Below, in pieces: positions 1 to 64,000 of a DNA stretch of 64,000 nucleotides. The notes below the pieces were generated by a model that did no database searches, had not been told where the DNA came from, and was given only the letters and a program-made list of their open reading frames with translations. How positions within the stretch are numbered: the stretch's first letter is position 1; the number at the start of each line of letters is the position of its first letter. The stretch comes from Candidatus Roizmanbacteria bacterium RIFOXYC1_FULL_41_16 (GTDB taxonomy: Bacteria > Patescibacteriota > Microgenomatia > UBA1406): assembly GCA_001788295.1 (NCBI GenBank), contig MGBO01000007.1, positions 14,263 through 78,262 of the forward strand, read 5' to 3'. Made by a program: the position numbers and the translations under genes.

Positions 1-894
1 GACAACAAATTCGCCGCTTTAAATACGGCGGTTTGGTCTGGCGGCAGTTTTGTTTATATTCCCGAGGGCGTTAAAGTGGATTTGCCGTTGCAAGCATATT
101 TTCGCATTAATGCCGAGAATATGGGACAGTTTGAGCGCACTCTGATTATTGCGGAAAAAAACAGTTCGGTTCATTATATTGAGGGCTGTAGTGCTCCAAT
201 TTACTCAACAGCTTCTTTGCACTCGGCTGTGGTTGAAATTTTTGTTCAGGAAGGAGCTCAGGTACGCTACACCACCATTCAGAATTGGAGCCCCAATGTT
301 TACAATTTGGTGACCAAACGGGCTCAGGTACAAGCTCGGGCATCAATGCAGTGGATTGACGGCAATTTAGGATCAAAAGTGACGATGAAATATCCCAGTT
401 GTCATCTGGTTGGTCAGGGAGCGCGCGGTGAGGTGCTATCTTTGGCCTATGCCGCCAATAGTCAACATCAGGATGCGGGCGCAAAAATGTTACACCTGGC
501 TGACAATACCACCAGTCGGATCATTTCCAAATCAGTGTGCAAACAGGGTGGCCGGACTTCATACCGTGGTCTGAATTATATAAAAAAAGGCGCTAAAAAT
601 TGCCAAACCAAAGTGATATGTGACGCTCTGATTATGGATGAAAAGTCCCGCTCCGATACCTACCCGACTATGAAAATAGACGAACAGCGAGCCAAAGTTG
701 AGCATGAGGCCACTGTATCCAAAGTCAGTGAAGAGCAGCTGTTTTATCTGCAGAGTCGCGGTCTTACTCAGGAGCGGGCACAAAGTTTAATTGTAAACGG
801 TTTTTTGGAGCCAATTATTAAAGAACTGCCGCTGGAATACGCGGTTGAAATTAATCGTTTAATCAGTTTGCAAATGGAAGGCTCTGTTGGTTAA
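1..894 (+). CDS. sufB: Fe-S cluster assembly protein SufB (5' end cut by the window edge)
   Basis: Frame 1 is open from base 1 ([24 protein letters not shown]...) and continuous with ORF 76..894. [18 protein letters not shown] and the C-terminal [22 protein letters not shown] are SufB-like. Confidence 0.9.
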
Positions 895-1510
895 AACTTA
901 TTGGAATGTACCCAAGCTGAATTTCGTGACCAAACCAGATCAATCCGGAATTCTAGTAATTGTTTATTATCTTAATCAACAACAGCTAACTGTTAATTTG
1001 AACTTTGAGATTTTGAAAAACAACAATTTCAAAATTATGATTTTGGTAAATCTGATCGGGCAGAGTCAATTACATCTGACTACGACTCAAAATCATCTGG
1101 AAGCAAACAGTACTTCTGATCTGTTGTGTAAAGCCACTGTTGATCAGGATTCGCGATTCAGCTATTATGGTAAGGTTGTGATTAATAAAGCCGCCAATCA
1201 AGCTCATGCCTATCAGCGCAATGAAAATTTAATTCTTGATTCGGGTTCGACGATTGTCAGCGAGCCGAGCCTGGAAATTAAAGCCAATGACGTTTTTTGT
1301 ACTCACGGCTCATTCACCAGTTATCTTGATCCTTTGGAACTTTATTATTTACAGACTCGGGGATTGTCGCTTTGCGCCGCTGAAAAATTATTAACCAAGG
1401 GTTTTTTGCTTTCGGGATTAGACAAGTTATTGATTGAGCCGGTGATTACCGTTAGTCGTTTGGAAAATTTACGTCAACAGGTGGGCCATTATTTATTAAG
1501 CAATCACTAA
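887..1510 (+). CDS. sufD: short SufD-like Fe-S assembly protein
   Basis: Overlaps the sufB stop by 8 nt. C-terminal [49 protein letters not shown] resembles the SufB/SufD beta-helix core. The TTG start is uncertain. Confidence 0.7.
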
Positions 1511-1515
1511 TTTTT

Positions 1516-1878
1516 ATGTCAGATCAACTTTATCGCGAAGAAATTTTGGATCATTACCAGCATCCCCGTAACTGTCAAAAACCCAAGACTTACTCACGGT
1601 TTTTTAGTTTAAGTAACGTCAGTTGCGGTGACAAAATTACAGTGTATTTGCAGCTGGAAAAAGAAAAAATTAAGCAAATCAGCTACCAAATTAGTGGTTG
1701 TGCTATTTCGGTAGCTAGCGCCAGTATTCTGTCGCAAAAACTGAAAAACAAAACCAGAAGTCAGGTTCTCAAACTCACCAGTCTTGAAGTGCTGAAATTG
1801 TTAAAGCTCCAATTGACCCCCACCCGAGCTAAGTGCGCTCTCTTACCGGTTGAGGCGATTAAGAAATCACTGCTTTAA
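1516..1878 (+). CDS. sufU: SufU/IscU-type Fe-S scaffold protein
   Basis: N-terminal YREEILDHYQHPRN, then the CGD and SGCAIS cysteine motifs. Directly follows sufBD. Confidence 0.85.
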   Translation: MSDQLYREEILDHYQHPRNCQKPKTYSRFFSLSNVSCGDKITVYLQLEKEKIKQISYQISGCAISVASASILSQKLKNKTRSQVLKLTSLEVLKLLKLQLTPTRAKCALLPVEAIKKSLL

Positions 1879-1928
1879 CAAGCGTACATAAATTGCATTT
1901 TAAAATTAATCGTGTATAATGTCTGTCT

Positions 1929-2351
1929 ATGGTAGAAAAAAAGAAAGAGACTAAAGTCAAAAAAACCGTTCCCAAAAAAGTCGCCCCTAAAAAAGTAACC
2001 CCCAAAAAGGTTGTCTCCAAGAAGGTCGCTCCCAAGAAAGTCGCTCCCAAAAAAGAAGTCAAAGCCCCTGCCGTGATTACTGATGCCGAAAAACAAGCGA
2101 TTATTAATAAATTTTCCACTCATTCAGGTGATACTGGCAGTCCAGAAGTTCAAGTAGCCATTTTAACCTGGAAGATTGTTAATCTTCAGAAACATTTACA
2201 AAATAATCAAAAAGACAATCATTCTCGTCGCGGATTATTGAAGATTGTTTCCAAAAGACGCCGAATTATGAAGTACCTTCGTGATAAGGATGAAAAAAGA
2301 TTTATCGCACTTGAACTAAAAATCAAAGAATATCAAGCAGACAACAAGTAA
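1929..2351 (+). CDS. rpsO: 30S ribosomal protein S15 with a lysine-rich N-terminal repeat extension
   Basis: C-terminal part [52 protein letters not shown] is canonical S15. It is preceded by about 45 residues of KKVxPKK repeats. Confidence 0.9.
1938..2066 (+). repeat. in-frame tandem repeat encoding PKKV(A/T/V) units
   Basis: DNA reads cccaaaaaagtcgcccctaaaaaagtaacccccaaaaaggttgtctccaagaaggtcgctcccaagaaagtcgctcccaaaaaa, translating to [30 protein letters not shown]. Confidence 0.85.
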
Positions 2352-2358
2352 TTTAATA

Positions 2359-4473
2359 ATGAACTCTTTAAAAAAAAATCTAGATCTGGCCGGTCGGCCT
2401 TTAACTTTTAGCATTGGTGAATTAGCTCAGCAGGCGACTGCCGCTGTTATTACTCAATACGGCGAAACAACCATTTTAACGACCGTGGTTGTGGGCAAAG
2501 AAAATACCCAATTGGACTATTTTCCTTTAAATGTCGAATATGTGGAAAAGTTATATGCCGGTGGTCGAATCAAAGGCTCTCGTTGGATTAAGCGTGAAGG
2601 CCGTCCAAATGATAATGCCATTTTGTCCGGTCGATTAATTGACCGTTCCATCAGGCCATTGTTTGACCCGTCGTTTCGACGTGATGTTCAAATCATCAAC
2701 ACTCTTTTATCTGTTGACGGGATCAATTCACCCGAAATTACCGCAGCTCTGGGAACCGCTTGTGCTTTGTCGCTTTGTTCTATTCCTTTCAAAGGTCCGG
2801 TGGCGACTGTCAAGATTGGTTATTTGATGGAAAGCGATGGTCAGAAAGGTCATTATGTTGTCAATCCCACTTCAGACGAAGAGTTGTTGCAGGATTTTGA
2901 AATTACCTTTTCGATCACTAACGACAAAGTCGTGATGATTGAAGCCGAAGGTAATCAGTTTAGCGAAGAGCAATTTATGGAGGCTTTTTCAGTTGCTCAA
3001 AAAGAAGCAGACAGATTAAACACTCTTTTTAAAGATCTGGCCAAAGAGGCGAATGTTAAACCTTATGTCATGGAACCGGATCAGGCGATTACAATTGCCA
3101 AAGAACTGGCTCAAAAGTATCAGTCCGAATTCACTCAGGTTTTGGAGGAAAGAGCCACTAAAGAAGGAGGTAGTAATAGCACTGCTTTTGATGAGTTGCT
3201 TAATTTGATTGTCGAAAAATACGAAGTTGACGCCAAAGAGGCTGGTCGTATCAGTGAACTGGTCTTTAAGATCTTAATGAAAAAATTGGTTTTGGAGAAG
3301 AAAAAGCGAGTTGATGGCCGAGGTTTTGACGAAATTCGACCGCTTTCAGCCAAGGTGGGAATTTTACCCCGGACACACGGTTCGGCGATTTTCTCCCGCG
3401 GCAGCACTCAAGTATTGTCGATTGCGACTCTAGGCCCGCTCTCAATGCAACAATGGATTGAAAATCCTGAGGGCGAATTTATGAAAAAGTATATCCATCA
3501 TTATTTTATGCCGCCTTATTCTGTCGGTGAAACCGGCCGTAGCGGTTTTGTTTCTCGAAGAGAGATTGGTCATGGTGCCTTGGCGGAAAAAGCAGTTGAA
3601 CAGGTATTGCCGGTTGAAAATAAATTTCCTTATACCGTCAGAGTGGTGTCAGAAGTTTTATCCTCCAACGGTTCTACTTCAATGGCTTCAACCTGTGGTT
3701 CCTCTTTGGTTTTAATGGATGCCGGAGTGCCTATTAAAGAACAGGTTGGTGGAATTGCCGTAGGCATTGTTCGTAAAAACGACGATGAATATCAGCTATT
3801 GACCGATATTATTGGCATTGAGGATTTTTATGGTGAAATGGATTTCAAAGTGGCCGGGACCAAAAACGGCATTACCGCAATTCAATTGGATGTTAAAAGC
3901 TCAGGCATTACTGCCAAAATGATTAAAGAAACTCTTAAATTGGCCAAAGCCGCCAGACTGAAAGTTTTAGAGGTGATGAATAAAGCGATTTCGACCCCTC
4001 GGCCGGAAATGTCCAAATACGCTCCCAGAGTGGAAATCGTGACCCCGCCAGAGGAAAAGATCGGTGAAATTATCGGTCCGGGTGGTAAGAACATCAAAAA
4101 ACTAATTGCCGAAACAGGCTGTGACATTGATGTGGGCGAGGACGGTCGCGTTTCGATTTCCGGAGTTAATCCCCAAGCGGTTAAGCAAGCGGCCGATCGG
4201 ATTCGCAGTATCAGCAAGGTTTATGAACGGGGTGAGGCTTATACCGGCAAAGTGATTAAGGTCTTGGCTTTTGGTGCCATTGTTGAGATTGCGCCAGGCA
4301 AGGAAGGCTTACTTCACGTCAGCCGAATGGGTATGGGTTTTGTCAAAGATGCGAACGAAGTTTTCAAAATTGGTGACACCATCAAGATTATTGTTGATGA
4401 GATTGACGACAAAGGCAGACTTAAACTCAAAGCGGCCGAACCAAAAAAACCGGCTAAAGATTCTCGAGACTAA
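2359..4473 (+). CDS. pnp: polynucleotide phosphorylase
   Basis: 704 aa with two RNase PH-like halves (RPLSAKVGILPRTHGSAIFSRG; DFKVAGT), a KH region (IGEIIGPGGKNIKKL) and an S1 domain (GKVIKVLAFGAIVEIAPGKEGLLHVS). The rpsO-pnp order is conserved. Confidence 0.95.
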   Translation: MNSLKKNLDLAGRPLTFSIGELAQQATAAVITQYGETTILTTVVVGKENTQLDYFPLNVEYVEKLYAGGRIKGSRWIKREGRPNDNAILSGRLIDRSIRPLFDPSFRRDVQIINTLLSVDGINSPEITAALGTACALSLCSIPFKGPVATVKIGYLMESDGQKGHYVVNPTSDEELLQDFEITFSITNDKVVMIEAEGNQFSEEQFMEAFSVAQKEADRLNTLFKDLAKEANVKPYVMEPDQAITIAKELAQKYQSEFTQVLEERATKEGGSNSTAFDELLNLIVEKYEVDAKEAGRISELVFKILMKKLVLEKKKRVDGRGFDEIRPLSAKVGILPRTHGSAIFSRGSTQVLSIATLGPLSMQQWIENPEGEFMKKYIHHYFMPPYSVGETGRSGFVSRREIGHGALAEKAVEQVLPVENKFPYTVRVVSEVLSSNGSTSMASTCGSSLVLMDAGVPIKEQVGGIAVGIVRKNDDEYQLLTDIIGIEDFYGEMDFKVAGTKNGITAIQLDVKSSGITAKMIKETLKLAKAARLKVLEVMNKAISTPRPEMSKYAPRVEIVTPPEEKIGEIIGPGGKNIKKLIAETGCDIDVGEDGRVSISGVNPQAVKQAADRIRSISKVYERGEAYTGKVIKVLAFGAIVEIAPGKEGLLHVSRMGMGFVKDANEVFKIGDTIKIIVDEIDDKGRLKLKAAEPKKPAKDSRD

Positions 4474-4897
4474 CACTCATTATTGTATTTTCGTTTTCAT
4501 CCGTAACGACAAGTTTTTCTGAATTGGGATAAATGGGTAAATACAGGCTGATTTCAGAGTTGGGCTTGGTGATTAAATCATTTACTTCATAACCAGGATA
4601 AGTAAAGCGGGAAATCAAATATTGTTTTGGAACTTGAGTAAGATAAAGGACTTTATCGTTTTTGTCTAAGACTTTTGCCTGATAATATTTGGTTAGTTGA
4701 TCATTGCTGAACGACCGAGCCGGATAGGTTGATTCAACCGTAATTTTTTGCAGCTGCAGATCATTTTCCGACAACTGTTTAATAAGCACCTTTACCGCGC
4801 CAAATTTTTTTGGTTGCTGTCTTTGCCAAAACAAAAATACGGTGACGGCAATCAAGCCGATTATCAAAATAATCCCTACTAATTTATTACTTCTCAT
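4454..4897 (-). CDS. hypothetical membrane-anchored protein
   Basis: N-terminal hydrophobic helix (LVGIILIIGLIAVTVFLFW). The start overlaps the stop of the upstream minus-strand gene (TAATG). Confidence 0.6.
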   Translation of the reverse strand: MRSNKLVGIILIIGLIAVTVFLFWQRQQPKKFGAVKVLIKQLSENDLQLQKITVESTYPARSFSNDQLTKYYQAKVLDKNDKVLYLTQVPKQYLISRFTYPGYEVNDLITKPNSEISLYLPIYPNSEKLVVTDENENTIMSVSLENL

Positions 4898-6141
4898 TAG
4901 TATTTGTTAAAAAAAGCTTGCCACATCTCCAGAGAGGGTGGATTGTAATAGTCAATATACTCCGGATCATTATTCATGGTGCTGTGTTCTGTTGAGCGAA
5001 ACCAGTCGCGGTAGCCGCAGATTGGAAAACAACCGATCTGAGGATCATTCGGGTATTTTTCTCGCCACTCTTGACAGCGGCCCTGATCTTGTCCGGCACA
5101 GTTGTAATAATTAGCCGGCTCTTGTGATTCGGTTTGGAAATCATACTCATCAAATAAGCCAGGAAGTGCGTGACCGAGTTCATGAGGAGTGACAAAAAGA
5201 GAATGCTTTAAAACAACAGCCATCAGACCACCGATGGTTGAAAAACCGCCGGTGCCGTAACTGCTGGCCCTATCAGGATATTTTTGAGTAATAATCAAAA
5301 AAGCGTCTCCCTGGCAATTTTGCTGGGTTAATCTGGCCAAAGTCATATTAAGATCAACATTTTGCGGAGTCACTACGATTTGGTAATCCTTGGTAAGATC
5401 ACTGGAATAGCGAAAGGTAAATTTACTCATGGCAGTTACAGGCAGATTGGTTTTTTTCAGGCTCTCGACTGCGAGTTTGGCATCGGTTTCAAATTCTGTG
5501 AGGTTGCTATACTGATCCGGAATAATCACCAAGGTCAGTGGGCCGTTGCCTTCAATATTCGGACATCCGGGGATACTGATGGTAGAAGTGGGAACAGGGG
5601 TAATTTGAGGGATGGTGGGTGTCGGTTCTGGTGGAGTCTCGGTAGCTGTTAATATCGGGGTTGGGGTTGGAATATCAGTCGGACGGATAATCGGATTAGC
5701 GTTTAGTGTAAGAATTTGGTTCAGGTCAGTAACTGTTTTCAGAGTGGTGAAATACAGGTAGGCAATTGGCGCTTCACCGCTGTATTGTAGAGTCGTTGTT
5801 CCGTCAATTGTGATTTTGCCGGCTTGGCTAGTGTCTGAGGTGATGTCAAAAATGTCCCATTTTTTTACCTCATTTAATTTCAAGGAGTTTGGATCATAGT
5901 TTACGGTCACACTGCCTTGTTGGACTTGTTCGTTTTGGACGTTAATATAAAGTTTGATTTCCAATTCCCGGCCGGCCTCATAGCGACTGCCTTGAGTGAG
6001 AATTTGGTATCGGTAATTATAGGAAACAGTTGCTTGACTGTCTTTAGTGAGAGCTAGACCGGTAAAAATCAGAGAACAGATAATTAAAAAAGAAATAATC
6101 GGTTTCTTCATGAAATTTGGTATTGCATTTACTGTTGTCAT
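4897..6141 (-). CDS. secreted zinc metallopeptidase (M64-like HELGHxxxxLxDEY motif) with an N-terminal beta-domain and a Pro/Thr linker
   Basis: Signal-like segment MKKPIISFLIICSLIFTGLALT (alternative start at 6111). Linker PTDIPTPTPILTATETPPEPTPTIPQITPVPTST. Catalytic motif TPHELGHALPGLFDEYD. Confidence 0.7.
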   Translation of the reverse strand: MTTVNAIPNFMKKPIISFLIICSLIFTGLALTKDSQATVSYNYRYQILTQGSRYEAGRELEIKLYINVQNEQVQQGSVTVNYDPNSLKLNEVKKWDIFDITSDTSQAGKITIDGTTTLQYSGEAPIAYLYFTTLKTVTDLNQILTLNANPIIRPTDIPTPTPILTATETPPEPTPTIPQITPVPTSTISIPGCPNIEGNGPLTLVIIPDQYSNLTEFETDAKLAVESLKKTNLPVTAMSKFTFRYSSDLTKDYQIVVTPQNVDLNMTLARLTQQNCQGDAFLIITQKYPDRASSYGTGGFSTIGGLMAVVLKHSLFVTPHELGHALPGLFDEYDFQTESQEPANYYNCAGQDQGRCQEWREKYPNDPQIGCFPICGYRDWFRSTEHSTMNNDPEYIDYYNPPSLEMWQAFFNKY

Positions 6142-6194
6142 TTAATATTATCAAAAAGATACTCCGACTTTAAGGAGTATTTTTTTAAGGTTTA

Positions 6195-7193
6195 ATGAGT
6201 TCTGATACAAGAGTAACTCAAACAGAAGTCACTAAGCTTTTTGACCTCCGAACTGAACTTTGGACTTCACCTGAATCAGAATTAACCGAAATTGCCACGA
6301 GATATGGTTTATCTAATACTGAAGCTGACAAAAAAGCTATTTTATTGGCTTATTTAGAACGGCATTTTCCGCATTCTGCTAATAATGGCGAGCATTTCTT
6401 AAAAATGAAGGCGCAGGCCGAAACTCTTCATCGGCATTTTGCTGAGATTACCACTGACACTTGCATTTATCTTTTTGGTTCCTATAGTATTGGGACTATT
6501 AATGGTACTCATTCAGACTTAGATTTAATAGCCGGCTTAGGATCAAACCCTAATGATTTGGTTGCTTTTGAGCAATTAGAACGGGCGGGTGTTATTTATA
6601 GTCCAGAACTCTCATGTCTTGACAGAATGCAAAGTATTGTTGAAAGTGGCCATGGTTTGGCTAGAGTGTATGGCGTGTCTGAACAAGGCGTGGAAGTGGA
6701 GTTTCATGTGTTAGGCCGACATGATTTGGCTGCAATTCACAAACTTAAACCAGGCTTTGTAACCAGAGTTGTTCCAGTTCCTCCAAAAGAAGAAACTAGG
6801 ATTTCTTTTACGGGAGCGATTATGAACTTACCAAAAGATAGCACCACCGTTAATCATTACCTTTCTAATCAAGGTGAATACTATCGTGGTTTTTTTCCTG
6901 ACGCGATGATTATGAGCACTTTAGTGTTAGATTCAAAGGGTAAAGGACAAGAGGCACTAGATAATGTATGGTTTGCCAGCGTCAAGGCCTACTTATATCA
7001 CAACGGTTATCTAAAAAAAACGAGTCAAGGAATTGTTATTGACATCCAAAGAGCTAATTTTGATGAATTTTTATGTACGGTTATGCCGCAAAAAAGGGCC
7101 TTTACACCCGAGAGGTACCAAACAATGTCACGATCCTATCATCAAGCTTTGAATGAAATTGTCAATCGATATAAGTGTATTATATTGTCCTAG
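6195..7193 (+). CDS. Pol-beta superfamily nucleotidyltransferase-fold protein, function unknown
   Basis: Pattern G-S-x11-D-L-D-L (LFGSYSIGTINGTHSDLDLIAG), with a downstream acidic strand (VEVEFHV). Confidence 0.55.
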   Translation: MSSDTRVTQTEVTKLFDLRTELWTSPESELTEIATRYGLSNTEADKKAILLAYLERHFPHSANNGEHFLKMKAQAETLHRHFAEITTDTCIYLFGSYSIGTINGTHSDLDLIAGLGSNPNDLVAFEQLERAGVIYSPELSCLDRMQSIVESGHGLARVYGVSEQGVEVEFHVLGRHDLAAIHKLKPGFVTRVVPVPPKEETRISFTGAIMNLPKDSTTVNHYLSNQGEYYRGFFPDAMIMSTLVLDSKGKGQEALDNVWFASVKAYLYHNGYLKKTSQGIVIDIQRANFDEFLCTVMPQKRAFTPERYQTMSRSYHQALNEIVNRYKCIILS

Positions 7194-7213
7194 CCTGCTA
7201 TATAATCCTAGCA

Positions 7214-8125
7214 ATGGTTGAGAAAAGCTTGTTTAGTAAGAAAGAACTTGATGGTCATCCTGGCTGGATAGCTCTGGGCCGCTTGAAAAGAGCGGGTTGT
7301 TCAGGAGTTGTGGCAGACTACGACGGAACTCTATTTGGACCTGGTTGTGGGACAGAATCAGTCGCCAGATTAATATATGAAGCGGCCAAAAAAATGGTGC
7401 CAGTGATCGCTACTGCTCGGGGTGCCACTTTTAGACGACAGCAGTTAAAATCCATAATCGAAGCGACAAGAACCAACCGGTTACTTAAACCAGTTTATAT
7501 TTCTTTGGGTAACGGAGCTTGGATTGATAAAGTAGCCAATGGTTATATCGAGACTATTTATGACAATAGTCTTACTATAGATGACACCAAAACTATCATT
7601 GCCGCTTATCAATCTTTGGGGATCCAATTAAAACCGGAAGATGACGCTTTTCGGCAAAAAGACCTGCAATTTCCTTGGGGTGATTTACTGTCTCCGGAAT
7701 ATCTGGAACTATCTCAACAATCAATGGGAGTTTGGGCAGAACCGATTAAATTAACACTGCTTTTTGGCCAAACCACACCAGAAGTCCTTAGAAAACATCA
7801 CCAGACGCTTAGTCAGGCTTTGCCACGATATCAAGTTAGTTGGGGTGGTAAACCGGTGATTGATGTTAGCAGAAAGATTATGATTAAAGGCAAGGAAATA
7901 GACGGAAAATTAGCAACGGCAATATTTATTTCTGAACTTGAGGATTTATCACTTGATAATATAGCTACTTTCGGTGATACACCAGACGGCAACGACAGAG
8001 CCTTACTGGAGCTACCTTATGGGTTTACAAATCAAGAAGGATATTTTGGCCGACCGTATTCTTTACCAGTAATTGGTTTACAAGCACAAAGAATTTATGA
8101 AGCAATTTACCTGCTGATGACCTGA
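7214..8125 (+). CDS. HAD-superfamily (type IIB-like) hydrolase
   Basis: Motif I VVADYDGTLFGP and motif IV FGDTPDGNDRALLE. The ORF is open from 7175 (GTG). I prefer the ATG at 7214, which lies 7 nt after a TATAAT at 7201..7206. Confidence 0.65.
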   Translation: MVEKSLFSKKELDGHPGWIALGRLKRAGCSGVVADYDGTLFGPGCGTESVARLIYEAAKKMVPVIATARGATFRRQQLKSIIEATRTNRLLKPVYISLGNGAWIDKVANGYIETIYDNSLTIDDTKTIIAAYQSLGIQLKPEDDAFRQKDLQFPWGDLLSPEYLELSQQSMGVWAEPIKLTLLFGQTTPEVLRKHHQTLSQALPRYQVSWGGKPVIDVSRKIMIKGKEIDGKLATAIFISELEDLSLDNIATFGDTPDGNDRALLELPYGFTNQEGYFGRPYSLPVIGLQAQRIYEAIYLLMT

Positions 8126-8307
8126 TGCTCAGAGTCAGTTTCACCATGATTGTCTTCGCTATTACCACCAAAAAGATGTAACATTCCCGAAATTCCTTGA
8201 GCAAGCGATTCAGCCAAATTAGCTAAAGATAGTCTTGATTTTTGATGAAAAACCTCACCCTCACGGGTTTGTGCTGTCCATCCTTCTCGATCATTCCAAT
8301 CTGACAT
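8107..8307 (-). CDS. small hypothetical protein (66 aa), possibly leaderless
   Basis: The ATG lies 6 nt after a minus-strand TTGCAA-17-TATAAT promoter. No recognisable motif. Confidence 0.4.
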   Translation of the reverse strand: MSDWNDREGWTAQTREGEVFHQKSRLSLANLAESLAQGISGMLHLFGGNSEDNHGETDSEHQVISR

Positions 8308-8313
8308 GCCGAA

Positions 8314-8342
8314 ATTATACAGGACAAAGATTGGACTTGCAA
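8314..8342 (-). promoter_or_regulatory. sigma70-type promoter TTGCAA-N17-TATAAT (minus strand)
   Basis: The reverse complement reads ttgcaa gtccaatctttgtcctg tataat ttcggc ATG. Confidence 0.5.
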
Positions 8343-8374
8343 TTTTAATTTGAATCTAATAGGATCAACAAAAT

Positions 8375-8989
8375 ATGCTTTGTAAACTTTTGATTGGCAT
8401 TGCCGGGGGAACCGGCGCCGGTAAAACTACTTTAGTAAAAATCCTTCAGCAGCAGTTTAGTGAACAGGTGGTTTGTCTTTCCCACGACAGTTATTACCGA
8501 GATCTGTCGTCTCTGTCTTTAGACGAGCGCCGCCAAGTTAATTTTGACCATCCCGATTCTTTGGAAACAGAGCTGATGATTAAACAGCTCAAAGAATTAA
8601 TCAAGGGTCAAAGCATTAAAGTGCCGATTTATGACTTTAATGTTAGCAATCGGACCGACAAAACTAGTTTAGTAAAGCCAAAATCGGTTGTCATTGTCGA
8701 GGGGATTTTGATTTTTGCCGATCCGATTTTAAGCGATCTGTTTCAGATCAAAGTGTTTGTCGACGCTCCGGCTGATGTCAGATTGGGGCGTCGAATTAAA
8801 CGTGACATAGAGGAGCGCGGGCGGACCTTAGAACATTCTCTTAATCAGTATTTGACTATGTCCAGACCAATGCATGAACAATATGTGGAGCCGAGTAAAA
8901 AATTTGCCGATGTTATTGTTCCGGAAGGAGGAAAGAATACAATTGCCACCCAAATGCTGATCAATCTGATTGAGAAATATCTGAAATAA
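8375..8989 (+). CDS. udk: uridine kinase
   Basis: P-loop IGIAGGTGAGKTTL, then SHDSYYRDL, NFDHPDS and DVRLGRRIKRDIEERGR. Confidence 0.9.
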   Translation: MLCKLLIGIAGGTGAGKTTLVKILQQQFSEQVVCLSHDSYYRDLSSLSLDERRQVNFDHPDSLETELMIKQLKELIKGQSIKVPIYDFNVSNRTDKTSLVKPKSVVIVEGILIFADPILSDLFQIKVFVDAPADVRLGRRIKRDIEERGRTLEHSLNQYLTMSRPMHEQYVEPSKKFADVIVPEGGKNTIATQMLINLIEKYLK

Positions 8990-9013
8990 ACTTTGTCTGT
9001 TAATAATCTCTGC

Positions 9014-9042
9014 TTGCAATTTTGACCTTGACTTGCCATAAT
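9014..9042 (+). promoter_or_regulatory. candidate promoter TTGCAA-N17-CATAAT
   Basis: ttgcaa (9014..9019), a 17-nt spacer, cataat (9037..9042), and an ATG at 9048. Confidence 0.4.
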
Positions 9043-9047
9043 TAAAT

Positions 9048-9125
9048 ATGGAACAACCGCAAGTTGTTTTTTTTATTAATCACGCATTCATACCGCGCCC
9101 AAAAAGCGCGGCTTTTTTTTTATGA
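9048..9125 (+). CDS. candidate 25-codon upstream ORF (MEQPQVVFFINHAFIPRPKSAAFFL) spanning two terminator hairpins
   Basis: Read by hand. The ATG is 5 nt after the CATAAT box. The stop TGA (9123..9125) overlaps the ATG (9122..9124) of the HIT-family gene as ATGA. Confidence 0.3.
   Translation: MEQPQVVFFINHAFIPRPKSAAFFL
9052..9074 (+). terminator. intrinsic terminator-like hairpin 1 after udk
   Basis: aacaac-cgcaa-gttgtt followed by a T run. Confidence 0.5.
9093..9121 (+). terminator. intrinsic terminator after udk
   Basis: ccgcgc-ccaaaaa-gcgcgg, then c and nine T. Confidence 0.75.
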
Positions 9126-9841
9126 GAAAAGAAAATAATAGTTGTCGTTTTTGCCATCCTGAAAGGTTCCCTAGTCGCTATTTTGAAAAATATGGATTAG
9201 ATTATTTAGATGAATATCCAATTTATAATTCAGAACAAATAACAGTAATTCCAGATGTGTTACCAGGCAATCCAAATTTTCATGGTTTAATTGTTCCAAA
9301 GATACACAAACATGCTTTTGCACAAATTTCCAATTTACAGAACGAAGTAGCTGAAATTGCTTGCAGATTTGAACGTTTATTTAATAGACCGCCGGCTTTT
9401 TTTGAGCATGGCGGTGGAAGTAAGCAGCAAGAATCGAATATACAGTCTGTTTACCATGAACATATGCATGCTCTAGATCCTGAGGGCTTAGACGTTATTC
9501 CAATAATGGCTCATTTTTTAAGCCAGCAGGGAATAAGACCAAGAATATTTAATTATTGGGATCAATCTGATCCAAGTCCAATTTTTGAGCTTAAAGGTCT
9601 TTATCGAGGCTACCCATATTTATATGTAAAACATGGGCGTTGGGGATTATGGATTGACGATCCAGACGATAATCTCCCTTCTCAACTTACACAGCGGTTT
9701 ATGCACTCGGTTTTTAGCGGCACTACCGAATTAAATTGGAAAGAGATTCCCGTAAATGGTGAATTTGAGAAACTAAGTGTACATAGAATTAAGAATATGA
9801 TTGATCGGCTTCATCAATGTGAACAAGAAGGGAAATTTTGA
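9122..9841 (+). CDS. HIT (histidine triad)-like nucleotide hydrolase/transferase
   Basis: HGLIVPKIHKHAF and the histidine triad YHEHMHAL (H-x-H-x-H-x-x). Confidence 0.6.
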   Translation: MRKENNSCRFCHPERFPSRYFEKYGLDYLDEYPIYNSEQITVIPDVLPGNPNFHGLIVPKIHKHAFAQISNLQNEVAEIACRFERLFNRPPAFFEHGGGSKQQESNIQSVYHEHMHALDPEGLDVIPIMAHFLSQQGIRPRIFNYWDQSDPSPIFELKGLYRGYPYLYVKHGRWGLWIDDPDDNLPSQLTQRFMHSVFSGTTELNWKEIPVNGEFEKLSVHRIKNMIDRLHQCEQEGKF

Positions 9842-9844
9842 AAA

Positions 9845-11104
9845 CTAGAGGGCCAAAAAGGGAATGTGCATTTCCTCGGGGGTGAGGCCGCCGTGATGGC
9901 CAAAATATTTTTGCTCAAACTTGTCTTTTTCGTACCACCAAACTGCTTGACCGGCATAAGGCAGAATTACCAAATTAGACAGGCGGTCTTTGAGCTGTTT
10001 GTCGACCTTCTGGCCAAAAAGGCCTTGTTCGATCAGATCCCTGATTTCGTAAATTTCCGCTTTTCCCTGTAACTTTTGTTGCAGGATTTTTTTGAGTATG
10101 GGCAGGGCGGCTTCTTTGCTATAAACAAACATATCGCGGCAGGAACCGGCCGGAACCAAAAGTTGTTTTTTACGATTGGTTTGCAAATATTGATCGATAT
10201 TTTTTATTTTTTTGTTTAAATAAAAAGTTTTATCCGGACTGACTTTGGTCATGCCATGATCAGCCGACAGCAGAATAGTTAGATTTTTCTCACTTTTCAC
10301 AGATTGATAAAAAAGAGCCTCCAGTGCCGTAAATAAATTATGGATTTCGGCCTGATGAACCAAAGAACTCGGGCCTTCGACATGTCCGGAAGTATCTACA
10401 GCATCATAATAATAAAAATAATAAGCCGGTCCGGTCGAATTAAGAATAGTTTGCGACATTAGAGTTAAACCATGAGCCAGTGAACGATAAGGGAAAACTT
10501 GAGTTGCGCCTTGAAAAACGACATCTGAAAAGGCCGAGGGCGTGTAGTCTTTATATTGAAAAATATAAGATTTGACTTTATGTTTAGCCAAATCTTTATA
10601 AATAGTTTTTTTGGGATAGATTTCTTTGGGTTTAATATCAGCCAGTTGTAATGTGTCTCGCTCTTTTTTGCCGGCAAAAGAAAATAGCAATGGGGCAATA
10701 ATGGCGTCTACTTTGGGTTCGTAATAGAACCATTCAAATAAGCCACTTTGGCCAATCGGCAAGCCAGTATGAATGGTCGTCACATGAGCCGAAGTAGTTG
10801 AAGGAAACTGGCTGGTAAGCTTGGAAACAACTCCTTGAGTAAGAAAACGTTTTAAAAACGGGTATTTTGAATGATGTTTTTGCCAGAATTCCCAACCAAA
10901 ACTGTCGATGAACAGAAAAACAACCTTGCGGGAAGATTTTTTTGGTAAAACATCTTGAGGTAAGGGTTTTTGATTAGGAGCCAGTAATAGGCTTTTGATT
11001 GTGTCGGGAATATTGGCAAAACAATAAGATTCTGACAAGGGCTTGACAAAATGGCTGGAAAACTTAGCCGCATTCACGGCCTTAATTGATTTCTGATTGA
11101 GCAT
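9845..11104 (-). CDS. alkaline-phosphatase-superfamily type I phosphodiesterase / nucleotide pyrophosphatase-like protein
   Basis: FLFIDSFGWEFW, FPSTTSAHVTTIHTG, YYDAVDTSGHVEGP and LLSADHGM. The ORF extends to 11203, but that would run across the ftsK start, so the internal ATG at 11104 (MLNQKS) is preferred. Confidence 0.7.
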   Translation of the reverse strand: MLNQKSIKAVNAAKFSSHFVKPLSESYCFANIPDTIKSLLLAPNQKPLPQDVLPKKSSRKVVFLFIDSFGWEFWQKHHSKYPFLKRFLTQGVVSKLTSQFPSTTSAHVTTIHTGLPIGQSGLFEWFYYEPKVDAIIAPLLFSFAGKKERDTLQLADIKPKEIYPKKTIYKDLAKHKVKSYIFQYKDYTPSAFSDVVFQGATQVFPYRSLAHGLTLMSQTILNSTGPAYYFYYYDAVDTSGHVEGPSSLVHQAEIHNLFTALEALFYQSVKSEKNLTILLSADHGMTKVSPDKTFYLNKKIKNIDQYLQTNRKKQLLVPAGSCRDMFVYSKEAALPILKKILQQKLQGKAEIYEIRDLIEQGLFGQKVDKQLKDRLSNLVILPYAGQAVWWYEKDKFEQKYFGHHGGLTPEEMHIPFLAL

Positions 11105-11147
11105 TAAGCGTATATTATACAAATTTTTTGTATAATCTTTCCTAGAT

Positions 11148-13265
11148 ATGGGTAGACATAAGGCAATTAAATTGCCGTTTTTTAAAATTAAGCTAAAAGC
11201 CAAAACGATTTACGGCATTTTTTCGTTGCTTTTTTTGGCACTTTTTGGATTAACGATCCTTTCATTTAATCAGGAGGCCACGCTTCTTAATATGGTTAAC
11301 GAGCAATTACTTTATTATTTCGGCTCTTTGGCTTTCTTATTCACTTTTGTTTTTCTTTTTGCCGCCGGAGCCATGGTTCAGAGTAAGCGTTTCAAGGTGA
11401 TCAAACCTAACTGGTTTTTGGGCTATGTGTTAATCTTTTTTTCTGGTTTGATAGTTGGTGACGCTGGTTATGTCGGGCAATTTTTAAACTATCAGCTAAC
11501 TGTACTATTGTCCCGGCCGGGTACGGTGATCATTTTTATGCTTATTTTTTTGATCGGGGTGTTGATTTTCTTTGAAATCTCTTTGCCGGATTTTGCCAAG
11601 GGAGTGGCTAAATTGTTAGGAGGCCTGTTTAAACAAATTGGTCAGTCATTGGCAAAAATGAAAAAAGAAAAAGGCAAAGCGGCTAAAGACGAAAAGGGTA
11701 TGTTTATCGGCGACAGTTTGTCGGTTGACAAACTGTTGATGAAAAAACCGCCAACCGGTTTGGCTAAAACCTCGGCTATTCCTACCGGAATAGAACCTTT
11801 GTTTAAACCAACAGCGGCTAAGATTAAAGCCGGTGACTGGAAATTCCCATCGTTGTCTTTATTGAGTAATACCCAAGAGGAAGAAGCAGAGCGGGGAGAC
11901 GTTAAGCAACAGGCCAGTGCGATCGAGGAAGCTTTGGAAAGTTTTGGAATCAAAGCGCGGGTCGCCGACATTAATTATGGACCAGCCGTAACCCAGTATG
12001 CTTTGCAGATAGCTAAGGGTGTTAAGTTAAATAAAATCACCTCTCTTTCCAATAATCTGGCTTTGGCTCTCGCTGCTCCTCAAGGATTGATCAGAATTGA
12101 AGCCCCGATTCCAGGCAAAAGCTTAGTAGGAATCGAGGTTCCTAATATTAAGCCACAGGTGGTGCCATTAAGAAAGCTATTAAGCTTGCCGGCCTTTACC
12201 GACCGGACTAATTTATTAAGAGTCCCATTGGGATTAGACGTTTCCGACGTGCCGCAATACATTGATATCAACGCGATGCCTCATATTTTGATTGCCGGAA
12301 CTACCGGTTCGGGTAAGTCTGTGCTGTTGTCTTCCTGGATTGCCACACTTTTATTCCGAACAACACCGGAAGAGCTGAGATTAATTCTGATTGATCCCAA
12401 GCGAGTCACTTTTATGCCCTTTGATGACATTCCTCATTTATTAGTGAACGTGATTACTGATCTTAAAAAAACAGTTTCGGCGCTCAAATGGGCTGTCGAC
12501 GAAATGGAAAAGCGCTATGAGATTTTGGCCAGCCAAAAAACCAAAGACATCTTTTCCTATAATCAGCAAAATCCGGATAACAAATTGCCTTTTATTGTGA
12601 TCGTGATCGATGAATTAGCCGACTTAATGATGTTTGCTTCCAAAGAGGTTGAAGACTCAATTACCAGAATTGCCCAAAAAGCTCGGGCCGTGGGTTTGTA
12701 TCTGGTGATTGCGACTCAGCGACCGAGCGTGGACGTGATCACTGGTTTAATGAAAGCCAATATTCCGGCGCGAATCGCCTTTAATGTTTCTTCGATGATT
12801 GATTCACGGGTTATTATTGACATGCCTGGAGCAGAGAAGCTTTTGGGGCGAGGCGATATGTTGTTTTTGTCGCCAAACAGTTCAAAGCCCACTCGTATTC
12901 AAGGACCGTTTTTGACCGACGCCGAAACTAAAAATTTAGTTGATTTTCTCAAAGCCAGTCAGCCAACAGTTCACTACACCGAGGAAGTGATTCAACAGGC
13001 AGTAAAAACCGTGGTCGACAGTGCCGGAAAAATGCAAGTTAAATCCAGCAATCAGGATCCATATTTTGCCGATGCGGTTAATTTGGTTTGTAGTGCCAAA
13101 AAAGCCTCGGCCTCTCTTTTGCAGCGTCGTTTTTCCATCGGCTATTCTCGAGCGGCCCGAATTTTGGACGAACTCCAGGGCGCAGGGATTGTTGGTCCTC
13201 CGGATGGCTCTAAACCCAGAGAAATCCTCATCAATAATCCTGAGGAAGTCTTAACTCAAGGCTAG
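11148..13265 (+). CDS. ftsK: DNA translocase FtsK/SpoIIIE
   Basis: N-terminal TM helices, Walker A IAGTTGSGKSV, Walker B VIVIDELADL, and a gamma domain (LLQRRFSIGYSRAARILDELQGAGIVGP). Confidence 0.95.
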   Translation: MGRHKAIKLPFFKIKLKAKTIYGIFSLLFLALFGLTILSFNQEATLLNMVNEQLLYYFGSLAFLFTFVFLFAAGAMVQSKRFKVIKPNWFLGYVLIFFSGLIVGDAGYVGQFLNYQLTVLLSRPGTVIIFMLIFLIGVLIFFEISLPDFAKGVAKLLGGLFKQIGQSLAKMKKEKGKAAKDEKGMFIGDSLSVDKLLMKKPPTGLAKTSAIPTGIEPLFKPTAAKIKAGDWKFPSLSLLSNTQEEEAERGDVKQQASAIEEALESFGIKARVADINYGPAVTQYALQIAKGVKLNKITSLSNNLALALAAPQGLIRIEAPIPGKSLVGIEVPNIKPQVVPLRKLLSLPAFTDRTNLLRVPLGLDVSDVPQYIDINAMPHILIAGTTGSGKSVLLSSWIATLLFRTTPEELRLILIDPKRVTFMPFDDIPHLLVNVITDLKKTVSALKWAVDEMEKRYEILASQKTKDIFSYNQQNPDNKLPFIVIVIDELADLMMFASKEVEDSITRIAQKARAVGLYLVIATQRPSVDVITGLMKANIPARIAFNVSSMIDSRVIIDMPGAEKLLGRGDMLFLSPNSSKPTRIQGPFLTDAETKNLVDFLKASQPTVHYTEEVIQQAVKTVVDSAGKMQVKSSNQDPYFADAVNLVCSAKKASASLLQRRFSIGYSRAARILDELQGAGIVGPPDGSKPREILINNPEEVLTQG

Positions 13266-13267
13266 CT

Positions 13268-13885
13268 ATGAAAAAACTGACGCAAATTTTTCAGGATCGC
13301 CGCCAGTCGTTACAGATCAAACTTTCCAAAATCAGTCAGGACACTAAGATTCCTCAAGAACAATTGAATAATCTTGAACAAGGAAACTTAACCAATTTTG
13401 GTTCTTATGCCTATTTGCAGGGTGTGGTCAAAAAATATGCCGAATATCTTGGACTTGATCCTGAAGTAATGACCTCTTATTTAAGAAGAGAAATAGAGCA
13501 GCAGCAAGTGAAGTTTATCAGAGTAACAGATTATCAGGTCAATTCACGCTTTCCCTCATTAAACTGGCCGATTTACGCGATTATTTTTCTGGTGGTTTTA
13601 TTTTTTGCTTTGCAACTGTTTCTATCTTGGCAAAAGCCCTTATTAGAGCTTAGGGCTTTGCCAAAAACCATTACGGTCAGTCAACCCCTAGTTATTCGCG
13701 GCCAAACCGAGTCCGGGGTTTTACTCTATCTGAACGACGAGCAGATTTATCAGAACGAAAAAGGGTACTTTTCGGAAAGCCTGTATTTTAAAACACCGGG
13801 TGAGCGTCAATTGATCATCAAAGCCATTGGTGTCAACGGCAAAGAACAAACCGAAAAATTCTCTGTTAATATTAAAGCCGACTAA
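13268..13885 (+). CDS. RodZ-like HTH membrane protein
   Basis: N-terminal HTH-like segment, one central TM helix (IYAIIFLVVLFFALQLFLSW) and a C-terminal beta-rich domain. Confidence 0.55.
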   Translation: MKKLTQIFQDRRQSLQIKLSKISQDTKIPQEQLNNLEQGNLTNFGSYAYLQGVVKKYAEYLGLDPEVMTSYLRREIEQQQVKFIRVTDYQVNSRFPSLNWPIYAIIFLVVLFFALQLFLSWQKPLLELRALPKTITVSQPLVIRGQTESGVLLYLNDEQIYQNEKGYFSESLYFKTPGERQLIIKAIGVNGKEQTEKFSVNIKAD

Positions 13886-13926
13886 ACATAGTTGACTTCT
13901 GGGCCAAAATTTTGCATCATAAAGAT

Positions 13927-14196
13927 ATGAACATTGAAACTTTATATATTGTCATTATTGCTTCGTTATCAATTGCGACTGTTTTGATTACCATTATTGG
14001 TATTCAAACCATTCTGCTTTTAAAAGAAGTCAGAATTATTACCAAAAGAGCCAATAATTTAAGCAATGGTTTAATTAGCATTAGCCAAACAGTGGAACGC
14101 TCTTTGAAAGAAATGAGTACACTGACCGAAGGTGCCCGATTAGTTACCGGTTTGATTAGCAAACTGATTAATCCCAAAAAAAATGACGCAGAATAA
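13927..14196 (+). CDS. small membrane protein (DUF948-like architecture)
   Basis: N-terminal TM helix followed by a coiled segment. The ORF opens with TTG at 13912 and has an ATG at 13927. Confidence 0.5.
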   Translation: MNIETLYIVIIASLSIATVLITIIGIQTILLLKEVRIITKRANNLSNGLISISQTVERSLKEMSTLTEGARLVTGLISKLINPKKNDAE

Positions 14197-14434
14197 TACC
14201 GAAAGCAATCCGGCCCAGAATTTCTTTTCCGGCTTTTTGCTGGGTGCAGTCGTCGCGTCAGCTACTTGTTATTTAACGATGACCAAGTCTGGTCGTAAGG
14301 CGGCTCGGGAGATTTTACGGCGGGCTGAACAATTAGGTGAAGAAGGGGCTGATTTTAAAAAGAAAACAGAAAAAAAGATCGACGGAATCATTGGTAAACT
14401 GAAGCACGAAGTCAGGGCCGTAAAAAAAGGTTGA
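14183..14434 (+). CDS. YtxH-like small membrane protein
   Basis: FFSGFLLGAVVASATCYL, then a charged helix (GRKAAREILRRAEQLGEEG). Overlaps the upstream gene by 14 nt. Confidence 0.55.
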   Translation: MTQNNTESNPAQNFFSGFLLGAVVASATCYLTMTKSGRKAAREILRRAEQLGEEGADFKKKTEKKIDGIIGKLKHEVRAVKKG

Positions 14435-14459
14435 CAAGAAGACTCTGTTCTTATATACT
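14431..14459 (+). promoter_or_regulatory. sigma70-type promoter TTGACA-N17-TATACT upstream of rpoB
   Basis: ttgaca (14431..14436), a 17-nt spacer, tatact (14454..14459). Confidence 0.55.
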
Positions 14460-14488
14460 TACACTTCACAGTTTATAAATGTAAGCCG

Positions 14489-14520
14489 AGCGTACTTGTG
14501 TGTACGCTTTTCTTTTGTTT
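14489..14520 (+). terminator. terminator/attenuator-like hairpin in the rpoB leader
   Basis: agcgtac-ttgtgt-gtacgct followed by tttcttttgttt. Confidence 0.5.
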
Positions 14521-14542
14521 TATTTAGCGGGTCAAACAGTGA

Positions 14543-17500
14543 ATGAAGAAAAATAACTCTTTGTCAACAATAGCCTCCGAAACAAAACGCTTGTTTCTTA
14601 ATAAACAGGCTAGGGCCAGCGATTTTCAAAAACTCGATTTTCTCCATTTTCAAAAAGAATCCTATGACAATTTCTTAAAACACGAATTTGAAACTATTCT
14701 CAAGGAATTTTTTCCGATTGAGGACTATACCAAGAAAAATTGGTTAATGTATTTGAATCAAATCGAATTTGAACCACCCAAAATTACCGAGAAGGCCGCT
14801 TTTGAAAAACAATTGACTTATCAATTTTCGGTTTATCTGAATCTGGAACTGAAAAACAATCAAACCGGTAAAACTAAAACCCAAAAGCTCTATGTTTGTG
14901 ATCTGCCTCAAATGACCTCCCGCGGTACCTTTATTATTAATGGAATCGAAAGATGCGTGATTGGCCAAATTGTCCGGGCGCCGGGAGTCTATTTTACGGC
15001 CGAGCAGGATCGCTCAACTGGCATTACTATTTATAATGCCGAAATTAGGCCTTATATTGGTGCCTGGCTCGATCTTTTTATTGGCAAAACTAAGCAGGTG
15101 GAAGCCAAAATCAATAAGCGCCGTAAATTTCCAGTTACTTTGATTCTAAAGGTTTTTGGAATGACCAAAGACGAGATTTTAAGAGAATTTAGCGATTTAA
15201 AAGAAGATTTATTTAAAGACTATATCTTGAGTACCTTGGAAAAAGACCGTACCGAAACCGCCGAAGAAGCTATTCTCGAGTTATACAAAAAGATCAAGCC
15301 TGGAGAAGCTTTGGTTTTGGAAAATGCCCGCGAGACCATTAACAATCTTTTTTTCAACACCCGCCGCTACTCTTTGGCCAATGTTGGCCGCTACAAAATC
15401 AATAAAAAACTCGGTTTATCCACTAAAATTGAAAAACGTAATTTCTTGCTTTTAAAAGAAGACCTGATTGCCATTGTTAAGTACCTGATCAAAGTTACTC
15501 ACGAGAAAAAAGGTTTTGACAATATCGATCATTTAGGAAATCGTCGGGTTAGGCGAGTCGGCGAGTTACTGGGAATGTATGGAGTCAGAGTGGGTATGAT
15601 GCGAGTGGAGCGTGACACTAAAGAAAGAATGAGTTTGATTCCGCCCACCAGTAATGTTTTACCTTCACAAATGCTTAATCCCAAACCTCTAATTGCCTCA
15701 ATCAATACTTTTATCAAAACCAGCCAGTTGTCGACCATTGTTGATCAGACTAATATTTTGTCAGAATTGGATAACTTACGTCGTTTAACCGTGGGCGGAC
15801 CGGGCGGAATTCAAAAGAATCGCGCCTCGTTCTCCATTCGTGACATTTCACCATCTCAATACGGTCGTATTTGTCCGATCAGAAGTCCGGAAGGACCCAA
15901 TATCGGTGTTGTCACTTATCTGGCGCTTTACGCCAAAATCAACGAATATGGCTTTATGGAAACGCCTTATTTCAAGATTAAGCCAGTTAAACAAGGTCAA
16001 AAAACCAGAATGCAGGTGACAGACGAAATAGTTTATTTTCAGCCAGATGACGAAGAGCAATATTACATTACCCATTCCAATATCAGCAAAGATGCGCATG
16101 GTTTTATTCTTGCCGATCGGGTTCCGGCCCGTCATCAGGGAGAATTCATCGAAGTTCCGGTAGAACAAATCCAATATATCGACGTGTCGCCGCGTCAGGT
16201 CGTTGGTCTATCCGCTTGTTTGATTCCCTTTTTACAAAACGATGACGCCAGCCGTGCCTTAATGGGTACTCACATGCAATGTCAGGCCGTTCCATTGATT
16301 AAGGGTGAAAGTCCTTTGGTGGGAACCGGAATGGAAGGAACTGTCGCCAAGGGTGCCGGTCGTTCCATTGTTGCCGATCAAGACGGTGAAGTGAAATATG
16401 TCGACGCCGAGGAATTAGTTGTCAAAGTTAAAGGTAAGGAACAGAAATTTGCCCTGCAAAAATTTCAACGTACAAACAAAGATACTAGCTTTTCTCAAAG
16501 TCCTAACGTTAGCAACGGACAGAGCTTTAAGAAAGGGACAATTTTGGTAGACGGCCCCAGTACGGTAAACGGTGAGATTGCTTTCGGTCAAAATCTCAAC
16601 GTTGCTTATATGGCCTATGAGGGTTTGGGTTATGAAGACGCGATTGTTATCTCTGAAAGAATCCTTAAAGAAGATTTGTTGACTTCAGTAGTCATTGAAG
16701 AATATAAAGTCGACGTGGTCAATACAAAATTAGGCCCTGAAGAGATTACTCGCGATATTCCCAATGTCCGCGAAGAGGTGTTGGCCAGTTTGGACAAGCA
16801 CGGAATCGCAATTATCGGTTCTCGAGTAAAGGGTGGCGACATTCTCGTTGGTAAAGTGGCTCCCAAAGGTGAAAAAGAATTAACCGCTGAGGAACGTCTA
16901 TTAAAAGCGATTTTTGGTGAAAAAGCCAAAGACGTTCAGGATACTTCGTTAACCATTTCTTATGGTAAAAGTGGAATTGTAACCGATGTTAAAGTGCTAA
17001 CTGAAAAAAATGGCGCCGAACTGGAGCCTGGTGTTTTAAAACGAGTTGTGGTCAAGGTGGCTGAATTAAGAAAAATAATGGTTGGCGACAAGCTGGCCGG
17101 GCGACATGGAAACAAAGGTGTCATTTCCAAGATTGTCCCAGTTGAGGACATGCCTTATCTTGAAGATGGCACTCCGATTGATATTATCATCTCACCATTA
17201 TCTGTAATTTCCAGAATGAATTTGGGCCAGCTGTTTGAAACTTATATTGGTATGGCAGCCAATAAATTAAATACCAAAGTGGCGGCTCCGGTTTTTGACC
17301 AAATTGCCGAAGACACTTTAATCAAACAGATGCAGCTTGCTAATTTGCCTGTCGATGGCAAATTTACCCTGTACGACGGCAAAACCGGCCGACCTTTTGA
17401 AAACAAGGTTATGGTTGGTTATGAATACATTCTCAAATTAGCTCATATGGCCAAAGACAAGATTCATGCCCGTTCAACCGGACCTTATTCCTTGGTTAGT

Positions 17501-17761
17501 CAACAGCCTTTGGGTGGTAAAGCGCAGATGGGTGGCCAGCGTTTTGGTGAAATGGAAGTTTGGGCGCTAGAAGCGCACCGCGCTGCTTATGCTTTACAGG
17601 AAATGCTGACAATTAAGAGCGACGACATTAAGGGCCGAAACCGCTCCTTTGAAGCGATCATCAAAGGCTTGCCGATTCCTGATCCAGGAATTCCGGAATC
17701 TTTTAAGGTTTTAATGAAAGAACTCAACGCCCTCTCTTTAGAAGTTGAAACGATCAAATAA
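14543..17761 (+). CDS. rpoB: DNA-directed RNA polymerase beta subunit
   Basis: 1072 aa; GDKLAGRHGNKGVISKI, GGQRFGEMEVWALEA. Confidence 0.98.
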   Translation: MKKNNSLSTIASETKRLFLNKQARASDFQKLDFLHFQKESYDNFLKHEFETILKEFFPIEDYTKKNWLMYLNQIEFEPPKITEKAAFEKQLTYQFSVYLNLELKNNQTGKTKTQKLYVCDLPQMTSRGTFIINGIERCVIGQIVRAPGVYFTAEQDRSTGITIYNAEIRPYIGAWLDLFIGKTKQVEAKINKRRKFPVTLILKVFGMTKDEILREFSDLKEDLFKDYILSTLEKDRTETAEEAILELYKKIKPGEALVLENARETINNLFFNTRRYSLANVGRYKINKKLGLSTKIEKRNFLLLKEDLIAIVKYLIKVTHEKKGFDNIDHLGNRRVRRVGELLGMYGVRVGMMRVERDTKERMSLIPPTSNVLPSQMLNPKPLIASINTFIKTSQLSTIVDQTNILSELDNLRRLTVGGPGGIQKNRASFSIRDISPSQYGRICPIRSPEGPNIGVVTYLALYAKINEYGFMETPYFKIKPVKQGQKTRMQVTDEIVYFQPDDEEQYYITHSNISKDAHGFILADRVPARHQGEFIEVPVEQIQYIDVSPRQVVGLSACLIPFLQNDDASRALMGTHMQCQAVPLIKGESPLVGTGMEGTVAKGAGRSIVADQDGEVKYVDAEELVVKVKGKEQKFALQKFQRTNKDTSFSQSPNVSNGQSFKKGTILVDGPSTVNGEIAFGQNLNVAYMAYEGLGYEDAIVISERILKEDLLTSVVIEEYKVDVVNTKLGPEEITRDIPNVREEVLASLDKHGIAIIGSRVKGGDILVGKVAPKGEKELTAEERLLKAIFGEKAKDVQDTSLTISYGKSGIVTDVKVLTEKNGAELEPGVLKRVVVKVAELRKIMVGDKLAGRHGNKGVISKIVPVEDMPYLEDGTPIDIIISPLSVISRMNLGQLFETYIGMAANKLNTKVAAPVFDQIAEDTLIKQMQLANLPVDGKFTLYDGKTGRPFENKVMVGYEYILKLAHMAKDKIHARSTGPYSLVSQQPLGGKAQMGGQRFGEMEVWALEAHRAAYALQEMLTIKSDDIKGRNRSFEAIIKGLPIPDPGIPESFKVLMKELNALSLEVETIK

Positions 17762-20700
17762 ATGGAAGAGAACAAGCCTGTGTTGACTAACGCCAGTGCC
17801 TTAGATTTGGATAAACTTTTGGGTAAGAAAAACGAAGAGGTGCTTTTTCGAGCTATCAAAATTTCCCTGTCTTCGCCGGACCAGATTTTAACCAAGTCTC
17901 ACGGTGAAGTCACCAAAGCCGAAACCATCAATTATCGGACCTTTAAACCGGAAAAAGACGGTTTGTTTGATGAACGTATTTTTGGTCCGACCAAAGACTT
18001 TGAATGTTACTGTGGCAAGTATCGACGTATTCGTTACAAAGGGATTGTTTGTGACCGCTGTGGAGTTGAAGTGACTTCATCAAGTGTTCGTCGTGAACGG
18101 ATGGGCCACATTACTTTGGCGGCTCCGGTTGCCCATATCTGGTTTTTCAAAACCACTAGCTCACCCATGTCTTTGATTTTGGGAATTCCGGCTAACGCCT
18201 TGGAGAGAATTATTTATTTTGCTTTGTATTTAACCAAAGGGGTTAAAGACGACAAGCGCAAGGAAGCAGAAAAAGTGATTCGTAGTAAGGAAAAAGAATC
18301 CAAAGTAAATCTTGATGAATGGTACGGCCGTTTGCAAAAGGACTTGAAAGCCTCAGAAGACAAAGAAATCGACCATATCAAGAAAAAAATCACCAATAAA
18401 GATCGACACAGCATTGCCGAATCTGAAACCAGGCATAAATTCAAGCAAAAAAGGTTGACTCTTGCCAACGAATATCAGGATAAAAAAACCATTCAGGAAG
18501 ATTACTATAATCGTTTGGCTAAGCTTGCCAAATCGATCCGGCCAATGGATGTTTTGGAAGAGGACGACTATCTCTCTTTCAGAGAGTTGGGTATTTCTGA
18601 TCTGGTCGAGGTTGGAATGGGAGCCGAAGTGATTTTGGAGGTCTTAAGCTCTCTTGATATGAATAAGTTGATTGCCGATCTAAACAAAAGATTGGCCGCA
18701 ACCAAGGGTGAAGCCAAAACCAAATTGCTAAAAAGAATTAGAGCAGTCGAAGCTTTTGTTAAAGCTAAAATTGAGCCCAAATGGATGACTTTAACCGTTT
18801 TGCCGGTGATCCCTCCGGATTTGCGGCCGATGGTGCAGCTAACCGGTGGGAAATTTGCGACTTCGGACTTGAATGATTTTTATCGAAGAGTAATTAACCG
18901 CAACAACCGTTTACGTCATTTAATTGAGTTAGGAGCTCCTAACATTATTTTGCGCAATGAGAAAAGAATGTTGCAGGAAGCAGTCGATTCTTTGATTGAT
19001 TTGAGCAAAAGCTCAGGTCGGGCTACTCGTGCCGGTGGAGCAGGAATCAAAAAGAAAAAATCCCTATCGGACATTCTGAAGGGAAAACAGGGCCGGTTCC
19101 GTCAGAATTTATTGGGTAAACGTGTCGATTACTCCGGTCGTTCGGTAATTGTGGTTGGTCCGGAACTGAAAATTGACCAGTTCGGTTTACCCAAAGAAAT
19201 GGCTTTGGAGCTTTATAAGCCTTTTATTTTGCGAGATATTATTAATCAAGGCTTTGCGACTAATATTAAGAGTGCCAAAAACTTTTTTGAGAGCAAAGAC
19301 CCGGTGATTTATGATATTTTGGAAAAAGTCGTTGAGAACTATCCGGTTTTGTTGAATCGGGCTCCCACTTTGCATAAATTGAGCATTTTGGCTTTTTATC
19401 CGGTTTTAACCGATGACATTGCCATCCGATTGCATCCGTGTGTTTGTCAGGGTTACAACGCCGATTTCGACGGCGACGCTATGGGTGTGTTTGTCCCATT
19501 GTCAAAAGGCGCAATTGAAGAGGCTAAGAAATATATGTTGCCGAGCGTTAACTTGTTAAAGCCGGCCGACGGATCTCTAATTGCCATTCCTAATAAAGAA
19601 ATGGTATTGGGACTCTATTTCCTAACCAGTCAGAACGAAGACATTACTCCGGACGAGAAGAAACTGTCTGCTTTTGCTAGCGTACAAGAGGTTCGTATGG
19701 CTTATCAGCTTAAAAAAGTCGATCTTAGACAACTCATTTATTTTAAGCATGAAAACGAAGTGGTCAAAACCACTGTCGGCCGTGTCTTTTTAAACGAGAA
19801 ATTACCTTTGGAACTAGGTTTTATTAATACCGTACTTAAAGCGGCCGATGTTAAAGCGCTAACCAAAAGAGCGATGAAAGTGCTTCCACAGGCCAAAGTG
19901 GCTGAATTGATTGATCAGCTCAAAGACTTGGGTTTCTGGGCGGCCACCAAATTTTCCGGCGCTTCTTTTTCAGTGACTGACTGTATCATCTACGACGACA
20001 AGAAAAAAGTGGTTAATGAAGCCGAAACCTCTGCGGCCGAAATTGACAGTAACTATCAGCAGGGTTTGGTGACATTGAATGAGAAAAGAGAATTAATTAA
20101 TAACGTTTGGATTGAAACCACGGAAAAGTTAGCCGACCTGACTTGGGACGCTTATAAAGAGGAAAATCCGGTCAAGGTGATTATTAAATCCGGAGGAGCT
20201 CGGGCTTCCCGTGAACAACTTAAACAGATTTCCGGTATTAAGGGTTTAATTTACGATCCGTTGGGTAAAATTGTGGAAATGCCCACTAAATCCAATTACC
20301 GTGAAGGTTTGACTATTTTTGAATACTTTACCAATACTCGTGGTGCCCGTAAAGGTTTGGCCGACTCGGCCTTAAAAACCGCCGACGCCGGTTATCTAAC
20401 CAGACGTTTGGTTGACGTTGCCCACGACGTCATTGTTAAGGAAGACGACTGTGGTGAAAAAAATGGCATTCTTGTCAGCCGTACCGGAATCCGCGGTGAT
20501 AAATTCAACGAAAGAGTGATCAATCGTTATTTGGCCAAAGATGTTAAAAATGGCAAAAAAGTTCTGTTTAAAGTTAATACTTTGGTGACTGATGAAATTT
20601 TGGCTGAAATTAATCAAGCTAAGATTGAAAAAGTGGAAGTACGTAGTCCTTTGCTTTGTCAAACCAAACGTGGTTTGTGCCGCAAGTGTTACGGTTCGGA

Positions 20701-21541
20701 TTTCACCACCAGCAAAACGGTGGAAATTGGTGTGCCCGTGGGTGTTGTTGCCGCTCAGTCTATTGGTGAGCCAGGTACTCAGCTGACAATGCGAGTCAGG
20801 CACTTTGGTGGTATTGTTATTTCAGACGTTACTCAGGGCTTGCCTCGGGTAGAGGAACTTTTGGAAACCCGGACTCCCAAAGTCATTTCGCCAATTGCCG
20901 AAATCGACGGTAAAGCCAAAGTCAGAGAAGACAATGAAAACGAGCTGTATCAAATTGAAATAGCCACAACAGACGGTAAGATCACCAAGTTTTACCAGAT
21001 TCCGATGACGCAAAGACTGCATATTAAAAACGGTCAGCTGGTGACCAAAGGAACTCAATTGAGCGAGGGTTATCTCGACATCAAAGAAGTTTTGGAAATC
21101 AGAGGCATCAGATCAACTCAGATGTATCTGTTGCACGAGATTCAGAACGTGTATGAATCTCAAGGGATCGGTATTCACGATAAGCATTTTGAAGTCATTA
21201 TTCGCAAAATGAGCGACAAAATTATTATTGACGACGAGGGTGACACTAATTTCTTGATGGGTGAGGCCGTTAATAAAGACGTCTTTATCGAAGAAAACAA
21301 AAAGATAGTTGCCAAGGGTGGTAAGCCAGCATCTGGTAAGACCAAGATTTTGGGAATCACCAATGCTTCGATCTTTACCGATTCATGGTTGTCAGCGGCT
21401 TCGTTCCAGAACACAACCAATGTTCTGACTCGTTCCGCTATTAAAGGCCAGATGGACTATTTGTACGGTCTTAAGGAAAATGTTATAATCGGTAGACTGA
21501 TTCCAGTGACGGAAAAATTAATAAATAAATACTATAAATAA
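17762..21541 (+). CDS. rpoC: DNA-directed RNA polymerase beta' subunit
   Basis: 1259 aa; zinc motif [23 protein letters not shown] and catalytic NADFDGDAM. Confidence 0.98.
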   Translation: [1259 protein letters not shown]

Positions 21542-21544
21542 AAA

Positions 21545-21967
21545 ATGCCAACGATTAATCAGCTGATCAGAAAAGGGCGTAAAATCAAAAACCGTTCTAC
21601 CAAAGCCTTGGCTTTGAAAAAATGGTACAACCATCTGACCGGCCAGTACAAGTTAAATTCTTCCCCTTTTAAAAAGGGAGTTTGTACTGTGGTGCGTACG
21701 ATGACACCTAAGAAACCAAACTCGGCTTTACGTAAAATTGCCAGAGTCAGGCTATCCAACAAAATGGAGGTGACTGCCTATATTCCGGGAATTGGTCATA
21801 ATTTGGCCGAGCATTCGATTGTTTTGGTTCGTGGTGGTCGCGTGCCGGACTTACCTGGTGTTAAATACCATATTGTTAGAGGAGTTTATGATACCGGCGG
21901 AGTTGATAACCGTAAATCCTCTCGGTCCAAATATGGTGCTAAGTTAAGCAAAGAGGCTAAAAGTTAA
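21545..21967 (+). CDS. rpsL: 30S ribosomal protein S12
   Basis: [12 protein letters not shown]...[17 protein letters not shown]...[19 protein letters not shown]. Confidence 0.97.
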
Positions 21968-21976
21968 TTTTTAAAA

Positions 21977-22450
21977 ATGCCCAGACGCGGATATAAAATC
22001 AGAAAAGCAGCCGTTGATCCGGTTTACCAAAGCCCACTGGTTGCCAAACTCATTAATTTAGTGATGAAAGACGGTAAACGTGAAGTGGCGCAAAAACTGG
22101 TTTATCAGACTTTGGACAAGTTTAAGGAAAAAAAGCTTGAGCCTTTGGAAGTATTTGAGAAAGTAGTTAATAATATCGGTCCTCGAATGGTAGTTCGGCC
22201 GCGCCGAATTGGTGGTGCCTCGTATATGGTCCCTAAAGAGGTTCAGCCCAAACATCGGCTTTTTTTAGCTCTCAAATGGCTGGTCGACGCCTCCCGTACT
22301 CGTCCCAACAAGGAATATCATACTTTTACTGATAAACTGTATGCGGAAATGGCAGACGCTTACGAAGGCAAGGGGGCTGCCGTTGATAAAAACAACCAAG
22401 CCCAAAAGCTTGCCGAAGCAAACAAAGTGTTTGCCCATTTTTCCTGGTAA
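21977..22450 (+). CDS. rpsG: 30S ribosomal protein S7
   Basis: MPRRG...DPVYQSPLVAKLINLVMKDGKR...RRIGGASYMVP. Confidence 0.97.
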   Translation: MPRRGYKIRKAAVDPVYQSPLVAKLINLVMKDGKREVAQKLVYQTLDKFKEKKLEPLEVFEKVVNNIGPRMVVRPRRIGGASYMVPKEVQPKHRLFLALKWLVDASRTRPNKEYHTFTDKLYAEMADAYEGKGAAVDKNNQAQKLAEANKVFAHFSW

Positions 22451-22456
22451 ATTCCC

Positions 22457-24568
22457 ATGGCACAGCAAAGTATTTTTACCAAAAACCGTCAGGTCGCGTT
22501 AGACAAAATCCGTAATATCGGTATCATTGCTCACATTGATGCCGGCAAAACCACCACTACCGAAAGAATCCTTTTTTATACCGGCCGAAGCTATAAGATC
22601 GGCGATATTGATGAAGGCACCACCCAGATGGACTGGATGGAGCAGGAGAAAGAGCGTGGCATTACCATTATGTCAGCGGCCACGACCACGTTTTGGCGTG
22701 AAGTCCGCATTAATATTATCGATACTCCCGGCCATGTTGATTTTACCGCCGAAGTGGAGCGTTCCTTAAGAGTGCTCGACGGCGCCGTGGTTATTTTTGA
22801 TGCCGAAGAAGGAGTGCAGGCTCAATCCGAAACCGTTTGGCGCCAAGCCGACAAATACAAAGTCCCTCGGTTATGTTTTATTAACAAGATGGACAAGCTC
22901 GGAGCCGATTATGAAGACACTTTGATTCAGATCCGCGAAAAATTGGGTGCCGTTCCGGTTTCGATCACGATTCCAATCGGTAAAGAAAATGAGTTTAAAG
23001 GCGTGATTGATCTTTTGAGTATGAAAGCCCTTCTTTGGGATCAGGATCCCCAGGGAATAAAATACAGTACAGTTGAGATTCCTGAGGATTATCAGGAAAT
23101 AGCCAAGAAAAAGAAAGCCACCTTGATTGAAATTGTTTCAGAACATGATGACGTTTTAATGGAAAAGTTTATTGCCGAGCAGGCAATTTCAGACGAAGAG
23201 CTGATGCAAGGCATTCGTCGAGCCACCATTGCTTACAAAATCATTCCTATTTATGCCGGTACCTCGTTGCGTAATAAGGGCGTTCAGCCTCTTTTAAACG
23301 GTGTGGTTGATTTTTTACCGTCGCCGGTTGATCTCAAAGAAATCGAAGGCGTTGAGCCCTCAACAGACAAAATTATCAAACGGGCGCTGGTTCCAGAGGA
23401 AAAACTATGTATGCTTTCTTTTAAGCTGCAGTTGGATACGCACGTGGGTAAGTTGACTTATGCCCGTATTTATTCAGGAATACTCAAATCCGGTTCTTAT
23501 GTTTTTAATCCTCGCAGTCGCGAAAAAGAGAGAATCAGCCGGATTTTATTAATGCACGCCAATCAGCGGGAAGAGATTGACAGCGCTTATGCCGGTGAGA
23601 TTGTGGCGTTGGTCGGGCCCAAAAAAGCCAAAACCGGTGATACTCTTACTGAGGAAAATGCGCCAATTGTTTTGGAGACCATTAAATTTCCCGAGCCGGT
23701 GATTTCTTTGGCAATCGAGCCCAAGACTAAGGCTGATCAAGAAAAATTAGGCAATATTTTGCAGAAGTTTTTGGAAGAAGACCCTACTTTTAAGGTGAAA
23801 TACAATCATGAAACCGGACAGACCGTGATTGCCGGCATGGGTGAATTGCACTTGGAAATTATTGTCGATCGGATGAGGCGTGAGTATAACATGAACGCTA
23901 ACGTTGGTAAGCCTCAAGTTGCTTATAAAGAAACGATTACTCAAGAAGCCGAGACTGAAGGGAAATACATCAAACAGTCCGGTGGCCGTGGCCAATATGG
24001 CCATTGTTTTCTAAGACTCAAGCCGTTGCCTCGAGGTGAGGGCTTTAAATTCATCAATGCCATCAAAGGTGGCGCTATTCCTGGAGAGTTTATCGGTTCA
24101 GTGGAAAAAGGCGTTAAAGAGGCTCTCGACAAAGGTGTGCTTGCCGGATACCCGCTGTCGGATTTAGAAGTGACTCTTTATGACGGTAGTTATCATGACG
24201 TCGATTCCTCAGACATTGCCTTTAAAATTGCCGGGTCAATGGCTCTTACTTCCGGCGCTCGCAAAGCCGGACTTACTCTAACCGAGCCGGTGATGAAAAT
24301 GGAAGTCAGCACGCCAGAGATCAATATGGGTACGGTGATTGGCGACTTATCCAGCAAGCGTGCCAAGATCCTAAAAACCACCAAGCGGGGTGACTCAGTC
24401 ACGATTGACGCTTATGCGCCCCTAGCCGAGCTCTCCGGCTATGCCACGATGATTCGTTCACTTACTCAAGGTCGCGGCTTTTTCTATATGGAACCTTCTC
24501 ATTACGAAGAAGTGCCCAAAAACATTCAGGCCAAAATTGTTGAGGAGCGCATGGGCTCCCGCAAATAA
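22457..24568 (+). CDS. fusA: translation elongation factor G
   Basis: IRNIGIIAHIDAGKTTTTERIL, DTPGHVDF, NKMDK. 703 aa, in the conserved position after rpsG. Confidence 0.97.
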   Translation: MAQQSIFTKNRQVALDKIRNIGIIAHIDAGKTTTTERILFYTGRSYKIGDIDEGTTQMDWMEQEKERGITIMSAATTTFWREVRINIIDTPGHVDFTAEVERSLRVLDGAVVIFDAEEGVQAQSETVWRQADKYKVPRLCFINKMDKLGADYEDTLIQIREKLGAVPVSITIPIGKENEFKGVIDLLSMKALLWDQDPQGIKYSTVEIPEDYQEIAKKKKATLIEIVSEHDDVLMEKFIAEQAISDEELMQGIRRATIAYKIIPIYAGTSLRNKGVQPLLNGVVDFLPSPVDLKEIEGVEPSTDKIIKRALVPEEKLCMLSFKLQLDTHVGKLTYARIYSGILKSGSYVFNPRSREKERISRILLMHANQREEIDSAYAGEIVALVGPKKAKTGDTLTEENAPIVLETIKFPEPVISLAIEPKTKADQEKLGNILQKFLEEDPTFKVKYNHETGQTVIAGMGELHLEIIVDRMRREYNMNANVGKPQVAYKETITQEAETEGKYIKQSGGRGQYGHCFLRLKPLPRGEGFKFINAIKGGAIPGEFIGSVEKGVKEALDKGVLAGYPLSDLEVTLYDGSYHDVDSSDIAFKIAGSMALTSGARKAGLTLTEPVMKMEVSTPEINMGTVIGDLSSKRAKILKTTKRGDSVTIDAYAPLAELSGYATMIRSLTQGRGFFYMEPSHYEEVPKNIQAKIVEERMGSRK

Positions 24569-24571
24569 CCG

Positions 24572-24609
24572 TTCCATTTCGGGAATGGAACAGCGCGTGC
24601 TATAGCTCT
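24572..24609 (+). repeat. 38-bp direct repeat, copy 1 (contains hairpin ttccatt-tcggg-aatggaa)
   Basis: ttccatTtcgggaatggaacagcgcgtgCtatagctct. Matches copy 2 at 36 of 38 positions by hand alignment. Confidence 0.85.
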
Positions 24610-24616
24610 CCTAAAC

Positions 24617-24645
24617 TTGCTTTTTACCCCCTAATATCCTATAAT
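24617..24645 (+). promoter_or_regulatory. promoter TTGCTT-N17-TATAAT inside the repeat-flanked cassette
   Basis: ttgctt (24617..24622), a 17-nt spacer, tataat (24640..24645). Followed by a leader hairpin cactgagc-aatttgcc-gctcagtg and the strong SD aaaggaggtga. Confidence 0.6.
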
Positions 24646-24699
24646 ATTTATGCCACTGAGCAATTTGCCGCTCAGTGAGTACTTTGAAAGGAGGTGACT

Positions 24700-24924
24700 A
24701 TGTCACCCATGAAAACTCCACCAGAAACGGTGGAGAAAATAAAAGCCGAACATCCCGAGTCCTGGGATGCCAGCGGGAATTATATTCCCAATGGTATTCC
24801 GGAAGTCGGCAGCCCTGACCAGAAGACTGGTTGCAGGGCTACTGGTTGTGAGTACCTAGTACTCATAACCATTTTCTTTATTGGTGTTGTGTCATTGATC
24901 GTCATACTGACGATACTGACATGA
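24700..24924 (+). CDS. small tail-anchored membrane protein (74 aa), function unknown
   Basis: ATG 7 nt after AGGAGGTG. Hydrophilic N-terminal part and a C-terminal helix YLVLITIFFIGVVSLIVILTILT. Followed by a strong terminator. Confidence 0.6.
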   Translation: MSPMKTPPETVEKIKAEHPESWDASGNYIPNGIPEVGSPDQKTGCRATGCEYLVLITIFFIGVVSLIVILTILT

Positions 24925-24928
24925 CTAT

Positions 24929-24958
24929 GGCCCGGACCTTTGGTCCGGGCCTTTTCTT
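24929..24958 (+). terminator. intrinsic terminator
   Basis: ggcccggacc-ttt-ggtccgggcc followed by ttttctt. Confidence 0.8.
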
Positions 24959-24965
24959 AGCTCTA

Positions 24966-25003
24966 TTCCATATCGGGAATGGAACAGCGCGTGTTATAGC
25001 TCT
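24966..25003 (+). repeat. 38-bp direct repeat, copy 2 (overlaps the 3' end of the DUF192 gene)
   Basis: ttccatAtcgggaatggaacagcgcgtgTtatagctct. Confidence 0.85.
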
Positions 25004-25443
25004 ATATATACAGTATCTTTGAGCTTAATATTGAACTTGTCAATAAAGCCGCTCTTTACTTCTAAAAGTCGGTCAAACGGTTCCTGACTGATAGCGTATT
25101 CAACTTCGTTATTATTGTTCACCGGTGCTTTGACATTTTCCAATAAATAAACGACGCGGTTGCCATTAATAAAAATAAAATCCAAATCAAAAAGCATGTC
25201 TTTCATCCAAAACTGATATCTGTCGGGCTGGTCAAAAACAAACAAAAGCCCCTCGTCATAACCGATGGCGCTGTGATTGGAATAGCCTTGGGTCCGTTTT
25301 TGGTCAGTATCGGCGATTGTGATTGAAATCGTGACTTTATTTTTAATTGTGAGTTTATTCTTACTTGAGGCTGGTTTTGTTTTTAAGCCAAAGCCTGCTA
25401 GAATTAGAATAGTTATTGCAATTAAAAACCACATTTTTTTCAT
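24994..25443 (-). CDS. DUF192-family protein with an N-terminal signal/anchor
   Basis: GYDEGLLFVFDQPDRYQFWMKDMLFDLDFIFINGNRVV resembles DUF192 (COG1430). The start is ambiguous (25464, 25443 or 25434). Confidence 0.7.
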   Translation of the reverse strand: MKKMWFLIAITILILAGFGLKTKPASSKNKLTIKNKVTISITIADTDQKRTQGYSNHSAIGYDEGLLFVFDQPDRYQFWMKDMLFDLDFIFINGNRVVYLLENVKAPVNNNNEVEYAISQEPFDRLLEVKSGFIDKFNIKLKDTVYIEL

Positions 25444-26485
25444 GACCAAAATTAAGCTTATCACAGATGCCAGTTATGCAACAGCCTGGAATCGGGTAGT
25501 GACTCACCCTTTGCAAACTTGGGAGTGGGGAGAAATCAGGCAAAAAACCGGCAACCAGATTTTGCGTTTGGCTCTTGTCAACGACCAGGATCAAATTCAG
25601 CAAGCCTTTCTGTTCACTCTTCACTCATTGCCTTGGGGCAAGCAGATTATCAACTATGCCAAGGGCCCGTTTTTGCCAGAAGCCGTTTGGCAATATCTCA
25701 AAGAACATTATCATCAAACTGTTTTGTTGGTCAAACTTGAACCTGAGGTTTTTATTGAGGAGGCGGGAAAGTACCAGCTACCCATTTATAAACAGCACTG
25801 GCAAGACAATGGCCTGGATTTTTATCTATCCAAATCGCCTGTTTTTGCCAGACACACTTTTATACTGGACCTTGAGCCAAATGAAGCCAAATTATTGAGC
25901 CTGATGAAAAGTAAAACTCGCTACAACATCAATCTAGCCCGGCGCAAAGGCGTTGTTATTAAAGATGAAACCAGCGATCCGGCGGCGTTTTCGATTTTTT
26001 TTAAGCTGTATCAGCAGACCATCAAGCGCCAAAACTATCTGGGCCATTCACAAAAATACCATCAAACAGTTTGGGAAATTATGAAGCAGGCTGGAGTTGC
26101 CAAAATTCTGACTGCTTATTATCAAAATGAGCCATTGTCTAGTTATACCCTGTTTTTCTACAAAAACACTGCTTATTATCTTTATGGTGGCTCAAGTTCT
26201 AGACACAAAGAGGTGATGGCCTCCAATCTGCTAATGTGGGAAGCGCTGTTACTGGCAAAAAAGCAAGGAATGAAATACTTTGATCTTTGGGGGGCTTTGG
26301 AAAAAAACTATTCCCCCAATCATCCTTGGGCCGGCTTTCATCGTTTCAAAGAGGGCTACGGCGGTCTTCATCAAGCATATTTACCCACGCTCGACGTTGT
26401 CTTTGATCCAATCGGATATTGGTTTTTCAGCCTGTTGTGGCCGCTGCGAATCAAAATTCTGGAGTTGATCAGGCGCTTTTTTTAA
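25442..26485 (+). CDS. FemAB-family peptidoglycan interpeptide-bridge aminoacyltransferase-like protein
   Basis: KSKTRYNINLARRKGVVI plus a typical FemAB-like N-terminus (QTWEWGEIRQ). The ORF extends to 25319, but that part lies antisense within the DUF192 gene. Confidence 0.7.
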   Translation: MTKIKLITDASYATAWNRVVTHPLQTWEWGEIRQKTGNQILRLALVNDQDQIQQAFLFTLHSLPWGKQIINYAKGPFLPEAVWQYLKEHYHQTVLLVKLEPEVFIEEAGKYQLPIYKQHWQDNGLDFYLSKSPVFARHTFILDLEPNEAKLLSLMKSKTRYNINLARRKGVVIKDETSDPAAFSIFFKLYQQTIKRQNYLGHSQKYHQTVWEIMKQAGVAKILTAYYQNEPLSSYTLFFYKNTAYYLYGGSSSRHKEVMASNLLMWEALLLAKKQGMKYFDLWGALEKNYSPNHPWAGFHRFKEGYGGLHQAYLPTLDVVFDPIGYWFFSLLWPLRIKILELIRRFF

Positions 26486-26933
26486 CCTGAATGATTTTAA
26501 TCTCACCGTTAGGAATAATATACAAATCACCCTTTTCCGTTTCCAGATAAGTGCTTTTGAGTGTCACTTTTTTCACCGTGCCGGCATATTTATCAATCGT
26601 GATGAAGCGGTTAATTTTAAACTCCGGTTCCAACAGTAAATAAATACCGGCGATGATATCCTTAAAAAAGCTTTGAGCGCCAAAACCAATGGCAAAACCG
26701 ACAATTGACGAGGACAGAAGGTAAGGAGTGACGTCGACCTCAAAAAGATTAAGAATGGCCATGGCCGCCAAAAAATAAACTACGACTGCGACTGCCTGCC
26801 TGAGAAAATCAATCACGGTCTTGGCCTTACTGGTTTGCCGACTTTTGGGAAGCAGGATAAATTTAGGCGCGATTTTGGCAATTACATAAGAACTGACCAG
26901 AATTATCAATAACTTTAGGATTTTATCTTCCAT
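26469..26933 (-). CDS. short MscS-like mechanosensitive channel protein
   Basis: TM helices, then GFAIGFGAQSFFKDIIAGIYLLLEPEFKINRFITIDKYAGTVKKV. Only 154 aa, so shorter than typical MscS. Confidence 0.6.
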   Translation of the reverse strand: MEDKILKLLIILVSSYVIAKIAPKFILLPKSRQTSKAKTVIDFLRQAVAVVVYFLAAMAILNLFEVDVTPYLLSSSIVGFAIGFGAQSFFKDIIAGIYLLLEPEFKINRFITIDKYAGTVKKVTLKSTYLETEKGDLYIIPNGEIKIIQVKKSA

Positions 26934-26956
26934 GGTTTTATAGTAAGATTATATCC

Positions 26957-28003
26957 ATGTACAAACCTACTTTCAAGATTACTAACAAAATGATTATGGA
27001 TATCGGCAAAATTGAGGCCAGCCGCGAGATTATTATCAACGCGCCACTTTTGCCACTATGGGAAAAGCGTTTTCGTGAAGAAGCCTTAGTCCGTACCGTT
27101 CATCATGGTACCCATCTTGAGGGCAATCAGCTGGATTTTGAAGAAGCCAAAGAAGTGGTCTTGAGTCAGAACTTACACAGCGTCAGAACGCGCGATGTTC
27201 AAGAAGTGATTAATTACCGTGAGGTGATGGATTATTTGGAAAAAGTCGTTCGGGATCAAAAACAAACCATCAGCGAATCCCTGTTTAAAAAAATTCATCA
27301 GTTGGTAGTCAACAAAATTATGCCGGCTAATCTGGCTGGTCAGTACCGCCTGAAACAAGTGGTTATCAAAGATTCCGGGAGCGGGCAAGTAACTTTCCGG
27401 CCGCCTGAGCCGGAGCAGATTCCTTATTTAATTGGCCAGTTTTTGGCCTGGCTCAATCAAACTCACCCGGACGAGATGCATTCGGCGATCAAAGCCGGCA
27501 TTGCTCACTATGAATTGGTTCGAATCCATCCTTTTTTGGATGGCAACGGCCGGGTCGCTCGTTCCATTTCTACCTTAATTTTATATAGCGAGGGGTACGA
27601 TATCCGGCGGTTTTTTTCGCTCGAGGAATATTACGACAAAGACCCCCTCACTTATTATGAGCATTTACAAAAAGCCGGTGGCGGTGATTTAACGCCTTGG
27701 CTGGAATATTTTATCAAGGGGATTGCCAACGAATTTGAAAAAATAAAACTTAGAATCCAAAAGTTGTCATCAGATAGCCAGCTCAAACACAAGCTTGGTG
27801 GCAAACAAGTGTTTCTGAACGAGCGCCAAACTAAGCTGGTGGAATATATTCAGGAAACCGGCTTTTTGCAAAACCAGGCTTTTCCCAGTCTTTTTCCCGA
27901 TTATTCCGAAGACACAATTTTGCGCGATCTCAAAGATTTGATGGACAAAGACTTGATTCGCAAAATCGGGAAAACCAAAGGGGCCAAATACGTGCTGAAA
28001 TAA
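26957..28003 (+). CDS. Fic-domain protein (putative AMPylase) with a C-terminal winged-helix-like region
   Basis: Intact Fic motif HPFLDGNGRVARS. Confidence 0.85.
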   Translation: MYKPTFKITNKMIMDIGKIEASREIIINAPLLPLWEKRFREEALVRTVHHGTHLEGNQLDFEEAKEVVLSQNLHSVRTRDVQEVINYREVMDYLEKVVRDQKQTISESLFKKIHQLVVNKIMPANLAGQYRLKQVVIKDSGSGQVTFRPPEPEQIPYLIGQFLAWLNQTHPDEMHSAIKAGIAHYELVRIHPFLDGNGRVARSISTLILYSEGYDIRRFFSLEEYYDKDPLTYYEHLQKAGGGDLTPWLEYFIKGIANEFEKIKLRIQKLSSDSQLKHKLGGKQVFLNERQTKLVEYIQETGFLQNQAFPSLFPDYSEDTILRDLKDLMDKDLIRKIGKTKGAKYVLK

Positions 28004-28004
28004 G

Positions 28005-28637
28005 CTAATAAACCAGATTGGTTTCGCCTTTTACAAATCGTTCTGCCAGGCCGGCAATTTTCAATTGATAAGAATCCCAATTTTCAATAAAGTCTTGGCG
28101 ACTAATTTTTTCCAGCGAGCGGTTTTGGTGTAAGTCAATAATCGGGCAGACAAATTCGTAATTTGGTTTAGTAAAAACTTTAATCAGATCAGTGATTTTA
28201 ACTACAACCAAGCCAGCGACTTCCTCTTTTTGCAATCGATATGAAGACAGGGAGCTATTATCAATAGTAATAAAAACGTCGCACACAGTTTGCAGTTTTC
28301 TGGAGGCATCGTCAAAACCAACAAACACTTTTTTACCCAAGTAAGTCAGTTTGTCAAAATTATAATTTCTGCCAATTTCCTCTCTCACTTCCCTCAGGCC
28401 GTCTTTGACAGTTTCTCCAGCCATATAATGGCCAGCGGCGGACACGTCAAGCAATCCGGGAAAAGTGGCTTTTTGGCGGCTCCGGCGTTGAAAAACCAGC
28501 GCTAATTCTGGTTCGGTTTGAACAATCCAAAGATGAAAACCGCCCAGCCAATCACTGTCGGTAATGGCCTGGTCGCGGGTTTTAGTGACGCCGCTTTTGT
28601 GAAAATCCGGCGGCAAGAGAATATCGACTTTTTCCAT
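28005..28637 (-). CDS. NUDIX hydrolase (IDI-like)
   Basis: Nudix box GETVKDGLREVREEIG. Confidence 0.75.
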   Translation of the reverse strand: MEKVDILLPPDFHKSGVTKTRDQAITDSDWLGGFHLWIVQTEPELALVFQRRSRQKATFPGLLDVSAAGHYMAGETVKDGLREVREEIGRNYNFDKLTYLGKKVFVGFDDASRKLQTVCDVFITIDNSSLSSYRLQKEEVAGLVVVKITDLIKVFTKPNYEFVCPIIDLHQNRSLEKISRQDFIENWDSYQLKIAGLAERFVKGETNLVY

Positions 28638-28648
28638 TTTTTTTAGGT

Positions 28649-29998
28649 TTAAGCGAGTATACCAAAAAGACTAAAAATAATAATTAACAATATGGCCGCC
28701 AAGAATTTAAACGCAAATTCTCGTTTTCCAACAACAAAAACATAAATTGACTTACCTAGAAGATTAACTGCGTTTACCAAAACAATTGTCAATACTCCGG
28801 CTTGATAACTCAGCGTGGTTCCGGCTAAGGAAGAAAGAGTTAAAACCACGGCGTCAATGCCGGTTAGGGCGGCAATTGAAGCAGTCAGATAAAAGCCAAT
28901 TTCTCCAAAAACCACAAGACTGATTTTGGCGCTGGCACTAATAATCAGATAAATAAGAGCAAATTTTAGCGCTGCCTGGAGTGAGAAAATCGAAGCTTGA
29001 TGCCAACCGGTTTTGGTGTTGAGCTCTTTATTTTGAGAGTCTTTTTGGCGTAAATACCAAAAAACGGCTCCCAGCGAACTGAGAATGATAAGAACAATCA
29101 CTTTAAAACTTTTTAGCAACAAAACAGCATTGGTAGAGACAATCAGAATAAACAGTTGAAAAAAACTGGCCAGATTGGCCAAAATGGCTGAAGCCACCAA
29201 ACGATTTACAAGCCTGCTTTGTTGACTTTTTTGAGCCAAGGAAATAGTGGTGCTGGTTGAGGACACGAAGCCAGCGACAAAACTTGTCAGCAGCCAGCCT
29301 TTTTTTTGTCCAAAAACTTTACTCAAAGAATAACCAAACACCTCCACGCCGGTAATTAAAGCCACCAAAAACCACAGGCGATAGGGATTGAAAATCTCAA
29401 TCTGAACAATACTTGATAATCCTAAGTTAAGATTATCAACGATTAAAGACAGCCCCGGGATGTTGCTAAGCGAATAGTTTTGGTTGGGCAAAAAAGGCAG
29501 AATGACCAAAGCGATAATACTGTAGCTGATAAAAGCCGTTACTTCGGATTGATTAATGCCGGTGATCCACTGCCGGACAATGTCTTTTTGAGACAGAATT
29601 AAAATCAAAACCACAGTGATTGCCAAAATCAATTGAATGGGAAAAATATCAAGGGCGATAAAAATCCCAATCAGATAACTAAAAATAATGGCCATTTCAG
29701 TAGTAATGCCATTGTCTTTTAAGTAAAGGCTGCCGGTAACATAATAGGCAACTAGTAAAACCAAAAAAACAATATTAACCGTGATGAACAAATCAGGAAA
29801 ATCAGGGCGCAACAAACCAGAGAGCGTGCCAAGAGTGGTAATTAGTGCAAAAGTGCGGACTCCAAGCGAACCTTTGCGGTCGTGTGGCTGTTTATTATTT
29901 TGGCAATGCAGCTGGTCGTAGGATTCCCGTTCCAGGCCAATAGCGGCCCCAATGAGCAAGGATAAAAACAACTTAATCGGAACCGACAACAAGAGCAT
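28649..29998 (-). CDS. MgtC/SapB-family N-terminal domain fused to a polytopic membrane domain (DUF4010-like)
   Basis: LSLLIGAAIGLERE motif; hydrophobic throughout (449 aa). Confidence 0.7.
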   Translation of the reverse strand: MLLLSVPIKLFLSLLIGAAIGLERESYDQLHCQNNKQPHDRKGSLGVRTFALITTLGTLSGLLRPDFPDLFITVNIVFLVLLVAYYVTGSLYLKDNGITTEMAIIFSYLIGIFIALDIFPIQLILAITVVLILILSQKDIVRQWITGINQSEVTAFISYSIIALVILPFLPNQNYSLSNIPGLSLIVDNLNLGLSSIVQIEIFNPYRLWFLVALITGVEVFGYSLSKVFGQKKGWLLTSFVAGFVSSTSTTISLAQKSQQSRLVNRLVASAILANLASFFQLFILIVSTNAVLLLKSFKVIVLIILSSLGAVFWYLRQKDSQNKELNTKTGWHQASIFSLQAALKFALIYLIISASAKISLVVFGEIGFYLTASIAALTGIDAVVLTLSSLAGTTLSYQAGVLTIVLVNAVNLLGKSIYVFVVGKREFAFKFLAAILLIIIFSLFGILA

Positions 29999-30025
29999 TA
30001 TTCACAGTATAGCTCAAATTCTGGT

Positions 30026-30604
30026 TTATTGACAGTTCGCCAGGCAGGCTTGTTTGGCGTCACTCGGCAAGCTGTTACAGACATTGCAGATATTTTCTTT
30101 GAGCCCCTCAAGCATGGCGCTCAGATCGGTAAAAGTAATTTTATTAGGAGTCTTAAAAAACCCGGTTTGGGGTTTAAAATTCTGACACTTAAATTGATAT
30201 TTGTTTTTGTATTGTTGGTTCAGCTGTTGCAAATTCTGATTTTTTTGATAATCGGCATTGTTTTTCTTAGCCAGATTTTGCATTTGTTTGATATTCATTT
30301 TAGTGCCTTGCTTGCTGTTGCTGTTCCACATATAAAGATTTTTGCCGTCGCTCAGCGTGTAGGTTTTAATCTTCAATTTATTTACCACCGATTCAAACTC
30401 GCTTCGGTATTTTTGATTAGAAGTGTACATTACCCCTTTAATTGTTTGTTTGCCCATTTTGTAACTATAAGTGCATTTAAGCGACTGTTTTTTCTTAAGC
30501 AAATCTGAAATGGTGCCGCTGATACTTTTGGCCGAAACACTGGTAAAAGAAAACGAGAATAAAGTTACCAAAGTTAAAACCGAAAAAAGAAGTTTTTTCA
30601 TCAA
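30026..30604 (-). CDS. secreted hypothetical protein
   Basis: Signal peptide MMKKLLFSVLTLVTLFSFSFTSVSA and a Cys-rich C-terminus (CNVCNSLPSDAKQACLANCQ). Confidence 0.55.
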   Translation of the reverse strand: MMKKLLFSVLTLVTLFSFSFTSVSAKSISGTISDLLKKKQSLKCTYSYKMGKQTIKGVMYTSNQKYRSEFESVVNKLKIKTYTLSDGKNLYMWNSNSKQGTKMNIKQMQNLAKKNNADYQKNQNLQQLNQQYKNKYQFKCQNFKPQTGFFKTPNKITFTDLSAMLEGLKENICNVCNSLPSDAKQACLANCQ

Positions 30605-30643
30605 AATTGGGTTAAATTAATAACTACGCTTATTATACTAAAT

Positions 30644-32419
30644 TCAATATTCCGGATAGGCCGTTTCCCCCAAAAATTGCGACGGCAGATTGTACTGGGC
30701 CCGACCGTACAGATAGCGACGGTTGGTGTAGGTGAGAAACAACTTCTCTTTGGCGCGGGTAATGCCCACATAAAACAGGCGCCGTTCCTCTTCCAATTCG
30801 GTGATTGATTCAATTGAACGGGAATGAGGCAAGATTCCTTCCTCGACTCCCACAATAAAAACGACCCCAAATTCCAGGCCTTTAGCGGCATGAAGAGTCA
30901 TTAAATGAATTTTTTCACCTTGGCCGTCTTTAAACTCATATCCGGCCTCAATCAGCGCGACCGTGTCAAGCAATTTTTCCAGCGTGTCATAATTGTAGCT
31001 GACATTAATAAGCTCCTGAATGTTTTCCATTCTGGTGGCGTCCTCCGGATCATTTTGTGAATAAAGATGCAAATAGGGCGAATCTTTTAAAATAGCCTGA
31101 ATGATTTGTTCCGGTTTATTTTGCGCGCTCTGTTTGGCAATGGTTTGCAAAATCAGTTGGCCTCTTTTTTTGCCAAGTTTCATAATCCTTTTTAGAGCCA
31201 CCTGATCTTTGGGATTGTGCAGATAACGCAAAAACGCCAAAATATCCTTAATTTCCCTGCGTTCGTAAAAGCGAACCCCGCCATAAATCCGGTAAGGCAA
31301 TCCCTGGGCCAGGCAGATTTCTTCAAAAAGACGCGATTGAGCGTTGGTTCGGTACAGAACGGCAAAGTCTTCCAAAGAATAATCGCCGCTAAAATTCAAT
31401 TCCTGAATTTTATTAACCACAAACGTGGCTTCTTTCTCGGCGTTTTCCAAAGGGACAATTTTAATTTCTTCTCCGCCTTTTTTTTCAGTCCAGAGTTTTA
31501 AGATCGGGTGAGTGGTGTTTTGGGAAATGACGTTGTAGGCAAAATCAAGGATTGGTTGGGTACTGCGGTAATTCTGTTCGAGATTAAAAACTTTGGCATT
31601 TTGAAAATCCTTTTGAAATTTCTCCAGATTGGTAAAGTCGGCTCCACGCCAAGAGTAAATACTTTGGGAAAAGTCTCCTACAATTGTGATTCGATGATGT
31701 TTTTGTGCTAATAATTTGGCCATTAAATATTGGCAATGATTGGTGTCCTGGTATTCATCGATCAACAGATATTGATATTGGTTTTGCAGTTTGGCCAAAA
31801 CCGAAGGCTCCTGTTCTAGCAAATAAACCATTTCGTTCAAGAGGTCATCAAAGTCAAGGGCGTTGTTGTTTCGCAATTCTTTTTGGTATCGCCGGTATAC
31901 GTCCACAATCACCTCGTCATAAACATTCAGAGCTTGTTCTTCTAAATCCTTTGGAGTCAACAGTTGATTTTTAGCCAGGCCAATGCGATAGAGCAAGCTG
32001 TTAACCGTGACTTTGGTTTTGAGATCAGAATCTTTAATGATCTGTTTGAGCAGATCCTTCTGGTCGTTGTCGTCAAAAATTACAAACTGGCGCTGATGGG
32101 TTTTGGCTAAACCAAAACGGCGTAAAACCAAAACGGCAAAAGAATGGAAAGTGGTGGCTGTAATCAGTTCTGGGTTAAGGCGCGGATCAATGTATTTTTT
32201 GATCCGCAATTTCATCTCGTCGGCGGCCTTATTGGTAAAAGTGAGCATTAACAAAGCTCTGGGATCAATTTTGACCTCAGACAACAAATAGGCGGCTTTA
32301 TAGCCCAAAACACGAGTTTTGCCCGAGCCGGCCCCAGCCAAAATAATCGACGGCTGATCAACAAACATCACGGCCTGTTGTTGCGGTTGATTCAGCTTTT
32401 GCAAAAAGGAGACACTCAT
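30644..32419 (-). CDS. UvrD/PcrA/Rep-family SF1 DNA helicase (compact, 591 aa)
   Basis: Walker A AGAGSGKTRV, LLIDEYQDTN, NYRST, TLHAAKGLEF, YVGITRA. Confidence 0.9.
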   Translation of the reverse strand: MSVSFLQKLNQPQQQAVMFVDQPSIILAGAGSGKTRVLGYKAAYLLSEVKIDPRALLMLTFTNKAADEMKLRIKKYIDPRLNPELITATTFHSFAVLVLRRFGLAKTHQRQFVIFDDNDQKDLLKQIIKDSDLKTKVTVNSLLYRIGLAKNQLLTPKDLEEQALNVYDEVIVDVYRRYQKELRNNNALDFDDLLNEMVYLLEQEPSVLAKLQNQYQYLLIDEYQDTNHCQYLMAKLLAQKHHRITIVGDFSQSIYSWRGADFTNLEKFQKDFQNAKVFNLEQNYRSTQPILDFAYNVISQNTTHPILKLWTEKKGGEEIKIVPLENAEKEATFVVNKIQELNFSGDYSLEDFAVLYRTNAQSRLFEEICLAQGLPYRIYGGVRFYERREIKDILAFLRYLHNPKDQVALKRIMKLGKKRGQLILQTIAKQSAQNKPEQIIQAILKDSPYLHLYSQNDPEDATRMENIQELINVSYNYDTLEKLLDTVALIEAGYEFKDGQGEKIHLMTLHAAKGLEFGVVFIVGVEEGILPHSRSIESITELEEERRLFYVGITRAKEKLFLTYTNRRYLYGRAQYNLPSQFLGETAYPEY

Positions 32420-32440
32420 GGCTATAATATATCAAACCAG

Positions 32441-33094
32441 ATGAAAATCGCTGTTGCCAATTTGAAAGCCGAATTTAACGAGATTGAAATCAAGGTGTGG
32501 TCTCAGGCTTTTAATAAAGAGTATTCTCAAAGCTCGACCGCGGACAAAAAAGTGATTGTTGCCCCGCCGGCAATTTTTCTGGAGCTGATCAAATCCAGTC
32601 AGGAACAAGCTCGGGTTGATTATGAAATTGCCGCCCAGGATATTTCTCAATTTGAAAAAGGCACTTATACCGGAGAAATTACGGCCCCAATGATTACGGC
32701 CTTTGCCCGTTATGTCATTATTGGTCATTCAGAACAACGGCGCATCAGTCGGGAGAATCAGGCCGTAATCCAGCAAAAAATTGATCTGGCCAACCAATAC
32801 AATCTGCAGGTCATTTTGTGTGTTGAAAAACCAGAGTCTTATCAGGGCCGGATTTTTGCCGTCGCTTACGAGCCGAAAGCGGCAATTAGTACCGGGGCCG
32901 CCGCTGACCCTACTTCTAGTTGGGAAACAATGGCCTCAATTGCCAAACTGATTCAAGCAGAACATTATCTTTATGGTGGCAGTGTCAATTCAGGCAATGT
33001 TGCTGCCTTTATTGCCGCTGGTTTTAGCGGCGTGCTGGTTGGCAAAAAGTCACTGGATCCGTCAGAGTTCTTGGCGATTGTTGCCAATCTTTAG
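32441..33094 (+). CDS. tpiA: triosephosphate isomerase
   Basis: IIGHSEQRR, AVAYEPKAAISTG, YGGSV. The ORF is open from 32378, but the ATG at 32441 (MKIAVANLKA) avoids overlapping the helicase start. Confidence 0.85.
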   Translation: MKIAVANLKAEFNEIEIKVWSQAFNKEYSQSSTADKKVIVAPPAIFLELIKSSQEQARVDYEIAAQDISQFEKGTYTGEITAPMITAFARYVIIGHSEQRRISRENQAVIQQKIDLANQYNLQVILCVEKPESYQGRIFAVAYEPKAAISTGAAADPTSSWETMASIAKLIQAEHYLYGGSVNSGNVAAFIAAGFSGVLVGKKSLDPSEFLAIVANL

Positions 33095-34252
33095 TTTATT
33101 CAGATCCAGAGGCGTTTTTTCAAAAGCTTTATTAAAAACCGGCTTTTGGTATTTAAAATAAGTCCTTACCTCGTAGATTCCGGAGGCAATCACCAAGAGC
33201 AATATCAAAATCACGGCTTTGGGGAATCTTTTAAATAATGTTTTTAAAGCCAATGTGATTAAGAAAACCAAACCAACTGTGACAGTGTATGTTCTTAAAA
33301 AGTGCGGATTATCAGTGGGCAGAGTCAACAAACTGGGAACTATTGACAGAATGATCCAAAGATAAAAAAACCAATATTTTGTCCGATTTTTCAAGCTGAG
33401 TGCAAGACCGATCCAAAACAGCACGCCCATAGCTGGATTCAGGCCGGGTTTGCCCGGATAATTGTGCCGACCATTAAGGTCGCCATAAAAATTCAACATC
33501 AAAATATTTTTAACAATGTTTTCCCAAAAATAGCCCAGTTTGGTTATCAGGGGCAAATCTTGATTTAAATAAAGCAGTTCTTGAACACGGTTTTCAGTGC
33601 CGCCAGTTACTAATACTAGGGGCAAAGCGAAAACAGAAAACAAAATAAGATAAGTCAGCCAGTATTTAGTTTTTACTTTATTGATAATCATGATTGCTGT
33701 TGGCAATAAAAAGAAAAGCCGGCCGGGGAGATAAGAATAAAAACTGGCGAGAGTCGCCACCAGTAATAATCCAAGATTAAGAATTTTTTTGTTTTTAAGA
33801 TACGACAAAAGATTAATCACGCCAAACAGTTCCCAAAACAAAAGGTAAGTCGCCTCAAAGCCAAAACGACTGAAATTAAAAACCCAGTGGGAAAAGCCAA
33901 AAATAAGGGCTCCTAGCGCCGCTAGCCAGTCGGAAAAAAAGCGACGAAAAAGATAATAAACCAGCACACAGTTAGCCACCCCAAACAAAGCCGCCGGCAA
34001 TCGTAACGCCCCAATATTCAAACCAAAAGTTTTAAAAGACAATAACAACAGATAAAAATAAGGCGTGGCGTGGCCGGTGGCTTGTTTAGAGAATATTTGC
34101 CACTTGCCCTCCAGGTCAAGCGCCAGTTTGGCAAATTCCAGCTCGTCAAAAGCCATTTTTTGAGGAATAAGCGGAAACTGCCAAAATACCACCAGAGACG
34201 AAAACAACAGAATCATTAATGGGATTAAGCGCTTTCTGTTAAAATATAACAT
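33062..34252 (-). CDS. GT-C fold membrane glycosyltransferase (PMT/ArnT-like)
   Basis: Polytopic membrane protein. The N-terminal loop contains DELEF, an acidic motif typical of GT39/GT83-like enzymes. Confidence 0.55.
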   Translation of the reverse strand: MLYFNRKRLIPLMILLFSSLVVFWQFPLIPQKMAFDELEFAKLALDLEGKWQIFSKQATGHATPYFYLLLLSFKTFGLNIGALRLPAALFGVANCVLVYYLFRRFFSDWLAALGALIFGFSHWVFNFSRFGFEATYLLFWELFGVINLLSYLKNKKILNLGLLLVATLASFYSYLPGRLFFLLPTAIMIINKVKTKYWLTYLILFSVFALPLVLVTGGTENRVQELLYLNQDLPLITKLGYFWENIVKNILMLNFYGDLNGRHNYPGKPGLNPAMGVLFWIGLALSLKNRTKYWFFYLWIILSIVPSLLTLPTDNPHFLRTYTVTVGLVFLITLALKTLFKRFPKAVILILLLVIASGIYEVRTYFKYQKPVFNKAFEKTPLDLNKLKIGNNRQEL

Positions 34253-35134
34253 ATGCAGTTATCTGTGCTTGTAATTTCTTATAATACCAAAAAAATCACT
34301 CTGCAGGCACTGCGGTCAATTGTCACCAGTCTGAAAAACAGTGACTTAACTTATGAAATATTAGTCTTGGATAATCATTCTCAAGACGGTTCCGTTCAAG
34401 CGATCAAAAAATTAAAGATAAAAACACTCAGATTATTTGAATCGTTAGAGAATCTGGGTTTTGGCAAGGGCAACAATTATTTAGCCAAAAAAGCCCACGG
34501 TCAGCACCTGTTATTATTGAATTCAGACATTGAGGTTATAGACAAAGCCATTGATAAGCTGTTTTCTTTTTACATTAAGCAGCGCCGGTTTGCTTTTGTG
34601 GGAGGGAAATTGCTTAATACCGATCTTTCTCCCCAAGCCTCCTGCGGACCGCTTTACAGTCCGTTAGTAGTCTTGGCCGCTCTTTTTTGCCGCGGTGATT
34701 ATTGGGGTCTGACGCGCTATAGCCCGTCAGCAGTCAGGCCGGTCGGCTGGGTTTCCGGCGCCTGTATTTTGACTGCCAAAGCCGATTATGAAAAAGTCAA
34801 TGGTTTTGACGAAAACATTTTTATGTATATGGAAGAAATTGATCTGTTCAAAAGAGCCCAAAAAATAGGACTAAAAGTCGGTTATTTTCCCAACGCAAAA
34901 TTTATTCATCATGGTTTTGCCTCCAGCAAAGGCAAATCAAGGCCGGTGATCAATGTTTTTAAGGGAATTGTTTACTATTACCGCCAGCATTATGGCTGGT
35001 TCAGTCGTTTGTTTATTTGGCTACTGTTGAAAACTAAGGCCTTACTCGGTTATACTTTAGGGGTAGTTACTAATAATCATTATTTAAAACAAACTTACTA
35101 TGAAGCTTATAAAATCACTGGTCGAGAGATTTAA
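34253..35134 (+). CDS. family 2 glycosyltransferase
   Basis: LSVLVISYNT, VLDNHSQDGS, LNSDIEV, YMEEIDL. Confidence 0.85.
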   Translation: MQLSVLVISYNTKKITLQALRSIVTSLKNSDLTYEILVLDNHSQDGSVQAIKKLKIKTLRLFESLENLGFGKGNNYLAKKAHGQHLLLLNSDIEVIDKAIDKLFSFYIKQRRFAFVGGKLLNTDLSPQASCGPLYSPLVVLAALFCRGDYWGLTRYSPSAVRPVGWVSGACILTAKADYEKVNGFDENIFMYMEEIDLFKRAQKIGLKVGYFPNAKFIHHGFASSKGKSRPVINVFKGIVYYYRQHYGWFSRLFIWLLLKTKALLGYTLGVVTNNHYLKQTYYEAYKITGREI

Positions 35135-36629
35135 AAAAAACCCCTTAAATCTGCTTCAGATTCTGGTTTTGGGATATATTTACCTAATTCCAATCTGGCC
35201 CAAATTACCGTTTAAAAACATCAACTACACTTATATTGCCGTGCGTTACGAAGATCTATACGTCGCTTTGCTGGTGGCGGTTTTTATTCTGGGCTTGTTA
35301 TTTCGTAAGATCAAATTGCATAACAGCCCGTTTCTAAAACTGATTCCTTTTTACTGGCTGGTGGTTATTATTTCGGCCTTGGTTGGTTTTTATGTTTTTC
35401 ATTCGACCGCAACATTACAGCTGAGCCTGCTTCATGCTTTTCGCCGGGTGGAGTATATGATTGTTTTCTTTGTGGCGGCCTCATCTGTTTCTAACATCAA
35501 GCAGCTTAAATTTTATTTCAACCATTTGATGATGGTATTGTTTTTGGTAAGCGTGTACGGTATTGGGCAAAAATTTTTGGGTTGGCCGGCGATTCAGACA
35601 ATGAACCCTCATTACAGCAAGGGTTATCTTTTGACGCTGGACGCCAATGCCCGAATTTCGTCCACTTTTGGCGGTCATTATGATTTGGCGGCTTTCTTGG
35701 TCTATTTGATGCCGCTTTCTTTGGGGCTCTTTTTGGTGGAAAGAAGGATGCGCTATTTTCTGGTTTTTGTAACAGCACTGATCGCGCTTATTTTGACAGC
35801 GTCGCGTGCTTCCTATGTGGCTTATTTAATGACGGCGCCGATTTTTTTACTGACTCAAAAACGATTTCGCTTAATGGTTTTGATAATTGCTTTGACTGTG
35901 GTTTTGACGCCGTTGTCCAACAATCTAACCAAACGGATCAACCGGACGTTCCGGCAAGATTTGGTTTGGGTTAGCAAAGATACCGGACAGGCGATTGTGC
36001 CCAGAAAAATTACGGCCGATGATCTGCCTGCCGGCGACTATGTGATCAAAAAAACATCGGGGACAGAGGTTCAGGATCAGACTCCAGAACAGGTTCAATT
36101 GGTCAAAGCCGAGATCAGGGAGAATATTCTGGAAGAAGCCAGGCAAAGCGGCAAAGAACTGACTCAAAGCGAATTGAATCAGTTGGTCGATAGCACTTTT
36201 GCCAATTTTGCGCCGGTCAGTTCGGTGTTGCCCGATATTTCTTTTGCCACCCGCTTGCAGGTCGAGTGGCCGCGGGCAATTAAAGCCTTTTTGAAAAATC
36301 CGCTTATTGGTTCCGGAACCGGTTCGATCACCGAGGCGACTGATAACGATTATTTGCGCTCTCTTGGTGAAACCGGCTTACTGGGTTTTGGAATGTTGAT
36401 GTTAATTCTGTTTAAGCTTCAATTTTTTCTTTTCCGTAAGGGTCGGGAATTTAAAAATCGCTTGCAGCCGATGTTTTGGGGCCTGATGTTTGGTGGGCTG
36501 GCCTTGATGATCAATGCTTTATACATTGATGTTTTTGAAGCGTCCAAAGTGGCGCTGATGATTTGGTTAACTTGGGGTTTGATTTATAGCATTGAATTTT
36601 TCAGTCAAGATGAAGTCAGCCGGTGGTAA
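35100..36629 (+). CDS. O-antigen ligase/polymerase-like (Wzy_C-type) membrane protein
   Basis: Polytopic, with LTASRASYVAYLM and a large extracytoplasmic loop. Confidence 0.6.
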   Translation: MKLIKSLVERFKKNPLNLLQILVLGYIYLIPIWPKLPFKNINYTYIAVRYEDLYVALLVAVFILGLLFRKIKLHNSPFLKLIPFYWLVVIISALVGFYVFHSTATLQLSLLHAFRRVEYMIVFFVAASSVSNIKQLKFYFNHLMMVLFLVSVYGIGQKFLGWPAIQTMNPHYSKGYLLTLDANARISSTFGGHYDLAAFLVYLMPLSLGLFLVERRMRYFLVFVTALIALILTASRASYVAYLMTAPIFLLTQKRFRLMVLIIALTVVLTPLSNNLTKRINRTFRQDLVWVSKDTGQAIVPRKITADDLPAGDYVIKKTSGTEVQDQTPEQVQLVKAEIRENILEEARQSGKELTQSELNQLVDSTFANFAPVSSVLPDISFATRLQVEWPRAIKAFLKNPLIGSGTGSITEATDNDYLRSLGETGLLGFGMLMLILFKLQFFLFRKGREFKNRLQPMFWGLMFGGLALMINALYIDVFEASKVALMIWLTWGLIYSIEFFSQDEVSRW

Positions 36630-38046
36630 ATTAAAATTCTTTCTCCTGTGCCTAGTGTTATTAATGGCGATTGGAGTCAGGCTTTACAAAATTAATAATT
36701 CGCTCACCGAATGGTTTTCCTGGCGCCAATCAGATACCGCGGCAGTCGGCCGGTTTTTGCAACAAAACAATTTCAATTTACTCAAACCTCAATATTACGA
36801 CCTGTCAAATATTCAGTCGGCAGTTGACAATCCTGGGGGGTGGCGAATGGTTGAGTTTCCGATTTACAACGCTATGTTTGCCGGGCTCAACAGCACTTTT
36901 CCCGCCATTTCTCTGGAAATGTGGGCCAGAATAGTCACAATCGCTTTTTCTTTACTGATTATTGTCTGTTTGTTTTTTATTTTAGAATCTGAATTTGGTT
37001 TGGCTGAGGCTTTTTTTGGGTCGTTGTTTTTTGCCGTCAATCCTTTTATTGTTTTTTATTCGCGCACAATTCTACCCGATATGCCCGCGACGGCAATGGC
37101 TTTCTTAGCAATATATTTTCTGTACCGATATTTAAAAGGTGATTGGTTTGTGTTATTGTTGGCTAGCCTCTCAATGGCGACAGCGCTTTTAATGAAGCCA
37201 ACGGTGATTTTCTTTATTGTGCCGGCACTGTATTTACTTTGGATCAAAGCACATTCGTCAGCCAATAAAATAATCACCATTGTCGTTTTTATGCTGTTTT
37301 CTATATTGCCGCTGGTTTGGTGGCGCCATTATATTCAGCAGTTTCCAGAGGGCATTCCTTACAGCCAATGGTTATTGACTTCGGTTAATACTTCCACCGG
37401 TTTGCAGTCGATCTTTTTCCGGCCGGCCTTTTTCCGTTGGATTTTTTTTGAAAGAATCAGTCAATTGATTATGGGCGGTTACTTAGTTTTTTTCCTGTTA
37501 TTTGGTTTGTTTATTGAGACCAAAAAAAATCTAAAACTGCATTTTTGGCTGTTTCTGGCCGCACTGCTTTATTTGTTTACTTTTCAGGGTGGTAATGTTC
37601 AGCACGAATATTATCAGATCTTGATTATGCCGGCCTTAGCCATGCTGGTAGGAGTAGGAGTGGGCAATTATTTTAGGCAAAAAAAAGCCGGTTACCTGGT
37701 GTTACGGGTCTTAATTACTCTGGCCATTTTTACCAGCGCCACTTTGTTTACTTTTTATCAGGTTAGGGGCAAGTATGACGAACAACCTAATTTAATGCTG
37801 ATTGCCGATGTCTTGCATTCACTAACTAATAAGAATGATTTAATTGTGTCAGACAGTCAGGGCGATACGACGCTTCTATATTTGAGTGATCGTCGAGGTT
37901 ATCCGGCTCCTTATCGAGAACTGCCAATTCTCAAAGATCAGGGAGCGGATTATTTTGTCACGCAAAACTTGGACTACAAAGAAAAACTGGCTGGTCAATA
38001 TTCACTGGTGTTTGAAAACGACCAAGTTTTGATTTTCAAACTATGA
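36610..38046 (+). CDS. GT-C fold membrane glycosyltransferase (ArnT/PMT_2-like)
   Basis: Polytopic. ATG at 36610 (the ORF opens at 36592 with TTG). Overlaps the upstream stop. Confidence 0.55.
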   Translation: MKSAGGKLKFFLLCLVLLMAIGVRLYKINNSLTEWFSWRQSDTAAVGRFLQQNNFNLLKPQYYDLSNIQSAVDNPGGWRMVEFPIYNAMFAGLNSTFPAISLEMWARIVTIAFSLLIIVCLFFILESEFGLAEAFFGSLFFAVNPFIVFYSRTILPDMPATAMAFLAIYFLYRYLKGDWFVLLLASLSMATALLMKPTVIFFIVPALYLLWIKAHSSANKIITIVVFMLFSILPLVWWRHYIQQFPEGIPYSQWLLTSVNTSTGLQSIFFRPAFFRWIFFERISQLIMGGYLVFFLLFGLFIETKKNLKLHFWLFLAALLYLFTFQGGNVQHEYYQILIMPALAMLVGVGVGNYFRQKKAGYLVLRVLITLAIFTSATLFTFYQVRGKYDEQPNLMLIADVLHSLTNKNDLIVSDSQGDTTLLYLSDRRGYPAPYRELPILKDQGADYFVTQNLDYKEKLAGQYSLVFENDQVLIFKL

Positions 38047-39236
38047 AGATTTTAATGCTGACGCCCTACCTGCCTTATCCGCCTTCTTCCGGCGGCCAGG
38101 TGAGAACCTACAACTTACTCAAATATTTGAGCCGAAATCACAAAATAACCCTGATTTCGCTTTACAAGTTTGAGCAAGAAAAAAAATATCTCAAACCGCT
38201 TCAAAAATTTTGTGAAGAAATCCATCTTTGCAAACGAGCCGAAAAACCCTGGCAAATAAGAATTGTCTTGAGCGCGGTTTTTTCCAACCGGCCTTTTTTA
38301 ATCGTCCGAAACTATTCCAGCGAAGCTTATGAGATTCTAAAAAAACTGTTGGCGACTAATCATTACGACGTTATTCACGCCGAGACTTTTTACATTATGC
38401 CTCATTTGCCCAATACCCAAGTGCCGATTGTTCTGGTTGAACAAACAATTGAGTACAAGGTTTATCAGCATTTCGTCCATTCTTTGCCTTTTTTTGTCCG
38501 GCCGTTTTTTTACCTGGATATTATGAAACTGATTCGCTGGGAAAGGCACTTTTGGCGAAAAGCCAATTTGGTGGCAACCGTGTCCGAATCCGATCGGCAG
38601 GAGATCAAAAAACTGGAGCCCAAGATCAATCCGGCCATTATTCCTAATGGGGCTGGTGACGAAATGCTCACTCTCAAATTAAAAAATAAAGACCTCACAC
38701 AGCCCAAATTATTGTTTATGGGCAACTTTTTTTGGTTGCAAAATGTCGAGGCGGCTCACTATTTAATCAATTCGATTTACCCGCTCTTAATCAACCGATT
38801 AAAACATTTCAAATTAATTATTGCCGGCCAAAACGCCAATAATAAATTAGGAATAATCAAGAAAAAAAATCTCGACGTCATTGACGTCAAAACCGATGAC
38901 ATTGCTATTGTCAAAAAACTTTATCAGGATGCCACGCTTTTTGTCTCTCCTATTTATGGACCCGGTGGCACCAGGCTGAAAATTTTAGCCGCTATGGCGA
39001 GCGGCTTGCCGATTATTTCCTCAGCCACCGGAATTCAGGGTTTGGATTTGCAGGCCGGTCGCGATGTTTTGCTGGCCGATTCGGTCGAGGCGTTTATGAG
39101 TCAGGTCGAAGCGATTCTAAAAGACAAAAAGCGTTTCCAGCAGATCCAAAAAAATGCTTATTCTTTGGTTCGGAAAAAATACAGTTGGCAGAAAATTGCC
39201 CAAAATCTGGAACGAGTTTATTACAAAATCAAATGA
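38043..39236 (+). CDS. GT4 (group 1) glycosyltransferase
   Basis: MKILMLTPYLPYPPSSGGQVR and the C-terminal GPGGTRLKILAAMASGLPIISS. ATGA overlap with the upstream gene. Confidence 0.85.
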   Translation: MKILMLTPYLPYPPSSGGQVRTYNLLKYLSRNHKITLISLYKFEQEKKYLKPLQKFCEEIHLCKRAEKPWQIRIVLSAVFSNRPFLIVRNYSSEAYEILKKLLATNHYDVIHAETFYIMPHLPNTQVPIVLVEQTIEYKVYQHFVHSLPFFVRPFFYLDIMKLIRWERHFWRKANLVATVSESDRQEIKKLEPKINPAIIPNGAGDEMLTLKLKNKDLTQPKLLFMGNFFWLQNVEAAHYLINSIYPLLINRLKHFKLIIAGQNANNKLGIIKKKNLDVIDVKTDDIAIVKKLYQDATLFVSPIYGPGGTRLKILAAMASGLPIISSATGIQGLDLQAGRDVLLADSVEAFMSQVEAILKDKKRFQQIQKNAYSLVRKKYSWQKIAQNLERVYYKIK

Positions 39237-40327
39237 GAATCGGCATTGATATTTCGCAAATTGTTTATTCGGGCACAGGCGTGGCCCGGTATACTCAGGG
39301 TCTGGTTGAGGCAATTCTTCAATACGAAAACCAGCATCAGTGGGTATTTTTCTTTGCTTCCCTTAGAAGAGCCTTGCCGGCAAAGCTGGTTGCCCAGATT
39401 GCCCAAAAAGGCTTTATTCTTAAACAGTACAAAATTCCACCGACACTTTTGTCTTTGCTGTGGAACCGGTGGCATTTTATAAACGTCGAATGGCTCACTG
39501 GTAAGCTGGATTGGTATATCAGTTCGGATTGGACAGAGCCCCCGGTTAAAAACGCCAAAAAAGCAACCATTATTCATGACCTGGCTTTTTTACATTATCC
39601 CGAAACTATTGACTGGAAAATTCTTAAAACTCAGCAACAAAGACTGATTCATGTTTGCCACGAATCCGATCTGATTTTGGCCGATTCCGATTCCACCAAA
39701 CGTGATATTGAGCATTTCTTAACTTTAAATAAGGCCAAAGTCCAAACCATTTACCCAGGAATTTCGACCCGGATTCCCGATAAGAGCACGGTGCAAAAAA
39801 CCTTGGCCAAGTTTGGTCTAAAGAAACAAAACTTTATTTTGAGTGTCGGCAAATTAGAGCCGCGTAAAAATCTGGAACGCTTGCTCGAAGCATACAAAAA
39901 GCTCAATCAATCCAAATACCAGCTCATCATTGTCGGTCCCAAAGGCTGGGGCAGTCTTAATTTGGCAGGCGAAAATGTTCGAGTGATTGGCTTTGTCAAA
40001 GACGAGGAACTTTATTCTCTGTATCAAGCATGTTTGTTTTTTGTCTACCCCTCGCTTTACGAAGGTTTTGGTTATCCGGTTTTGGAGGCGGCCAGTTTAG
40101 GAGCGGCAATTGCCACCTCCAATCGATCTTCGCTTCAAGAGTTGGGTCAGGGGATCAGTTTACAATTCAATCCGGAAAACGTGGCTGACATAACCGGCAA
40201 AATGAGCACTCTGATCAGTAATCCGGATTTGCGAACCGATTTGAGTCAAAAAGCGATTGTTAAAAGCCAGGAGTTTACCTGGCAAAAAACTTATCAACAA
40301 ATAGTTGAGGTTTTAAAGAATTCATGA
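39233..40327 (+). CDS. GT4 (group 1) glycosyltransferase
   Basis: PSLYEGFGYPVLEAASLGAAIATS. The ATG at 39233 overlaps the previous stop (ATGA). Confidence 0.85.
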   Translation: MRIGIDISQIVYSGTGVARYTQGLVEAILQYENQHQWVFFFASLRRALPAKLVAQIAQKGFILKQYKIPPTLLSLLWNRWHFINVEWLTGKLDWYISSDWTEPPVKNAKKATIIHDLAFLHYPETIDWKILKTQQQRLIHVCHESDLILADSDSTKRDIEHFLTLNKAKVQTIYPGISTRIPDKSTVQKTLAKFGLKKQNFILSVGKLEPRKNLERLLEAYKKLNQSKYQLIIVGPKGWGSLNLAGENVRVIGFVKDEELYSLYQACLFFVYPSLYEGFGYPVLEAASLGAAIATSNRSSLQELGQGISLQFNPENVADITGKMSTLISNPDLRTDLSQKAIVKSQEFTWQKTYQQIVEVLKNS

Positions 40328-41406
40328 TTATTGGCATTGATGGCAATGAGGCCAATGTGAAGACACGCGTGGGCGTGGGCTGGTATGTGTATTATTTGCT
40401 CACCGAGTTCAAAAAGATCGCCGGTCCAAAATTACAGTTTCGGGTTTTTGTCAAAGAGCCGCCTCTGGATGATTTGCCCAAAGCCAGCTCTTATTTTAAT
40501 TATCAGATAGTTCCCAAACGCACTCTTTGGAGTCAGATTGATTTGCCCACTGCTCTTTTTTGGCACCATCGCGATTTGTCAGTTTTTTTGTCTCCGGCTC
40601 ATTACAGCCCGCGTTTTTGCCCTTGTCCGACTGTGGTTGTGGTTCACGACCTGTCTTATTTTTACTACCCCCAGGATTTTTTAAAAAAAGATCTTTACCA
40701 ACTGGTTAACTGGACTGCTTATTCGTTAAAAAAAGCACAGTCAATAATTGCCGTGTCTCAACTAACCAAAAAAGATATTGTCAAAAACTATGGCCTTCCC
40801 GAGTCCAAAATCAGGGTTGTTTATAATGGCTTCAGTCTTTCAAAAATCAAAGCGCAACCGCCCCAGTTTAAAATTAATAAACCCTATTTTTTATATTTGG
40901 GAACCTTGCAGCCACGCAAAAATATCCATAACTTGATCTTGGGTTTTGAACAGTTGTTGACCAAGCATCCTGAACAGAATCTTTATCTGGTTGGCAAAAA
41001 AGGCTGGCTTTATGAGGAGGTTTACGACTTGGTTAAGCGTCGTAATTTAGGTCACAAAATTATTTTTACCGACTATGTCAATGAAGCAGAAAAGTGGTTT
41101 CTGCTGAAGGAAGCGACAGCTCTGATTATGCCAGGTTGGTATGAGGGTTTTGGTTTACCGATTCTAGAAGCGTTTTCAGTTAAGACACCGGTGATTTGCA
41201 GCCAGGCCGGGGCCTTGCCGGAAATTGCCGGAGAGGCCGCTTTGTACTTTGATCCGGCTAAGCCGGTTGAGCTGGCTGAGGCAATGCAATCCCTGATTAA
41301 AAATCCAGAGCTGAGGACCAAATTGATTAGTGAGGGATTACGGCAGCTCAAACAATTTTCCTGGAGCCAAACTGCCGCTGACATTCTCAAAATAATTGAG
41401 GCATAA
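40324..41406 (+). CDS. GT4 (group 1) glycosyltransferase
   Basis: PGWYEGFGLPILEAFSVKTPVICS. 4-nt overlap with the upstream gene. Confidence 0.85.
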   Translation: MIIGIDGNEANVKTRVGVGWYVYYLLTEFKKIAGPKLQFRVFVKEPPLDDLPKASSYFNYQIVPKRTLWSQIDLPTALFWHHRDLSVFLSPAHYSPRFCPCPTVVVVHDLSYFYYPQDFLKKDLYQLVNWTAYSLKKAQSIIAVSQLTKKDIVKNYGLPESKIRVVYNGFSLSKIKAQPPQFKINKPYFLYLGTLQPRKNIHNLILGFEQLLTKHPEQNLYLVGKKGWLYEEVYDLVKRRNLGHKIIFTDYVNEAEKWFLLKEATALIMPGWYEGFGLPILEAFSVKTPVICSQAGALPEIAGEAALYFDPAKPVELAEAMQSLIKNPELRTKLISEGLRQLKQFSWSQTAADILKIIEA

Positions 41407-41469
41407 AAACTCTCGACAAACAGTGCAGAATAAAGTAAGCTTGGATAATTAACAGTTTACAAAACGAGT

Positions 41470-41703
41470 ATGGACGAGCCAACTAATACAGAGGCACAGG
41501 AAGAAATTATTTACGAGTTTGACAAAAACGAGCGCGAAGTCGTTAAACTGCGCAAATCAGTGTTCAAAGGCAAAGAATATGTTGATTTACGACTCTATGT
41601 CAAAACTCCGGAGGGAGAAGACGATATTCCCACCAAAAAAGGGGTCAACTTGCCGGTGGAGATGATTGCCGAACTCAAAAAAGCGATTGCCAAACTTAAG
41701 TAA
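41470..41703 (+). CDS. PC4/YdbC-like single-stranded DNA-binding protein
   Basis: EVVKLRKSVFKGKEYVDLRLYV...PTKKGVNLPVEMIAELKKAI is typical of the bacterial PC4-like family. Confidence 0.65.
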   Translation: MDEPTNTEAQEEIIYEFDKNEREVVKLRKSVFKGKEYVDLRLYVKTPEGEDDIPTKKGVNLPVEMIAELKKAIAKLK

Positions 41704-43036
41704 GCTGTTTCAGATAAGAGAGCAGGGCTTTTTTTTCATTCTTTAATTTGTTGGCTTCGACCTGGGCAAAAACCTGATTCAGAATTTGCCCGACTTTGGG
41801 CCCGGGTTTGAGTTTGAGTGTTTTCATCACTTGGATACCATCGATTTTCAAGTCAGTGATACTAAACGGTTTTTGCTGAACTTTTTTTAATCTTTCCAAA
41901 AACAATTCCGTTCGCCAGGAAGTCAATTTGGCGCCCGAGCCCACACGGTCGGCAAACCGCAGGTCAATAATATCCTGAAGATTGTCCGGCCCCACGTTGC
42001 GGATGAAACGTTTGAGAGCACTGTCGGTTTGCAGTTCGCTGACAGTAAACTGATGGTAGCGCACCAGTTTAGTTAACTTGACCAATTCTTTTTTACTCAG
42101 TTTAAGACGTTTGCCAATTTCATAAACCATTTCGGTTCCGACAATCTCGTGATTATAAAATGTCACAATTCCGTTCGGGTCGATTGCCCTGGTTTTGATT
42201 TTTCCCAGATCATGGAGCAAGCAGGCGAGTCTAACCAAAGGATTTTTGTTTTGACAGTGTTTCAGAGTCATAAACAAATGAGTACCCAAATCATAGATAT
42301 GATGTCTTTCCGGGCTGACCTGATCAATCGAAAAAGCCGTGACCAGTTCCGGCAAAATATGGTCCAGTAAGCCGGTTTCTTTAAGAAGCATCATTCCGTC
42401 GTAGGGATTATCTGAGGCCAGGATTTTCATCAATTCGTCGCGCAGCCGCTCACTGCTTATTCTTTTTAGTAACTGGTTGTGGGTTTTAAGGGCCCGGCGG
42501 GTTTCCTGTTCAATTGTAAAACCCAGTTGGCAGCTGAAACGTACGGCCCGCAGCAGTCTGAGGGCGTCTTCCTGAAACCGCTCCTCCGGTTTGCCGATTG
42601 TCCGAATGATCTTTTTTTCTAAATCAGCCTTTCCCTGAAACAGGTCGACAAAGGTTTTGCCGTCGTAGCAAAAGGCATTAATGGTAAAGTCGCGTCTTTT
42701 CAAATCCTCAGCCAATGATTTTCCCCAGGCAATTTGATCAGGATGACGAGAGTCGCGATAATTGTTTTCCGTCCGGTAAGTGGTAATTTCAAAAAAATCC
42801 CCTTTTTCAAGCGGGACAATCACGGTGCCAAAACGATTTTCATATTTGGCATTTTCAAAAAGTGCCAGAATTTGTTCGGGAGTGGCGTTGGTCGTAAAAT
42901 CAATGCCAATTCCATCAGTCTGGCGTTTCAGAAGCTGGTCGCGAAGGTAGCCGCCCACCACATAGCATTCGTAGCCGTGTTTTTTAAAATCAGCAATTAG
43001 CTGGCTGACTTTCTTGGGTAATATTAGTTGCGTCAT
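41696..43036 (-). CDS. cca: CCA-adding enzyme / poly(A) polymerase-family tRNA nucleotidyltransferase with an HD domain
   Basis: VVGGYLRDQLL...GIDFTT and LLHDLGK. Start taken at MTQLILPKK (43036); the ORF is open to 43141. Confidence 0.85.
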   Translation of the reverse strand: MTQLILPKKVSQLIADFKKHGYECYVVGGYLRDQLLKRQTDGIGIDFTTNATPEQILALFENAKYENRFGTVIVPLEKGDFFEITTYRTENNYRDSRHPDQIAWGKSLAEDLKRRDFTINAFCYDGKTFVDLFQGKADLEKKIIRTIGKPEERFQEDALRLLRAVRFSCQLGFTIEQETRRALKTHNQLLKRISSERLRDELMKILASDNPYDGMMLLKETGLLDHILPELVTAFSIDQVSPERHHIYDLGTHLFMTLKHCQNKNPLVRLACLLHDLGKIKTRAIDPNGIVTFYNHEIVGTEMVYEIGKRLKLSKKELVKLTKLVRYHQFTVSELQTDSALKRFIRNVGPDNLQDIIDLRFADRVGSGAKLTSWRTELFLERLKKVQQKPFSITDLKIDGIQVMKTLKLKPGPKVGQILNQVFAQVEANKLKNEKKALLSYLKQLT

Positions 43037-43073
43037 CTTTTGTATTATATTATAATTTAATCCACTATGGGTT

Positions 43074-43101
43074 TTGACACACCTCGCTATCTTATTATTA
43101 A
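43074..43101 (+). promoter_or_regulatory. candidate promoter TTGACA-N16-TATTAA
   Basis: ttgaca (43074..43079), a 16-nt spacer, tattaa (43096..43101). Confidence 0.4.
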
Positions 43102-43139
43102 AAAGATTTGTACTAATGTATAGTACAGATTCAATCACC

Positions 43140-43165
43140 AATCCCGCGGAAGCGGGATTTTTTTT
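43140..43165 (+). terminator. intrinsic terminator-like hairpin 12 nt upstream of the UMP-kinase fusion gene
   Basis: aatcccgc-ggaa-gcgggatt running into a run of eight T. Plus-strand polarity only. Confidence 0.65.
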
Positions 43166-43177
43166 CGGTCGAAAATT

Positions 43178-44491
43178 ATGCAGGAAACATTAATTTTATC
43201 TATTGGCGGCAGTTTGATTGTCCCTAATGGAGGAATTAATGTTGATTTTTTAACCAAGCTGAATGTTTTTGTCCGCCGGAATGTTTCCAAAAATCGCCGG
43301 CTGTTTCTGGTTGCCGGAGGCGGAACCACAGCCCGTCATTATATTGACGGCGGCAAAAAAGTAATTAAGAAAATCACCAACGACGACTTGGATTGGCTCG
43401 GGATTCATTCCTCTCGTCTCAACGCTCATTTGTTAAGAACCATTTTCCGCGATTTGGCCCACCCTCGTATTACCGAAAACTATGATCACCGGATTTTAAA
43501 TCTAAGAGAGCCGGTTATGATTGGCGCCGGCTGGAAACCGGGCTGGTCTACCGATTATTGCGCGGTGATGTTTGCCAAAAACTACAATGCCAATCTGGTG
43601 ATCAATTTGTCCAATCTATACTGGATTTACGACAAAGACCCCAATGTTTATCACGGCGCCAAAGTCATTGAAAAAACGACTTGGGATTTTTACCAAACAC
43701 TGGTTGGCGATAAATGGACACCGGGTTTGTCGGCGCCGATCGATCCCATTGCCGCCGCTCTTTCCAAAGAACTCAAACTGACTGTGATCACCACCAAAGG
43801 CGACGATTTCCGCAACTTACAGCGGATTGTGGACGGAGAAAGTTTCAAAGGTACCGTAATCCGGCCTTTCGACGTGTCATCGGCTTTTTACGACCGTCAG
43901 TATTATCTGGGCGAAAAAGGCGAATATCGTTATGTTGGCGGAATCAACAAAGCCAAGGAAATATTATTCAAATTAGCCAATTGGTATCGGGCTTTATATA
44001 TCAAATTACAGTTTAACCCCAAAACTTTACTGGATGTCGGTTGCGGCACCGGTGAGCTGGTCCACAACTTAAGGCTTTTGGGAGTCGATGCTCGAGGCGT
44101 GGAGTTGTCGCCGGACGCTTTGGCGATGGCTAGGGACAATGTGAAGCCCTTTTTGAGCCAGGGAGACGCTGAGAAACTGCCTTTTAAGAATAATTCATTT
44201 GAAATGGTAATCAGTATTGATGTTTTAGAGCACTTGGAAAGATCAAAATTGCAAAAAGTCGTTAATGAAACAGTGAGAGTGGCCAAAAAAGCAGTGCTGC
44301 ACAAGATTTTTACCCAGGAGAATGTTCTTTTAGACTTTTTCCATAGCGACGACCCTTCTCACGTCTCAGTTTTCTCTCAGGGTTTTTGGGAAAGACTGTT
44401 TATTAATACCAAGAACGTCGCGGTGGCCCGTAAGTTTTTCCGGCTGCCTTCTTATCTTGAGAGTGTCTATCTTCTCAAGAAAAACGATTAA
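43178..44491 (+). CDS. pyrH: archaeal-type UMP kinase (amino-acid-kinase fold) fused to a class I SAM-dependent methyltransferase
   Basis: N-terminal half: LSIGGSLIVP, LVAGGGTTARHYI, GIHSSRLNAHLL, GAGWKPGWSTDYCA, DPIAAAL, GTVIRP, matching my recollection of archaeal PyrH. C-terminal half: LLDVGCGTGELV...GVELSP...FEMVISIDVLEHL. Confidence 0.75.
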   Translation: MQETLILSIGGSLIVPNGGINVDFLTKLNVFVRRNVSKNRRLFLVAGGGTTARHYIDGGKKVIKKITNDDLDWLGIHSSRLNAHLLRTIFRDLAHPRITENYDHRILNLREPVMIGAGWKPGWSTDYCAVMFAKNYNANLVINLSNLYWIYDKDPNVYHGAKVIEKTTWDFYQTLVGDKWTPGLSAPIDPIAAALSKELKLTVITTKGDDFRNLQRIVDGESFKGTVIRPFDVSSAFYDRQYYLGEKGEYRYVGGINKAKEILFKLANWYRALYIKLQFNPKTLLDVGCGTGELVHNLRLLGVDARGVELSPDALAMARDNVKPFLSQGDAEKLPFKNNSFEMVISIDVLEHLERSKLQKVVNETVRVAKKAVLHKIFTQENVLLDFFHSDDPSHVSVFSQGFWERLFINTKNVAVARKFFRLPSYLESVYLLKKND

Positions 44492-44501
44492 CCAAAGCAG
44501 A

Positions 44502-45578
44502 ATGTTTCTCAAATCAATCACTTTATCCGGTTTCCGGTCTTTTAATAAAAAAGACTATTTTCAATTTGATCCCAAGTTTACGCTGATTATCGGTCCTAAT
44601 TCAGTTGGCAAAACCAATCTCTTAGAATCGATTTATTTTCTGAGCAAAGGCAACGGTTTTCGGGACAAAAAAACTTATGAGTTGGTCTCATCCGGCCAGC
44701 CGCTTTGTGTGGTTGAGGCCGAGTTGTCAAACAAAGATCAGGCAACCAATCTGGGTATTAAACTCAATCAAAAAGACCAGGAAGTCCGCAAAAGTTTTTT
44801 CATCAACCAATTAAACAAAACTTTCAAACAGTACAGTCAGCGCACTTTTAGCGTCGTCTTGTTTCAGCCAGAGGATTTGCTTATGGTCAACGGCACCCCG
44901 GACAAGCGCCGGAGCTATTTTGATCGGGTTTTGGCCCAGGTCGGCTACCAGTATTATCTGGCCAGGCAAAATTTTAGCCGCGGTTTATACAAGCGCAATA
45001 AAATTCTGGAAAACCAGCAGGAATATCAAAAGCCGGTACTTTTGGATTTGTTACGTTTTTGGGATCAATATCTGGAGGAGCAGGCCTCAGTTTTACAAAA
45101 ACAAAGGTTAAGTTTGGTAGAAGCTTTCAACACTCGTCCGTCCTTAAACGGCATGAGTTTCAAAATTATGTATGAGCAAAATCACTTTATCAGTAGTGGC
45201 GACGCCAAACAGTTGAGCCTGGAATTAAAAAATCGCCGCACTCTTTCTGGGCCTCAGCTGGACGACTTCATCTTTGTCCGTCTTAATCACACTCAAGATA
45301 AGTTACTGTCTCAGTATGGTTCCCGGAGCGAGCAGCGGCTGTGTGTACTTTGGCTCAAAATCAACGAATTGCAATATCTCAAAGAACAAAGCGGCCAGTT
45401 GCCCATTTTATTAATGGATGATATTTTTTCAGAACTGGATCAGGCCAATAGCGAGCGGATTTTACACGTTTCACAAGATTATCAAACCATTGTTACCACA
45501 GCCCATTTAGATATTCTGCCTCTGATTGAAAAAGCCGGACTGAAGATGATGGGCAAAACAATTACATTAACCCCCTGA
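44502..45578 (+). CDS. recF: DNA replication and repair protein RecF
   Basis: [14 protein letters not shown] and Walker [13 protein letters not shown], with the C-terminal [11 protein letters not shown]. Confidence 0.9.
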
Positions 45579-46656
45579 GTTTTTTGGCGCGTGAGGGATG
45601 TTTGAGTTTGCGGATTGCCTTGGCTTCAATCTGCCTGATGCGTTCACGGGTCACATTAAACTGCCGGCCGACTTCCTCCAGAGTTCTGGGTTTGCCGTCT
45701 TCCAGCCCGTAGCGCAATACCAAAACTTTGCGTTCCCTGGGAGTTAAGGTATCCAGTACCTCAAACAAATATTCCTTAATGAATTTGTTCGTGACATTGT
45801 CGTAAATGCTGCTTTGATTTGGATCCTTGATAAAGTCCTCCAGAGTGGCATCTTCCTCGTCGTTGATGGCCGTTGACAGCGAGGTGGTTCTTTGCGAAAT
45901 TCGGAACAGATTTTTGATTTCGTCCTCAGACATTTCCAGAGCGCGGCTCAATTCCTTAATGGTCGGGGTCCGGTTGTATTTTTGCATTAAGCGGCGCTGG
46001 ATTTTGTAAAGCTTGTTAATGTTTTCAACCATATGCACCGGAATGCGGATCGTGCGCGACTGATCGGCAATGGCCCGGGTAATGGCTTGCCTAATCCACC
46101 AAGTGGCATAAGTGGAGAATTTAAAACCACGGCGCCAATCGTATTTTTCCACCGCTTTCATCAAGCCCTGATTACCCTCCTGAATTAAGTCCAAAAAAGA
46201 CAAACCACGGCCAATATGTTTTTTGGCCACCGAAACCACTAATCTTAAATTCGAAACTACCAGTGTTTTTCGAGCCGCTTCGTCTTCATTTTCATAGCGT
46301 TTGGCAAGAGAGATTTCGTCTTCAAATTTCAGCAAGGGATAAGTGCCAATTTCTTTGAGGTAAATTTTGATCGGATCCAGCGATTCGCCCTTTTCCAGTT
46401 TGATCATGCTTTCCAGTTCTTTTTCCAGTTCCTGGGTGGATTTTTGCGCCTCTTGTTCCTCGCGGGTAGACACGTTTTCAAAAACGTCGATTTTTTTGTT
46501 CAAGAGGTAGTCAAACAAAGCGTCCAGTTCCGGCACATGTTTTTCCGGTTCGGGATAAAGATTCAAAACATCATCCAAAACCACAAAGCCGGAATCAATG
46601 CCGTCTTTGATGAACTGTTGCACGTTTGGTGCAAAAGAGTTGAGGTTGTTAGGCAT
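45562..46656 (-). CDS. rpoD: primary RNA polymerase sigma factor (sigma-70 family)
   Basis: [34 protein letters not shown], and the region 4 segment [19 protein letters not shown]. Confidence 0.95.
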
Positions 46657-46665
46657 ATCTATATT

Positions 46666-48438
46666 CTATATGATCGAGAGCGTTTTTTCTACCTTGGTTA
46701 GTTCTTTGAGTTTGAGCTTGAGCGCTGTTTCGTTTTCCGACTTCATCAGTTCCTGGATTTGTTTTTTGAGTGAGTATTTTTTAATCTTCAAAATATTTTT
46801 GGTAATTTCTTTTTTCCAGTCGATGTCGCCAGTGGGCAGATCATAGAGAAAGCCACGATTATACGAATCCATCAGTTCGTCTGGCAGGTTTTGATTGAGT
46901 TGTTCCAGAATTTCTTTGGGGGTGGTTTCGGTGTAAGATTGGGCCAGCTTAAACAATTTATAGGTTGAGGGCGAATAATAATCGTTTTCAGAAAGTTCCT
47001 GCCCGGCTTTTTTAAGCAGATAAACCTGTTCGCTGGTTTGCACAAGCAGGGCGAGCAGATAATTTTCCAGCGTTTCCTCAACGTTCTTTTTTTTGTCGCT
47101 TTCCCTTGTGGTGGCAAATCCGGACTGGTCTTTTTTCCCTTGTTTTTGTTTTCGCCGGTAATCAAACAGAGCACGCTTAATCGTTTCTCCCGGAGTGTTG
47201 GTTTTTTCCGACAGCAATCTGAGGTAATGGTCAAACAAAATCGGATTATAGATATTAGCTAGATATGGAATAATCGCCTCAATCACGGCTTTTTGGCCGT
47301 AGACTGTGCTAAGATCTTGTTTTAGGCTGTATGAATCAATCAGATATTCATAGATTGTTTGTTTATCTTTATAAAACTGGGCAAAGTCGTCGGCTTTGGA
47401 TTGCAACACGTCGGCCGGGTCTTTGCCGGATTTAAGGTTAACTACGTGCATCTGAAAATCAAATTTCTCCGCCTCCTCAATGCTGCGTCTGATTGCTTCC
47501 TGGCCGGCCTGATCCATATCAAGCGCAAACACAATCCGGTTGGTCAGGCGTTTGATCAGTCGCAAATGATCCTGGGTTAGAGCCGAGCCCTTGATGGCGA
47601 CAGTTTGTTTATAGCCAAACTGATGGGCCAAAATCGCATCAAACTCACCCTCCACCAGCATAATTTCATTTTGTTCGCGAATATCCTTGTGTCCCTGATG
47701 CAAGCCAAACAGGTTTTCCCGTTTATGATAAATAGCCGTTTCGGGCGTATTCATATATTTCATTTCCTGGCCGCCTTTGGTGGTTTCGTCCATCACTCGG
47801 CCTGAGAATCCCAAAATATTTCCCCGGAGATCAGTGAGAGGGAACATCAGCCGGGAGCGGAAACGGTCGTAGAAACGATTGCCTTGAGTTTTAATAATTA
47901 GCCCGGCGGCCAAAATTTCCAAAGCTGTGTAGCCTTTTTTGGTCAAAAATTTAAGGAGTGAATCCCAGGATTTTGGGGCATAGCCCAGATAAAAATACTT
48001 GGCGGTTTTGTTGTTCACGCCGCGGCTGTCCAAATATTGCCGGGCTTTGTTGCCCAGGCGGTGTTTTTCCAGTAAAAACTGGTAAAAATCAGCCGCGTAT
48101 TGATTGATGGTAATCAGTTTTTGTTTTTGGTCCCAATCATTGTCCACAAAACTGCCTTTTTCCAGTTTGACACCGGCTTCCTGCGCCAGAATTTTCAGAG
48201 CTTCACCAAAAGTGAGGTTTTCCCATTTCATCAGGAATTTAAAAATGTCGCCGCCTTCGTTGCAGGCGCCGAAACAGTGCCAGATTTGCCGGTCCGGCGA
48301 GACTACAAAGGAAGGCGTTTTTTCCGAGTGAAAAGGGCAGGGAGCTTTAAAATTCCGGCCCGCCTTTTGCAAAGGCACATGTTTATTGATAAATTCCACA
48401 ATATCGATTCGTTTCTTGATTTCCCCAAGTGCATCCAT
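46666..48438 (-). CDS. dnaG: DNA primase
   Basis: Zinc finger [25 protein letters not shown] and Toprim LVEGEFDAI...ALDMDQAG. The dnaG-rpoD order is conserved. Confidence 0.95.
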   Translation of the reverse strand: [590 protein letters not shown]

Positions 48439-48465
48439 AGGCTGTTGCCGTATTATACAATTTTT

Positions 48466-49134
48466 CTAAGGGCAGCTTTTGGCTTTGTTGTAGCCGGCTT
48501 TTTGAGCCTGTTTTTCAGTGCAAAACCAGTCTTCTCCCTGGTCCTCCTCAACAATCACAAATTGATACTGAGCACAGCCCGGATAATAGTACCGTTTGGT
48601 GTATGGGCTGTTATTATCTATGTTGCCTTTAATCACACAGCGCGGGTTAGCCGGTTCTTGATGCACGCATTTTTTGTACAAACCAATATTTTTGGTCTTA
48701 GCCTCATCGGCCGCTTGTTTCAAAACGTCCTTCTTTGCCGAATTGTCATGATGATATCTGGCCCAGCCGCTTTTGAGCATCTCAAGATTCAAAAAAGTTT
48801 GGTCGCTATAAACATAAGCCATCGGTCGCCCGCGTTGATCAATAATTCTTTCGCTAATATTAATTCCCTGATTTCTTTTAAGTAAGTCCTGCAAATATTC
48901 TTTCGCTTCTTTGCCTCCGCAGTTTTCCAGTTCAGGGGCATCAATGTTTCTTAGTCGCAATCTTGCTTTGTTTTCCAAAACCAGTGTATCGCCGTCAAGC
49001 ACGGCCAGCATTTTATATAGATTATTATTCGGTTTTGTCAGTTGATAACCAAAATATAAGTTCAGAATCAAAGAGGGGAGTGCTATCCAAGTTAAAAGTC
49101 GTTTAATATGATTAGCCTTTTTCTTGGCTTTCAT
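48466..49134 (-). CDS. membrane-anchored staphylococcal-nuclease (thermonuclease)-like protein with a C-terminal Cys-containing domain
   Basis: VLDGDTLVLENKARLRLRNIDAPE. C-terminal CVIKGNIDNNSPYTKRYYYPGC...WFCTEKQAQKAGY. Confidence 0.8.
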   Translation of the reverse strand: MKAKKKANHIKRLLTWIALPSLILNLYFGYQLTKPNNNLYKMLAVLDGDTLVLENKARLRLRNIDAPELENCGGKEAKEYLQDLLKRNQGINISERIIDQRGRPMAYVYSDQTFLNLEMLKSGWARYHHDNSAKKDVLKQAADEAKTKNIGLYKKCVHQEPANPRCVIKGNIDNNSPYTKRYYYPGCAQYQFVIVEEDQGEDWFCTEKQAQKAGYNKAKSCP

Positions 49135-49155
49135 AGCTTAAAGTATAGTCTTTCT

Positions 49156-49164
49156 TGATATAAT
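49156..49164 (+). promoter_or_regulatory. extended -10 element TGaTATAAT upstream of tRNA-Ser
   Basis: tgatataat ends 13 nt before the first tRNA base. Confidence 0.5.
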
Positions 49165-49177
49165 TTACTAGATTACT

Positions 49178-49264
49178 GGAGGGGTGCCAGAGTGGACGAT
49201 TGGGCTAATCTCGAAAATTAGTAAGGTTGAAAGATCTTCGCGGGTTCGAATCCCGCCCCCTCCG
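49178..49264 (+). tRNA. tRNA-Ser (anticodon CGA)
   Basis: Hand fold. Acceptor GGAGGGG/CCCCTCC. Anticodon stem CTAAT/ATTAG with loop CT-CGA-AA. Long variable arm. T arm GCGGG-TTCGAAT-CCCGC. Discriminator G. No encoded CCA. Confidence 0.85.
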
Positions 49265-49272
49265 CACACACC

Positions 49273-50404
49273 ACACCGTTCACAAAATGACAGTTTTGTG
49301 TCAAAAATAGCTTGGTATATCAACACCTGGTTTTTTGGTCATCATCACCCCTGTTTTATCATTCAAATAACGGAATTTGCTATTGCAACCAGTAAATTTG
49401 GTCATTCGTCTTTTAAGCACATAGCCATTAAGCCAAAGCTTGGCGTGCTTGAGAGAATTGAAGCTTTTTAAAGAAAACAGTCTTGATTGCAGGTGAGAGT
49501 TAAAACTCTCAATAATGTTAGAGGTTAAAGGAGCTTGATGGATTCCCCGATAAGCCAATAACTCTGCTTGATTTTTGTGAATGTTCAAAAGCACCTGTTG
49601 TGCTACTTGATCCCGTCCATATTTTTGATAAAGCAATAGGAGTTGTTTGTTAAAAACTTCTTGAGAAAGTTTTTGAGAGAGAATTTTATCAATACTTTTA
49701 GAGAACTGTCTGTAAAAAGGATTAGATCTGGTTTGTAATTGCCTTCTAATGTTTTCCTTGTAGTGGTTAACACAAGTTTGTATTTTAATGCTAGGAAACA
49801 GATTTCTAGCTGCTAATTTAAGATTGTAATTATCATCACAAACAATTAGCTGAGGTCGATGATTAAGTAATCTAAAAAAAGAGAAAAATCTAGCCCAAGA
49901 ATGATAATTTTCAGCAGTATTAAGGTCAAAAACAGGTATGTCATGACGAAAGTAATCCAGGCCCCATAACAAAACGGGTTTGTAAGCAAAGCCTTTAACG
50001 TTTAAGTATTTACCATCAAAGGCAAAGATAGCTGAATAGCGCGAACAGTAGCTAAAACTGAATTGGTTATTATTGGGTAGTTTTTGTAGCTCCTCATGAC
50101 AAATGTTCCAAACCCTAGTTTTAGAGAGATTGTATTTATGAGAAAGCTTTCCAAAAGACAAACCATCTAGATGGTCATTAAGAATACCCTTACGGTTGAA
50201 TAATTTAAAATTAACAGTGAAATATCTAGAACAGGCTTTGCATTTGTAGACTAAAGATTGGTGACGTTTACGTTGAAAAATAACCTGGGTTGTAGTCCGG
50301 CATTGCGGACAAGAATATTTTTTTTCATATCCCCATTACAGCATAATTAATTGCAAAAGAACAAGCAAATATATACAATTTAACTGTCAAAAAGTGAACG
50401 GTGT
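49273..50404 (-). mobile_element. insertion sequence of about 1.13 kb with imperfect 23-bp terminal inverted repeats
   Basis: Left end acaccgttcacAAAAtgacagtt (49273..49295). The reverse complement of the right end is acaccgttcacTTTTtgacagtt (50382..50404). 19 of 23 positions match. Encloses a single transposase gene. Confidence 0.75.
49301..50328 (-). pseudogene. zinc-ribbon + DDE transposase (IS1595/IS1-like), out of frame with its ATG at an A8 tract
   Basis: The long frame continues upstream of the track ORF as EKKYSCPQCRTTTQVIFQRKRHQSLVYKCKACSRYFTV... (two CxxC pairs) with no in-frame start. The only ATG (50328..50326) is one base out of frame across the A8 run (T8 on the plus strand, 50318..50325). 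C-terminal LTSNIIESFNSHLQSRL is typical of DDE transposases. Confidence 0.65.
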
Positions 50405-50406
50405 CC

Positions 50407-50442
50407 GCAACGTAAGAAATTGCGAAGCAATTTCAACGTTGC
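50407..50442 (+). repeat. bipartite hairpin A
   Basis: GCAACGT aag AAATTGC gaa GCAATTT c(a)ACGTTGC. Confidence 0.7.
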
Positions 50443-50443
50443 T

Positions 50444-50482
50444 GGAACGCTTAAATTTGCTTTGCAAATTTATTGCGTTTCC
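50444..50482 (+). repeat. bipartite hairpin B (related to A)
   Basis: GGAACGC tt AAATTTGC ttt GCAAATTT att GCGTTTCC. Confidence 0.7.
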
Positions 50483-50615
50483 GCCATATGTTTTATTACA
50501 CTTATATACTTCAAAGTTTAAAGAATAATAGTCTATATATTGGCTATACTTCCAATCTAAAAAATAGGTTTAATGAACTCATTTATGGGCATAGCCATAA
50601 ACTCCTTAGTTTTGT

Positions 50616-50644
50616 TTGACTAAATACTAAAAATTTCATATAGT
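50616..50644 (+). promoter_or_regulatory. promoter TTGACT-N17-TATAGT for the four-gene island operon
   Basis: ttgact (50616..50621), a 17-nt spacer, tatagt (50639..50644). Confidence 0.55.
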
Positions 50645-50703
50645 AACTGTTTATAAGTAATGATTTTAGTACGATACAACTATAATAGTAAGACTATACG
50701 AAT

Positions 50704-50913
50704 ATGCCAAACAAAAAATCCACAATTGGGGATAACATAAGAAAATACCGGAACAAACTCGGTATTTCTCAAGATGTGCTTTCAAAGAGAGCGGATTTGG
50801 CTTTTCATACAATCGCCAAGATTGAAGCTGGCTCTACCCCCAACCCTACAATTGATACAGTCAAAAAAATAGCGGACGCTCTCGGCGTTTCGCTTGATGA
50901 TTTAATGAAATAA
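50704..50913 (+). CDS. small XRE-family HTH protein (R-M controller-protein-like size and position)
   Basis: 69 aa. IGDNIRKYRNKLGISQDVLSKRADLAFHTIAKIEAGSTPNPTIDTVKKIADALGVSLDDL is a classic Cro/C1 HTH. Confidence 0.85.
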   Translation: MPNKKSTIGDNIRKYRNKLGISQDVLSKRADLAFHTIAKIEAGSTPNPTIDTVKKIADALGVSLDDLMK

Positions 50914-50917
50914 AACT

Positions 50918-51667
50918 ATGACAAACTTAACCACACTTGAAAAACAAATATTTGAAAAGCTATTCCAAATGAATGGTGGTTATGTTTTGAATTTTTCAGA
51001 TCGGACAATGGGAGAATTTTTTAGAGACGATATAGGAATTGATATTTACAATCAAAAATATAACTATGCAAGCGGTTCAAAAGCTAATCGCATGCGTGGT
51101 TTGTGGTTAAAAGCAGATGAAAAAACTGTTGGTAAAAGTGTATTAAAACTTATTGAATATATTGAAAATCAAATTTTACTTGATAATCTAAAGCGAGCTG
51201 ACTTTCCGACTGAAAGAATGACCGCTGCAAAAAATATCGGGGAAAAACTTCTTGGAACGAAAGTGAAAGTTGAAAATAAATCTCAAGCCACTTTCAAGAA
51301 TGGCAATATCAATATAACTTTGCAAAAAGAAGTTTTTGACCATGTTCAAAAATTACTGAATAGTGGGCATTATTTTAATGCCGTGGAAGAAGCATATAAA
51401 ATCGTTCGGCAGAAACTTAAAGATATTACAGGAAAAGAAAAGGCGCATGAGGCTTTTGCGGAATTAAATCAAGAAAAGATTTTCGGACGCAAACCGAAAA
51501 ACGAAGCTGATAAGGACTTTTTCGAGGGAGTAAAATTTTTGCATATGTCTATTCATTTTTTACGAAATGAAAAAGCACATACTCCCGCTCAAGATTTGGA
51601 TAAAAATTTGGCGATTCATTACATATCACTCGCCAGCTTGGCGTATGACTTGATAACTAGGAAATAA
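50918..51667 (+). CDS. Ymh/TIGR02391-like protein with a HEPN-type R-x4-H motif
   Basis: C-terminal half: GHYFNAVEEAYKIVRQKLKDITG...FEGVKFLHMSIHFLRNEKAHTP...AIHYISLASLAYDLI. RNEKAH is encoded at 51563..51580. The N-terminal 120 aa or so is of unknown type. Confidence 0.65.
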   Translation: MTNLTTLEKQIFEKLFQMNGGYVLNFSDRTMGEFFRDDIGIDIYNQKYNYASGSKANRMRGLWLKADEKTVGKSVLKLIEYIENQILLDNLKRADFPTERMTAAKNIGEKLLGTKVKVENKSQATFKNGNINITLQKEVFDHVQKLLNSGHYFNAVEEAYKIVRQKLKDITGKEKAHEAFAELNQEKIFGRKPKNEADKDFFEGVKFLHMSIHFLRNEKAHTPAQDLDKNLAIHYISLASLAYDLITRK

Positions 51668-51669
51668 TT

Positions 51670-52773
51670 ATGGCAGCAAAATTTTTAAATACAAATTTAC
51701 ACAAAGCGAGCGCCGCCAAAAAAGACGAGTTTTATACTCAACTTGTTGATATTGAAAAAGAACTAAAGCACTATAAAGAACAGTTTCAAGGCAAAGTTGT
51801 TTATTGTAACTGCGATGATCCATACGAGAGCAACTTTTTTAAATACTTTGCATCCAACTTTAATGCTCTTGGATTAAAGAAGCTCATCGCCACGAGTTAT
51901 AGCGGTTCACCGATTATTGGAGGTCAATTACCGCTGTTTCAAGTAGCTGGATCAAAGGGCAAGCAACCGCTCAAAATTGAAATTAAAGAAGTGCCGGATA
52001 CAGACAAAGACGGCGCAATAAACCTTGATGATGTTAAGTATTTGCTCAAACATGACAAAAACACCGTCACACCGCTAAAAGGCAGTGGTGACTTTCGAAG
52101 TGATGAATGTATAGAACTACTAAAGCAGGCCGATATAGTTGTAACCAATCCGCCGTTTTCATTATTTCGGGATTATGTCGCGCAACTCGTCAAATATAAG
52201 AAAAAGTTTTTAATTATGGGCAATCAAAATGCAATTACCTATAAAGAAATATTTAAATTAATTAAAGAGAATAAACTTTGGCTTGGACAAAGTCTAAATG
52301 GTAAAAACATCCTTTTTCAAATTCCAGATCATTATGAAAGTTATTACAAAATTATTGATGGTAAAAAGTATGCTTTTCCAAAGGGAGTAGTTTGGTTTAC
52401 CAATCTGAATGTTCCAAAACGAAATGAAGAATTAGTGTTGTATAGAAAATATTCTAAAGAAGAATATTCCAACTTTGATAACTACAATGCGATAAATGTA
52501 GATAGGACAGAACAAATCCCCATGGATTATAAAGGTGTGATGGGAGTACCTATAACTTTTTTACATAAATACAACCCAGATCAATTTGAAATTATTGGTT
52601 TAGGAATATCGACATCAGGATTAGAAATCGGAGTTATGCCGTATAAACCAGAGCATAAAAAGTATAGGAAGGAAGTTCAAAAAAGAGGTGCAGTGGACGG
52701 AGATTTATACATGATTAAAAATGAAATTGTAGAAGTGCCTTATGCGCGTATTCTTATTAAAAATAAAAAGTAA
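51670..52773 (+). CDS. N6-adenine DNA methyltransferase, EcoRI-methylase-like family
   Basis: N-terminal KKDEFYTQLVDIEKEL...VVYCNCDDP and catalytic DIVVTNPPFS. Confidence 0.8.
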   Translation: MAAKFLNTNLHKASAAKKDEFYTQLVDIEKELKHYKEQFQGKVVYCNCDDPYESNFFKYFASNFNALGLKKLIATSYSGSPIIGGQLPLFQVAGSKGKQPLKIEIKEVPDTDKDGAINLDDVKYLLKHDKNTVTPLKGSGDFRSDECIELLKQADIVVTNPPFSLFRDYVAQLVKYKKKFLIMGNQNAITYKEIFKLIKENKLWLGQSLNGKNILFQIPDHYESYYKIIDGKKYAFPKGVVWFTNLNVPKRNEELVLYRKYSKEEYSNFDNYNAINVDRTEQIPMDYKGVMGVPITFLHKYNPDQFEIIGLGISTSGLEIGVMPYKPEHKKYRKEVQKRGAVDGDLYMIKNEIVEVPYARILIKNKK

Positions 52774-52782
52774 AAAAATAAT

Positions 52783-53892
52783 ATGAAAATCGATTTACAT
52801 AAAATTAAAATTCGAAAAGTAATTACTGGCTACAAAGATAGTGCAGAAGAAGGTGTGGAGGCTTATGATGGCAAGCTTGATATTCGCCCAAAATATCAGC
52901 GCGAATTCGTTTATAAGGAAAAACAGCGCAACGCCGTAATAGAAACTATAAAAAATAGTTTTCCGCTAAATGTGATGTATTGGATGATTAGAGAAGATGG
53001 TGGCTATGAAGTGTTAGACGGCCAGCAGCGCACCATCAGCATTGGGCAATATGTGACTGGAGATTTTTCTCTCAATGATCGTTTTTTTCATAATTTAACC
53101 AAAGAGGAACAGGACAAAATTTTAGATTATGAATTAATGATTTACTTTTGCGAAGGTACGGACAAAGAACGACTGGATTGGTTTAGGATTATCAATATCG
53201 CCGGGGAAAAATTGACCGACCAAGAAATTCGCAACGCAGTCTATACCGGGCCGTGGCTTTCGGATGCAAAACTCAAATTCAGTAAATCAAACTGTGTGGC
53301 ATATCTGGTAGCAAACGACGGCGGGCAATTAGTTAGCGGTTCACCGATACGGCAGGTATATTTAGAAACCGCTCTTTCGTGGATAAACGATGGCATGATT
53401 GAAGACTATATGGCGAAACATCAGCATGACAAAAAAGCTGATGAGCTATGGGGCTATTTTCAAGATGTAGTCGCTTGGGTGCGTAAAACTTTTCCCAATT
53501 ACAGAAAAGAGATGGCGAGCGTGAATTGGGGCGAGTTATACAACAAATTCAAAGATAAGAAATTGAATACCGTCAAACTGGAAACTCAAATTAAAAAATT
53601 AATGCAGGACGAAGATGTTACCAAAAAGTTCGGCATTTATCCGTATGTTTTGACGGGGCGAGAAAGACACCTTTCAATTCGTGCTTTTACCGACAAAATG
53701 AAGCGCGAAGCGTATGAAAGACAGGATGGCATTTGTCCATTTTGCAAGAAGCAGAAAAAAGAGAAAAAACAATGGGATATTTCAGAAATGGAAGCCGACC
53801 ACATTACCCCTTGGCACGAAGGTGGAAAAACGATTGCAGAGAATTGCCAAATACTATGCAAGGAGCATAATCGAATAAAATCCGGGGAGTAA
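52783..53892 (+). CDS. DUF262 (GmrSD N-terminal/ParB-like) domain fused to an HNH nuclease
   Basis: YQREFVYKEKQRNAVIETIKNSFPLNVMYW...VLDGQQRTISI (DGQQR). C-terminal CPFCKK...EADHITPWHEGGKTIAENCQILCKEHNRIK (HNH). Confidence 0.8.
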   Translation: MKIDLHKIKIRKVITGYKDSAEEGVEAYDGKLDIRPKYQREFVYKEKQRNAVIETIKNSFPLNVMYWMIREDGGYEVLDGQQRTISIGQYVTGDFSLNDRFFHNLTKEEQDKILDYELMIYFCEGTDKERLDWFRIINIAGEKLTDQEIRNAVYTGPWLSDAKLKFSKSNCVAYLVANDGGQLVSGSPIRQVYLETALSWINDGMIEDYMAKHQHDKKADELWGYFQDVVAWVRKTFPNYRKEMASVNWGELYNKFKDKKLNTVKLETQIKKLMQDEDVTKKFGIYPYVLTGRERHLSIRAFTDKMKREAYERQDGICPFCKKQKKEKKQWDISEMEADHITPWHEGGKTIAENCQILCKEHNRIKSGE

Positions 53893-53942
53893 GCCGAGTG
53901 TTGGCGAAAATTTAGTAATCCCTAATATATTTGTAGAAAAAC

Positions 53943-53971
53943 TTGACACGCTTGTTTGAATTTGCTACATT
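53943..53971 (+). promoter_or_regulatory. near-consensus promoter TTGACA-N17-TACATT for the second island operon
   Basis: ttgaca (53943..53948), a 17-nt spacer, tacatt (53966..53971). Confidence 0.6.
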
Positions 53972-53994
53972 ACTTTCATAATAGGGTTATTTAT

Positions 53995-54390
53995 ATGAAC
54001 ACAGTACCAAATCTATACAAAAAAATACAGGATTTCCGCCAAAAGGCCGGAATGACGCAAAAGGAACTTGCGGAGAAGGTCGGTTTATCCCGTGGGGCGG
54101 TTACTTCAATAGAACAAGGGAAGCGTAAGGTTACAGTTGAAGAATTGCTCAAATTTTGCGAAGCGTTTAGCTGCTCTTATGCAGATTTTTTGGCTTCCGA
54201 TCAGAAGGATAAGCCGGCGGCGGAAAGTGGAAAAAAAAATGTCCGCGAGCTTTATGACGCGTACAAAGATAAATATCAAGGCAAAACATTGCCTTATCCG
54301 CAGAATGATAACCCCCTTGATGATTATTTGCGTCAGGTGAACCCATATTATTACCCGTTTGCCAATAACGAAATCCGATATGAGCAATGA
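53995..54390 (+). CDS. XRE-family HTH protein with a C-terminal extension of about 65 aa
   Basis: IQDFRQKAGMTQKELAEKVGLSRGAVTSIEQGKRKVTVEELLKFCEAF, followed by a low-complexity, Tyr/Pro-rich tail. ATG at 53995 is preferred over the track start at 53956. Confidence 0.8.
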   Translation: MNTVPNLYKKIQDFRQKAGMTQKELAEKVGLSRGAVTSIEQGKRKVTVEELLKFCEAFSCSYADFLASDQKDKPAAESGKKNVRELYDAYKDKYQGKTLPYPQNDNPLDDYLRQVNPYYYPFANNEIRYEQ

Positions 54391-55471
54391 TCCTAAACAA
54401 TCGAAAAAGCTGGAGCTAACAGAGTTAGCCCCAAGGAAACCGGAAGAAGGTGGTGAGGGTGCTTCTTTGCCAATCTCTATTGAGCTTAATCAAAAGCGCA
54501 GACAGCATAATCAAAATTTTGAAAAAAGCTTGCGACATGCACGAATTGAGCTTATTAAAGATATTCAGCAAAAGCGCGGCTCCAAGGTATTTGTATTTTA
54601 CTCTCACGATACTTTGGACGCGCAACACGCAGAAATTTTCTTTGAACTCCTACAGGAAGTTGGCAAACAAAAAAAACTTGATCTCTTTTTATTAAGCCCT
54701 GGTGGATTTGCCGACCAAGCTTTCAATATGTCGCGCTGGTGCAGACAATACGCCACGCAATTTAATGTAATCATTCCTTACTACGCAAAAAGTGCCGCGA
54801 CCTTGCTATCTTTGGGCGCAGATACGCTTTTGATGGGGCCTTCATCGGAACTTGGACCAATTGATCCTCAAATTCGTATACCCGATGAATATGGGCGGAC
54901 AATGCAAGTATCAGCACTTTCCATCAAAGACGCCTTGAAAGTCATTGAAGGTCTAACCGAAGACAATCAAGAAAAAGCTTTGAAATACATGCCCCTGATT
55001 GAGAAAATTGATCTCAAGGTGCTTGGGCAATATGACCGCGCGATACAAAGCGCAAAACAATACGCTTCTGACCTCTTGCACATGAGCGGCCTCTTGAAAG
55101 ATAAGGATATCGAAGAAGTGGACGTTGATGATTCAAAAAAGAAAGTGCCAAAACATAAAAACATCGCACACCAGCTAACCGAGGGCTATTATTCTCACGG
55201 CTATGCGATAGGTACGGATAAAGCGCAAGAACTTGGATTTAATGTCGTCTGCCCGGGCAATGACGGCTTTGACCCCGAAGTTTGGAAGTCGGTTTGGCGG
55301 CTACATAAGCTATATGATGATATGATGAGAAATAATCGCAAAGAGCGGCTTCTTACGGAAAATTTGGTTGAATACCGGCAGGTTATGACTGTTTTGGAAA
55401 CCGATGCCTTCTCTGTGCCTGTTGAGAAGAATTTTATAAAGGATTTATCGCAAAAATATGGTAAAAAATAA
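54380..55471 (+). CDS. SDH-family (serine dehydrogenase proteinase) Clp/S49-fold serine protease
   Basis: LDLFLLSPGGFADQAF and YYAKSAATLLSLGADTLLMGPSSELGPIDPQI match my recollection of the SDH/SppA-like signature. The ATG at 54380 overlaps the upstream gene by 11 nt. Confidence 0.7.
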   Translation: MSNDPKQSKKLELTELAPRKPEEGGEGASLPISIELNQKRRQHNQNFEKSLRHARIELIKDIQQKRGSKVFVFYSHDTLDAQHAEIFFELLQEVGKQKKLDLFLLSPGGFADQAFNMSRWCRQYATQFNVIIPYYAKSAATLLSLGADTLLMGPSSELGPIDPQIRIPDEYGRTMQVSALSIKDALKVIEGLTEDNQEKALKYMPLIEKIDLKVLGQYDRAIQSAKQYASDLLHMSGLLKDKDIEEVDVDDSKKKVPKHKNIAHQLTEGYYSHGYAIGTDKAQELGFNVVCPGNDGFDPEVWKSVWRLHKLYDDMMRNNRKERLLTENLVEYRQVMTVLETDAFSVPVEKNFIKDLSQKYGKK

Positions 55472-55874
55472 TATCACACAATTAGCAGTAGAAGAAAAGA
55501 GCAAGCCGATTTTGCAATTTTCCGTTTTATGCGACGGCGTTGCAAAGCAGGGCAACAAGCCAGTATTTATTGGTGTATTCAGCAATTTTGTACGCACTGG
55601 TGTTATTGCCCAATTCTTTATCGTAAACCGATGGATTTACGGCAAAGGAACATTCAAGCAGAAAATTGCAATAAAGGATCCCGATTTACAAAAAACTATA
55701 GCTGAAATTCCAGATCAAGAATTTATTTTGAAAGAAGAAATTAACAGTGCGGACATAGTCAATGGTTTTGTAAATGTAAATTTTGAAAAACCAGGCGTAT
55801 ATTGGGTAGAGATTTCTTTAGACAATAAATTGTTAATGTCGTATCCATTACCGGTGTACGAACAGCAGAAGTAA
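55458..55874 (+). CDS. hypothetical 138-aa soluble protein, probably beta-rich
   Basis: Overlaps the protease gene by 14 nt. No motif recognised. Confidence 0.55.
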   Translation: MVKNNITQLAVEEKSKPILQFSVLCDGVAKQGNKPVFIGVFSNFVRTGVIAQFFIVNRWIYGKGTFKQKIAIKDPDLQKTIAEIPDQEFILKEEINSADIVNGFVNVNFEKPGVYWVEISLDNKLLMSYPLPVYEQQK

Positions 55875-56096
55875 CTAAACCCGCCCGCCACCCATTGATT
55901 TTGTGGCTCCGCAAAATAATTTCAGGGCGAATCCCAAGCAGTCGATCAAAATTATGTGGAGGTTGGTGGTCAATGTAAACTATAAGGACCAAATTATTCC
56001 AGACCTACATACTTCGCAATAAGCAAAAAGCTAGTGGGTGATTGTCTTAACCATCTCTTAAGCAATCCTTAAGAAAGTTAAGTTATACTAGCAATA

Positions 56097-56774
56097 ATGA
56101 GGATTCTTCTGATTGAAGACGAGCACAAACTGGCTAACGCAATTAAACGAGCATTAGAGTTACAAAAGTATGCCGTCGATGTCGTTTATGATGGAGAGGA
56201 AGGCTTTAATTTGACCATTGGAGAAGAAGCATGCGATCTGATTATTTCTGACATTATGTTACCCAGTCTCGACGGAATTGAGTTTTGCAAAAGAATTCGT
56301 CAGGAAGGAATTCATACCCCCGTTTTGATGTTAACCGCCAAGGGACAGATTCAGGACAAAGTCGTCGGACTGGATAATGGGGCCGATGACTATATGGTTA
56401 AACCATTCTCGTTTGATGAGCTTTTTGCTCGCGTGCGAGCGTTGGTACGCAGACCCAAGGGAGAACGTGATCCGATGTTAAAGATTGCGGATTTGAGACT
56501 AGACCCTGTTAACTTCAAAGTTATTAGAGCCGGTAAACAAATTAAACTTTCAACTAGAGAATTCTCCATTCTTGAGTACCTAATGAGAAATCAAAATAAA
56601 GTAGTTGGTAAAAAGCATTTAATTGCTCATGTTTGGGATTATGATGCCAATATATTACCAGGAACAGTTGAGGTGCATATCAAAAATATCAGAGATAAAA
56701 TTGACAAACCTTTTACCAAAAGGCTCATTCATACAGTTCGCGGATTTGGATACGAAATAAAAGTCGAAAATTAA
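56097..56774 (+). CDS. OmpR-family response regulator
   Basis: MRILLIEDE, DLIISDIMLPSLDG, and the winged-helix C-terminus (VRGFGYEI). Confidence 0.92.
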   Translation: MRILLIEDEHKLANAIKRALELQKYAVDVVYDGEEGFNLTIGEEACDLIISDIMLPSLDGIEFCKRIRQEGIHTPVLMLTAKGQIQDKVVGLDNGADDYMVKPFSFDELFARVRALVRRPKGERDPMLKIADLRLDPVNFKVIRAGKQIKLSTREFSILEYLMRNQNKVVGKKHLIAHVWDYDANILPGTVEVHIKNIRDKIDKPFTKRLIHTVRGFGYEIKVEN

Positions 56775-56775
56775 T

Positions 56776-57792
56776 ATGTTTAACAAAGCCCGATTAAAAC
56801 TCACCATTTGGTATTTGGTGATTATCTTTGTAATCAGTGGATTATTTAGTGTCGCTTTTTATCATGCCTCTACCAGAGAGATTCAGAGAATTGTTAAGCG
56901 AATGCAAATAGCTCAGGAAGAATGGCAAGGTCGGTTTAGGAATTTTCCACTTTTACCCCCACCTCAAAGAGCCCCGAGTTTAGAAGAGCTACAGCTGGCC
57001 AAACAGCGACTGCTTATGAACCTTGTTTTTATTAATGGAGTTATTCTGGTTATCTCCGGTGGTGTTGCCTATTTTTTGGCAGGCAAAACTTTAAGGCCAA
57101 TCAAATTAATGGTCGATGAGCAGAATCAATTCATTTCTAATTCTTCTCACGAGCTAAGAACTCCATTATCTACACTTCGTGCTGAAATGGAAGGCAATTT
57201 GCTGGAAAAACACATCTCTGATAAACAGGCACGCAAATTGATTAATTCTAATTTGGAAGAAGTCGGCAGAATTCAAAACTTATCAAATAAGTTGTTGCAA
57301 TTAGCCAAGCTTCATTGTTCTTTGCCAATTAAATATACGGACAAACTCAAAATTAAAGAGATCATCGCCTTAGCGGTAAAAAGAGTTCAGATGTTGGCTA
57401 ATGCCAAACAAATTAACTTCCAGCTTAAACTAGATGATTCAATCGTCAAGGGTGATAAAGAAAGTCTTTGTGAACTATTTGTAATTTTGCTTGACAACGC
57501 CATTAAGTTTAACCATAAAAGGGGAACAGTAAGAATCGTTTCCAAAGTAATTGGAGATAAAGTGGTAATTTTGGTAAAAGATCAGGGTATCGGTATTCCT
57601 GAAAAAGACAAAAATCATATTTTTGAAAGATTCTACCGGTCAGACAAATCCAGGTCCCAAACTGAGGGCTTTGGTTTGGGCTTATCTATTGCTAAGCAAA
57701 TTGTTGAGAAGCATAACGGGGTCATTACTGTTAAGAGCAAGATTGGCAAAGGCTCAATTTTCACGATCTCTCTTTCTTTAGTGCAATTTTAA
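56776..57792 (+). CDS. sensor histidine kinase
   Basis: Two TM segments, H-box SHELRTPLSTL, and ATPase G-boxes (DQGIGIP, GFGLGLSIAKQIVEKHNG). Confidence 0.92.
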   Translation: MFNKARLKLTIWYLVIIFVISGLFSVAFYHASTREIQRIVKRMQIAQEEWQGRFRNFPLLPPPQRAPSLEELQLAKQRLLMNLVFINGVILVISGGVAYFLAGKTLRPIKLMVDEQNQFISNSSHELRTPLSTLRAEMEGNLLEKHISDKQARKLINSNLEEVGRIQNLSNKLLQLAKLHCSLPIKYTDKLKIKEIIALAVKRVQMLANAKQINFQLKLDDSIVKGDKESLCELFVILLDNAIKFNHKRGTVRIVSKVIGDKVVILVKDQGIGIPEKDKNHIFERFYRSDKSRSQTEGFGLGLSIAKQIVEKHNGVITVKSKIGKGSIFTISLSLVQF

Positions 57793-57829
57793 GCCATTCT
57801 TAAGATTCCTTTTTTACAATACCTTTACT

Positions 57830-59140
57830 ATGAACAAATTGGTAAGTTCTTGGAAAGCAAGATTAGTCATCTTAGTTGTCGCAATTGGATTTGGTCTTGG
57901 TGCTTGGCAACTGTTTGGCAAAACAAATCAAGCCAAAGTTAGCTACGAAACGATCGTTGCCGAAAAAAGTACATTTATCTCTTCCATCTCAGGTTCAGGC
58001 ATTATTACTTCCGGAAACTATACCAATGTCACTACAAAAACTGCGGGAGTTGTTAGTAAAGTGTATGTTACCAATGGTGACACGGTTACTCAGGGACAGA
58101 AGATTGCAGAAGTAGAACTTGATGATTATGCCAAAGAGCGGCAGTCAGCTGCTTGGGTTGCCTATCTGGAAGCCAAAGAATTATCTTTAGCCGCTGTTAG
58201 CGGTAAATCTGAAGCCGATATCGCCATGTGGCAGGCTCAACAGGCGGTGATTGATGCCCAAGAAGCCCTCGACGACTTAAACAATGGGGGCAACAATCCA
58301 GCCACTGACGAAGAGTATACTGAGAGCGAGCGGGCCATTATCCCTAAAACTTTGGATCAAAAACGGGAAGCTTTTACCGTGGCTGAAGCCAAATATTTGA
58401 ATGCTGATGCTGATATCTCTAACGCCAGTGCCAAAGTGACTGCAGCCTTGAGAGATTATCAAGAGAACTCAGCCACTATTGTGGCTCCTGCTGATGGGGA
58501 GATTACCGATCTGGCACTAGCAGAAGGATTAATTGTGGCCGCTAGCTCCACTACTTCACAAACCAGTGGCGCCACTATTGTTTCTGCTCAGACCGTGGGC
58601 AAGATAAATAATTCCAATGGGCAATTGATCGCCACAGTCAACCTAACTGAGATTGATATTATTAATGTCAAAGCTAACCAAAAAGTCACTCTTACTCTAG
58701 ACGCTTATGAGGACAAAACTTTCACCGGTAAAGTAATGGCGGTGAATACTAACGGAAGTGTTTCCTCAGGAGTGACTTCATATCCAGCCACGATTTTGCT
58801 TGATCCGGTTTCGGTAGAGATTTATCCCAATATGGCAGTTAGTGTTGAAATTATTACCAGCATCATTCCAGATGTGATCGTTCTGCCAGCTGCAGCTGTG
58901 CAACTAATTGGTGGTCAAAATTCAGTTCAAGTGAAAAAGGATGGCGAAGTGGCAACTGTTCAAGTGGAAGTTGGCGATGCCAGCGATTCACAGATAATTA
59001 TAACTTCAGGAATAAGGGAGGGCGATGAGATTATCACCTCAACAATTACAGATAGTAGTGACAAACAAGATGATACCAGTTCGCCATTTAGTGGCACTGG
59101 CGGCGGTAGAGGCGGTTTTGGGGGTGGAGTTCCTTTTTAA
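57830..59140 (+). CDS. HlyD/MacA-type periplasmic adaptor (membrane fusion protein)
   Basis: N-terminal anchor, lipoyl-like GVVSKVYVTNGDTVTQGQKIAEVE, a coiled coil, a beta-barrel and a Gly-rich tail. Confidence 0.8.
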   Translation: MNKLVSSWKARLVILVVAIGFGLGAWQLFGKTNQAKVSYETIVAEKSTFISSISGSGIITSGNYTNVTTKTAGVVSKVYVTNGDTVTQGQKIAEVELDDYAKERQSAAWVAYLEAKELSLAAVSGKSEADIAMWQAQQAVIDAQEALDDLNNGGNNPATDEEYTESERAIIPKTLDQKREAFTVAEAKYLNADADISNASAKVTAALRDYQENSATIVAPADGEITDLALAEGLIVAASSTTSQTSGATIVSAQTVGKINNSNGQLIATVNLTEIDIINVKANQKVTLTLDAYEDKTFTGKVMAVNTNGSVSSGVTSYPATILLDPVSVEIYPNMAVSVEIITSIIPDVIVLPAAAVQLIGGQNSVQVKKDGEVATVQVEVGDASDSQIIITSGIREGDEIITSTITDSSDKQDDTSSPFSGTGGGRGGFGGGVPF

Positions 59141-59151
59141 AAAACAAAGAC

Positions 59152-59826
59152 ATGTCAAAACCAATTATTAGTGTCAATCATTTGTCAAAAGTTTACAAAA
59201 CTGGTGACATTGAAGTCAAAGCGCTGTCAGATGTATCCATTCAAATCAATGAGGGTGAATTCGTGGCGATTATGGGTTCTTCTGGATCAGGCAAATCAAC
59301 GCTGATGCACATCATGGGGGCGCTAGATAAGCCTACGAGTGGTAGTTATCTGTTGGTAGGCCATAATGTGGAGTCTTTGTCAGATGATGAACTGGCAGAA
59401 ATCAGAAATAAAAAGATCGGTTTTGTCTTTCAGGCCTTTAATTTGTTAGCCAGAACCTCGGCTATTGATAACGTTAAGTTACCGATGGATTATGCGGGAT
59501 ATCCGGATAACGAACAAGAACAGCGAGCCAAACAAGTGTTACAAATGGTTGGTTTGGCAGACCGAATGGATCACTCGCCAAATGAACTCTCAGGAGGCCA
59601 GCAGCAACGTGTCGCCATTGCCAGAGCACTGGTAATGAAGCCGGCGATTATTTTAGCAGACGAACCAACTGGCAATATTGCCTCTGTCCAGGCTGAGGAA
59701 ATTATGGATATTTTTCAAAAGCTCAATGATGACGGACACACAATAGTCATGATTACCCATGAAGAAGACATTGCCGAACACGCCAAAAGAATAATCCATT
59801 TATTTGACGGCAAGATAAAAATATGA
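59152..59826 (+). CDS. ABC transporter ATP-binding protein (MacB/LolD-like)
   Basis: [33 protein letters not shown]. Confidence 0.93.
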
Positions 59827-61046
59827 AATTATCAAAACTCATCAAATCTGGTTTCAAAAATCTCGGAGTCAACAAATTGCGAACAGGCTTGGCGATACTT
59901 GGGATTGTGATTGGAATTGGGAGCGTAATTGCCTTGGTATCCATGGGTGAGGCTAGTAAATTGGCAGTGCAATCTCAAATTCAATCCATTGGTTCAAATT
60001 TGTTAACCGTGTCCCCTGGCTCACAAACCAGTGGCGCTGTGCGAGGGGCTCCGGGTGGTGCCACAACTCTCACAAATGAAGACGCAGAAGTGATCAAAAT
60101 CTCAGCACAGATAACGACGATAAAGAATGTTTCTCCAGAGTATTCTGGCCGTATCCAAGTCATTGCTGGTAGAAATAATAGTAATAGTCAAGTTGTTGGT
60201 GTGGAACCAGCGTATGCGGATGTTCGCAAAATAACTGTCTCTTATGGCGGTTTTATTACCTCACAGCACGTGTTTAGAATGTCAAAAGTGGCCGTACTTG
60301 GGCCCTCAATTGCTGAGGATCTTTTTGGTGAAAATACTAACCCTGTTGGCCAGACTATAAAAATTAACGGTAATGACTTTCTAGTCATTGGCATTACCAA
60401 GGCCAAAGGTGGTTCAGGGCCAACCAGTCAGGATGATCAAATATACATCCCTCTCTCTACCGCTCAAAAACAATTGTTTGGGGTCAAACACCTGACTTCG
60501 ATTGCTCTGGAGGCAACAAGTGAGAATGTGATGACTAAGGCTCAAAATGAAGTGGGTTATTTACTTTTAGCAAGACATAAATTATCAGATCCCGCCGAGG
60601 CAGATTTTCGCATCACTTCCCAAGAGGATTTACTAGATACAATTACTTCAGTTACCGGGACATTTACCACTCTTTTAAGTGGTGTGGCAGCAATTTCTTT
60701 GTTGGTTGGCGGGATTGGCATTATGAATATTATGTTAATGTCAGTCACGGAAAGGACCAGAGAAATTGGTCTTCGTAAAGCCCTTGGTGCCAAAAAGAAA
60801 ACCATTATTCAACAATTCTTAGTTGAATCAATTATTTTGACCTTTATAGGTGGTGTAATTGGCATAATCTTGGGTATTAGCGGTTTTTATGTTTATTCAC
60901 AAGTAAGCGGATCAGTATTTGTGGTAACAGTTCAATCGGTGATATTAGCTTTTGGTGTATCGGTTGGTATTGGCATATTATTTGGTTGGTATCCAGCTAG
61001 GCAAGCGGCTAATTTACAACCAATTGAGGCCTTGAAATATGAATAG
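59823..61046 (+). CDS. ABC transporter permease (MacB/FtsX-like)
   Basis: N-terminal TM helix, a large periplasmic domain, and a C-terminal FtsX-type TM bundle with TREIGLRKALGA. Confidence 0.88.
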   Translation: MKLSKLIKSGFKNLGVNKLRTGLAILGIVIGIGSVIALVSMGEASKLAVQSQIQSIGSNLLTVSPGSQTSGAVRGAPGGATTLTNEDAEVIKISAQITTIKNVSPEYSGRIQVIAGRNNSNSQVVGVEPAYADVRKITVSYGGFITSQHVFRMSKVAVLGPSIAEDLFGENTNPVGQTIKINGNDFLVIGITKAKGGSGPTSQDDQIYIPLSTAQKQLFGVKHLTSIALEATSENVMTKAQNEVGYLLLARHKLSDPAEADFRITSQEDLLDTITSVTGTFTTLLSGVAAISLLVGGIGIMNIMLMSVTERTREIGLRKALGAKKKTIIQQFLVESIILTFIGGVIGIILGISGFYVYSQVSGSVFVVTVQSVILAFGVSVGIGILFGWYPARQAANLQPIEALKYE

Positions 61047-61076
61047 TAATTATAAAAATAAAGGAGGTGATACATT

Positions 61077-61541
61077 ATGAAAAATAATCTTATGGTTACA
61101 GTTATAGTTGCGGTCGTTGTTGGAGGACTTGGTTTTTTTGGTGGGATGCAATACCAAAAGGCTAGTGCTCGACCATCAGCCACAGTGGGACAGTTCCAAG
61201 CACAAAATGGACAAGCTAGGCCCGAAGGTTTTCCAACTCGAGAAGGAACTGGTTCAAAGGGAGGCTCTGGTATAAATCCGGTTAGTGGTGAGATTCTTGA
61301 AATTGATAACAAGACAATAACCATTAAAACTCAGGATGGAAGTAGCAAAATAGTGATTTATTCAGGCTCTACCAATATAAATAAAACCTCTGAAGGTTCA
61401 ATGGATGATTTGCAGGTGGGAGAAGAAGTGATGGTGATTGGTACTCAAGACACAAATGGTACTCTAACTGCACAAACAATTTCTATTGGAGGAAGAGGCT
61501 TCCGCGGTATACCAGAACAAGAAATAGACAAAGAGCAGTAA
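61077..61541 (+). CDS. membrane-anchored hypothetical protein with a small beta-barrel-like domain
   Basis: Strong SD aaaggaggtga, an N-terminal TM helix, a Gly-rich linker, then SGEILEIDNKTITIKTQDGSSKIVIY. Confidence 0.6.
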   Translation: MKNNLMVTVIVAVVVGGLGFFGGMQYQKASARPSATVGQFQAQNGQARPEGFPTREGTGSKGGSGINPVSGEILEIDNKTITIKTQDGSSKIVIYSGSTNINKTSEGSMDDLQVGEEVMVIGTQDTNGTLTAQTISIGGRGFRGIPEQEIDKEQ

Positions 61542-61583
61542 TTTACTGCATTGTGACAATCTGATATACTTGCTTCACAATTG

Positions 61584-62507
61584 ATGGTAGAAAAACCTAA
61601 TCCACTACAAACAGACGCTGTTCTTCTTTGTGGCTATGATTTAAAACCTGGATTCAACGGAAAAAACAAATTTTCATTAGAAGTTGGTGGTACTACAGAT
61701 ATATTAGAAAATACTCTTGACGCTCTTGATAATACTCAATTTGTAGATCGTATTTTTGTGGTCACCTCATCGGACAATGTTCAAGATAGATTTGTTGGAA
61801 GACAAAAAGAATATGTGTTAGTTAAGTCTCAAGGTAGTCTAATAAATAACATCGAGGCAGGAATTGAAAAACAGCAACAGCGAGGCGGTAAAAAACACGT
61901 TTTAATGGTTTGTTCTGACTTACCATTTTTGACGAGTCAATCTCTTGACTGGTTAGTTATCAACTCAAGGCCGGATTCAGATAATAAAGGCATAAAAATA
62001 CCTGTTGTTCCTCACACAAAAGTTCAAGAGTTATTGCCAATATACGAAACCTATTACTATCCCATGAGGGAGTTTTCTTTTAAAATGGGCAACAATATTT
62101 ATATAGACATAAATCTACTCAATGAAGAAAGAATAAGACTATTGGTCGATGGTTATAGAAACTCAGGATCTGATAATTATGTGTTAATGTCGTTGCAGAA
62201 AATGGCTTTATTACAAAGATATGGAGGAATCGAGGCAGTTTACACTGTAATGATTAACTACCTTTCCAAACTCCTTCAGATAAAATACGGCACAAAAAGA
62301 AGCGTTCCATTATCAGGGTTGAGGAAAAAAAGTGATTATGAGCGAGTAATATCCCGAATAATTGGACATAAGGCCGAACTTCTTGCGACTCCATTTGTCG
62401 ATATAGTTCTTGATGTCGACAATGCAGTTAGGTTAGGTATCTTCCAACGAGGATATGATCGTATTAGTCAAATAGTTAATAGACAATCTGATCAAACAAT
62501 AATTTGA
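61584..62507 (+). CDS. MobA/CofC-like nucleotidyltransferase-fold protein (tentative)
   Basis: DAVLLCGYDLKPGFNGKNKFSLEVGGTTDILENTLDAL...IFVVTS...LMVCSDLPFLT resembles the NTP_transf_3 pattern, with an extra C-terminal part. TTG at 61581, ATG at 61584. Confidence 0.45.
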   Translation: MVEKPNPLQTDAVLLCGYDLKPGFNGKNKFSLEVGGTTDILENTLDALDNTQFVDRIFVVTSSDNVQDRFVGRQKEYVLVKSQGSLINNIEAGIEKQQQRGGKKHVLMVCSDLPFLTSQSLDWLVINSRPDSDNKGIKIPVVPHTKVQELLPIYETYYYPMREFSFKMGNNIYIDINLLNEERIRLLVDGYRNSGSDNYVLMSLQKMALLQRYGGIEAVYTVMINYLSKLLQIKYGTKRSVPLSGLRKKSDYERVISRIIGHKAELLATPFVDIVLDVDNAVRLGIFQRGYDRISQIVNRQSDQTII

Positions 62508-62735
62508 TCGATTCTATTTTTTTATAACGTTTCATTTGTCTCGGTTATCAGACGCACGGGCTCCAGACCTAGGTGATCCGCCAATTGCAAGAACAGGTAA
62601 TAAGAGTGTAGATTTTATAGCAATGCTAAATAAGCGCAAATTAATACTAAGTGAATTAGACAAAACAGTTTTGAAATAGTCAAAAGCCGAGCCAAGAACA
62701 TCTGAAAGAAGTGTTAGTAACGTAGTTTAGAGAAA

Positions 62736-62763
62736 TTGACATTCTGGTTAAAGATTTTATTAT
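62736..62763 (+). promoter_or_regulatory. promoter TTGACA-N16-TATTAT
   Basis: ttgaca (62736..62741), a 16-nt spacer, tattat (62758..62763). SD-like aagggag/aagggga lies before the ATG at 62793. Confidence 0.55.
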
Positions 62764-62792
62764 CAATCATAAGGGAGTAAAATAAGGGGAAA

Positions 62793-63551
62793 ATGATAGT
62801 CACGCCAATTAAGACCGGTAAGATTACGATCGACAATACCAGTTTGTTCTCTGTTCTTGATCAGCACCTGCCGTCGCTAAAAGAAAAATCGGTGGTGGTG
62901 GTGACGTCGAAAATTGTCAGTATTTGTGAGGGTCGGGTCCAGAGAAAAGTCGGGAACGAAAAAAAAGACGCTTTGGTTATTGCCGAAGCCGAATTGTATT
63001 TGCCAAGGCGGCAAAATCAATACGGCTTTATGATCACAATTAACCAAGGGACGATGATTGCCAGCGCCGGCATCGACGAGTCTAATGGTAATGGTTATTT
63101 TGTGCTCTGGCCCAAAAATCCGCAGAAAAGCGCGAACGATATTCGCCGCTATTTAATCAAAAAGCATCAGTTAAAACATCTTGGGGTAATTATTTCCGAC
63201 AGTCGAATTACTCCCTTACGGCGAGGTGTCACTGGGGTGTCTATTGCCCACAGCGGTTTTCGTTTATTAAATGATTATGTGGGCAAACCGGATATTTTTG
63301 GCCGGATTATGAAGGTGGAGAAAGCCAATATTGCCGATTCTTTGGCAACCGCGGCGGTTGTCGCCATGGGCGAGGGAGATGAGCAGCAGCCACTAGCTGT
63401 AATTGAAGATTTGGACTTTGTTCATTTTCAAGATCATAATCCTACCGCCAAGGAGTTAAAAAATAACCGAACTACGATTGAAACCGATGTTTTTTCCAAA
63501 ATGCTGAAAGCGGTTAAGTGGCAAAAAGGAAAGAAAGGAGTAAAAAAGTAA
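62793..63551 (+). CDS. CofE-like (F420-0:gamma-glutamyl ligase family) protein
   Basis: VVVVTSKIVSICEGR, SAGIDESNGNGYFVLWP, LGVIISDSRITPLRRGVTGVSIAHSGF, AVVAMGEGDEQQPLAVIED. Confidence 0.75.
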   Translation: MIVTPIKTGKITIDNTSLFSVLDQHLPSLKEKSVVVVTSKIVSICEGRVQRKVGNEKKDALVIAEAELYLPRRQNQYGFMITINQGTMIASAGIDESNGNGYFVLWPKNPQKSANDIRRYLIKKHQLKHLGVIISDSRITPLRRGVTGVSIAHSGFRLLNDYVGKPDIFGRIMKVEKANIADSLATAAVVAMGEGDEQQPLAVIEDLDFVHFQDHNPTAKELKNNRTTIETDVFSKMLKAVKWQKGKKGVKK

Positions 63552-64000
63552 TGTTCTGGAAAATAATTATACTAATTATGGCGGTTCTGGCTTTATTGGG
63601 AGTGCTTTGGATTAATGAACGGCCGGTGTCGGTCATTGAAACGCCGGAATCTGAGGTTAAGGTGTTGCCCGCAGAGGTCATTGAGAAAATCGGGCAGGCA
63701 CAATACGATAAGTCGTTTCAAGTGCCAATTCTTTTGTATCACTACGTTGAGTATGTCAAAGACACTAATGATACCATCAGACAATCGCTCAACATCACAC
63801 CGGATATTTTTGAAGAGCAGGTTAAAACCTTATCCGAGGCCGGCTACACTTTTTTGACAATGAGAGAGCTTGGTTTAATTATTGACGACAAGCAGGCGCT
63901 CCCGGAAAAGCCGGTGGTTCTGACTTTTGATGACGGGCACTGGGATATTTATACCGATGTCTGGCCAATTCTCAAAAAGCATCAAGCCAAAATAACCGTC
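63551..64000 (+). CDS. polysaccharide deacetylase (NodB-type), 3' end cut by the window edge
   Basis: Hand-translated; not in the ORF track because no stop is reached. MFWKIIILIMAVLALLGVLW..., YHYV, PVVLTFDDGHWD. The ATG overlaps the upstream TAA (TAATG). Confidence 0.75.
   Translation, partial: MFWKIIILIMAVLALLGVLWINERPVSVIETPESEVKVLPAEVIEKIGQAQYDKSFQVPILLYHYVEYVKDTNDTIRQSLNITPDIFEEQVKTLSEAGYTFLTMRELGLIIDDKQALPEKPVVLTFDDGHWDIYTDVWPILKKHQAKITV

What the first reader, a model, noticed from the sequence alone, without database searches (positions are those of the whole stretch)
24572..25003. Self-contained small-gene cassette flanked by 38-bp direct repeats, inserted right after fusA
Two 38-bp repeats, identical at 36 of 38 positions, bracket a 356-bp insert. 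Each repeat contains a TTCCAT(T)...AATGGAA hairpin.

The insert carries its own TTGCTT-N17-TATAAT promoter, a leader hairpin, a perfect AGGAGGTG Shine-Dalgarno, a 74-codon ORF for a tail-anchored membrane peptide, and a strong GC-rich terminator.

Copy 2 of the repeat overlaps the 3' end (VYIEL-stop) of the convergent DUF192 gene. Copy 1 sits 3 nt after the fusA stop. So the original fusA/DUF192 junction appears to have been duplicated by the insertion.

This looks like a miniature mobile or recombined expression cassette. I cannot assign the peptide to a family; a small membrane toxin, an immunity protein or an entry-exclusion-like protein are all conceivable.
Basis: seen in the sequence. Interest (0 to 1): 0.55.

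Follow-up and report, generated by a model that had tools for sequence, protein, structure and literature searches.

The report
Small membrane-protein gene inserted after fusA
A complete miniature gene for a 74-residue membrane-anchored protein has been inserted into the short hairpin spacer between two convergent genes of a Roizmanbacteria genome, with that spacer now copied on both sides; relatives keep the undisturbed site, so the insertion is real, but it was found only at this locus and its function is unknown.

Summary
Two 38-nt direct repeats (24572-24609 and 24966-25003, 36/38 identical) bracket a 356-bp unit. The unit holds a promoter, a 5' hairpin, a Shine-Dalgarno site, a 74-codon ORF and a strong terminator.

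The window is Candidatus Roizmanbacteria RIFOXYA1_FULL_41_12. Relatives show the polarity. Eight lineages have fusA and DUF192 abutting, 11-26 nt apart. Four of them carry a single copy of the same hairpin. Five lineages carry the unit at exactly this site.

The repeats are therefore two copies of the native junction: the hairpin plus the last codons of DUF192. The hairpin covaries, so it is a selected structure and not a REP-type element.

The ORF is truly coding (dN/dS about 0.2). It always encodes a C-terminally anchored peptide. Its sequence varies strongly and is mosaic between lineages, while the promoter and leader are almost invariant. No family, phage or plasmid match was found.

Mobility is not supported, because every copy found sits at this junction. 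The cassette is older than its near-identical flanks, so the copies must have been homogenised or re-made by recombination.

This is a real, mildly unusual accessory insertion of unknown function.

The parts
22457..24568 (+). fusA (EF-G), the last gene of the rpoB-rpoC-rpsL-rpsG-fusA row. Its stop codon lies 3 nt before repeat copy 1.
   Evidence: ORF. Pfam EF-G domains on the identical gene in L001.
24572..24609 (.). Repeat copy 1. It holds the junction hairpin (24572-24590), the 9-nt stretch CAGCGCGTG, and a non-functional copy of the DUF192 3' end (reverse complement reads GAG CTA TAG = E L stop).
   Evidence: Hairpin covariation across lineages.
24617..24645 (+). Promoter of the small gene: TTGCTT, 17 nt, TATAAT. 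The stretch AATATCCTATAATATTT is invariant in all five occupied lineages.
   Evidence: Sequence. Alignments. Not listed by the consensus scan because the -35 matches only 3 of 6 positions.
24654..24677 (+). 5'-UTR stem-loop: 8 bp (CACTGAGC/GCTCAGTG) with an 8-nt loop, starting a few nt after the expected transcription start.
   Evidence: Fold. It is 100% paired in five lineages, with 2 compensatory pairs and G-U wobbles that pair only in the + strand RNA.
24689..24696 (+). Shine-Dalgarno site AGGAGGTG; its AGGAGG core (24689-24694) ends 5 nt before the ATG.
   Evidence: Conserved in relatives.
24700..24924 (+). 74-codon ORF for a tail-anchored membrane peptide. Residues 1-50 are hydrophilic and a single hydrophobic helix runs from about residue 52 to 74. 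NCBI annotates it as 'hypothetical protein A2209_01660', called from the second ATG (71 aa).
   Evidence: dN/dS of 0.21 against L007. Hydropathy. AF2 helix 50-73 with pLDDT 85-93. The MSP start is conserved in L007 and L035.
24929..24957 (+). Intrinsic terminator of the small gene: 10-bp stem with 9 G-C pairs, a 3-nt loop and a TTTTCTT tail.
   Evidence: Conserved with stem changes in relatives.
24958..24966 (.). TAGCTCTAT, a third partial copy of the DUF192 3' end (reverse complement reads ATA GAG CTA), sitting directly left of copy 2. With 24997-25005 it brackets copy 2.
   Evidence: only 2 occurrences in 64 kb, 0.18 expected.
24966..25003 (.). Repeat copy 2. It holds the junction hairpin (24966-24984), CAGCGCGTG, and the real stop codon and last two codons of DUF192.
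24994..25443 (-). DUF192 (PF02643) gene, convergent with fusA. Its C-terminus ...VYIEL is one residue longer than the ...LE of close relatives.

Best explanation
The 356-bp unit is a lineage-restricted accessory gene. It was inserted into the very short spacer between the convergent fusA and DUF192 genes in a subgroup of Roizmanbacteria.

In its undisturbed state, the spacer of the closer relatives is 25-28 nt long and consists almost entirely of one conserved stem-loop. That stem-loop probably serves as the shared 3'-end hairpin of both transcripts. Read on the DUF192 strand, it is followed by the T-rich reverse complement of fusA's last codons, which makes it terminator-like.

In the window genome, the hairpin, its 9-nt 3' flank and the last 10 nt of DUF192 now lie on both sides of the insert. 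fusA and DUF192 therefore each keep a 3' hairpin. The small gene sits between them as an insulated transcription unit with four parts:
- a TATAAT promoter;
- a 5'-terminal hairpin of the mRNA-stabiliser type;
- a strong ribosome-binding site;
- a GC-rich intrinsic terminator.

Its product is a small protein with a hydrophilic, probably cytoplasmic N-terminal part of 35-50 residues and one membrane helix at the extreme C-terminus.

The two junction copies are younger than the cassette. They have been kept alike, or re-made, by recombination between the copies. The same recombination would delete the cassette precisely and leave a single hairpin, which fits the patchy presence and absence among relatives.

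Shown:
- the polarity of the insertion;
- the junction origin of the repeats;
- selection on both hairpins;
- coding status and architecture of the peptide;
- restriction of the cassette to this locus.

Inferred:
- the terminator or stabiliser role of the hairpins;
- gene conversion between the copies;
- deletion through the repeats;
- peptide topology.

Unknown:
- what the peptide does;
- how the DNA first entered the site.
For: Empty sites:
- L036: TAA-CCA-TTCCAAATCGGGAATGGAA-TAGC-TTA.
- L017/L038: hairpin TTCCAATTCGGGGATGGAA.
- L010 and L011 carry a single hairpin.
- L012, L018, L019 and L022 are also empty.

Occupied sites, all with the same flanking genes: the window, L006/L007, L035, L008/L009 and L014/L037.

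The junction duplication is also seen in L008: 22 nt, 20/22 identical.

Junction hairpin: 87.5% of cells are paired, and 4 of 8 pairs show changes on both sides. Slid controls give 35-58% pairing. The hairpin occurs only at this junction in all 43 loci fetched.

Leader hairpin: 100% paired, with 2 compensatory pairs.

Promoter and leader are 72-88% identical between lineages whose synonymous sites are near saturation.

Peptide: dN/dS is 0.34/1.64 (window vs L007) and 0.12/0.61 (L008 vs L037). All five peptides have one hydrophobic 19-mer with 0-2 residues after it. AF2 predicts a helix at 50-73.

Age: cassette dS between window and L007 (1.64) is about the same as host dS (1.2-1.9). Window, L006 and L035 form a clade with 82% bootstrap support. 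The cassette therefore predates that split.

L008 copy 1 is flagged as terminator-like on the DUF192 strand.
Against: - Neither repeat copy is a canonical intrinsic terminator. One search does not list them, there are only 2-3 G-C pairs, and no T run follows on the + strand.
- Gene conversion between 38-nt repeats is inferred, not shown.
- L006/L007 and L035 lack copy 2, and L035 and L037 have only a remnant of copy 1. The duplication is therefore dispensable and may not date from the insertion.
- L008, which is occupied, is nested among empty relatives at 99-100% bootstrap support. This needs either three precise losses or a second gain.
- The tree is neighbour-joining on three genes with missing data.
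- No source of the cassette was found.
Confidence: 0.55

Rival explanations
1. The unit is a non-autonomous, site-specific mobile cassette. It excises as a circle carrying one copy of the hairpin site and re-integrates at the fusA/DUF192 hairpin, either through a recombinase supplied in trans or through RecA-dependent Campbell-type crossover on 20-40 nt of homology. Each integration re-creates fresh, near-identical direct repeats from the local junction sequence.
For: - In both the window and L008 the repeats are made of that lineage's own stem variant: TTCC../..GGAA in the window and TCGC../..GCGA in L008.
- The repeats are 91-95% identical, although the cassette is old.
- Occupied L008 is sister to empty L036 and nested among empty relatives.
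- The repeat includes the 3' end of the target gene, as att sites of integrative elements do.
- L035 carries a mosaic cassette, so alleles do move between lineages.
- A different gene in L021 sits after fusA, flanked by a perfect 16-nt repeat that contains the fusA stop codon.
Against: - Every cassette copy found is at this one junction.
- No copy was found elsewhere in 64 kb, in viral contigs, phages or plasmids.
- No integrase or transposase lies within 10 kb on either side.
- There are no terminal inverted repeats.
- All 24 contigs read from the same population are occupied and identical, with no empty allele.
- L008's fusA end matches its empty sister L036, not the other type-B carrier L037.
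Confidence: 0.2
2. The cassette entered once without any duplication. The second hairpin copy was added later and independently in the window and L008 lineages, by template switching or a patch of gene conversion anchored on microhomology. The copying restored a 3' hairpin to the gene that had lost it.
For: - The sister lineages L006/L007 and L035 have no copy 2. There the cassette terminator tail runs straight into the DUF192 stop codon.
- Copy 2 in the window is bracketed by the 9-mer TAGCTCTAT.
- A recent origin would explain the 36/38 identity without repeated conversion.
Against: - It needs the same rare event twice, in the window and in L008.
- Copy 1 carries DUF192 coding sequence (E-L-stop), so information moved from the DUF192 side to the fusA side, or both copies descend from one junction.
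- L037 still has a hairpin on the DUF192 side and a half-hairpin remnant on the fusA side. L035 also has a possible remnant on the fusA side. Both fit an ancestral two-copy state followed by decay.
Confidence: 0.15
3. The unit is a type I toxin-antitoxin-like locus or a dual-function small RNA. On this view the stable, structured transcript matters as much as the hydrophobic peptide, which would damage membranes when over-produced.
For: - It encodes a small hydrophobic peptide.
- It has a strong promoter and SD, a conserved 5' hairpin and a strong terminator.
- It lies between genes.
- The non-coding framework is conserved more strongly than the coding part.
Against: - The ORF is under purifying selection.
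- The hydrophobic helix is at the extreme C-terminus, after a 35-50-residue hydrophilic part, unlike Hok, Fst, TisB or Ldr-type toxins (from my own knowledge of those families).
- No antisense promoter was found.
- No Rfam match came near the gathering score.
- No Pfam, NCBIfam or PADLOC match was found.
Confidence: 0.07
4. The repeat is a REP-type dispersed element, a chance match, or an assembly artefact unrelated to the insert.
For: It is a hairpin located between convergent genes, as REP elements are.
Against: - Only two copies occur in 64 kb, with 0 expected by chance.
- The hairpin is found only at this junction in 43 loci.
- The arrangement is identical in independent assemblies.
- Orthologous single copies sit at the same place in relatives.
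Confidence: 0.02

Closest known systems
attL/attR direct repeats of integrative elements that insert into the 3' end of a gene
   Same: Direct repeats of 16-40 nt flank the insert. The repeat contains the 3' end and stop codon of the target gene, so the gene stays intact. Relatives have an empty site with one copy.
   Different: The insert is only 356 bp and has a single 74-codon ORF. There is no integrase in the element or within 10 kb on either side. No second location, circular form or phage or plasmid relative was found.
Target-site duplications of insertion sequences and MITEs
   Same: A duplicated target brackets the insert, and unoccupied sites exist.
   Different: The duplication is 38 nt (22 nt in L008), compared with 2-15 nt for known transposases. 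There are no terminal inverted repeats and only one copy. The unit carries a complete expressed gene.
Integron gene cassettes (ORF plus hairpin-forming attC)
   Same: It is a single small ORF unit associated with an imperfect palindrome, and the ORF content is variable at one fixed site.
   Different: It has its own promoter and terminator. There is no GTTRRRY core, no intI or attI, and no array. The palindrome is the native spacer of the host genes.
REP/BIME-type 3' hairpins between convergent genes
   Same: It is a short stem-loop in the spacer of convergent genes that is conserved in structure. A role in 3'-end formation or protection is plausible.
   Different: It is not dispersed. It occurs at a single locus and is orthologous across species.
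Type I toxins and other small bacterial membrane proteins
   Same: The product is under 80 residues with one transmembrane helix. The mRNA is strongly expressed and structured. The gene is an orphan and fast-evolving.
   Different: The architecture is tail-anchored, with a long hydrophilic N-terminal part. No antitoxin RNA was found, and there is no sequence similarity to any described family.

Membership tests
Transposable element / MITE | Terminal inverted repeats at the ends of the insert | tested here: not met
   The repeat search of 24000-25600 finds no inverted repeat at the cassette ends.
Transposable element / MITE | Several copies in the genome or in related genomes at different sites | tested here: not met
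   One copy in the window. The metagenome scan finds the framework only at fusA/DUF192. None was found in the representative genomes or viral contigs. The complete source genome was not available.
Transposable element / MITE | Short target-site duplication (2-15 nt) and empty sites with one target copy | tested here: inconclusive
   Empty sites with one copy exist. However, the duplication is 38 nt and 22 nt in L008, outside the known range.
Site-specific integrative element (attL/attR) | Direct repeats that include the 3' end of the target gene | tested here: met
   Both copies contain GAG CTA plus a stop codon of DUF192 on the minus strand.
Site-specific integrative element (attL/attR) | Integrase or recombinase encoded in or next to the element | tested here: not met
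   The insert holds only the 74-codon ORF. Genes within 10 kb on either side carry no recombinase Pfam family.
Site-specific integrative element (attL/attR) | Excised circular form, or empty alleles in the same population | tested here: not met
   All 24 contigs read with the identical DUF192 are occupied. Raw reads could not be examined.
Integron gene cassette | attC with R''/L''-L'/R' boxes and a GTTRRRY core, with intI and attI nearby | tested here: not met
   The repeat contains no GTTRRRY core when read directly. No integrase family is present in the neighbourhood. The ORF has its own promoter.
REP/BIME dispersed palindromes | Tens to hundreds of copies per genome | tested here: not met
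   Two copies in 64 kb, both at this junction. The hairpin occurs only at the junction in 43 loci.
Rho-independent terminator (for 24929-24957) | G+C-rich stem-loop followed by a T run on the transcribed strand | tested here: met
   10-bp stem with 9 G-C pairs and a TTTTCTT tail. Folding energy -22.7 kcal/mol, z = -5.3. Conserved in four relatives.
Type I toxin-antitoxin | Antisense or overlapping antitoxin RNA with its own promoter | tested here: inconclusive
   No promoter-like site was found on the minus strand of the cassette, and no Rfam family matched. A consensus scan cannot exclude one.
Type I toxin-antitoxin | Toxicity of the peptide on over-expression | not testable with these tools
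   This needs an experiment.
Tail-anchored membrane proteins (an architecture, not a homology family) | A single transmembrane helix at the extreme C-terminus and no N-terminal signal peptide | tested here: met
   In all five peptides the best 19-residue hydrophobic window ends 0-2 residues before the C-terminus. AF2 predicts a helix at 50-73 with pLDDT 85-93.
Any described protein family (Pfam, NCBIfam, PHROGs, PADLOC) | A significant profile match | tested here: not met
   No Pfam, NCBIfam or PADLOC hit at E <= 10. PHROG hits all have E >= 0.15.

The most novel reading that the evidence does not exclude
A minimal gene cassette (promoter, one small ORF, terminator, and no recombinase of its own) repeatedly integrates at, and excises from, a structured spacer downstream of fusA in Roizmanbacteria. 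Each integration duplicates a 16-38-nt junction segment. The unrelated 183-aa gene in L021, flanked by a perfect 16-nt copy of the fusA end, would be a second product of the same unknown mechanism. That would be a new way in which reduced, symbiotic CPR genomes acquire and swap small accessory genes.
Probability: 0.15. Interest if true: 0.7.

Novelty: new variant of a known kind. Interest (0 to 1): 0.4.

Why it matters
Candidate Phyla Radiation (CPR) bacteria have very small genomes, and little is known about how they gain new genes. This locus is a clean natural example:
- the empty site, the occupied site and the duplicated junction can all be read at single-base resolution;
- the inserted gene is complete and expressed-looking;
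- its product is a fast-changing membrane-anchored peptide, a class that often mediates interactions with hosts, phages or neighbours.

If the junction duplication reflects a dedicated insertion mechanism, it would be new. If it does not, the locus is still a useful, well-delimited case of accessory-gene turnover and of concerted evolution of short repeats. It also adds an unannotated small-protein family to be tested.

Tried and rejected
- Rfam at gathering score on the whole window, and at E <= 10 on 24450-25100. Only terminator-driven sub-threshold matches were found.
- Pfam, NCBIfam, PHROGs and PADLOC on all five peptides. Nothing was found.
- Word-indexed homology searches with the type A and type B peptides. 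Each returned only two clusters, all at this locus.
- Exhaustive profile search of 1.84 billion representatives. It returned only the query itself and P0046, a 2844-aa repeat protein that matches a 12-residue motif (DASGNYxIxGxP) eight times. I regard this as a short-motif coincidence, because the peptide's soluble part is too short for that repeat domain.
- BLASTP of type A against type B gives E = 1.8. The L035 peptide nevertheless bridges them: its N-terminus resembles type A, while its basic stretch and its C-terminal helix resemble type B. I therefore treat them as one family, without statistical proof.
- Cassette pattern scans of the representative genomes and viral contigs gave 0 hits. 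blastn and tblastn against phages and plasmids gave no match.
- Exact look-up of the 156-aa DUF192 ORF failed because the called gene starts further downstream.
- A search for an empty allele in the same population found none.
- Literature searches found no description of this arrangement or peptide.
- I considered SecE-like small translocon subunits because of the gene neighbourhood and architecture. I rejected this, since there was no NCBIfam or Pfam match.

Full report
**What is in the sequence**

The region reads as follows:
- the fusA stop codon at 24566-24568, then CCG;
- a 38-nt element at 24572-24609, followed by a 356-bp unit;
- the same 38-nt element again at 24966-25003, identical at 36 of 38 positions.

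No other copy exists in the 64-kb window with up to 3 mismatches, and none is expected by chance.

Each copy starts with a stem-loop, TTCCAT(T/A)TCGGGAATGGAA. This is followed by CAGCGCGTG and (C/T)TATAGCTCT. In copy 2 that last stretch is the stop codon and the last two codons of the convergent DUF192 gene. Copy 1 holds a useless duplicate of them.

The unit between the copies contains:
- the promoter TTGCTT-N17-TATAAT at 24617-24645. The -35 hexamer matches the consensus at 3 of 6 positions, so the scan does not list it;
- an 8-bp stem-loop at 24654-24677;
- the Shine-Dalgarno site AGGAGGTG;
- an ATG at 24700 opening a 74-codon ORF;
- a 10-bp terminator stem with 9 G-C pairs and a T tail at 24929-24957.

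I also found that TAGCTCTAT occurs just left of copy 2 as well as at its right end. These are the only two occurrences in the window.

**Source and reality**

The peptide is identical to 'hypothetical protein A2209_01660' of Candidatus Roizmanbacteria bacterium RIFOXYA1_FULL_41_12. The same arrangement, 99.9-100% identical, is present in independent assemblies from four sources. It is therefore not an assembly artefact.

**Relatives decide the polarity**

I used DUF192 homologues to fetch their contigs. I also scanned representative genomes and then read the junctions.

The gene order NUDIX-Fic-MscS-FemAB-DUF192 / fusA-rpsG-rpsL-rpoC is conserved.

Eight lineages have an empty junction with fusA and DUF192 11-26 nt apart. 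Four of them carry one copy of the hairpin:

| Locus | Junction |
|---|---|
| L036 | TAA-CCA-TTCCAAATCGGGAATGGAA-TAGC-TTA |
| L017/L038 | TTCCAATTCGGGGATGGAA |
| L010, L011 | CCACATCGGATGTGG type |

L012 and the more distant L018, L019 and L022 are also empty.

Five lineages are occupied: the window, L006/L007, L035, L008/L009 and L014/L037. Because the outgroups are empty, the cassette is an insertion. The repeats are two copies of the native junction.

Across these lineages the junction hairpin keeps its pairing through compensatory changes. 87.5% of cells are paired, and 4 of 8 pairs changed on both sides. Slid controls give 35-58% pairing. The hairpin occurs nowhere else in the 43 loci fetched. 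It is therefore a selected local structure, not a dispersed REP element.

On the DUF192 strand the hairpin is followed by the T-rich complement of fusA's last codons, and the scan calls it terminator-like in L008. A role as a shared 3' hairpin for both genes is my inference.

**The cassette is a real gene with a conserved frame and a variable product**

The promoter and leader are 72-88% identical between lineages, and AATATCCTATAATATTT is invariant. Synonymous sites of the flanking genes are close to saturation over the same comparisons (dS 0.7 to more than 2).

The leader stem is paired in all five lineages. It has two compensatory pairs and G-U wobbles that pair only in the + strand RNA. 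This points to an mRNA 5' hairpin rather than a DNA operator.

The ORF is under purifying selection:

| Comparison | dN | dS | Source |
|---|---|---|---|
| window vs L007 | 0.34 | 1.64 | |
| L008 vs L037 | 0.12 | 0.61 | |

The products nevertheless differ greatly:
- type A is 74 aa (window, L007);
- type A' is 59 aa (L035);
- type B is 60-61 aa (L008, L037).

Types A and B are not significantly similar. L035 bridges them: its N-terminus is like A, and its basic stretch and C-terminal helix are like B.

L035 is also a mosaic at the DNA level. It is 85-88% identical to L007 over the first 120 nt, then about 37%. Yet the two hosts are close (dS 0.4-0.55). Cassette alleles are therefore exchanged between lineages.

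All five products share one architecture: a hydrophilic part of 35-50 residues and a single hydrophobic helix ending 0-2 residues before the C-terminus. AF2 supports this with a helix at 50-73 and pLDDT 85-93.

No family match of any kind was found. No relative was found outside this locus, and none in phages or plasmids.

**How old are the repeats?**

Window, L006 and L035 form a clade with 82% bootstrap support. They share type-A-like cassettes whose divergence equals that of the hosts. The cassette therefore predates that split.

Over that time two independent neutral copies should have diverged heavily. From dS of at least 1.2 I estimate roughly 40-60% identity for the 19 nt beyond the hairpin. 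The observed value is 18 of 19.

L008 shows the same thing. Its two copies (20 of 22 identical) share a lineage-specific stem variant (TCGC.../...GCGA) that differs from its empty sister L036.

The other carriers differ in what they retain:
- L006/L007 keep only the fusA-side copy;
- L037 keeps a diverged hairpin on the DUF192 side and a half-hairpin remnant on the fusA side;
- L035 keeps almost nothing.

The simplest reading is an ancestral two-copy state that decays in some lineages. In others it is homogenised, or re-created, by recombination between the copies. Recombination between the copies would also delete the cassette precisely.

That could explain why occupied L008 is nested among empty L036, L011 and L010 at 99%, 100% and 80% bootstrap support. 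A second gain is the alternative.

The tree is neighbour-joining on three genes with missing data. The count of gains and losses is therefore not settled.

**Is it mobile?**

Points in favour:
- the repeats are lineage-specific and near-identical;
- the distribution is patchy;
- the L035 cassette is a mosaic;
- there is an independent case in L021. There a different 183-aa orphan gene with its own promoter follows fusA and is flanked by a perfect 16-nt repeat containing the fusA stop codon, while its sister L022 has the genes abutting.

Points against:
- all cassette copies found anywhere sit at this one junction;
- there is no second copy in the window;
- there are no terminal inverted repeats;
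- no recombinase lies within 10 kb on either side;
- there is no empty allele among the 24 contigs read from the same population;
- there is no phage, plasmid or viral relative.

I therefore rate dedicated mobility as possible but unproven, at about 0.2.

**Comparison with known systems**

The arrangement works most like the attL/attR repeats of elements that integrate into the 3' end of a gene. It fails the membership test on the recombinase and on any sign of excision.

It is not an IS or MITE. The duplication is too long, there are no inverted ends, and there is only one copy. It is not an integron cassette or a REP element either.

The product has the architecture of a tail-anchored membrane protein. 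It resembles type I toxins only in size and hydrophobicity.

**Verdict**

The core of the interpretation, an insertion with a duplicated junction, is supported by unoccupied sites. The word 'mobile' is not supported, and the function of the peptide is unknown.

It is a well-resolved, mildly unusual accessory-gene insertion in a CPR genome. I rate it a new variant of a known kind, with an interest of about 0.4.

Noticed in passing
L021 1561-2185 (Ca. Roizmanbacteria P6-15, JANLHK010000012.1): A different orphan gene (183 aa, N-terminal hydrophobic segment, own TTGTCA...TATAAT promoter, no Pfam hit) sits directly after fusA. It is flanked by a perfect 16-nt direct repeat, GAATTACGCAGTAGCG, which contains fusA's stop codon and last codons. 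The sister genome L022 has fusA and DUF192 abutting. This is a second, independent case of a gene inserted after fusA with junction duplication.
   Followed up: partly
L035 3433-3748 (minus strand in locus coordinates): The cassette here is a mosaic. Promoter, leader and the first 12 or so codons are 85-88% identical to L007, and the rest about 37%. Yet the two hosts are close (dS 0.4-0.55). The C-terminal half of the peptide resembles type B.
   Followed up: partly
L020 2558-3196: In a more distant relative, a 212-aa ORF fills a roughly 770-nt gap between DUF192 and fusA without flanking repeats. The fusA/DUF192 junction therefore seems to be a recurrent insertion point.
   Followed up: no
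window 24958-24966 and 24997-25005: The 9-mer TAGCTCTAT (reverse complement reads ATA GAG CTA, the last sense codons of DUF192) occurs only twice in 64 kb and brackets repeat copy 2. A third partial copy of the DUF192 end is thus fused to the cassette terminator tail. It may be a microhomology footprint of the event that made copy 2.
   Followed up: partly
P0046 (2844-aa protein from the representative library), residues about 1939-1964 and seven other stretches: This giant repeat protein shares the motif DASGNYxIxGxP with residues 23-34 of the window peptide. E = 2.3e-10 only because eight repeats add up, so it is probably a coincidence of a short beta-hairpin motif.
   Followed up: partly
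window 25645-25680 and 25817-25852: A 36-nt imperfect direct repeat (78% identical) lies inside the FemAB-family gene. It probably reflects that family's internal domain duplication, since Pfam lists FemAB twice on the product.
   Followed up: no
L018 about 3950-3977: The empty fusA/DUF192 spacer of this relative contains a tandem TTTTCAGTTT x2 instead of the hairpin.
   Followed up: no

Follow-up and report, generated by a model that had tools for sequence, protein, structure and literature searches.

Locus and gene content

The window analysed here is a 64,000-nucleotide stretch of a Candidatus Roizmanbacteria genome, a CPR genome of roughly 1 Mb from the RIFOXY..._FULL_41 population of Rifle aquifer groundwater. 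The locus of interest is bounded by tRNA-Ser(CGA) on one side and by a two-component regulator on the other, and its features are collected in Table 1. A sequence-only reading of this DNA had described both flanks as core-like, and the genes found on either side agree with that. The same reading listed an insertion sequence (IS), structured repeats, two HTH-led operons, a methyltransferase, nucleases and a protease between the flanks, a content that Pfam, PADLOC and NCBIfam bear out. It had also seen no integrase or recombinase in the segment, and this holds now that every ORF of at least 100 aa has been assigned. A tblastn search of the window with two large serine recombinase queries gave matches only on the antisense of the tRNA.

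Table 1. Features of the variable locus, in window coordinates
Feature	Coordinates	Strand	Description	Basis
Left flank			SNase/DnaG/RpoD; core-like	
tRNA-Ser(CGA)	49178..49265	+	Left anchor of the variable locus	ARAGORN; Rfam (49178-49264, 51.4 bits)
IS256/Mutator-family IS	49266..50403	-	1,138 bp	Pfam, NCBIfam, inverted repeats
tRNA-proximal arm	50404..50581	+	Common to both alleles, 92% identity; two hairpins and first 36 GIY-YIG codons	
Non-homologous cargo	50582..55980	+	5.4 kb	blastn of L025 against the window; junction alignments
Leader module (operon 1)	50600..51673	+	Promoter-like site (50616-50644), XRE-type HTH, Ymh/TIGR02391	
XRE-type HTH, candidate C protein	50704-50913	+		Pfam HTH_3 1.4e-15; PADLOC Control_protein 1.8e-11
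Ymh/HEPN protein	50918-51667	+		Pfam Hypoth_Ymh 4.7e-16; TIGR02391 9.5e-28
M.EcoRI-family N6-adenine DNA methyltransferase	51670..52773	+	367 aa; NPPF motif	Pfam EcoRI_methylase 3.4e-140 (full length); PADLOC MTase_II 2.5e-122
Putative restriction endonuclease (REase)	52783..53892	+	369 aa; DUF262/ParB-like N-terminus with DGQQR, C-terminal HNH	Pfam GmrSD_N 4.9e-17, HNH 2.4e-7; PADLOC REase_II PDLC03418 4.1e-130 (full length)
Trio module (operon 2)	53931..55873	+	Self-contained; promoter TTGACA-17-TACATT at 53943-53971	
XRE HTH	53995-54390	+	131 aa	Pfam
SDH-type ClpP-fold serine protease	54380-55471	+	363 aa; SPGG and KSAAT motifs	NCBIfam Clp_like_SDH 1.7e-23
DUF6941 all-beta protein	55458-55874	+	138 aa	Pfam
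Cargo 3' tail	55875..55980	+	Holds the 17-mer 55878-55894; homology with Peregrinibacteria copy to 55951	
Proposed right-hand recombination tract	55981..56023	+	Homologous between alleles, with SNPs	Alignment
Right flank	56097-56774 (response-regulator gene)		RR/HK/MacAB-like; core-like	

The IS has terminal inverted repeats of 23 nt (49273-49295 and 50382-50404) and TCCGC on either side (49261-49265 and 50404-50408). Its transposase matches Pfam Transposase_mut at 4.8e-9 and NCBIfam IS256 at 4e-16, as well as a Zn-binding variant and IS1249. No start codon opens the transposase frame (50335-49301); an A8 run puts the ATG at 50328 out of frame, and A9 in place of this run would bring it back in frame. 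Gene callers give only a 286-aa ORF (50161-49301), and the element is probably defective. This exact transposase sequence was found at this locus only.

The cargo genes are closely packed into two operons. Operon 1 has the make-up expected of a type II-like restriction-modification (R-M) system. The XRE HTH would probably serve as a C-protein timer, the M.EcoRI-family m6A methyltransferase would shield host DNA, and the nuclease, with its DUF262 (ParB-like) and HNH domains, would cleave unmethylated DNA. This nuclease may not belong with the classical type II enzymes that are sensitive to methylation. Nucleases with a DUF262 domain often depend on modified DNA, and in one related locus (L050) the endonuclease is intact beside a truncated methyltransferase. 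A search of the PDB gave no sequence relative of the endonuclease. The Ymh protein, whose R-x4-H motif is LRNEKAH, is a predicted RNase and a probable PrrC-like back-up suicide factor; Ymh belongs to the HEPN superfamily and is typical of R-M operons (PMC3710099).

The genes of the operon 2 trio overlap by 11 and 14 nt. The trio matches phrog_11747 (1.8e-39), a family of unknown function, and no PADLOC system, with a weak match of its HTH to the PADLOC capH HMM (2.9e-7); we found no literature on it. The AF2 model of the DUF6941 protein (pLDDT 86.8) has 8 strands, and a structure search with it returned only a generic beta-sandwich fold at a TM of about 0.5. Self-contained mobility and the neighbouring genes suggest operon 2 as a candidate autoregulated module, either protease-based defence or one of abortive-infection/toxin-antitoxin-like type.

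Two alleles at the locus

The segment is accessory, as had been suspected from its content: four contigs from the same aquifer (L005, L008, L009 and L025) have other DNA in the interval that separates the tRNA from the response regulator. In the first three, 10.8 kb of the left flank matches the window at 99.7-99.99% identity. L025 is a 2-kb contig that is 100% identical to the window over the tRNA (102 bp, with an ARAGORN gene of 90 nt), and it is the one contig that shows where the alternative allele ends on the right. Identity falls abruptly, at precisely the tRNA 3' end, from 99.99-100% to 92%. L025 rejoins the window at 55981, and from 56024 into the response-regulator gene the two alleles are again 100% identical. 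Assemblies break at 49265 and 56007/56025, the latter two being the break points of L018 and L019. Everything from the tRNA end to 56023 behaves as one haplotype in the population, and a second haplotype occupies the same place. Because the alternative allele meets the window sequence first at the tRNA end and again at 55981, the boundaries of the island have to be shifted: of the 6.8-kb island starting at the tRNA that was first described, the accessory status stands and the boundary does not, the non-homologous part being the cargo of Table 1.

The alternative allele is 1.77 kb long and carries, in place of the cargo, 1.6 kb made up of the remainder of the GIY-YIG gene and a 434-aa ORF (ORF434) that has no match in Pfam, PADLOC, NCBIfam or PHROG. 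An empty site, with the tRNA directly beside the regulator, was not found among the related contigs, which gave only this allele. The cargo junctions (50582/55980) show no repeats, microhomology or target duplication.

The IS is missing from the same four contigs, where 49265/49269 is joined straight to 50404, and it is perfectly linked with the cargo in all contigs seen. The CCA end of the tRNA is encoded in the IS-free allele (...CTCCG-CCA) and unencoded in the window allele (...CTCCG-CAC). The arm that follows has two tandem hairpins (50407-50442 and 50444-50481) whose folding gives a z of -5.1 in the window and -7.0 in L025. The alleles differ by 14 SNPs in the 178 bp of the arm, among them compensatory substitutions in the first hairpin. 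The truncated GIY-YIG frame spans 50473-50619 (48 codons and a stop); its protein similarity to the intact copy reaches 50595, and in tblastn residues 1-41 of the intact protein match the window at 83%. In L025 the gene is intact, with 89 aa and a Pfam match of 8.9e-18. The cargo begins within this gene, 178 bp beyond the tRNA if the IS is left out of the distance, and since the gene is truncated in the window and intact in the other allele, it is the cargo junction that is derived on this side. At the other end, the cargo 3' tail folds in an ordinary way (z -0.5). Here 55957-55970 may be a degenerate trace of the G-rich hairpin at the L050 and L051 cassette ends, to judge from a weak alignment.

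The island had also looked richer in A/T than its flanks. This is true of the left half only: GC is 0.344 in the IS and 0.360 in operon 1, both below every window of the same size outside the island (minimum 0.382), whereas operon 2, at 0.408 against a window mean of 0.412, does not share the bias. Codon usage does not tell the island apart. An AT-rich IS and operon 1 next to an operon 2 that is not AT-rich agree with a mosaic origin.

Relatives of the cargo in other phyla

Every cargo module recurs in other CPR phyla at 71-90% nucleotide identity, in almost every case immediately 3' of a tRNA gene. The trio alone, exactly 53931-55873, is 85% identical at the nucleotide level in Woesebacteria from the same samples, in an unrelated context; the endonuclease with the trio (52741-55951) is 87% identical in Peregrinibacteria; and the HTH and Ymh genes (50600-51673) are 87-90% identical at the nucleotide level in L051, where they head an R-M operon with a different methyltransferase. 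The trio is also present in L050, L056 and L057, with a 3' remnant of the endonuclease kept upstream of it in L056, and in L059 and L060 the protease-DUF6941 pair sits behind a Ymh gene. The 90%-identity protein clusters of Ymh and of the protease include Woesebacteria, Peregrinibacteria, Portnoybacteria and other Patescibacteria.

We examined five other loci with the same modules, and four have a same-strand tRNA gene 0.2-1.6 kb upstream while the fifth has tRNA-like 3' fragments at both ends. The tRNAs upstream of such modules are Asn in L056, Gly(ccc) in L057, Ser(gct) in L059 and Pro plus Gly(tcc) in L044, and the association of cargo and tRNA is unlikely to be a coincidence. Three other loci, L059 (176-1780), L051 and L021, have a large serine recombinase close by, L021 being a relative in which it is found downstream of the orthologous tRNA-Ser(cga). 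In L050, 146-nt direct repeats that end in tRNA-Ser 3' ends lie on both sides of the island of endonuclease and trio. Recombinase, cassette arm and X repeat are all undetectable in the window, so the case for descent from recombinase-borne cassettes is circumstantial.

Origin of the islet

We consider the segment likely to be an ordinary strain-variable defence islet, a patchwork of phage-defence genes together with a jumping gene. The islet is a mosaic built from at least three or four pieces, each independently mobile, and not one integrated element. Insertion of a single unit at the tRNA 3' end is not supported, the left edge of the cargo lying inside the GIY-YIG gene. In the arrangement that we propose, the IS256-type element would have entered exactly at the tRNA 3' end, ahead of a native arm of two hairpins and GIY-YIG, and the 5.4-kb cargo would have taken the place of the remaining GIY-YIG gene and whatever came after it. 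The cargo would come from a common stock of defence cassettes that moves among CPR phyla and regularly inserts immediately 3' of tRNA genes. Large serine recombinases and long repeats adjoin such cassettes in other genomes, and here the recombinase and cassette arms would have been lost. Homologous recombination is the most likely way in which the alleles are exchanged within the population, as the identity steps in a few short contigs suggest. Crossovers would fall within the invariant tRNA gene at the left end and ahead of the regulator at the right end, and such an exchange of haplotypes would require no integrase.

A classical tRNA-targeting island, integrated site-specifically at the tRNA-Ser 3' end, with its integrase since lost and its attR decayed to 55878-55894, is an unlikely origin. 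It would fit the position of the island next to the tRNA 3' end, the repeated adjacency of the same cargo to tRNAs in other phyla, the tRNA-Ser ends of the L050 repeats and the large serine recombinases beside tRNA-Ser in L059 and L021. The 17-mer and the tRNA-like end moreover covary at a single site: both are CCCGCCC in the window, where L050 has CCCACCC in both. However, neither a recombinase nor a remnant of one is present in the window, the cargo starts away from the tRNA, and the modules differ in history and composition. The att repeat itself came from a count of 12 matches in 17 between 55878-55894 and 49250-49266; the count is correct but is no better than chance. With the 17-mer fixed, 12/17 was reached in 16 of 1000 shuffled spacers (p ~0.016), and with the choice of 17-nt window left free within the tRNA 3' half in 202 of 1000 (p ~0.2); the score of a gapped local alignment was reached in 27 of 500 shuffles (p ~0.05). 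The proposed repeat is not significant, with p of about 0.02 to 0.2. Nine further 17-mers in the window match the tRNA 3' end at 12/17 or better, and a direct-repeat search gave no further copy of this end downstream. The 17-mer sits about 90 bp inside the cargo, and since the homology between the window and L050 continues past it to 55951, it is not at the end of an element. The C-rich tail that contains it goes with the trio in Peregrinibacteria (L050), and a diverged form follows the trio in L056, where the tRNA is Asn and has a different 3' end. Given the chance-level match and a tail that moves with the trio in other phyla, we consider a decayed att remnant at this position unlikely.

It is improbable that the island is instead the ancestral state and the 1.77-kb allele derived from it by replacement of the defence genes, which would make the locus variable with no recent acquisition by this lineage. 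Both alleles occur in the aquifer, with the island allele the commoner among the contigs read, operon 2 is host-like in composition and ORF434 is itself an orphan. Against this, it is the window allele that carries the truncated GIY-YIG gene, the GC of operon 1 and the IS is below that of any comparable window, and all of the cargo modules have close relatives in other phyla. Delivery or assembly of the island by the IS, through composite or one-ended transposition or IS-mediated rearrangement, is very improbable: the IS occurs in the island allele only, linked to the cargo and AT-rich like operon 1, but it is present as a single copy and the far end of the island has neither another copy nor an inverted repeat, it resembles a simple insertion between TCCGC sequences, its transposase frame has no start codon, and the native arm, present in the IS-free allele, separates it from the cargo.

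Comparison with known systems

CapH/CapP of CBASS and ImmR/ImmA of ICEBs1 are repressor-plus-protease control pairs beside defence or mobile elements. The trio resembles these in layout only, with an XRE HTH translationally coupled to a protease and then a small third gene. It differs in its protease, which is an SDH serine protease of ClpP fold and no ImmA/IrrE zinc metallopeptidase, and in its lack of a recognised downstream effector and of a PADLOC match.

Ymh-type HEPN genes have been described in R-M operons (PMC3710099). Operon 1 is like a C-protein type II R-M system with an embedded HEPN RNase (the PrrC/EcoprrI logic) in its tight order of HTH, HEPN(Ymh), methyltransferase and nuclease, in the Rx4H motif and in its Control_protein, MTase_II and REase_II matches. 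In contrast to such systems, the putative nuclease combines domains (DUF262/ParB-like and HNH) that are commoner in modification-dependent, GmrSD-like enzymes, and the HTH and Ymh leader is exchanged among different R-M types.

Integrase-bearing tRNA-targeting islands and prophages have attL/attR repeats of the tRNA 3' end. The locus shares with them its place immediately 3' of a tRNA, its co-oriented genes and its accessory content, and the related L050 cargo lies between its 146-nt direct repeats. Unlike these, the window has no integrase or significant att repeat, and the recombinases near the relatives examined are large serine recombinases, not tyrosine integrases.

Defence islands occupy strain-variable hotspots between conserved core genes, tRNA-flanking hotspots included. 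Our locus differs from them in its very small size (5.4 kb of cargo in a CPR genome of roughly 1 Mb), in a cargo edge within GIY-YIG and not at the tRNA, and in having a probably defective IS as its sole mobility gene. It is like them in being a small cluster of defence genes at a fixed chromosomal position with alternative cargo in close strains, in its partly atypical composition and in the two-sided homology that permits homologous exchange. R-M-bearing genomic islands have been reported in Patescibacteria (PMC12455944). The kind of system seen here, a defence island, is already a known one, and the trio within its cargo adds an uncharacterised candidate defence module.

Layout of the locus

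Downstream of tRNA-Ser(cga) lies a real and accessory feature, a small defence island of mosaic make-up at a variable site flanking the tRNA (Table). Its host is a Candidatus Roizmanbacteria (CPR/Patescibacteria) from the Rifle aquifer, with a secreted SNase-like gene, dnaG and rpoD to the left of the tRNA and a response regulator, a histidine kinase and a MacAB-like efflux set to the right of the island. The genes of operon 1 are separated by gaps of 2-9 nt, the one between methyltransferase and nuclease being 9 nt, and those of operon 2, which we call the trio, overlap by 11 and 14 nt. A reading made earlier from the sequence alone had seen no integrase here and this is borne out, as all ORFs between 49266 and 56096 that reach 100 aa were assigned to families other than recombinases and integrases, and the sole match of two large serine recombinases in a tblastn search of the window was the antisense of the tRNA. 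Rfam calls only the tRNA in the island, and the hairpins match no Rfam family.

Features of the locus and segments shared with comparison contigs (L-numbers); identities are at the nucleotide level
Feature	Window coordinates	Strand	Details
tRNA-Ser(cga)	49178-49265		only tRNA found; ARAGORN, Rfam agrees
IS256/Mutator-type IS	49266-50403	minus	23-nt terminal inverted repeats 49273-49295 and 50382-50404
Native arm (as delimited by allele comparison)	50404-50581		common to both alleles
Two tandem hairpins	50407-50481		just 3' of tRNA and IS
Cargo (as delimited by allele comparison)	50582-55980
Operon 1			HTH 69 aa, Ymh/TIGR02391 249 aa, M.EcoRI-family methyltransferase 367 aa, DUF262+HNH nuclease (REase) 369 aa
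Operon 2 (trio)	53931-55873		HTH 131 aa, SDH-type ClpP-fold serine protease 363 aa, DUF6941 138 aa
17-mer once proposed as att remnant	55878-55894
Recombination tract (putative)	55981-56023
Response regulator and following genes	from 56097
Shared with L044-L049, Woesebacteria	53931-55873 exactly		promoter to DUF6941 stop; unrelated neighbourhood; some contigs from same samples; 85%
Shared with L050, Peregrinibacteria	52741-55951		REase and trio; 87%
Shared with L056, ENA contig	53784-55870		71%
Shared with L057/L058, WWE3			trio; 75%
Shared with L059/L060, Minisyncoccia			Ymh, protease, DUF6941, beside Dam-type R-M; about 68% over 402 nt
Shared with L051, Patescibacteria	50600-51673		HTH and Ymh leader, heading a different MmeI-like methyltransferase/S operon; 87-90%

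An alternative allele and the boundaries of the cargo

Exact copies of the flanking proteins were sought in public assemblies, and the returned contigs were compared to the window by blastn. The majority of them have the same island as the window. In three contigs from the same aquifer (L005, L008 and L009) the left flank is 99.7-99.99% identical to the window for 10.8 kb as far as the tRNA end (99.991% for L005). The IS is missing from them, 50404-50578 aligns at about 92% identity, and beyond this they diverge. When JGI metagenomes were scanned with the tRNA 3' end, a single contig was recovered, L025 (2,002 bp), which covers the entire 1.77-kb alternative allele of these four contigs. Its tRNA is 100% identical and is followed by a 178-bp arm corresponding to 50404-50581 at 92% and by 1.6 kb of unrelated DNA, and it rejoins the window at 55981; SNPs persist to 56023, and beginning at 56024 the two are identical into the regulator gene. 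Two genes lie in the unrelated 1.6 kb, one for an 89-aa GIY-YIG protein that is intact (Pfam, 8.9e-18) and the other an ORF of 434 aa. In the window just the first 36 codons of the GIY-YIG gene lie in the shared arm; similarity at the protein level extends to about residue 41 and the frame then meets a stop. The 434-aa ORF (524-1828 of L025) matches nothing in Pfam, PADLOC, NCBIfam or PHROGs, is without relatives among the loci retrieved, and stands as an orphan inside a defence hotspot.

The sequence-only reading had called the island accessory. This stands, now as a presence/absence polymorphism between flanks that are 99.7-99.99% identical, but the boundaries have to be shifted. The IS abuts the tRNA end (49265/49266) with TCCGC on both sides, and from this arrangement it appears to be a separate simple insertion at that end. 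With the IS subtracted, the cargo proper starts 178 bp from the tRNA, with its left edge inside the GIY-YIG gene. Other assemblies end at 49265 and at 56007/56025, which is expected where two haplotypes diverge. An empty site with the tRNA next to the regulator, which had been suggested as a check in related genomes, was not found, and the 1.77-kb alternative allele was found instead. A cross-species search of genome contigs with the SNase as query gave four relatives (42-53% identity), among which synteny is not conserved.

Several further contigs (L003, L004, L007, L013, L015, L016 and L017) start or end at about 51811-51945 and 54885-54921, inside the methyltransferase and protease genes. 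No repeat accounts for these ends, and further sub-variants or drops in coverage are both possible. A 220-bp gap in the protease gene of L012 was rejected as a deletion, being a run of N.

Proposed exchange of alleles

Identity between the alleles, 99.99-100% up to the very 3' end of the tRNA, drops there to 92% and is again 100% at 56024. The arm carries 14 SNPs in 178 bp beside more than 10 kb with essentially none. Such a number could not arise in place, and on this comparison everything between the tRNA end and 56023 must presumably have come in from a diverged lineage. We propose that the exchange would have occurred by homologous recombination, the crossovers lying within the tRNA gene, which is invariant, and upstream of the regulator, a route that would need no integrase.

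The first hairpin of the arm shows paired compensatory substitutions between the alleles (GCAACGU/ACGUUGC versus CCACGC/GCGUGG, and AAAUUGC/GCAAUUU versus AAAUCGC/GCGAUUU) and the second is the same in both. Relative to shuffles the hairpins fold with a z of -5.1 in the window, where the minimum free energy is -34 kcal/mol, and -7.0 in L025. They could serve as a tRNA terminator, a processing structure or a DNA-level signal.

The insertion sequence

The IS belongs to the IS256 family, with a DDE transposase of Mutator/IS256 type (Pfam Transposase_mut, 36 bits versus a cut-off of 21; NCBIfam IS256, 4e-16, under the equivalog cut-off) and terminal inverted repeats that are 83% complementary over 23 nt. 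An 8-9 bp target duplication is absent at the IS, where only the 5 bp TCCGC are duplicated. The N-terminal Zn-ribbon part of the transposase frame has no start codon, and an ATG lies one base out of frame across a run of A8 (50320-50335, minus strand). Nine A residues instead of eight would give an intact ORF of about 347 aa that includes the Zn-ribbon, and the A8 could be due to a frameshift mutation, a homopolymer assembly error or programmed slippage. The exact transposase and the exact REase proteins were found only at this locus in this population.

The tRNA CCA end is encoded in the IS-free allele (CTCCG-CCA; L025 100-106) and not in the IS-bearing one (CTCCG-CAC; 49262-49268). The IS-bearing tRNA thus depends on a CCA-adding enzyme, the gene for which lies about 8 kb upstream.

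Mosaic origin of the cargo

The 90%-identity clusters of Ymh and of the protease have members from Woesebacteria, Peregrinibacteria, Portnoybacteria and other Patescibacteria, and individual contigs share different segments of the cargo (Table). In the Peregrinibacteria contig L050 the methyltransferase is cut to its last 99 codons with the REase intact beside it, and in L056 the homology begins inside the 3' end of the REase gene, so this contig holds a REase remnant. Given the truncated methyltransferase of L050 and the varied sharing of modules, the island is built from four or more pieces that have each had their own history: the IS, the leader (HTH and Ymh), the methyltransferase-nuclease pair and the trio. 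A search of metagenome contigs for the island in other settings had been suggested, and the cargo modules do recur in other CPR contexts.

The separate histories fit the differing composition of the pieces. The GC content of the IS (0.344) and of operon 1 (0.360) is below that of every same-size window outside the island (minimum 0.382), in keeping with an earlier impression by eye that the island is A/T-rich, but this does not extend to operon 2, which at 0.408 is close to the window mean of 0.412. Codon usage, which had been put forward as another check, was of no help, since likelihood does not separate island genes from core genes.

The proposed att repeat

The sequence-only reading had matched the 17-mer following the trio to the tRNA 3' end (49250-49266) at 12 of 17 positions as a possible decayed att repeat. 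The count is right, but the match is no better than chance, and the 17-mer is no att site. Twelve or more positions of the tRNA end are also matched by nine 17-mers elsewhere in the window. Depending on the choice of window the p value ranges from about 0.016 to 0.2: when the 222-nt spacer is shuffled by dinucleotide and the 17-mer is fixed, 12/17 is attained in 16 of 1000 cases, and when any 17-nt window of the tRNA 3' half is allowed this rises to 202 of 1000. A gapped local alignment of the 17-mer region with the tRNA end is equalled by 27 of 500 shuffles (p of about 0.05). The suggested search for direct repeats of the tRNA 3' half was run without bias, using the 3' 45 nt against the next 12 kb, and gave no significant repeat, with 81 of 100 shuffles as good. 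The 17-mer also sits inside DNA that is homologous to L050 up to 55951, and in L056, whose nearby tRNA is Asn, the trio is likewise followed by this C-rich tail, in a more diverged form; both argue against an att site. A G/A covariation of the tRNA end and the 17-mer between the window and L050 was dismissed as a single site in a variable tail. A single island that integrated at the tRNA and left a decayed att repeat is thus a model without support: there is no recombinase and no significant repeat, the cargo edge falls in the GIY-YIG gene, and the cargo is a mosaic.

Cassettes beside tRNA genes in other genomes

In several contigs a tRNA precedes the modules by 0.2-1.6 kb on the same strand, namely Asn in L056, Gly(ccc) in L057, Ser(gct) in L059, and Pro and Gly(tcc) in L044. 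Such genomes have about one tRNA per 20 kb by our own estimate, which makes this recurrent proximity very unlikely by chance. The tRNA is probably relevant to the origin of the cargo, as the sequence-only reading had intuited.

In two unrelated Patescibacteria MAGs (L059 and L051) each defence operon, of 4-5 kb, lies between inverted repeats of 114-312 nt that are 99-100% identical, beside a large serine recombinase, which in L051 is located between two R-M cassettes. The repeats are at 263-422/4338-4497 and 4658-4816/8501-8659 in L059, and at 7670-7981/12969-13280 and 554-667/5808-5921 in L051, with the L051 arm having 87% identity to L050 3749-4018. As read from short-read assemblies, such units may be defence cassettes that are mobile or can invert. 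Evidence of inversion in L060 was set aside, as a de Bruijn graph walk through identical arms can produce the same.

The L059 recombinase (176-1780, minus strand; 534 aa; Pfam Resolvase, Recombinase and Zn_ribbon_recom) was missed by the gene caller. It reads antisense through the entire tRNA-Ser(gct) at 181-268, so that its last 30 or so codons are the tRNA complement, an arrangement that is unusual for a serine recombinase.

The flank of tRNA-Ser(cga) is variable also in L021, a related MAG (SNase 53% identical) whose record is labelled Gammaproteobacteria. There, within 17167-20499, the orthologous tRNA precedes an orphan ORF of 317 aa, a second ORF of 141 aa and a large serine recombinase.

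In L050 a direct repeat of 146 nt (repeat X; 139-284 and 4017-4162, 127 nt identical) flanks the island of truncated methyltransferase, REase and trio. The copies terminate in the 3' ends of different isoacceptors, a tRNA-Ser(cga)-like one on the left and tRNA-Ser(gct) with CCA on the right. A degenerate tRNA-like shape of 62 nt is all that the left copy can form, and neither Rfam nor ARAGORN with default settings calls this tRNA-like piece. Repeat X was not found in viral contigs.

No recombinase, repeat X or cassette arm is detectable in the window, which shares only cargo with L050, L051 and L059; a weak possible trace of a cassette hairpin is seen at 55957-55970. By this comparison the window would hold a stripped-down copy that has no working integration apparatus.

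Predicted functions of the two operons

The composition of operon 1 fits a controller-regulated type II R-M system, as predicted from profile matches. The HTH matches C-protein models (PADLOC, 1.8e-11), the methyltransferase matches Pfam EcoRI_methylase (3.4e-140) and PADLOC MTase_II (2.5e-122) and has the NPPF motif, and the nuclease, a DUF262 protein with a DGQQR motif and an HNH domain, matches PADLOC REase_II PDLC03418 over its full length (4.1e-130). A PDB sequence search with the REase gave no match. DUF262 nucleases are often modification-dependent. The nuclease type is a caveat to the type II reading, as is the intact REase of L050, which has no full methyltransferase. The Ymh protein (Pfam, 4.7e-16; TIGR02391, 9.5e-28, over the cut-off) has the R-x4-H motif as LRNEKAH. 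Ymh is a HEPN-superfamily predicted RNase that is characteristically located inside R-M operons, and it has been proposed as a PrrC-like second-line suicide RNase (PMC3710099).

PADLOC v2 gives generic matches for the HTH of the trio and none for the protease or DUF6941, and we found no paper mentioning DUF6941 or tying PF01972 to defence. The protease keeps the ClpP-fold motifs SPGG and KSAAT (NCBIfam Clp_like_SDH, 1.7e-23) and has no match in a PDB sequence search. It also matches a phage family of unassigned function (phrog_11747, 1.8e-39). The phage homologues are distant (24-43% identity), annotated as hypothetical, and lie beside an integrase or after tail genes in the accessory slots of temperate phages, a context that is suggestive only. 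The DUF6941 model is an eight-stranded beta sandwich (pLDDT 86.8) for which Foldseek returns only generic beta-sandwich matches (Wzt carbohydrate-binding domain, PDE6D/UNC119) at a TM of about 0.5. The family is small, with 535 clusters at 50% identity (E up to 1e-3), and was not found in plasmids or viral contigs; one distant member is on a 2.5-kb contig that has no upstream DNA.

Our best guess is that the trio would be a defence or addiction module, given its own promoter, its coupled genes, its independent mobility and its habitual neighbours, which are R-M, HEPN and toxin-antitoxin genes. We offer more tentatively, as an unlikely though possible reading, that the trio is a new, self-contained protease-based anti-phage or abortive-infection system, spread between CPR phyla in cassettes that home to tRNA 3' flanks and are moved or inverted by large serine recombinases and long terminal repeats such as those of L050, L051 and L059, with the window holding a stranded copy that has lost its recombinase.

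Discussion

CPR/Patescibacteria have tiny genomes, mostly without CRISPR, and so the acquisition and turnover of their phage defences are of real interest. The present locus is a clean population-level example, with two alleles of a single site beside a tRNA in otherwise identical strains, and its cargo modules are shared with Woesebacteria, Peregrinibacteria and WWE3, part of which come from the same aquifer samples.

Two leads can be kept from this work. The repeat-bounded, serine-recombinase-associated cassettes of other CPR genomes may be the vehicle that explains the tRNA-side position of such modules. The uncharacterised trio is the most useful lead, being conserved, independently mobile and habitually found among R-M genes, and it is missing from the defence catalogues. 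Genomic islands of the kind described here are known in Patescibacteria too (PMC12455944).
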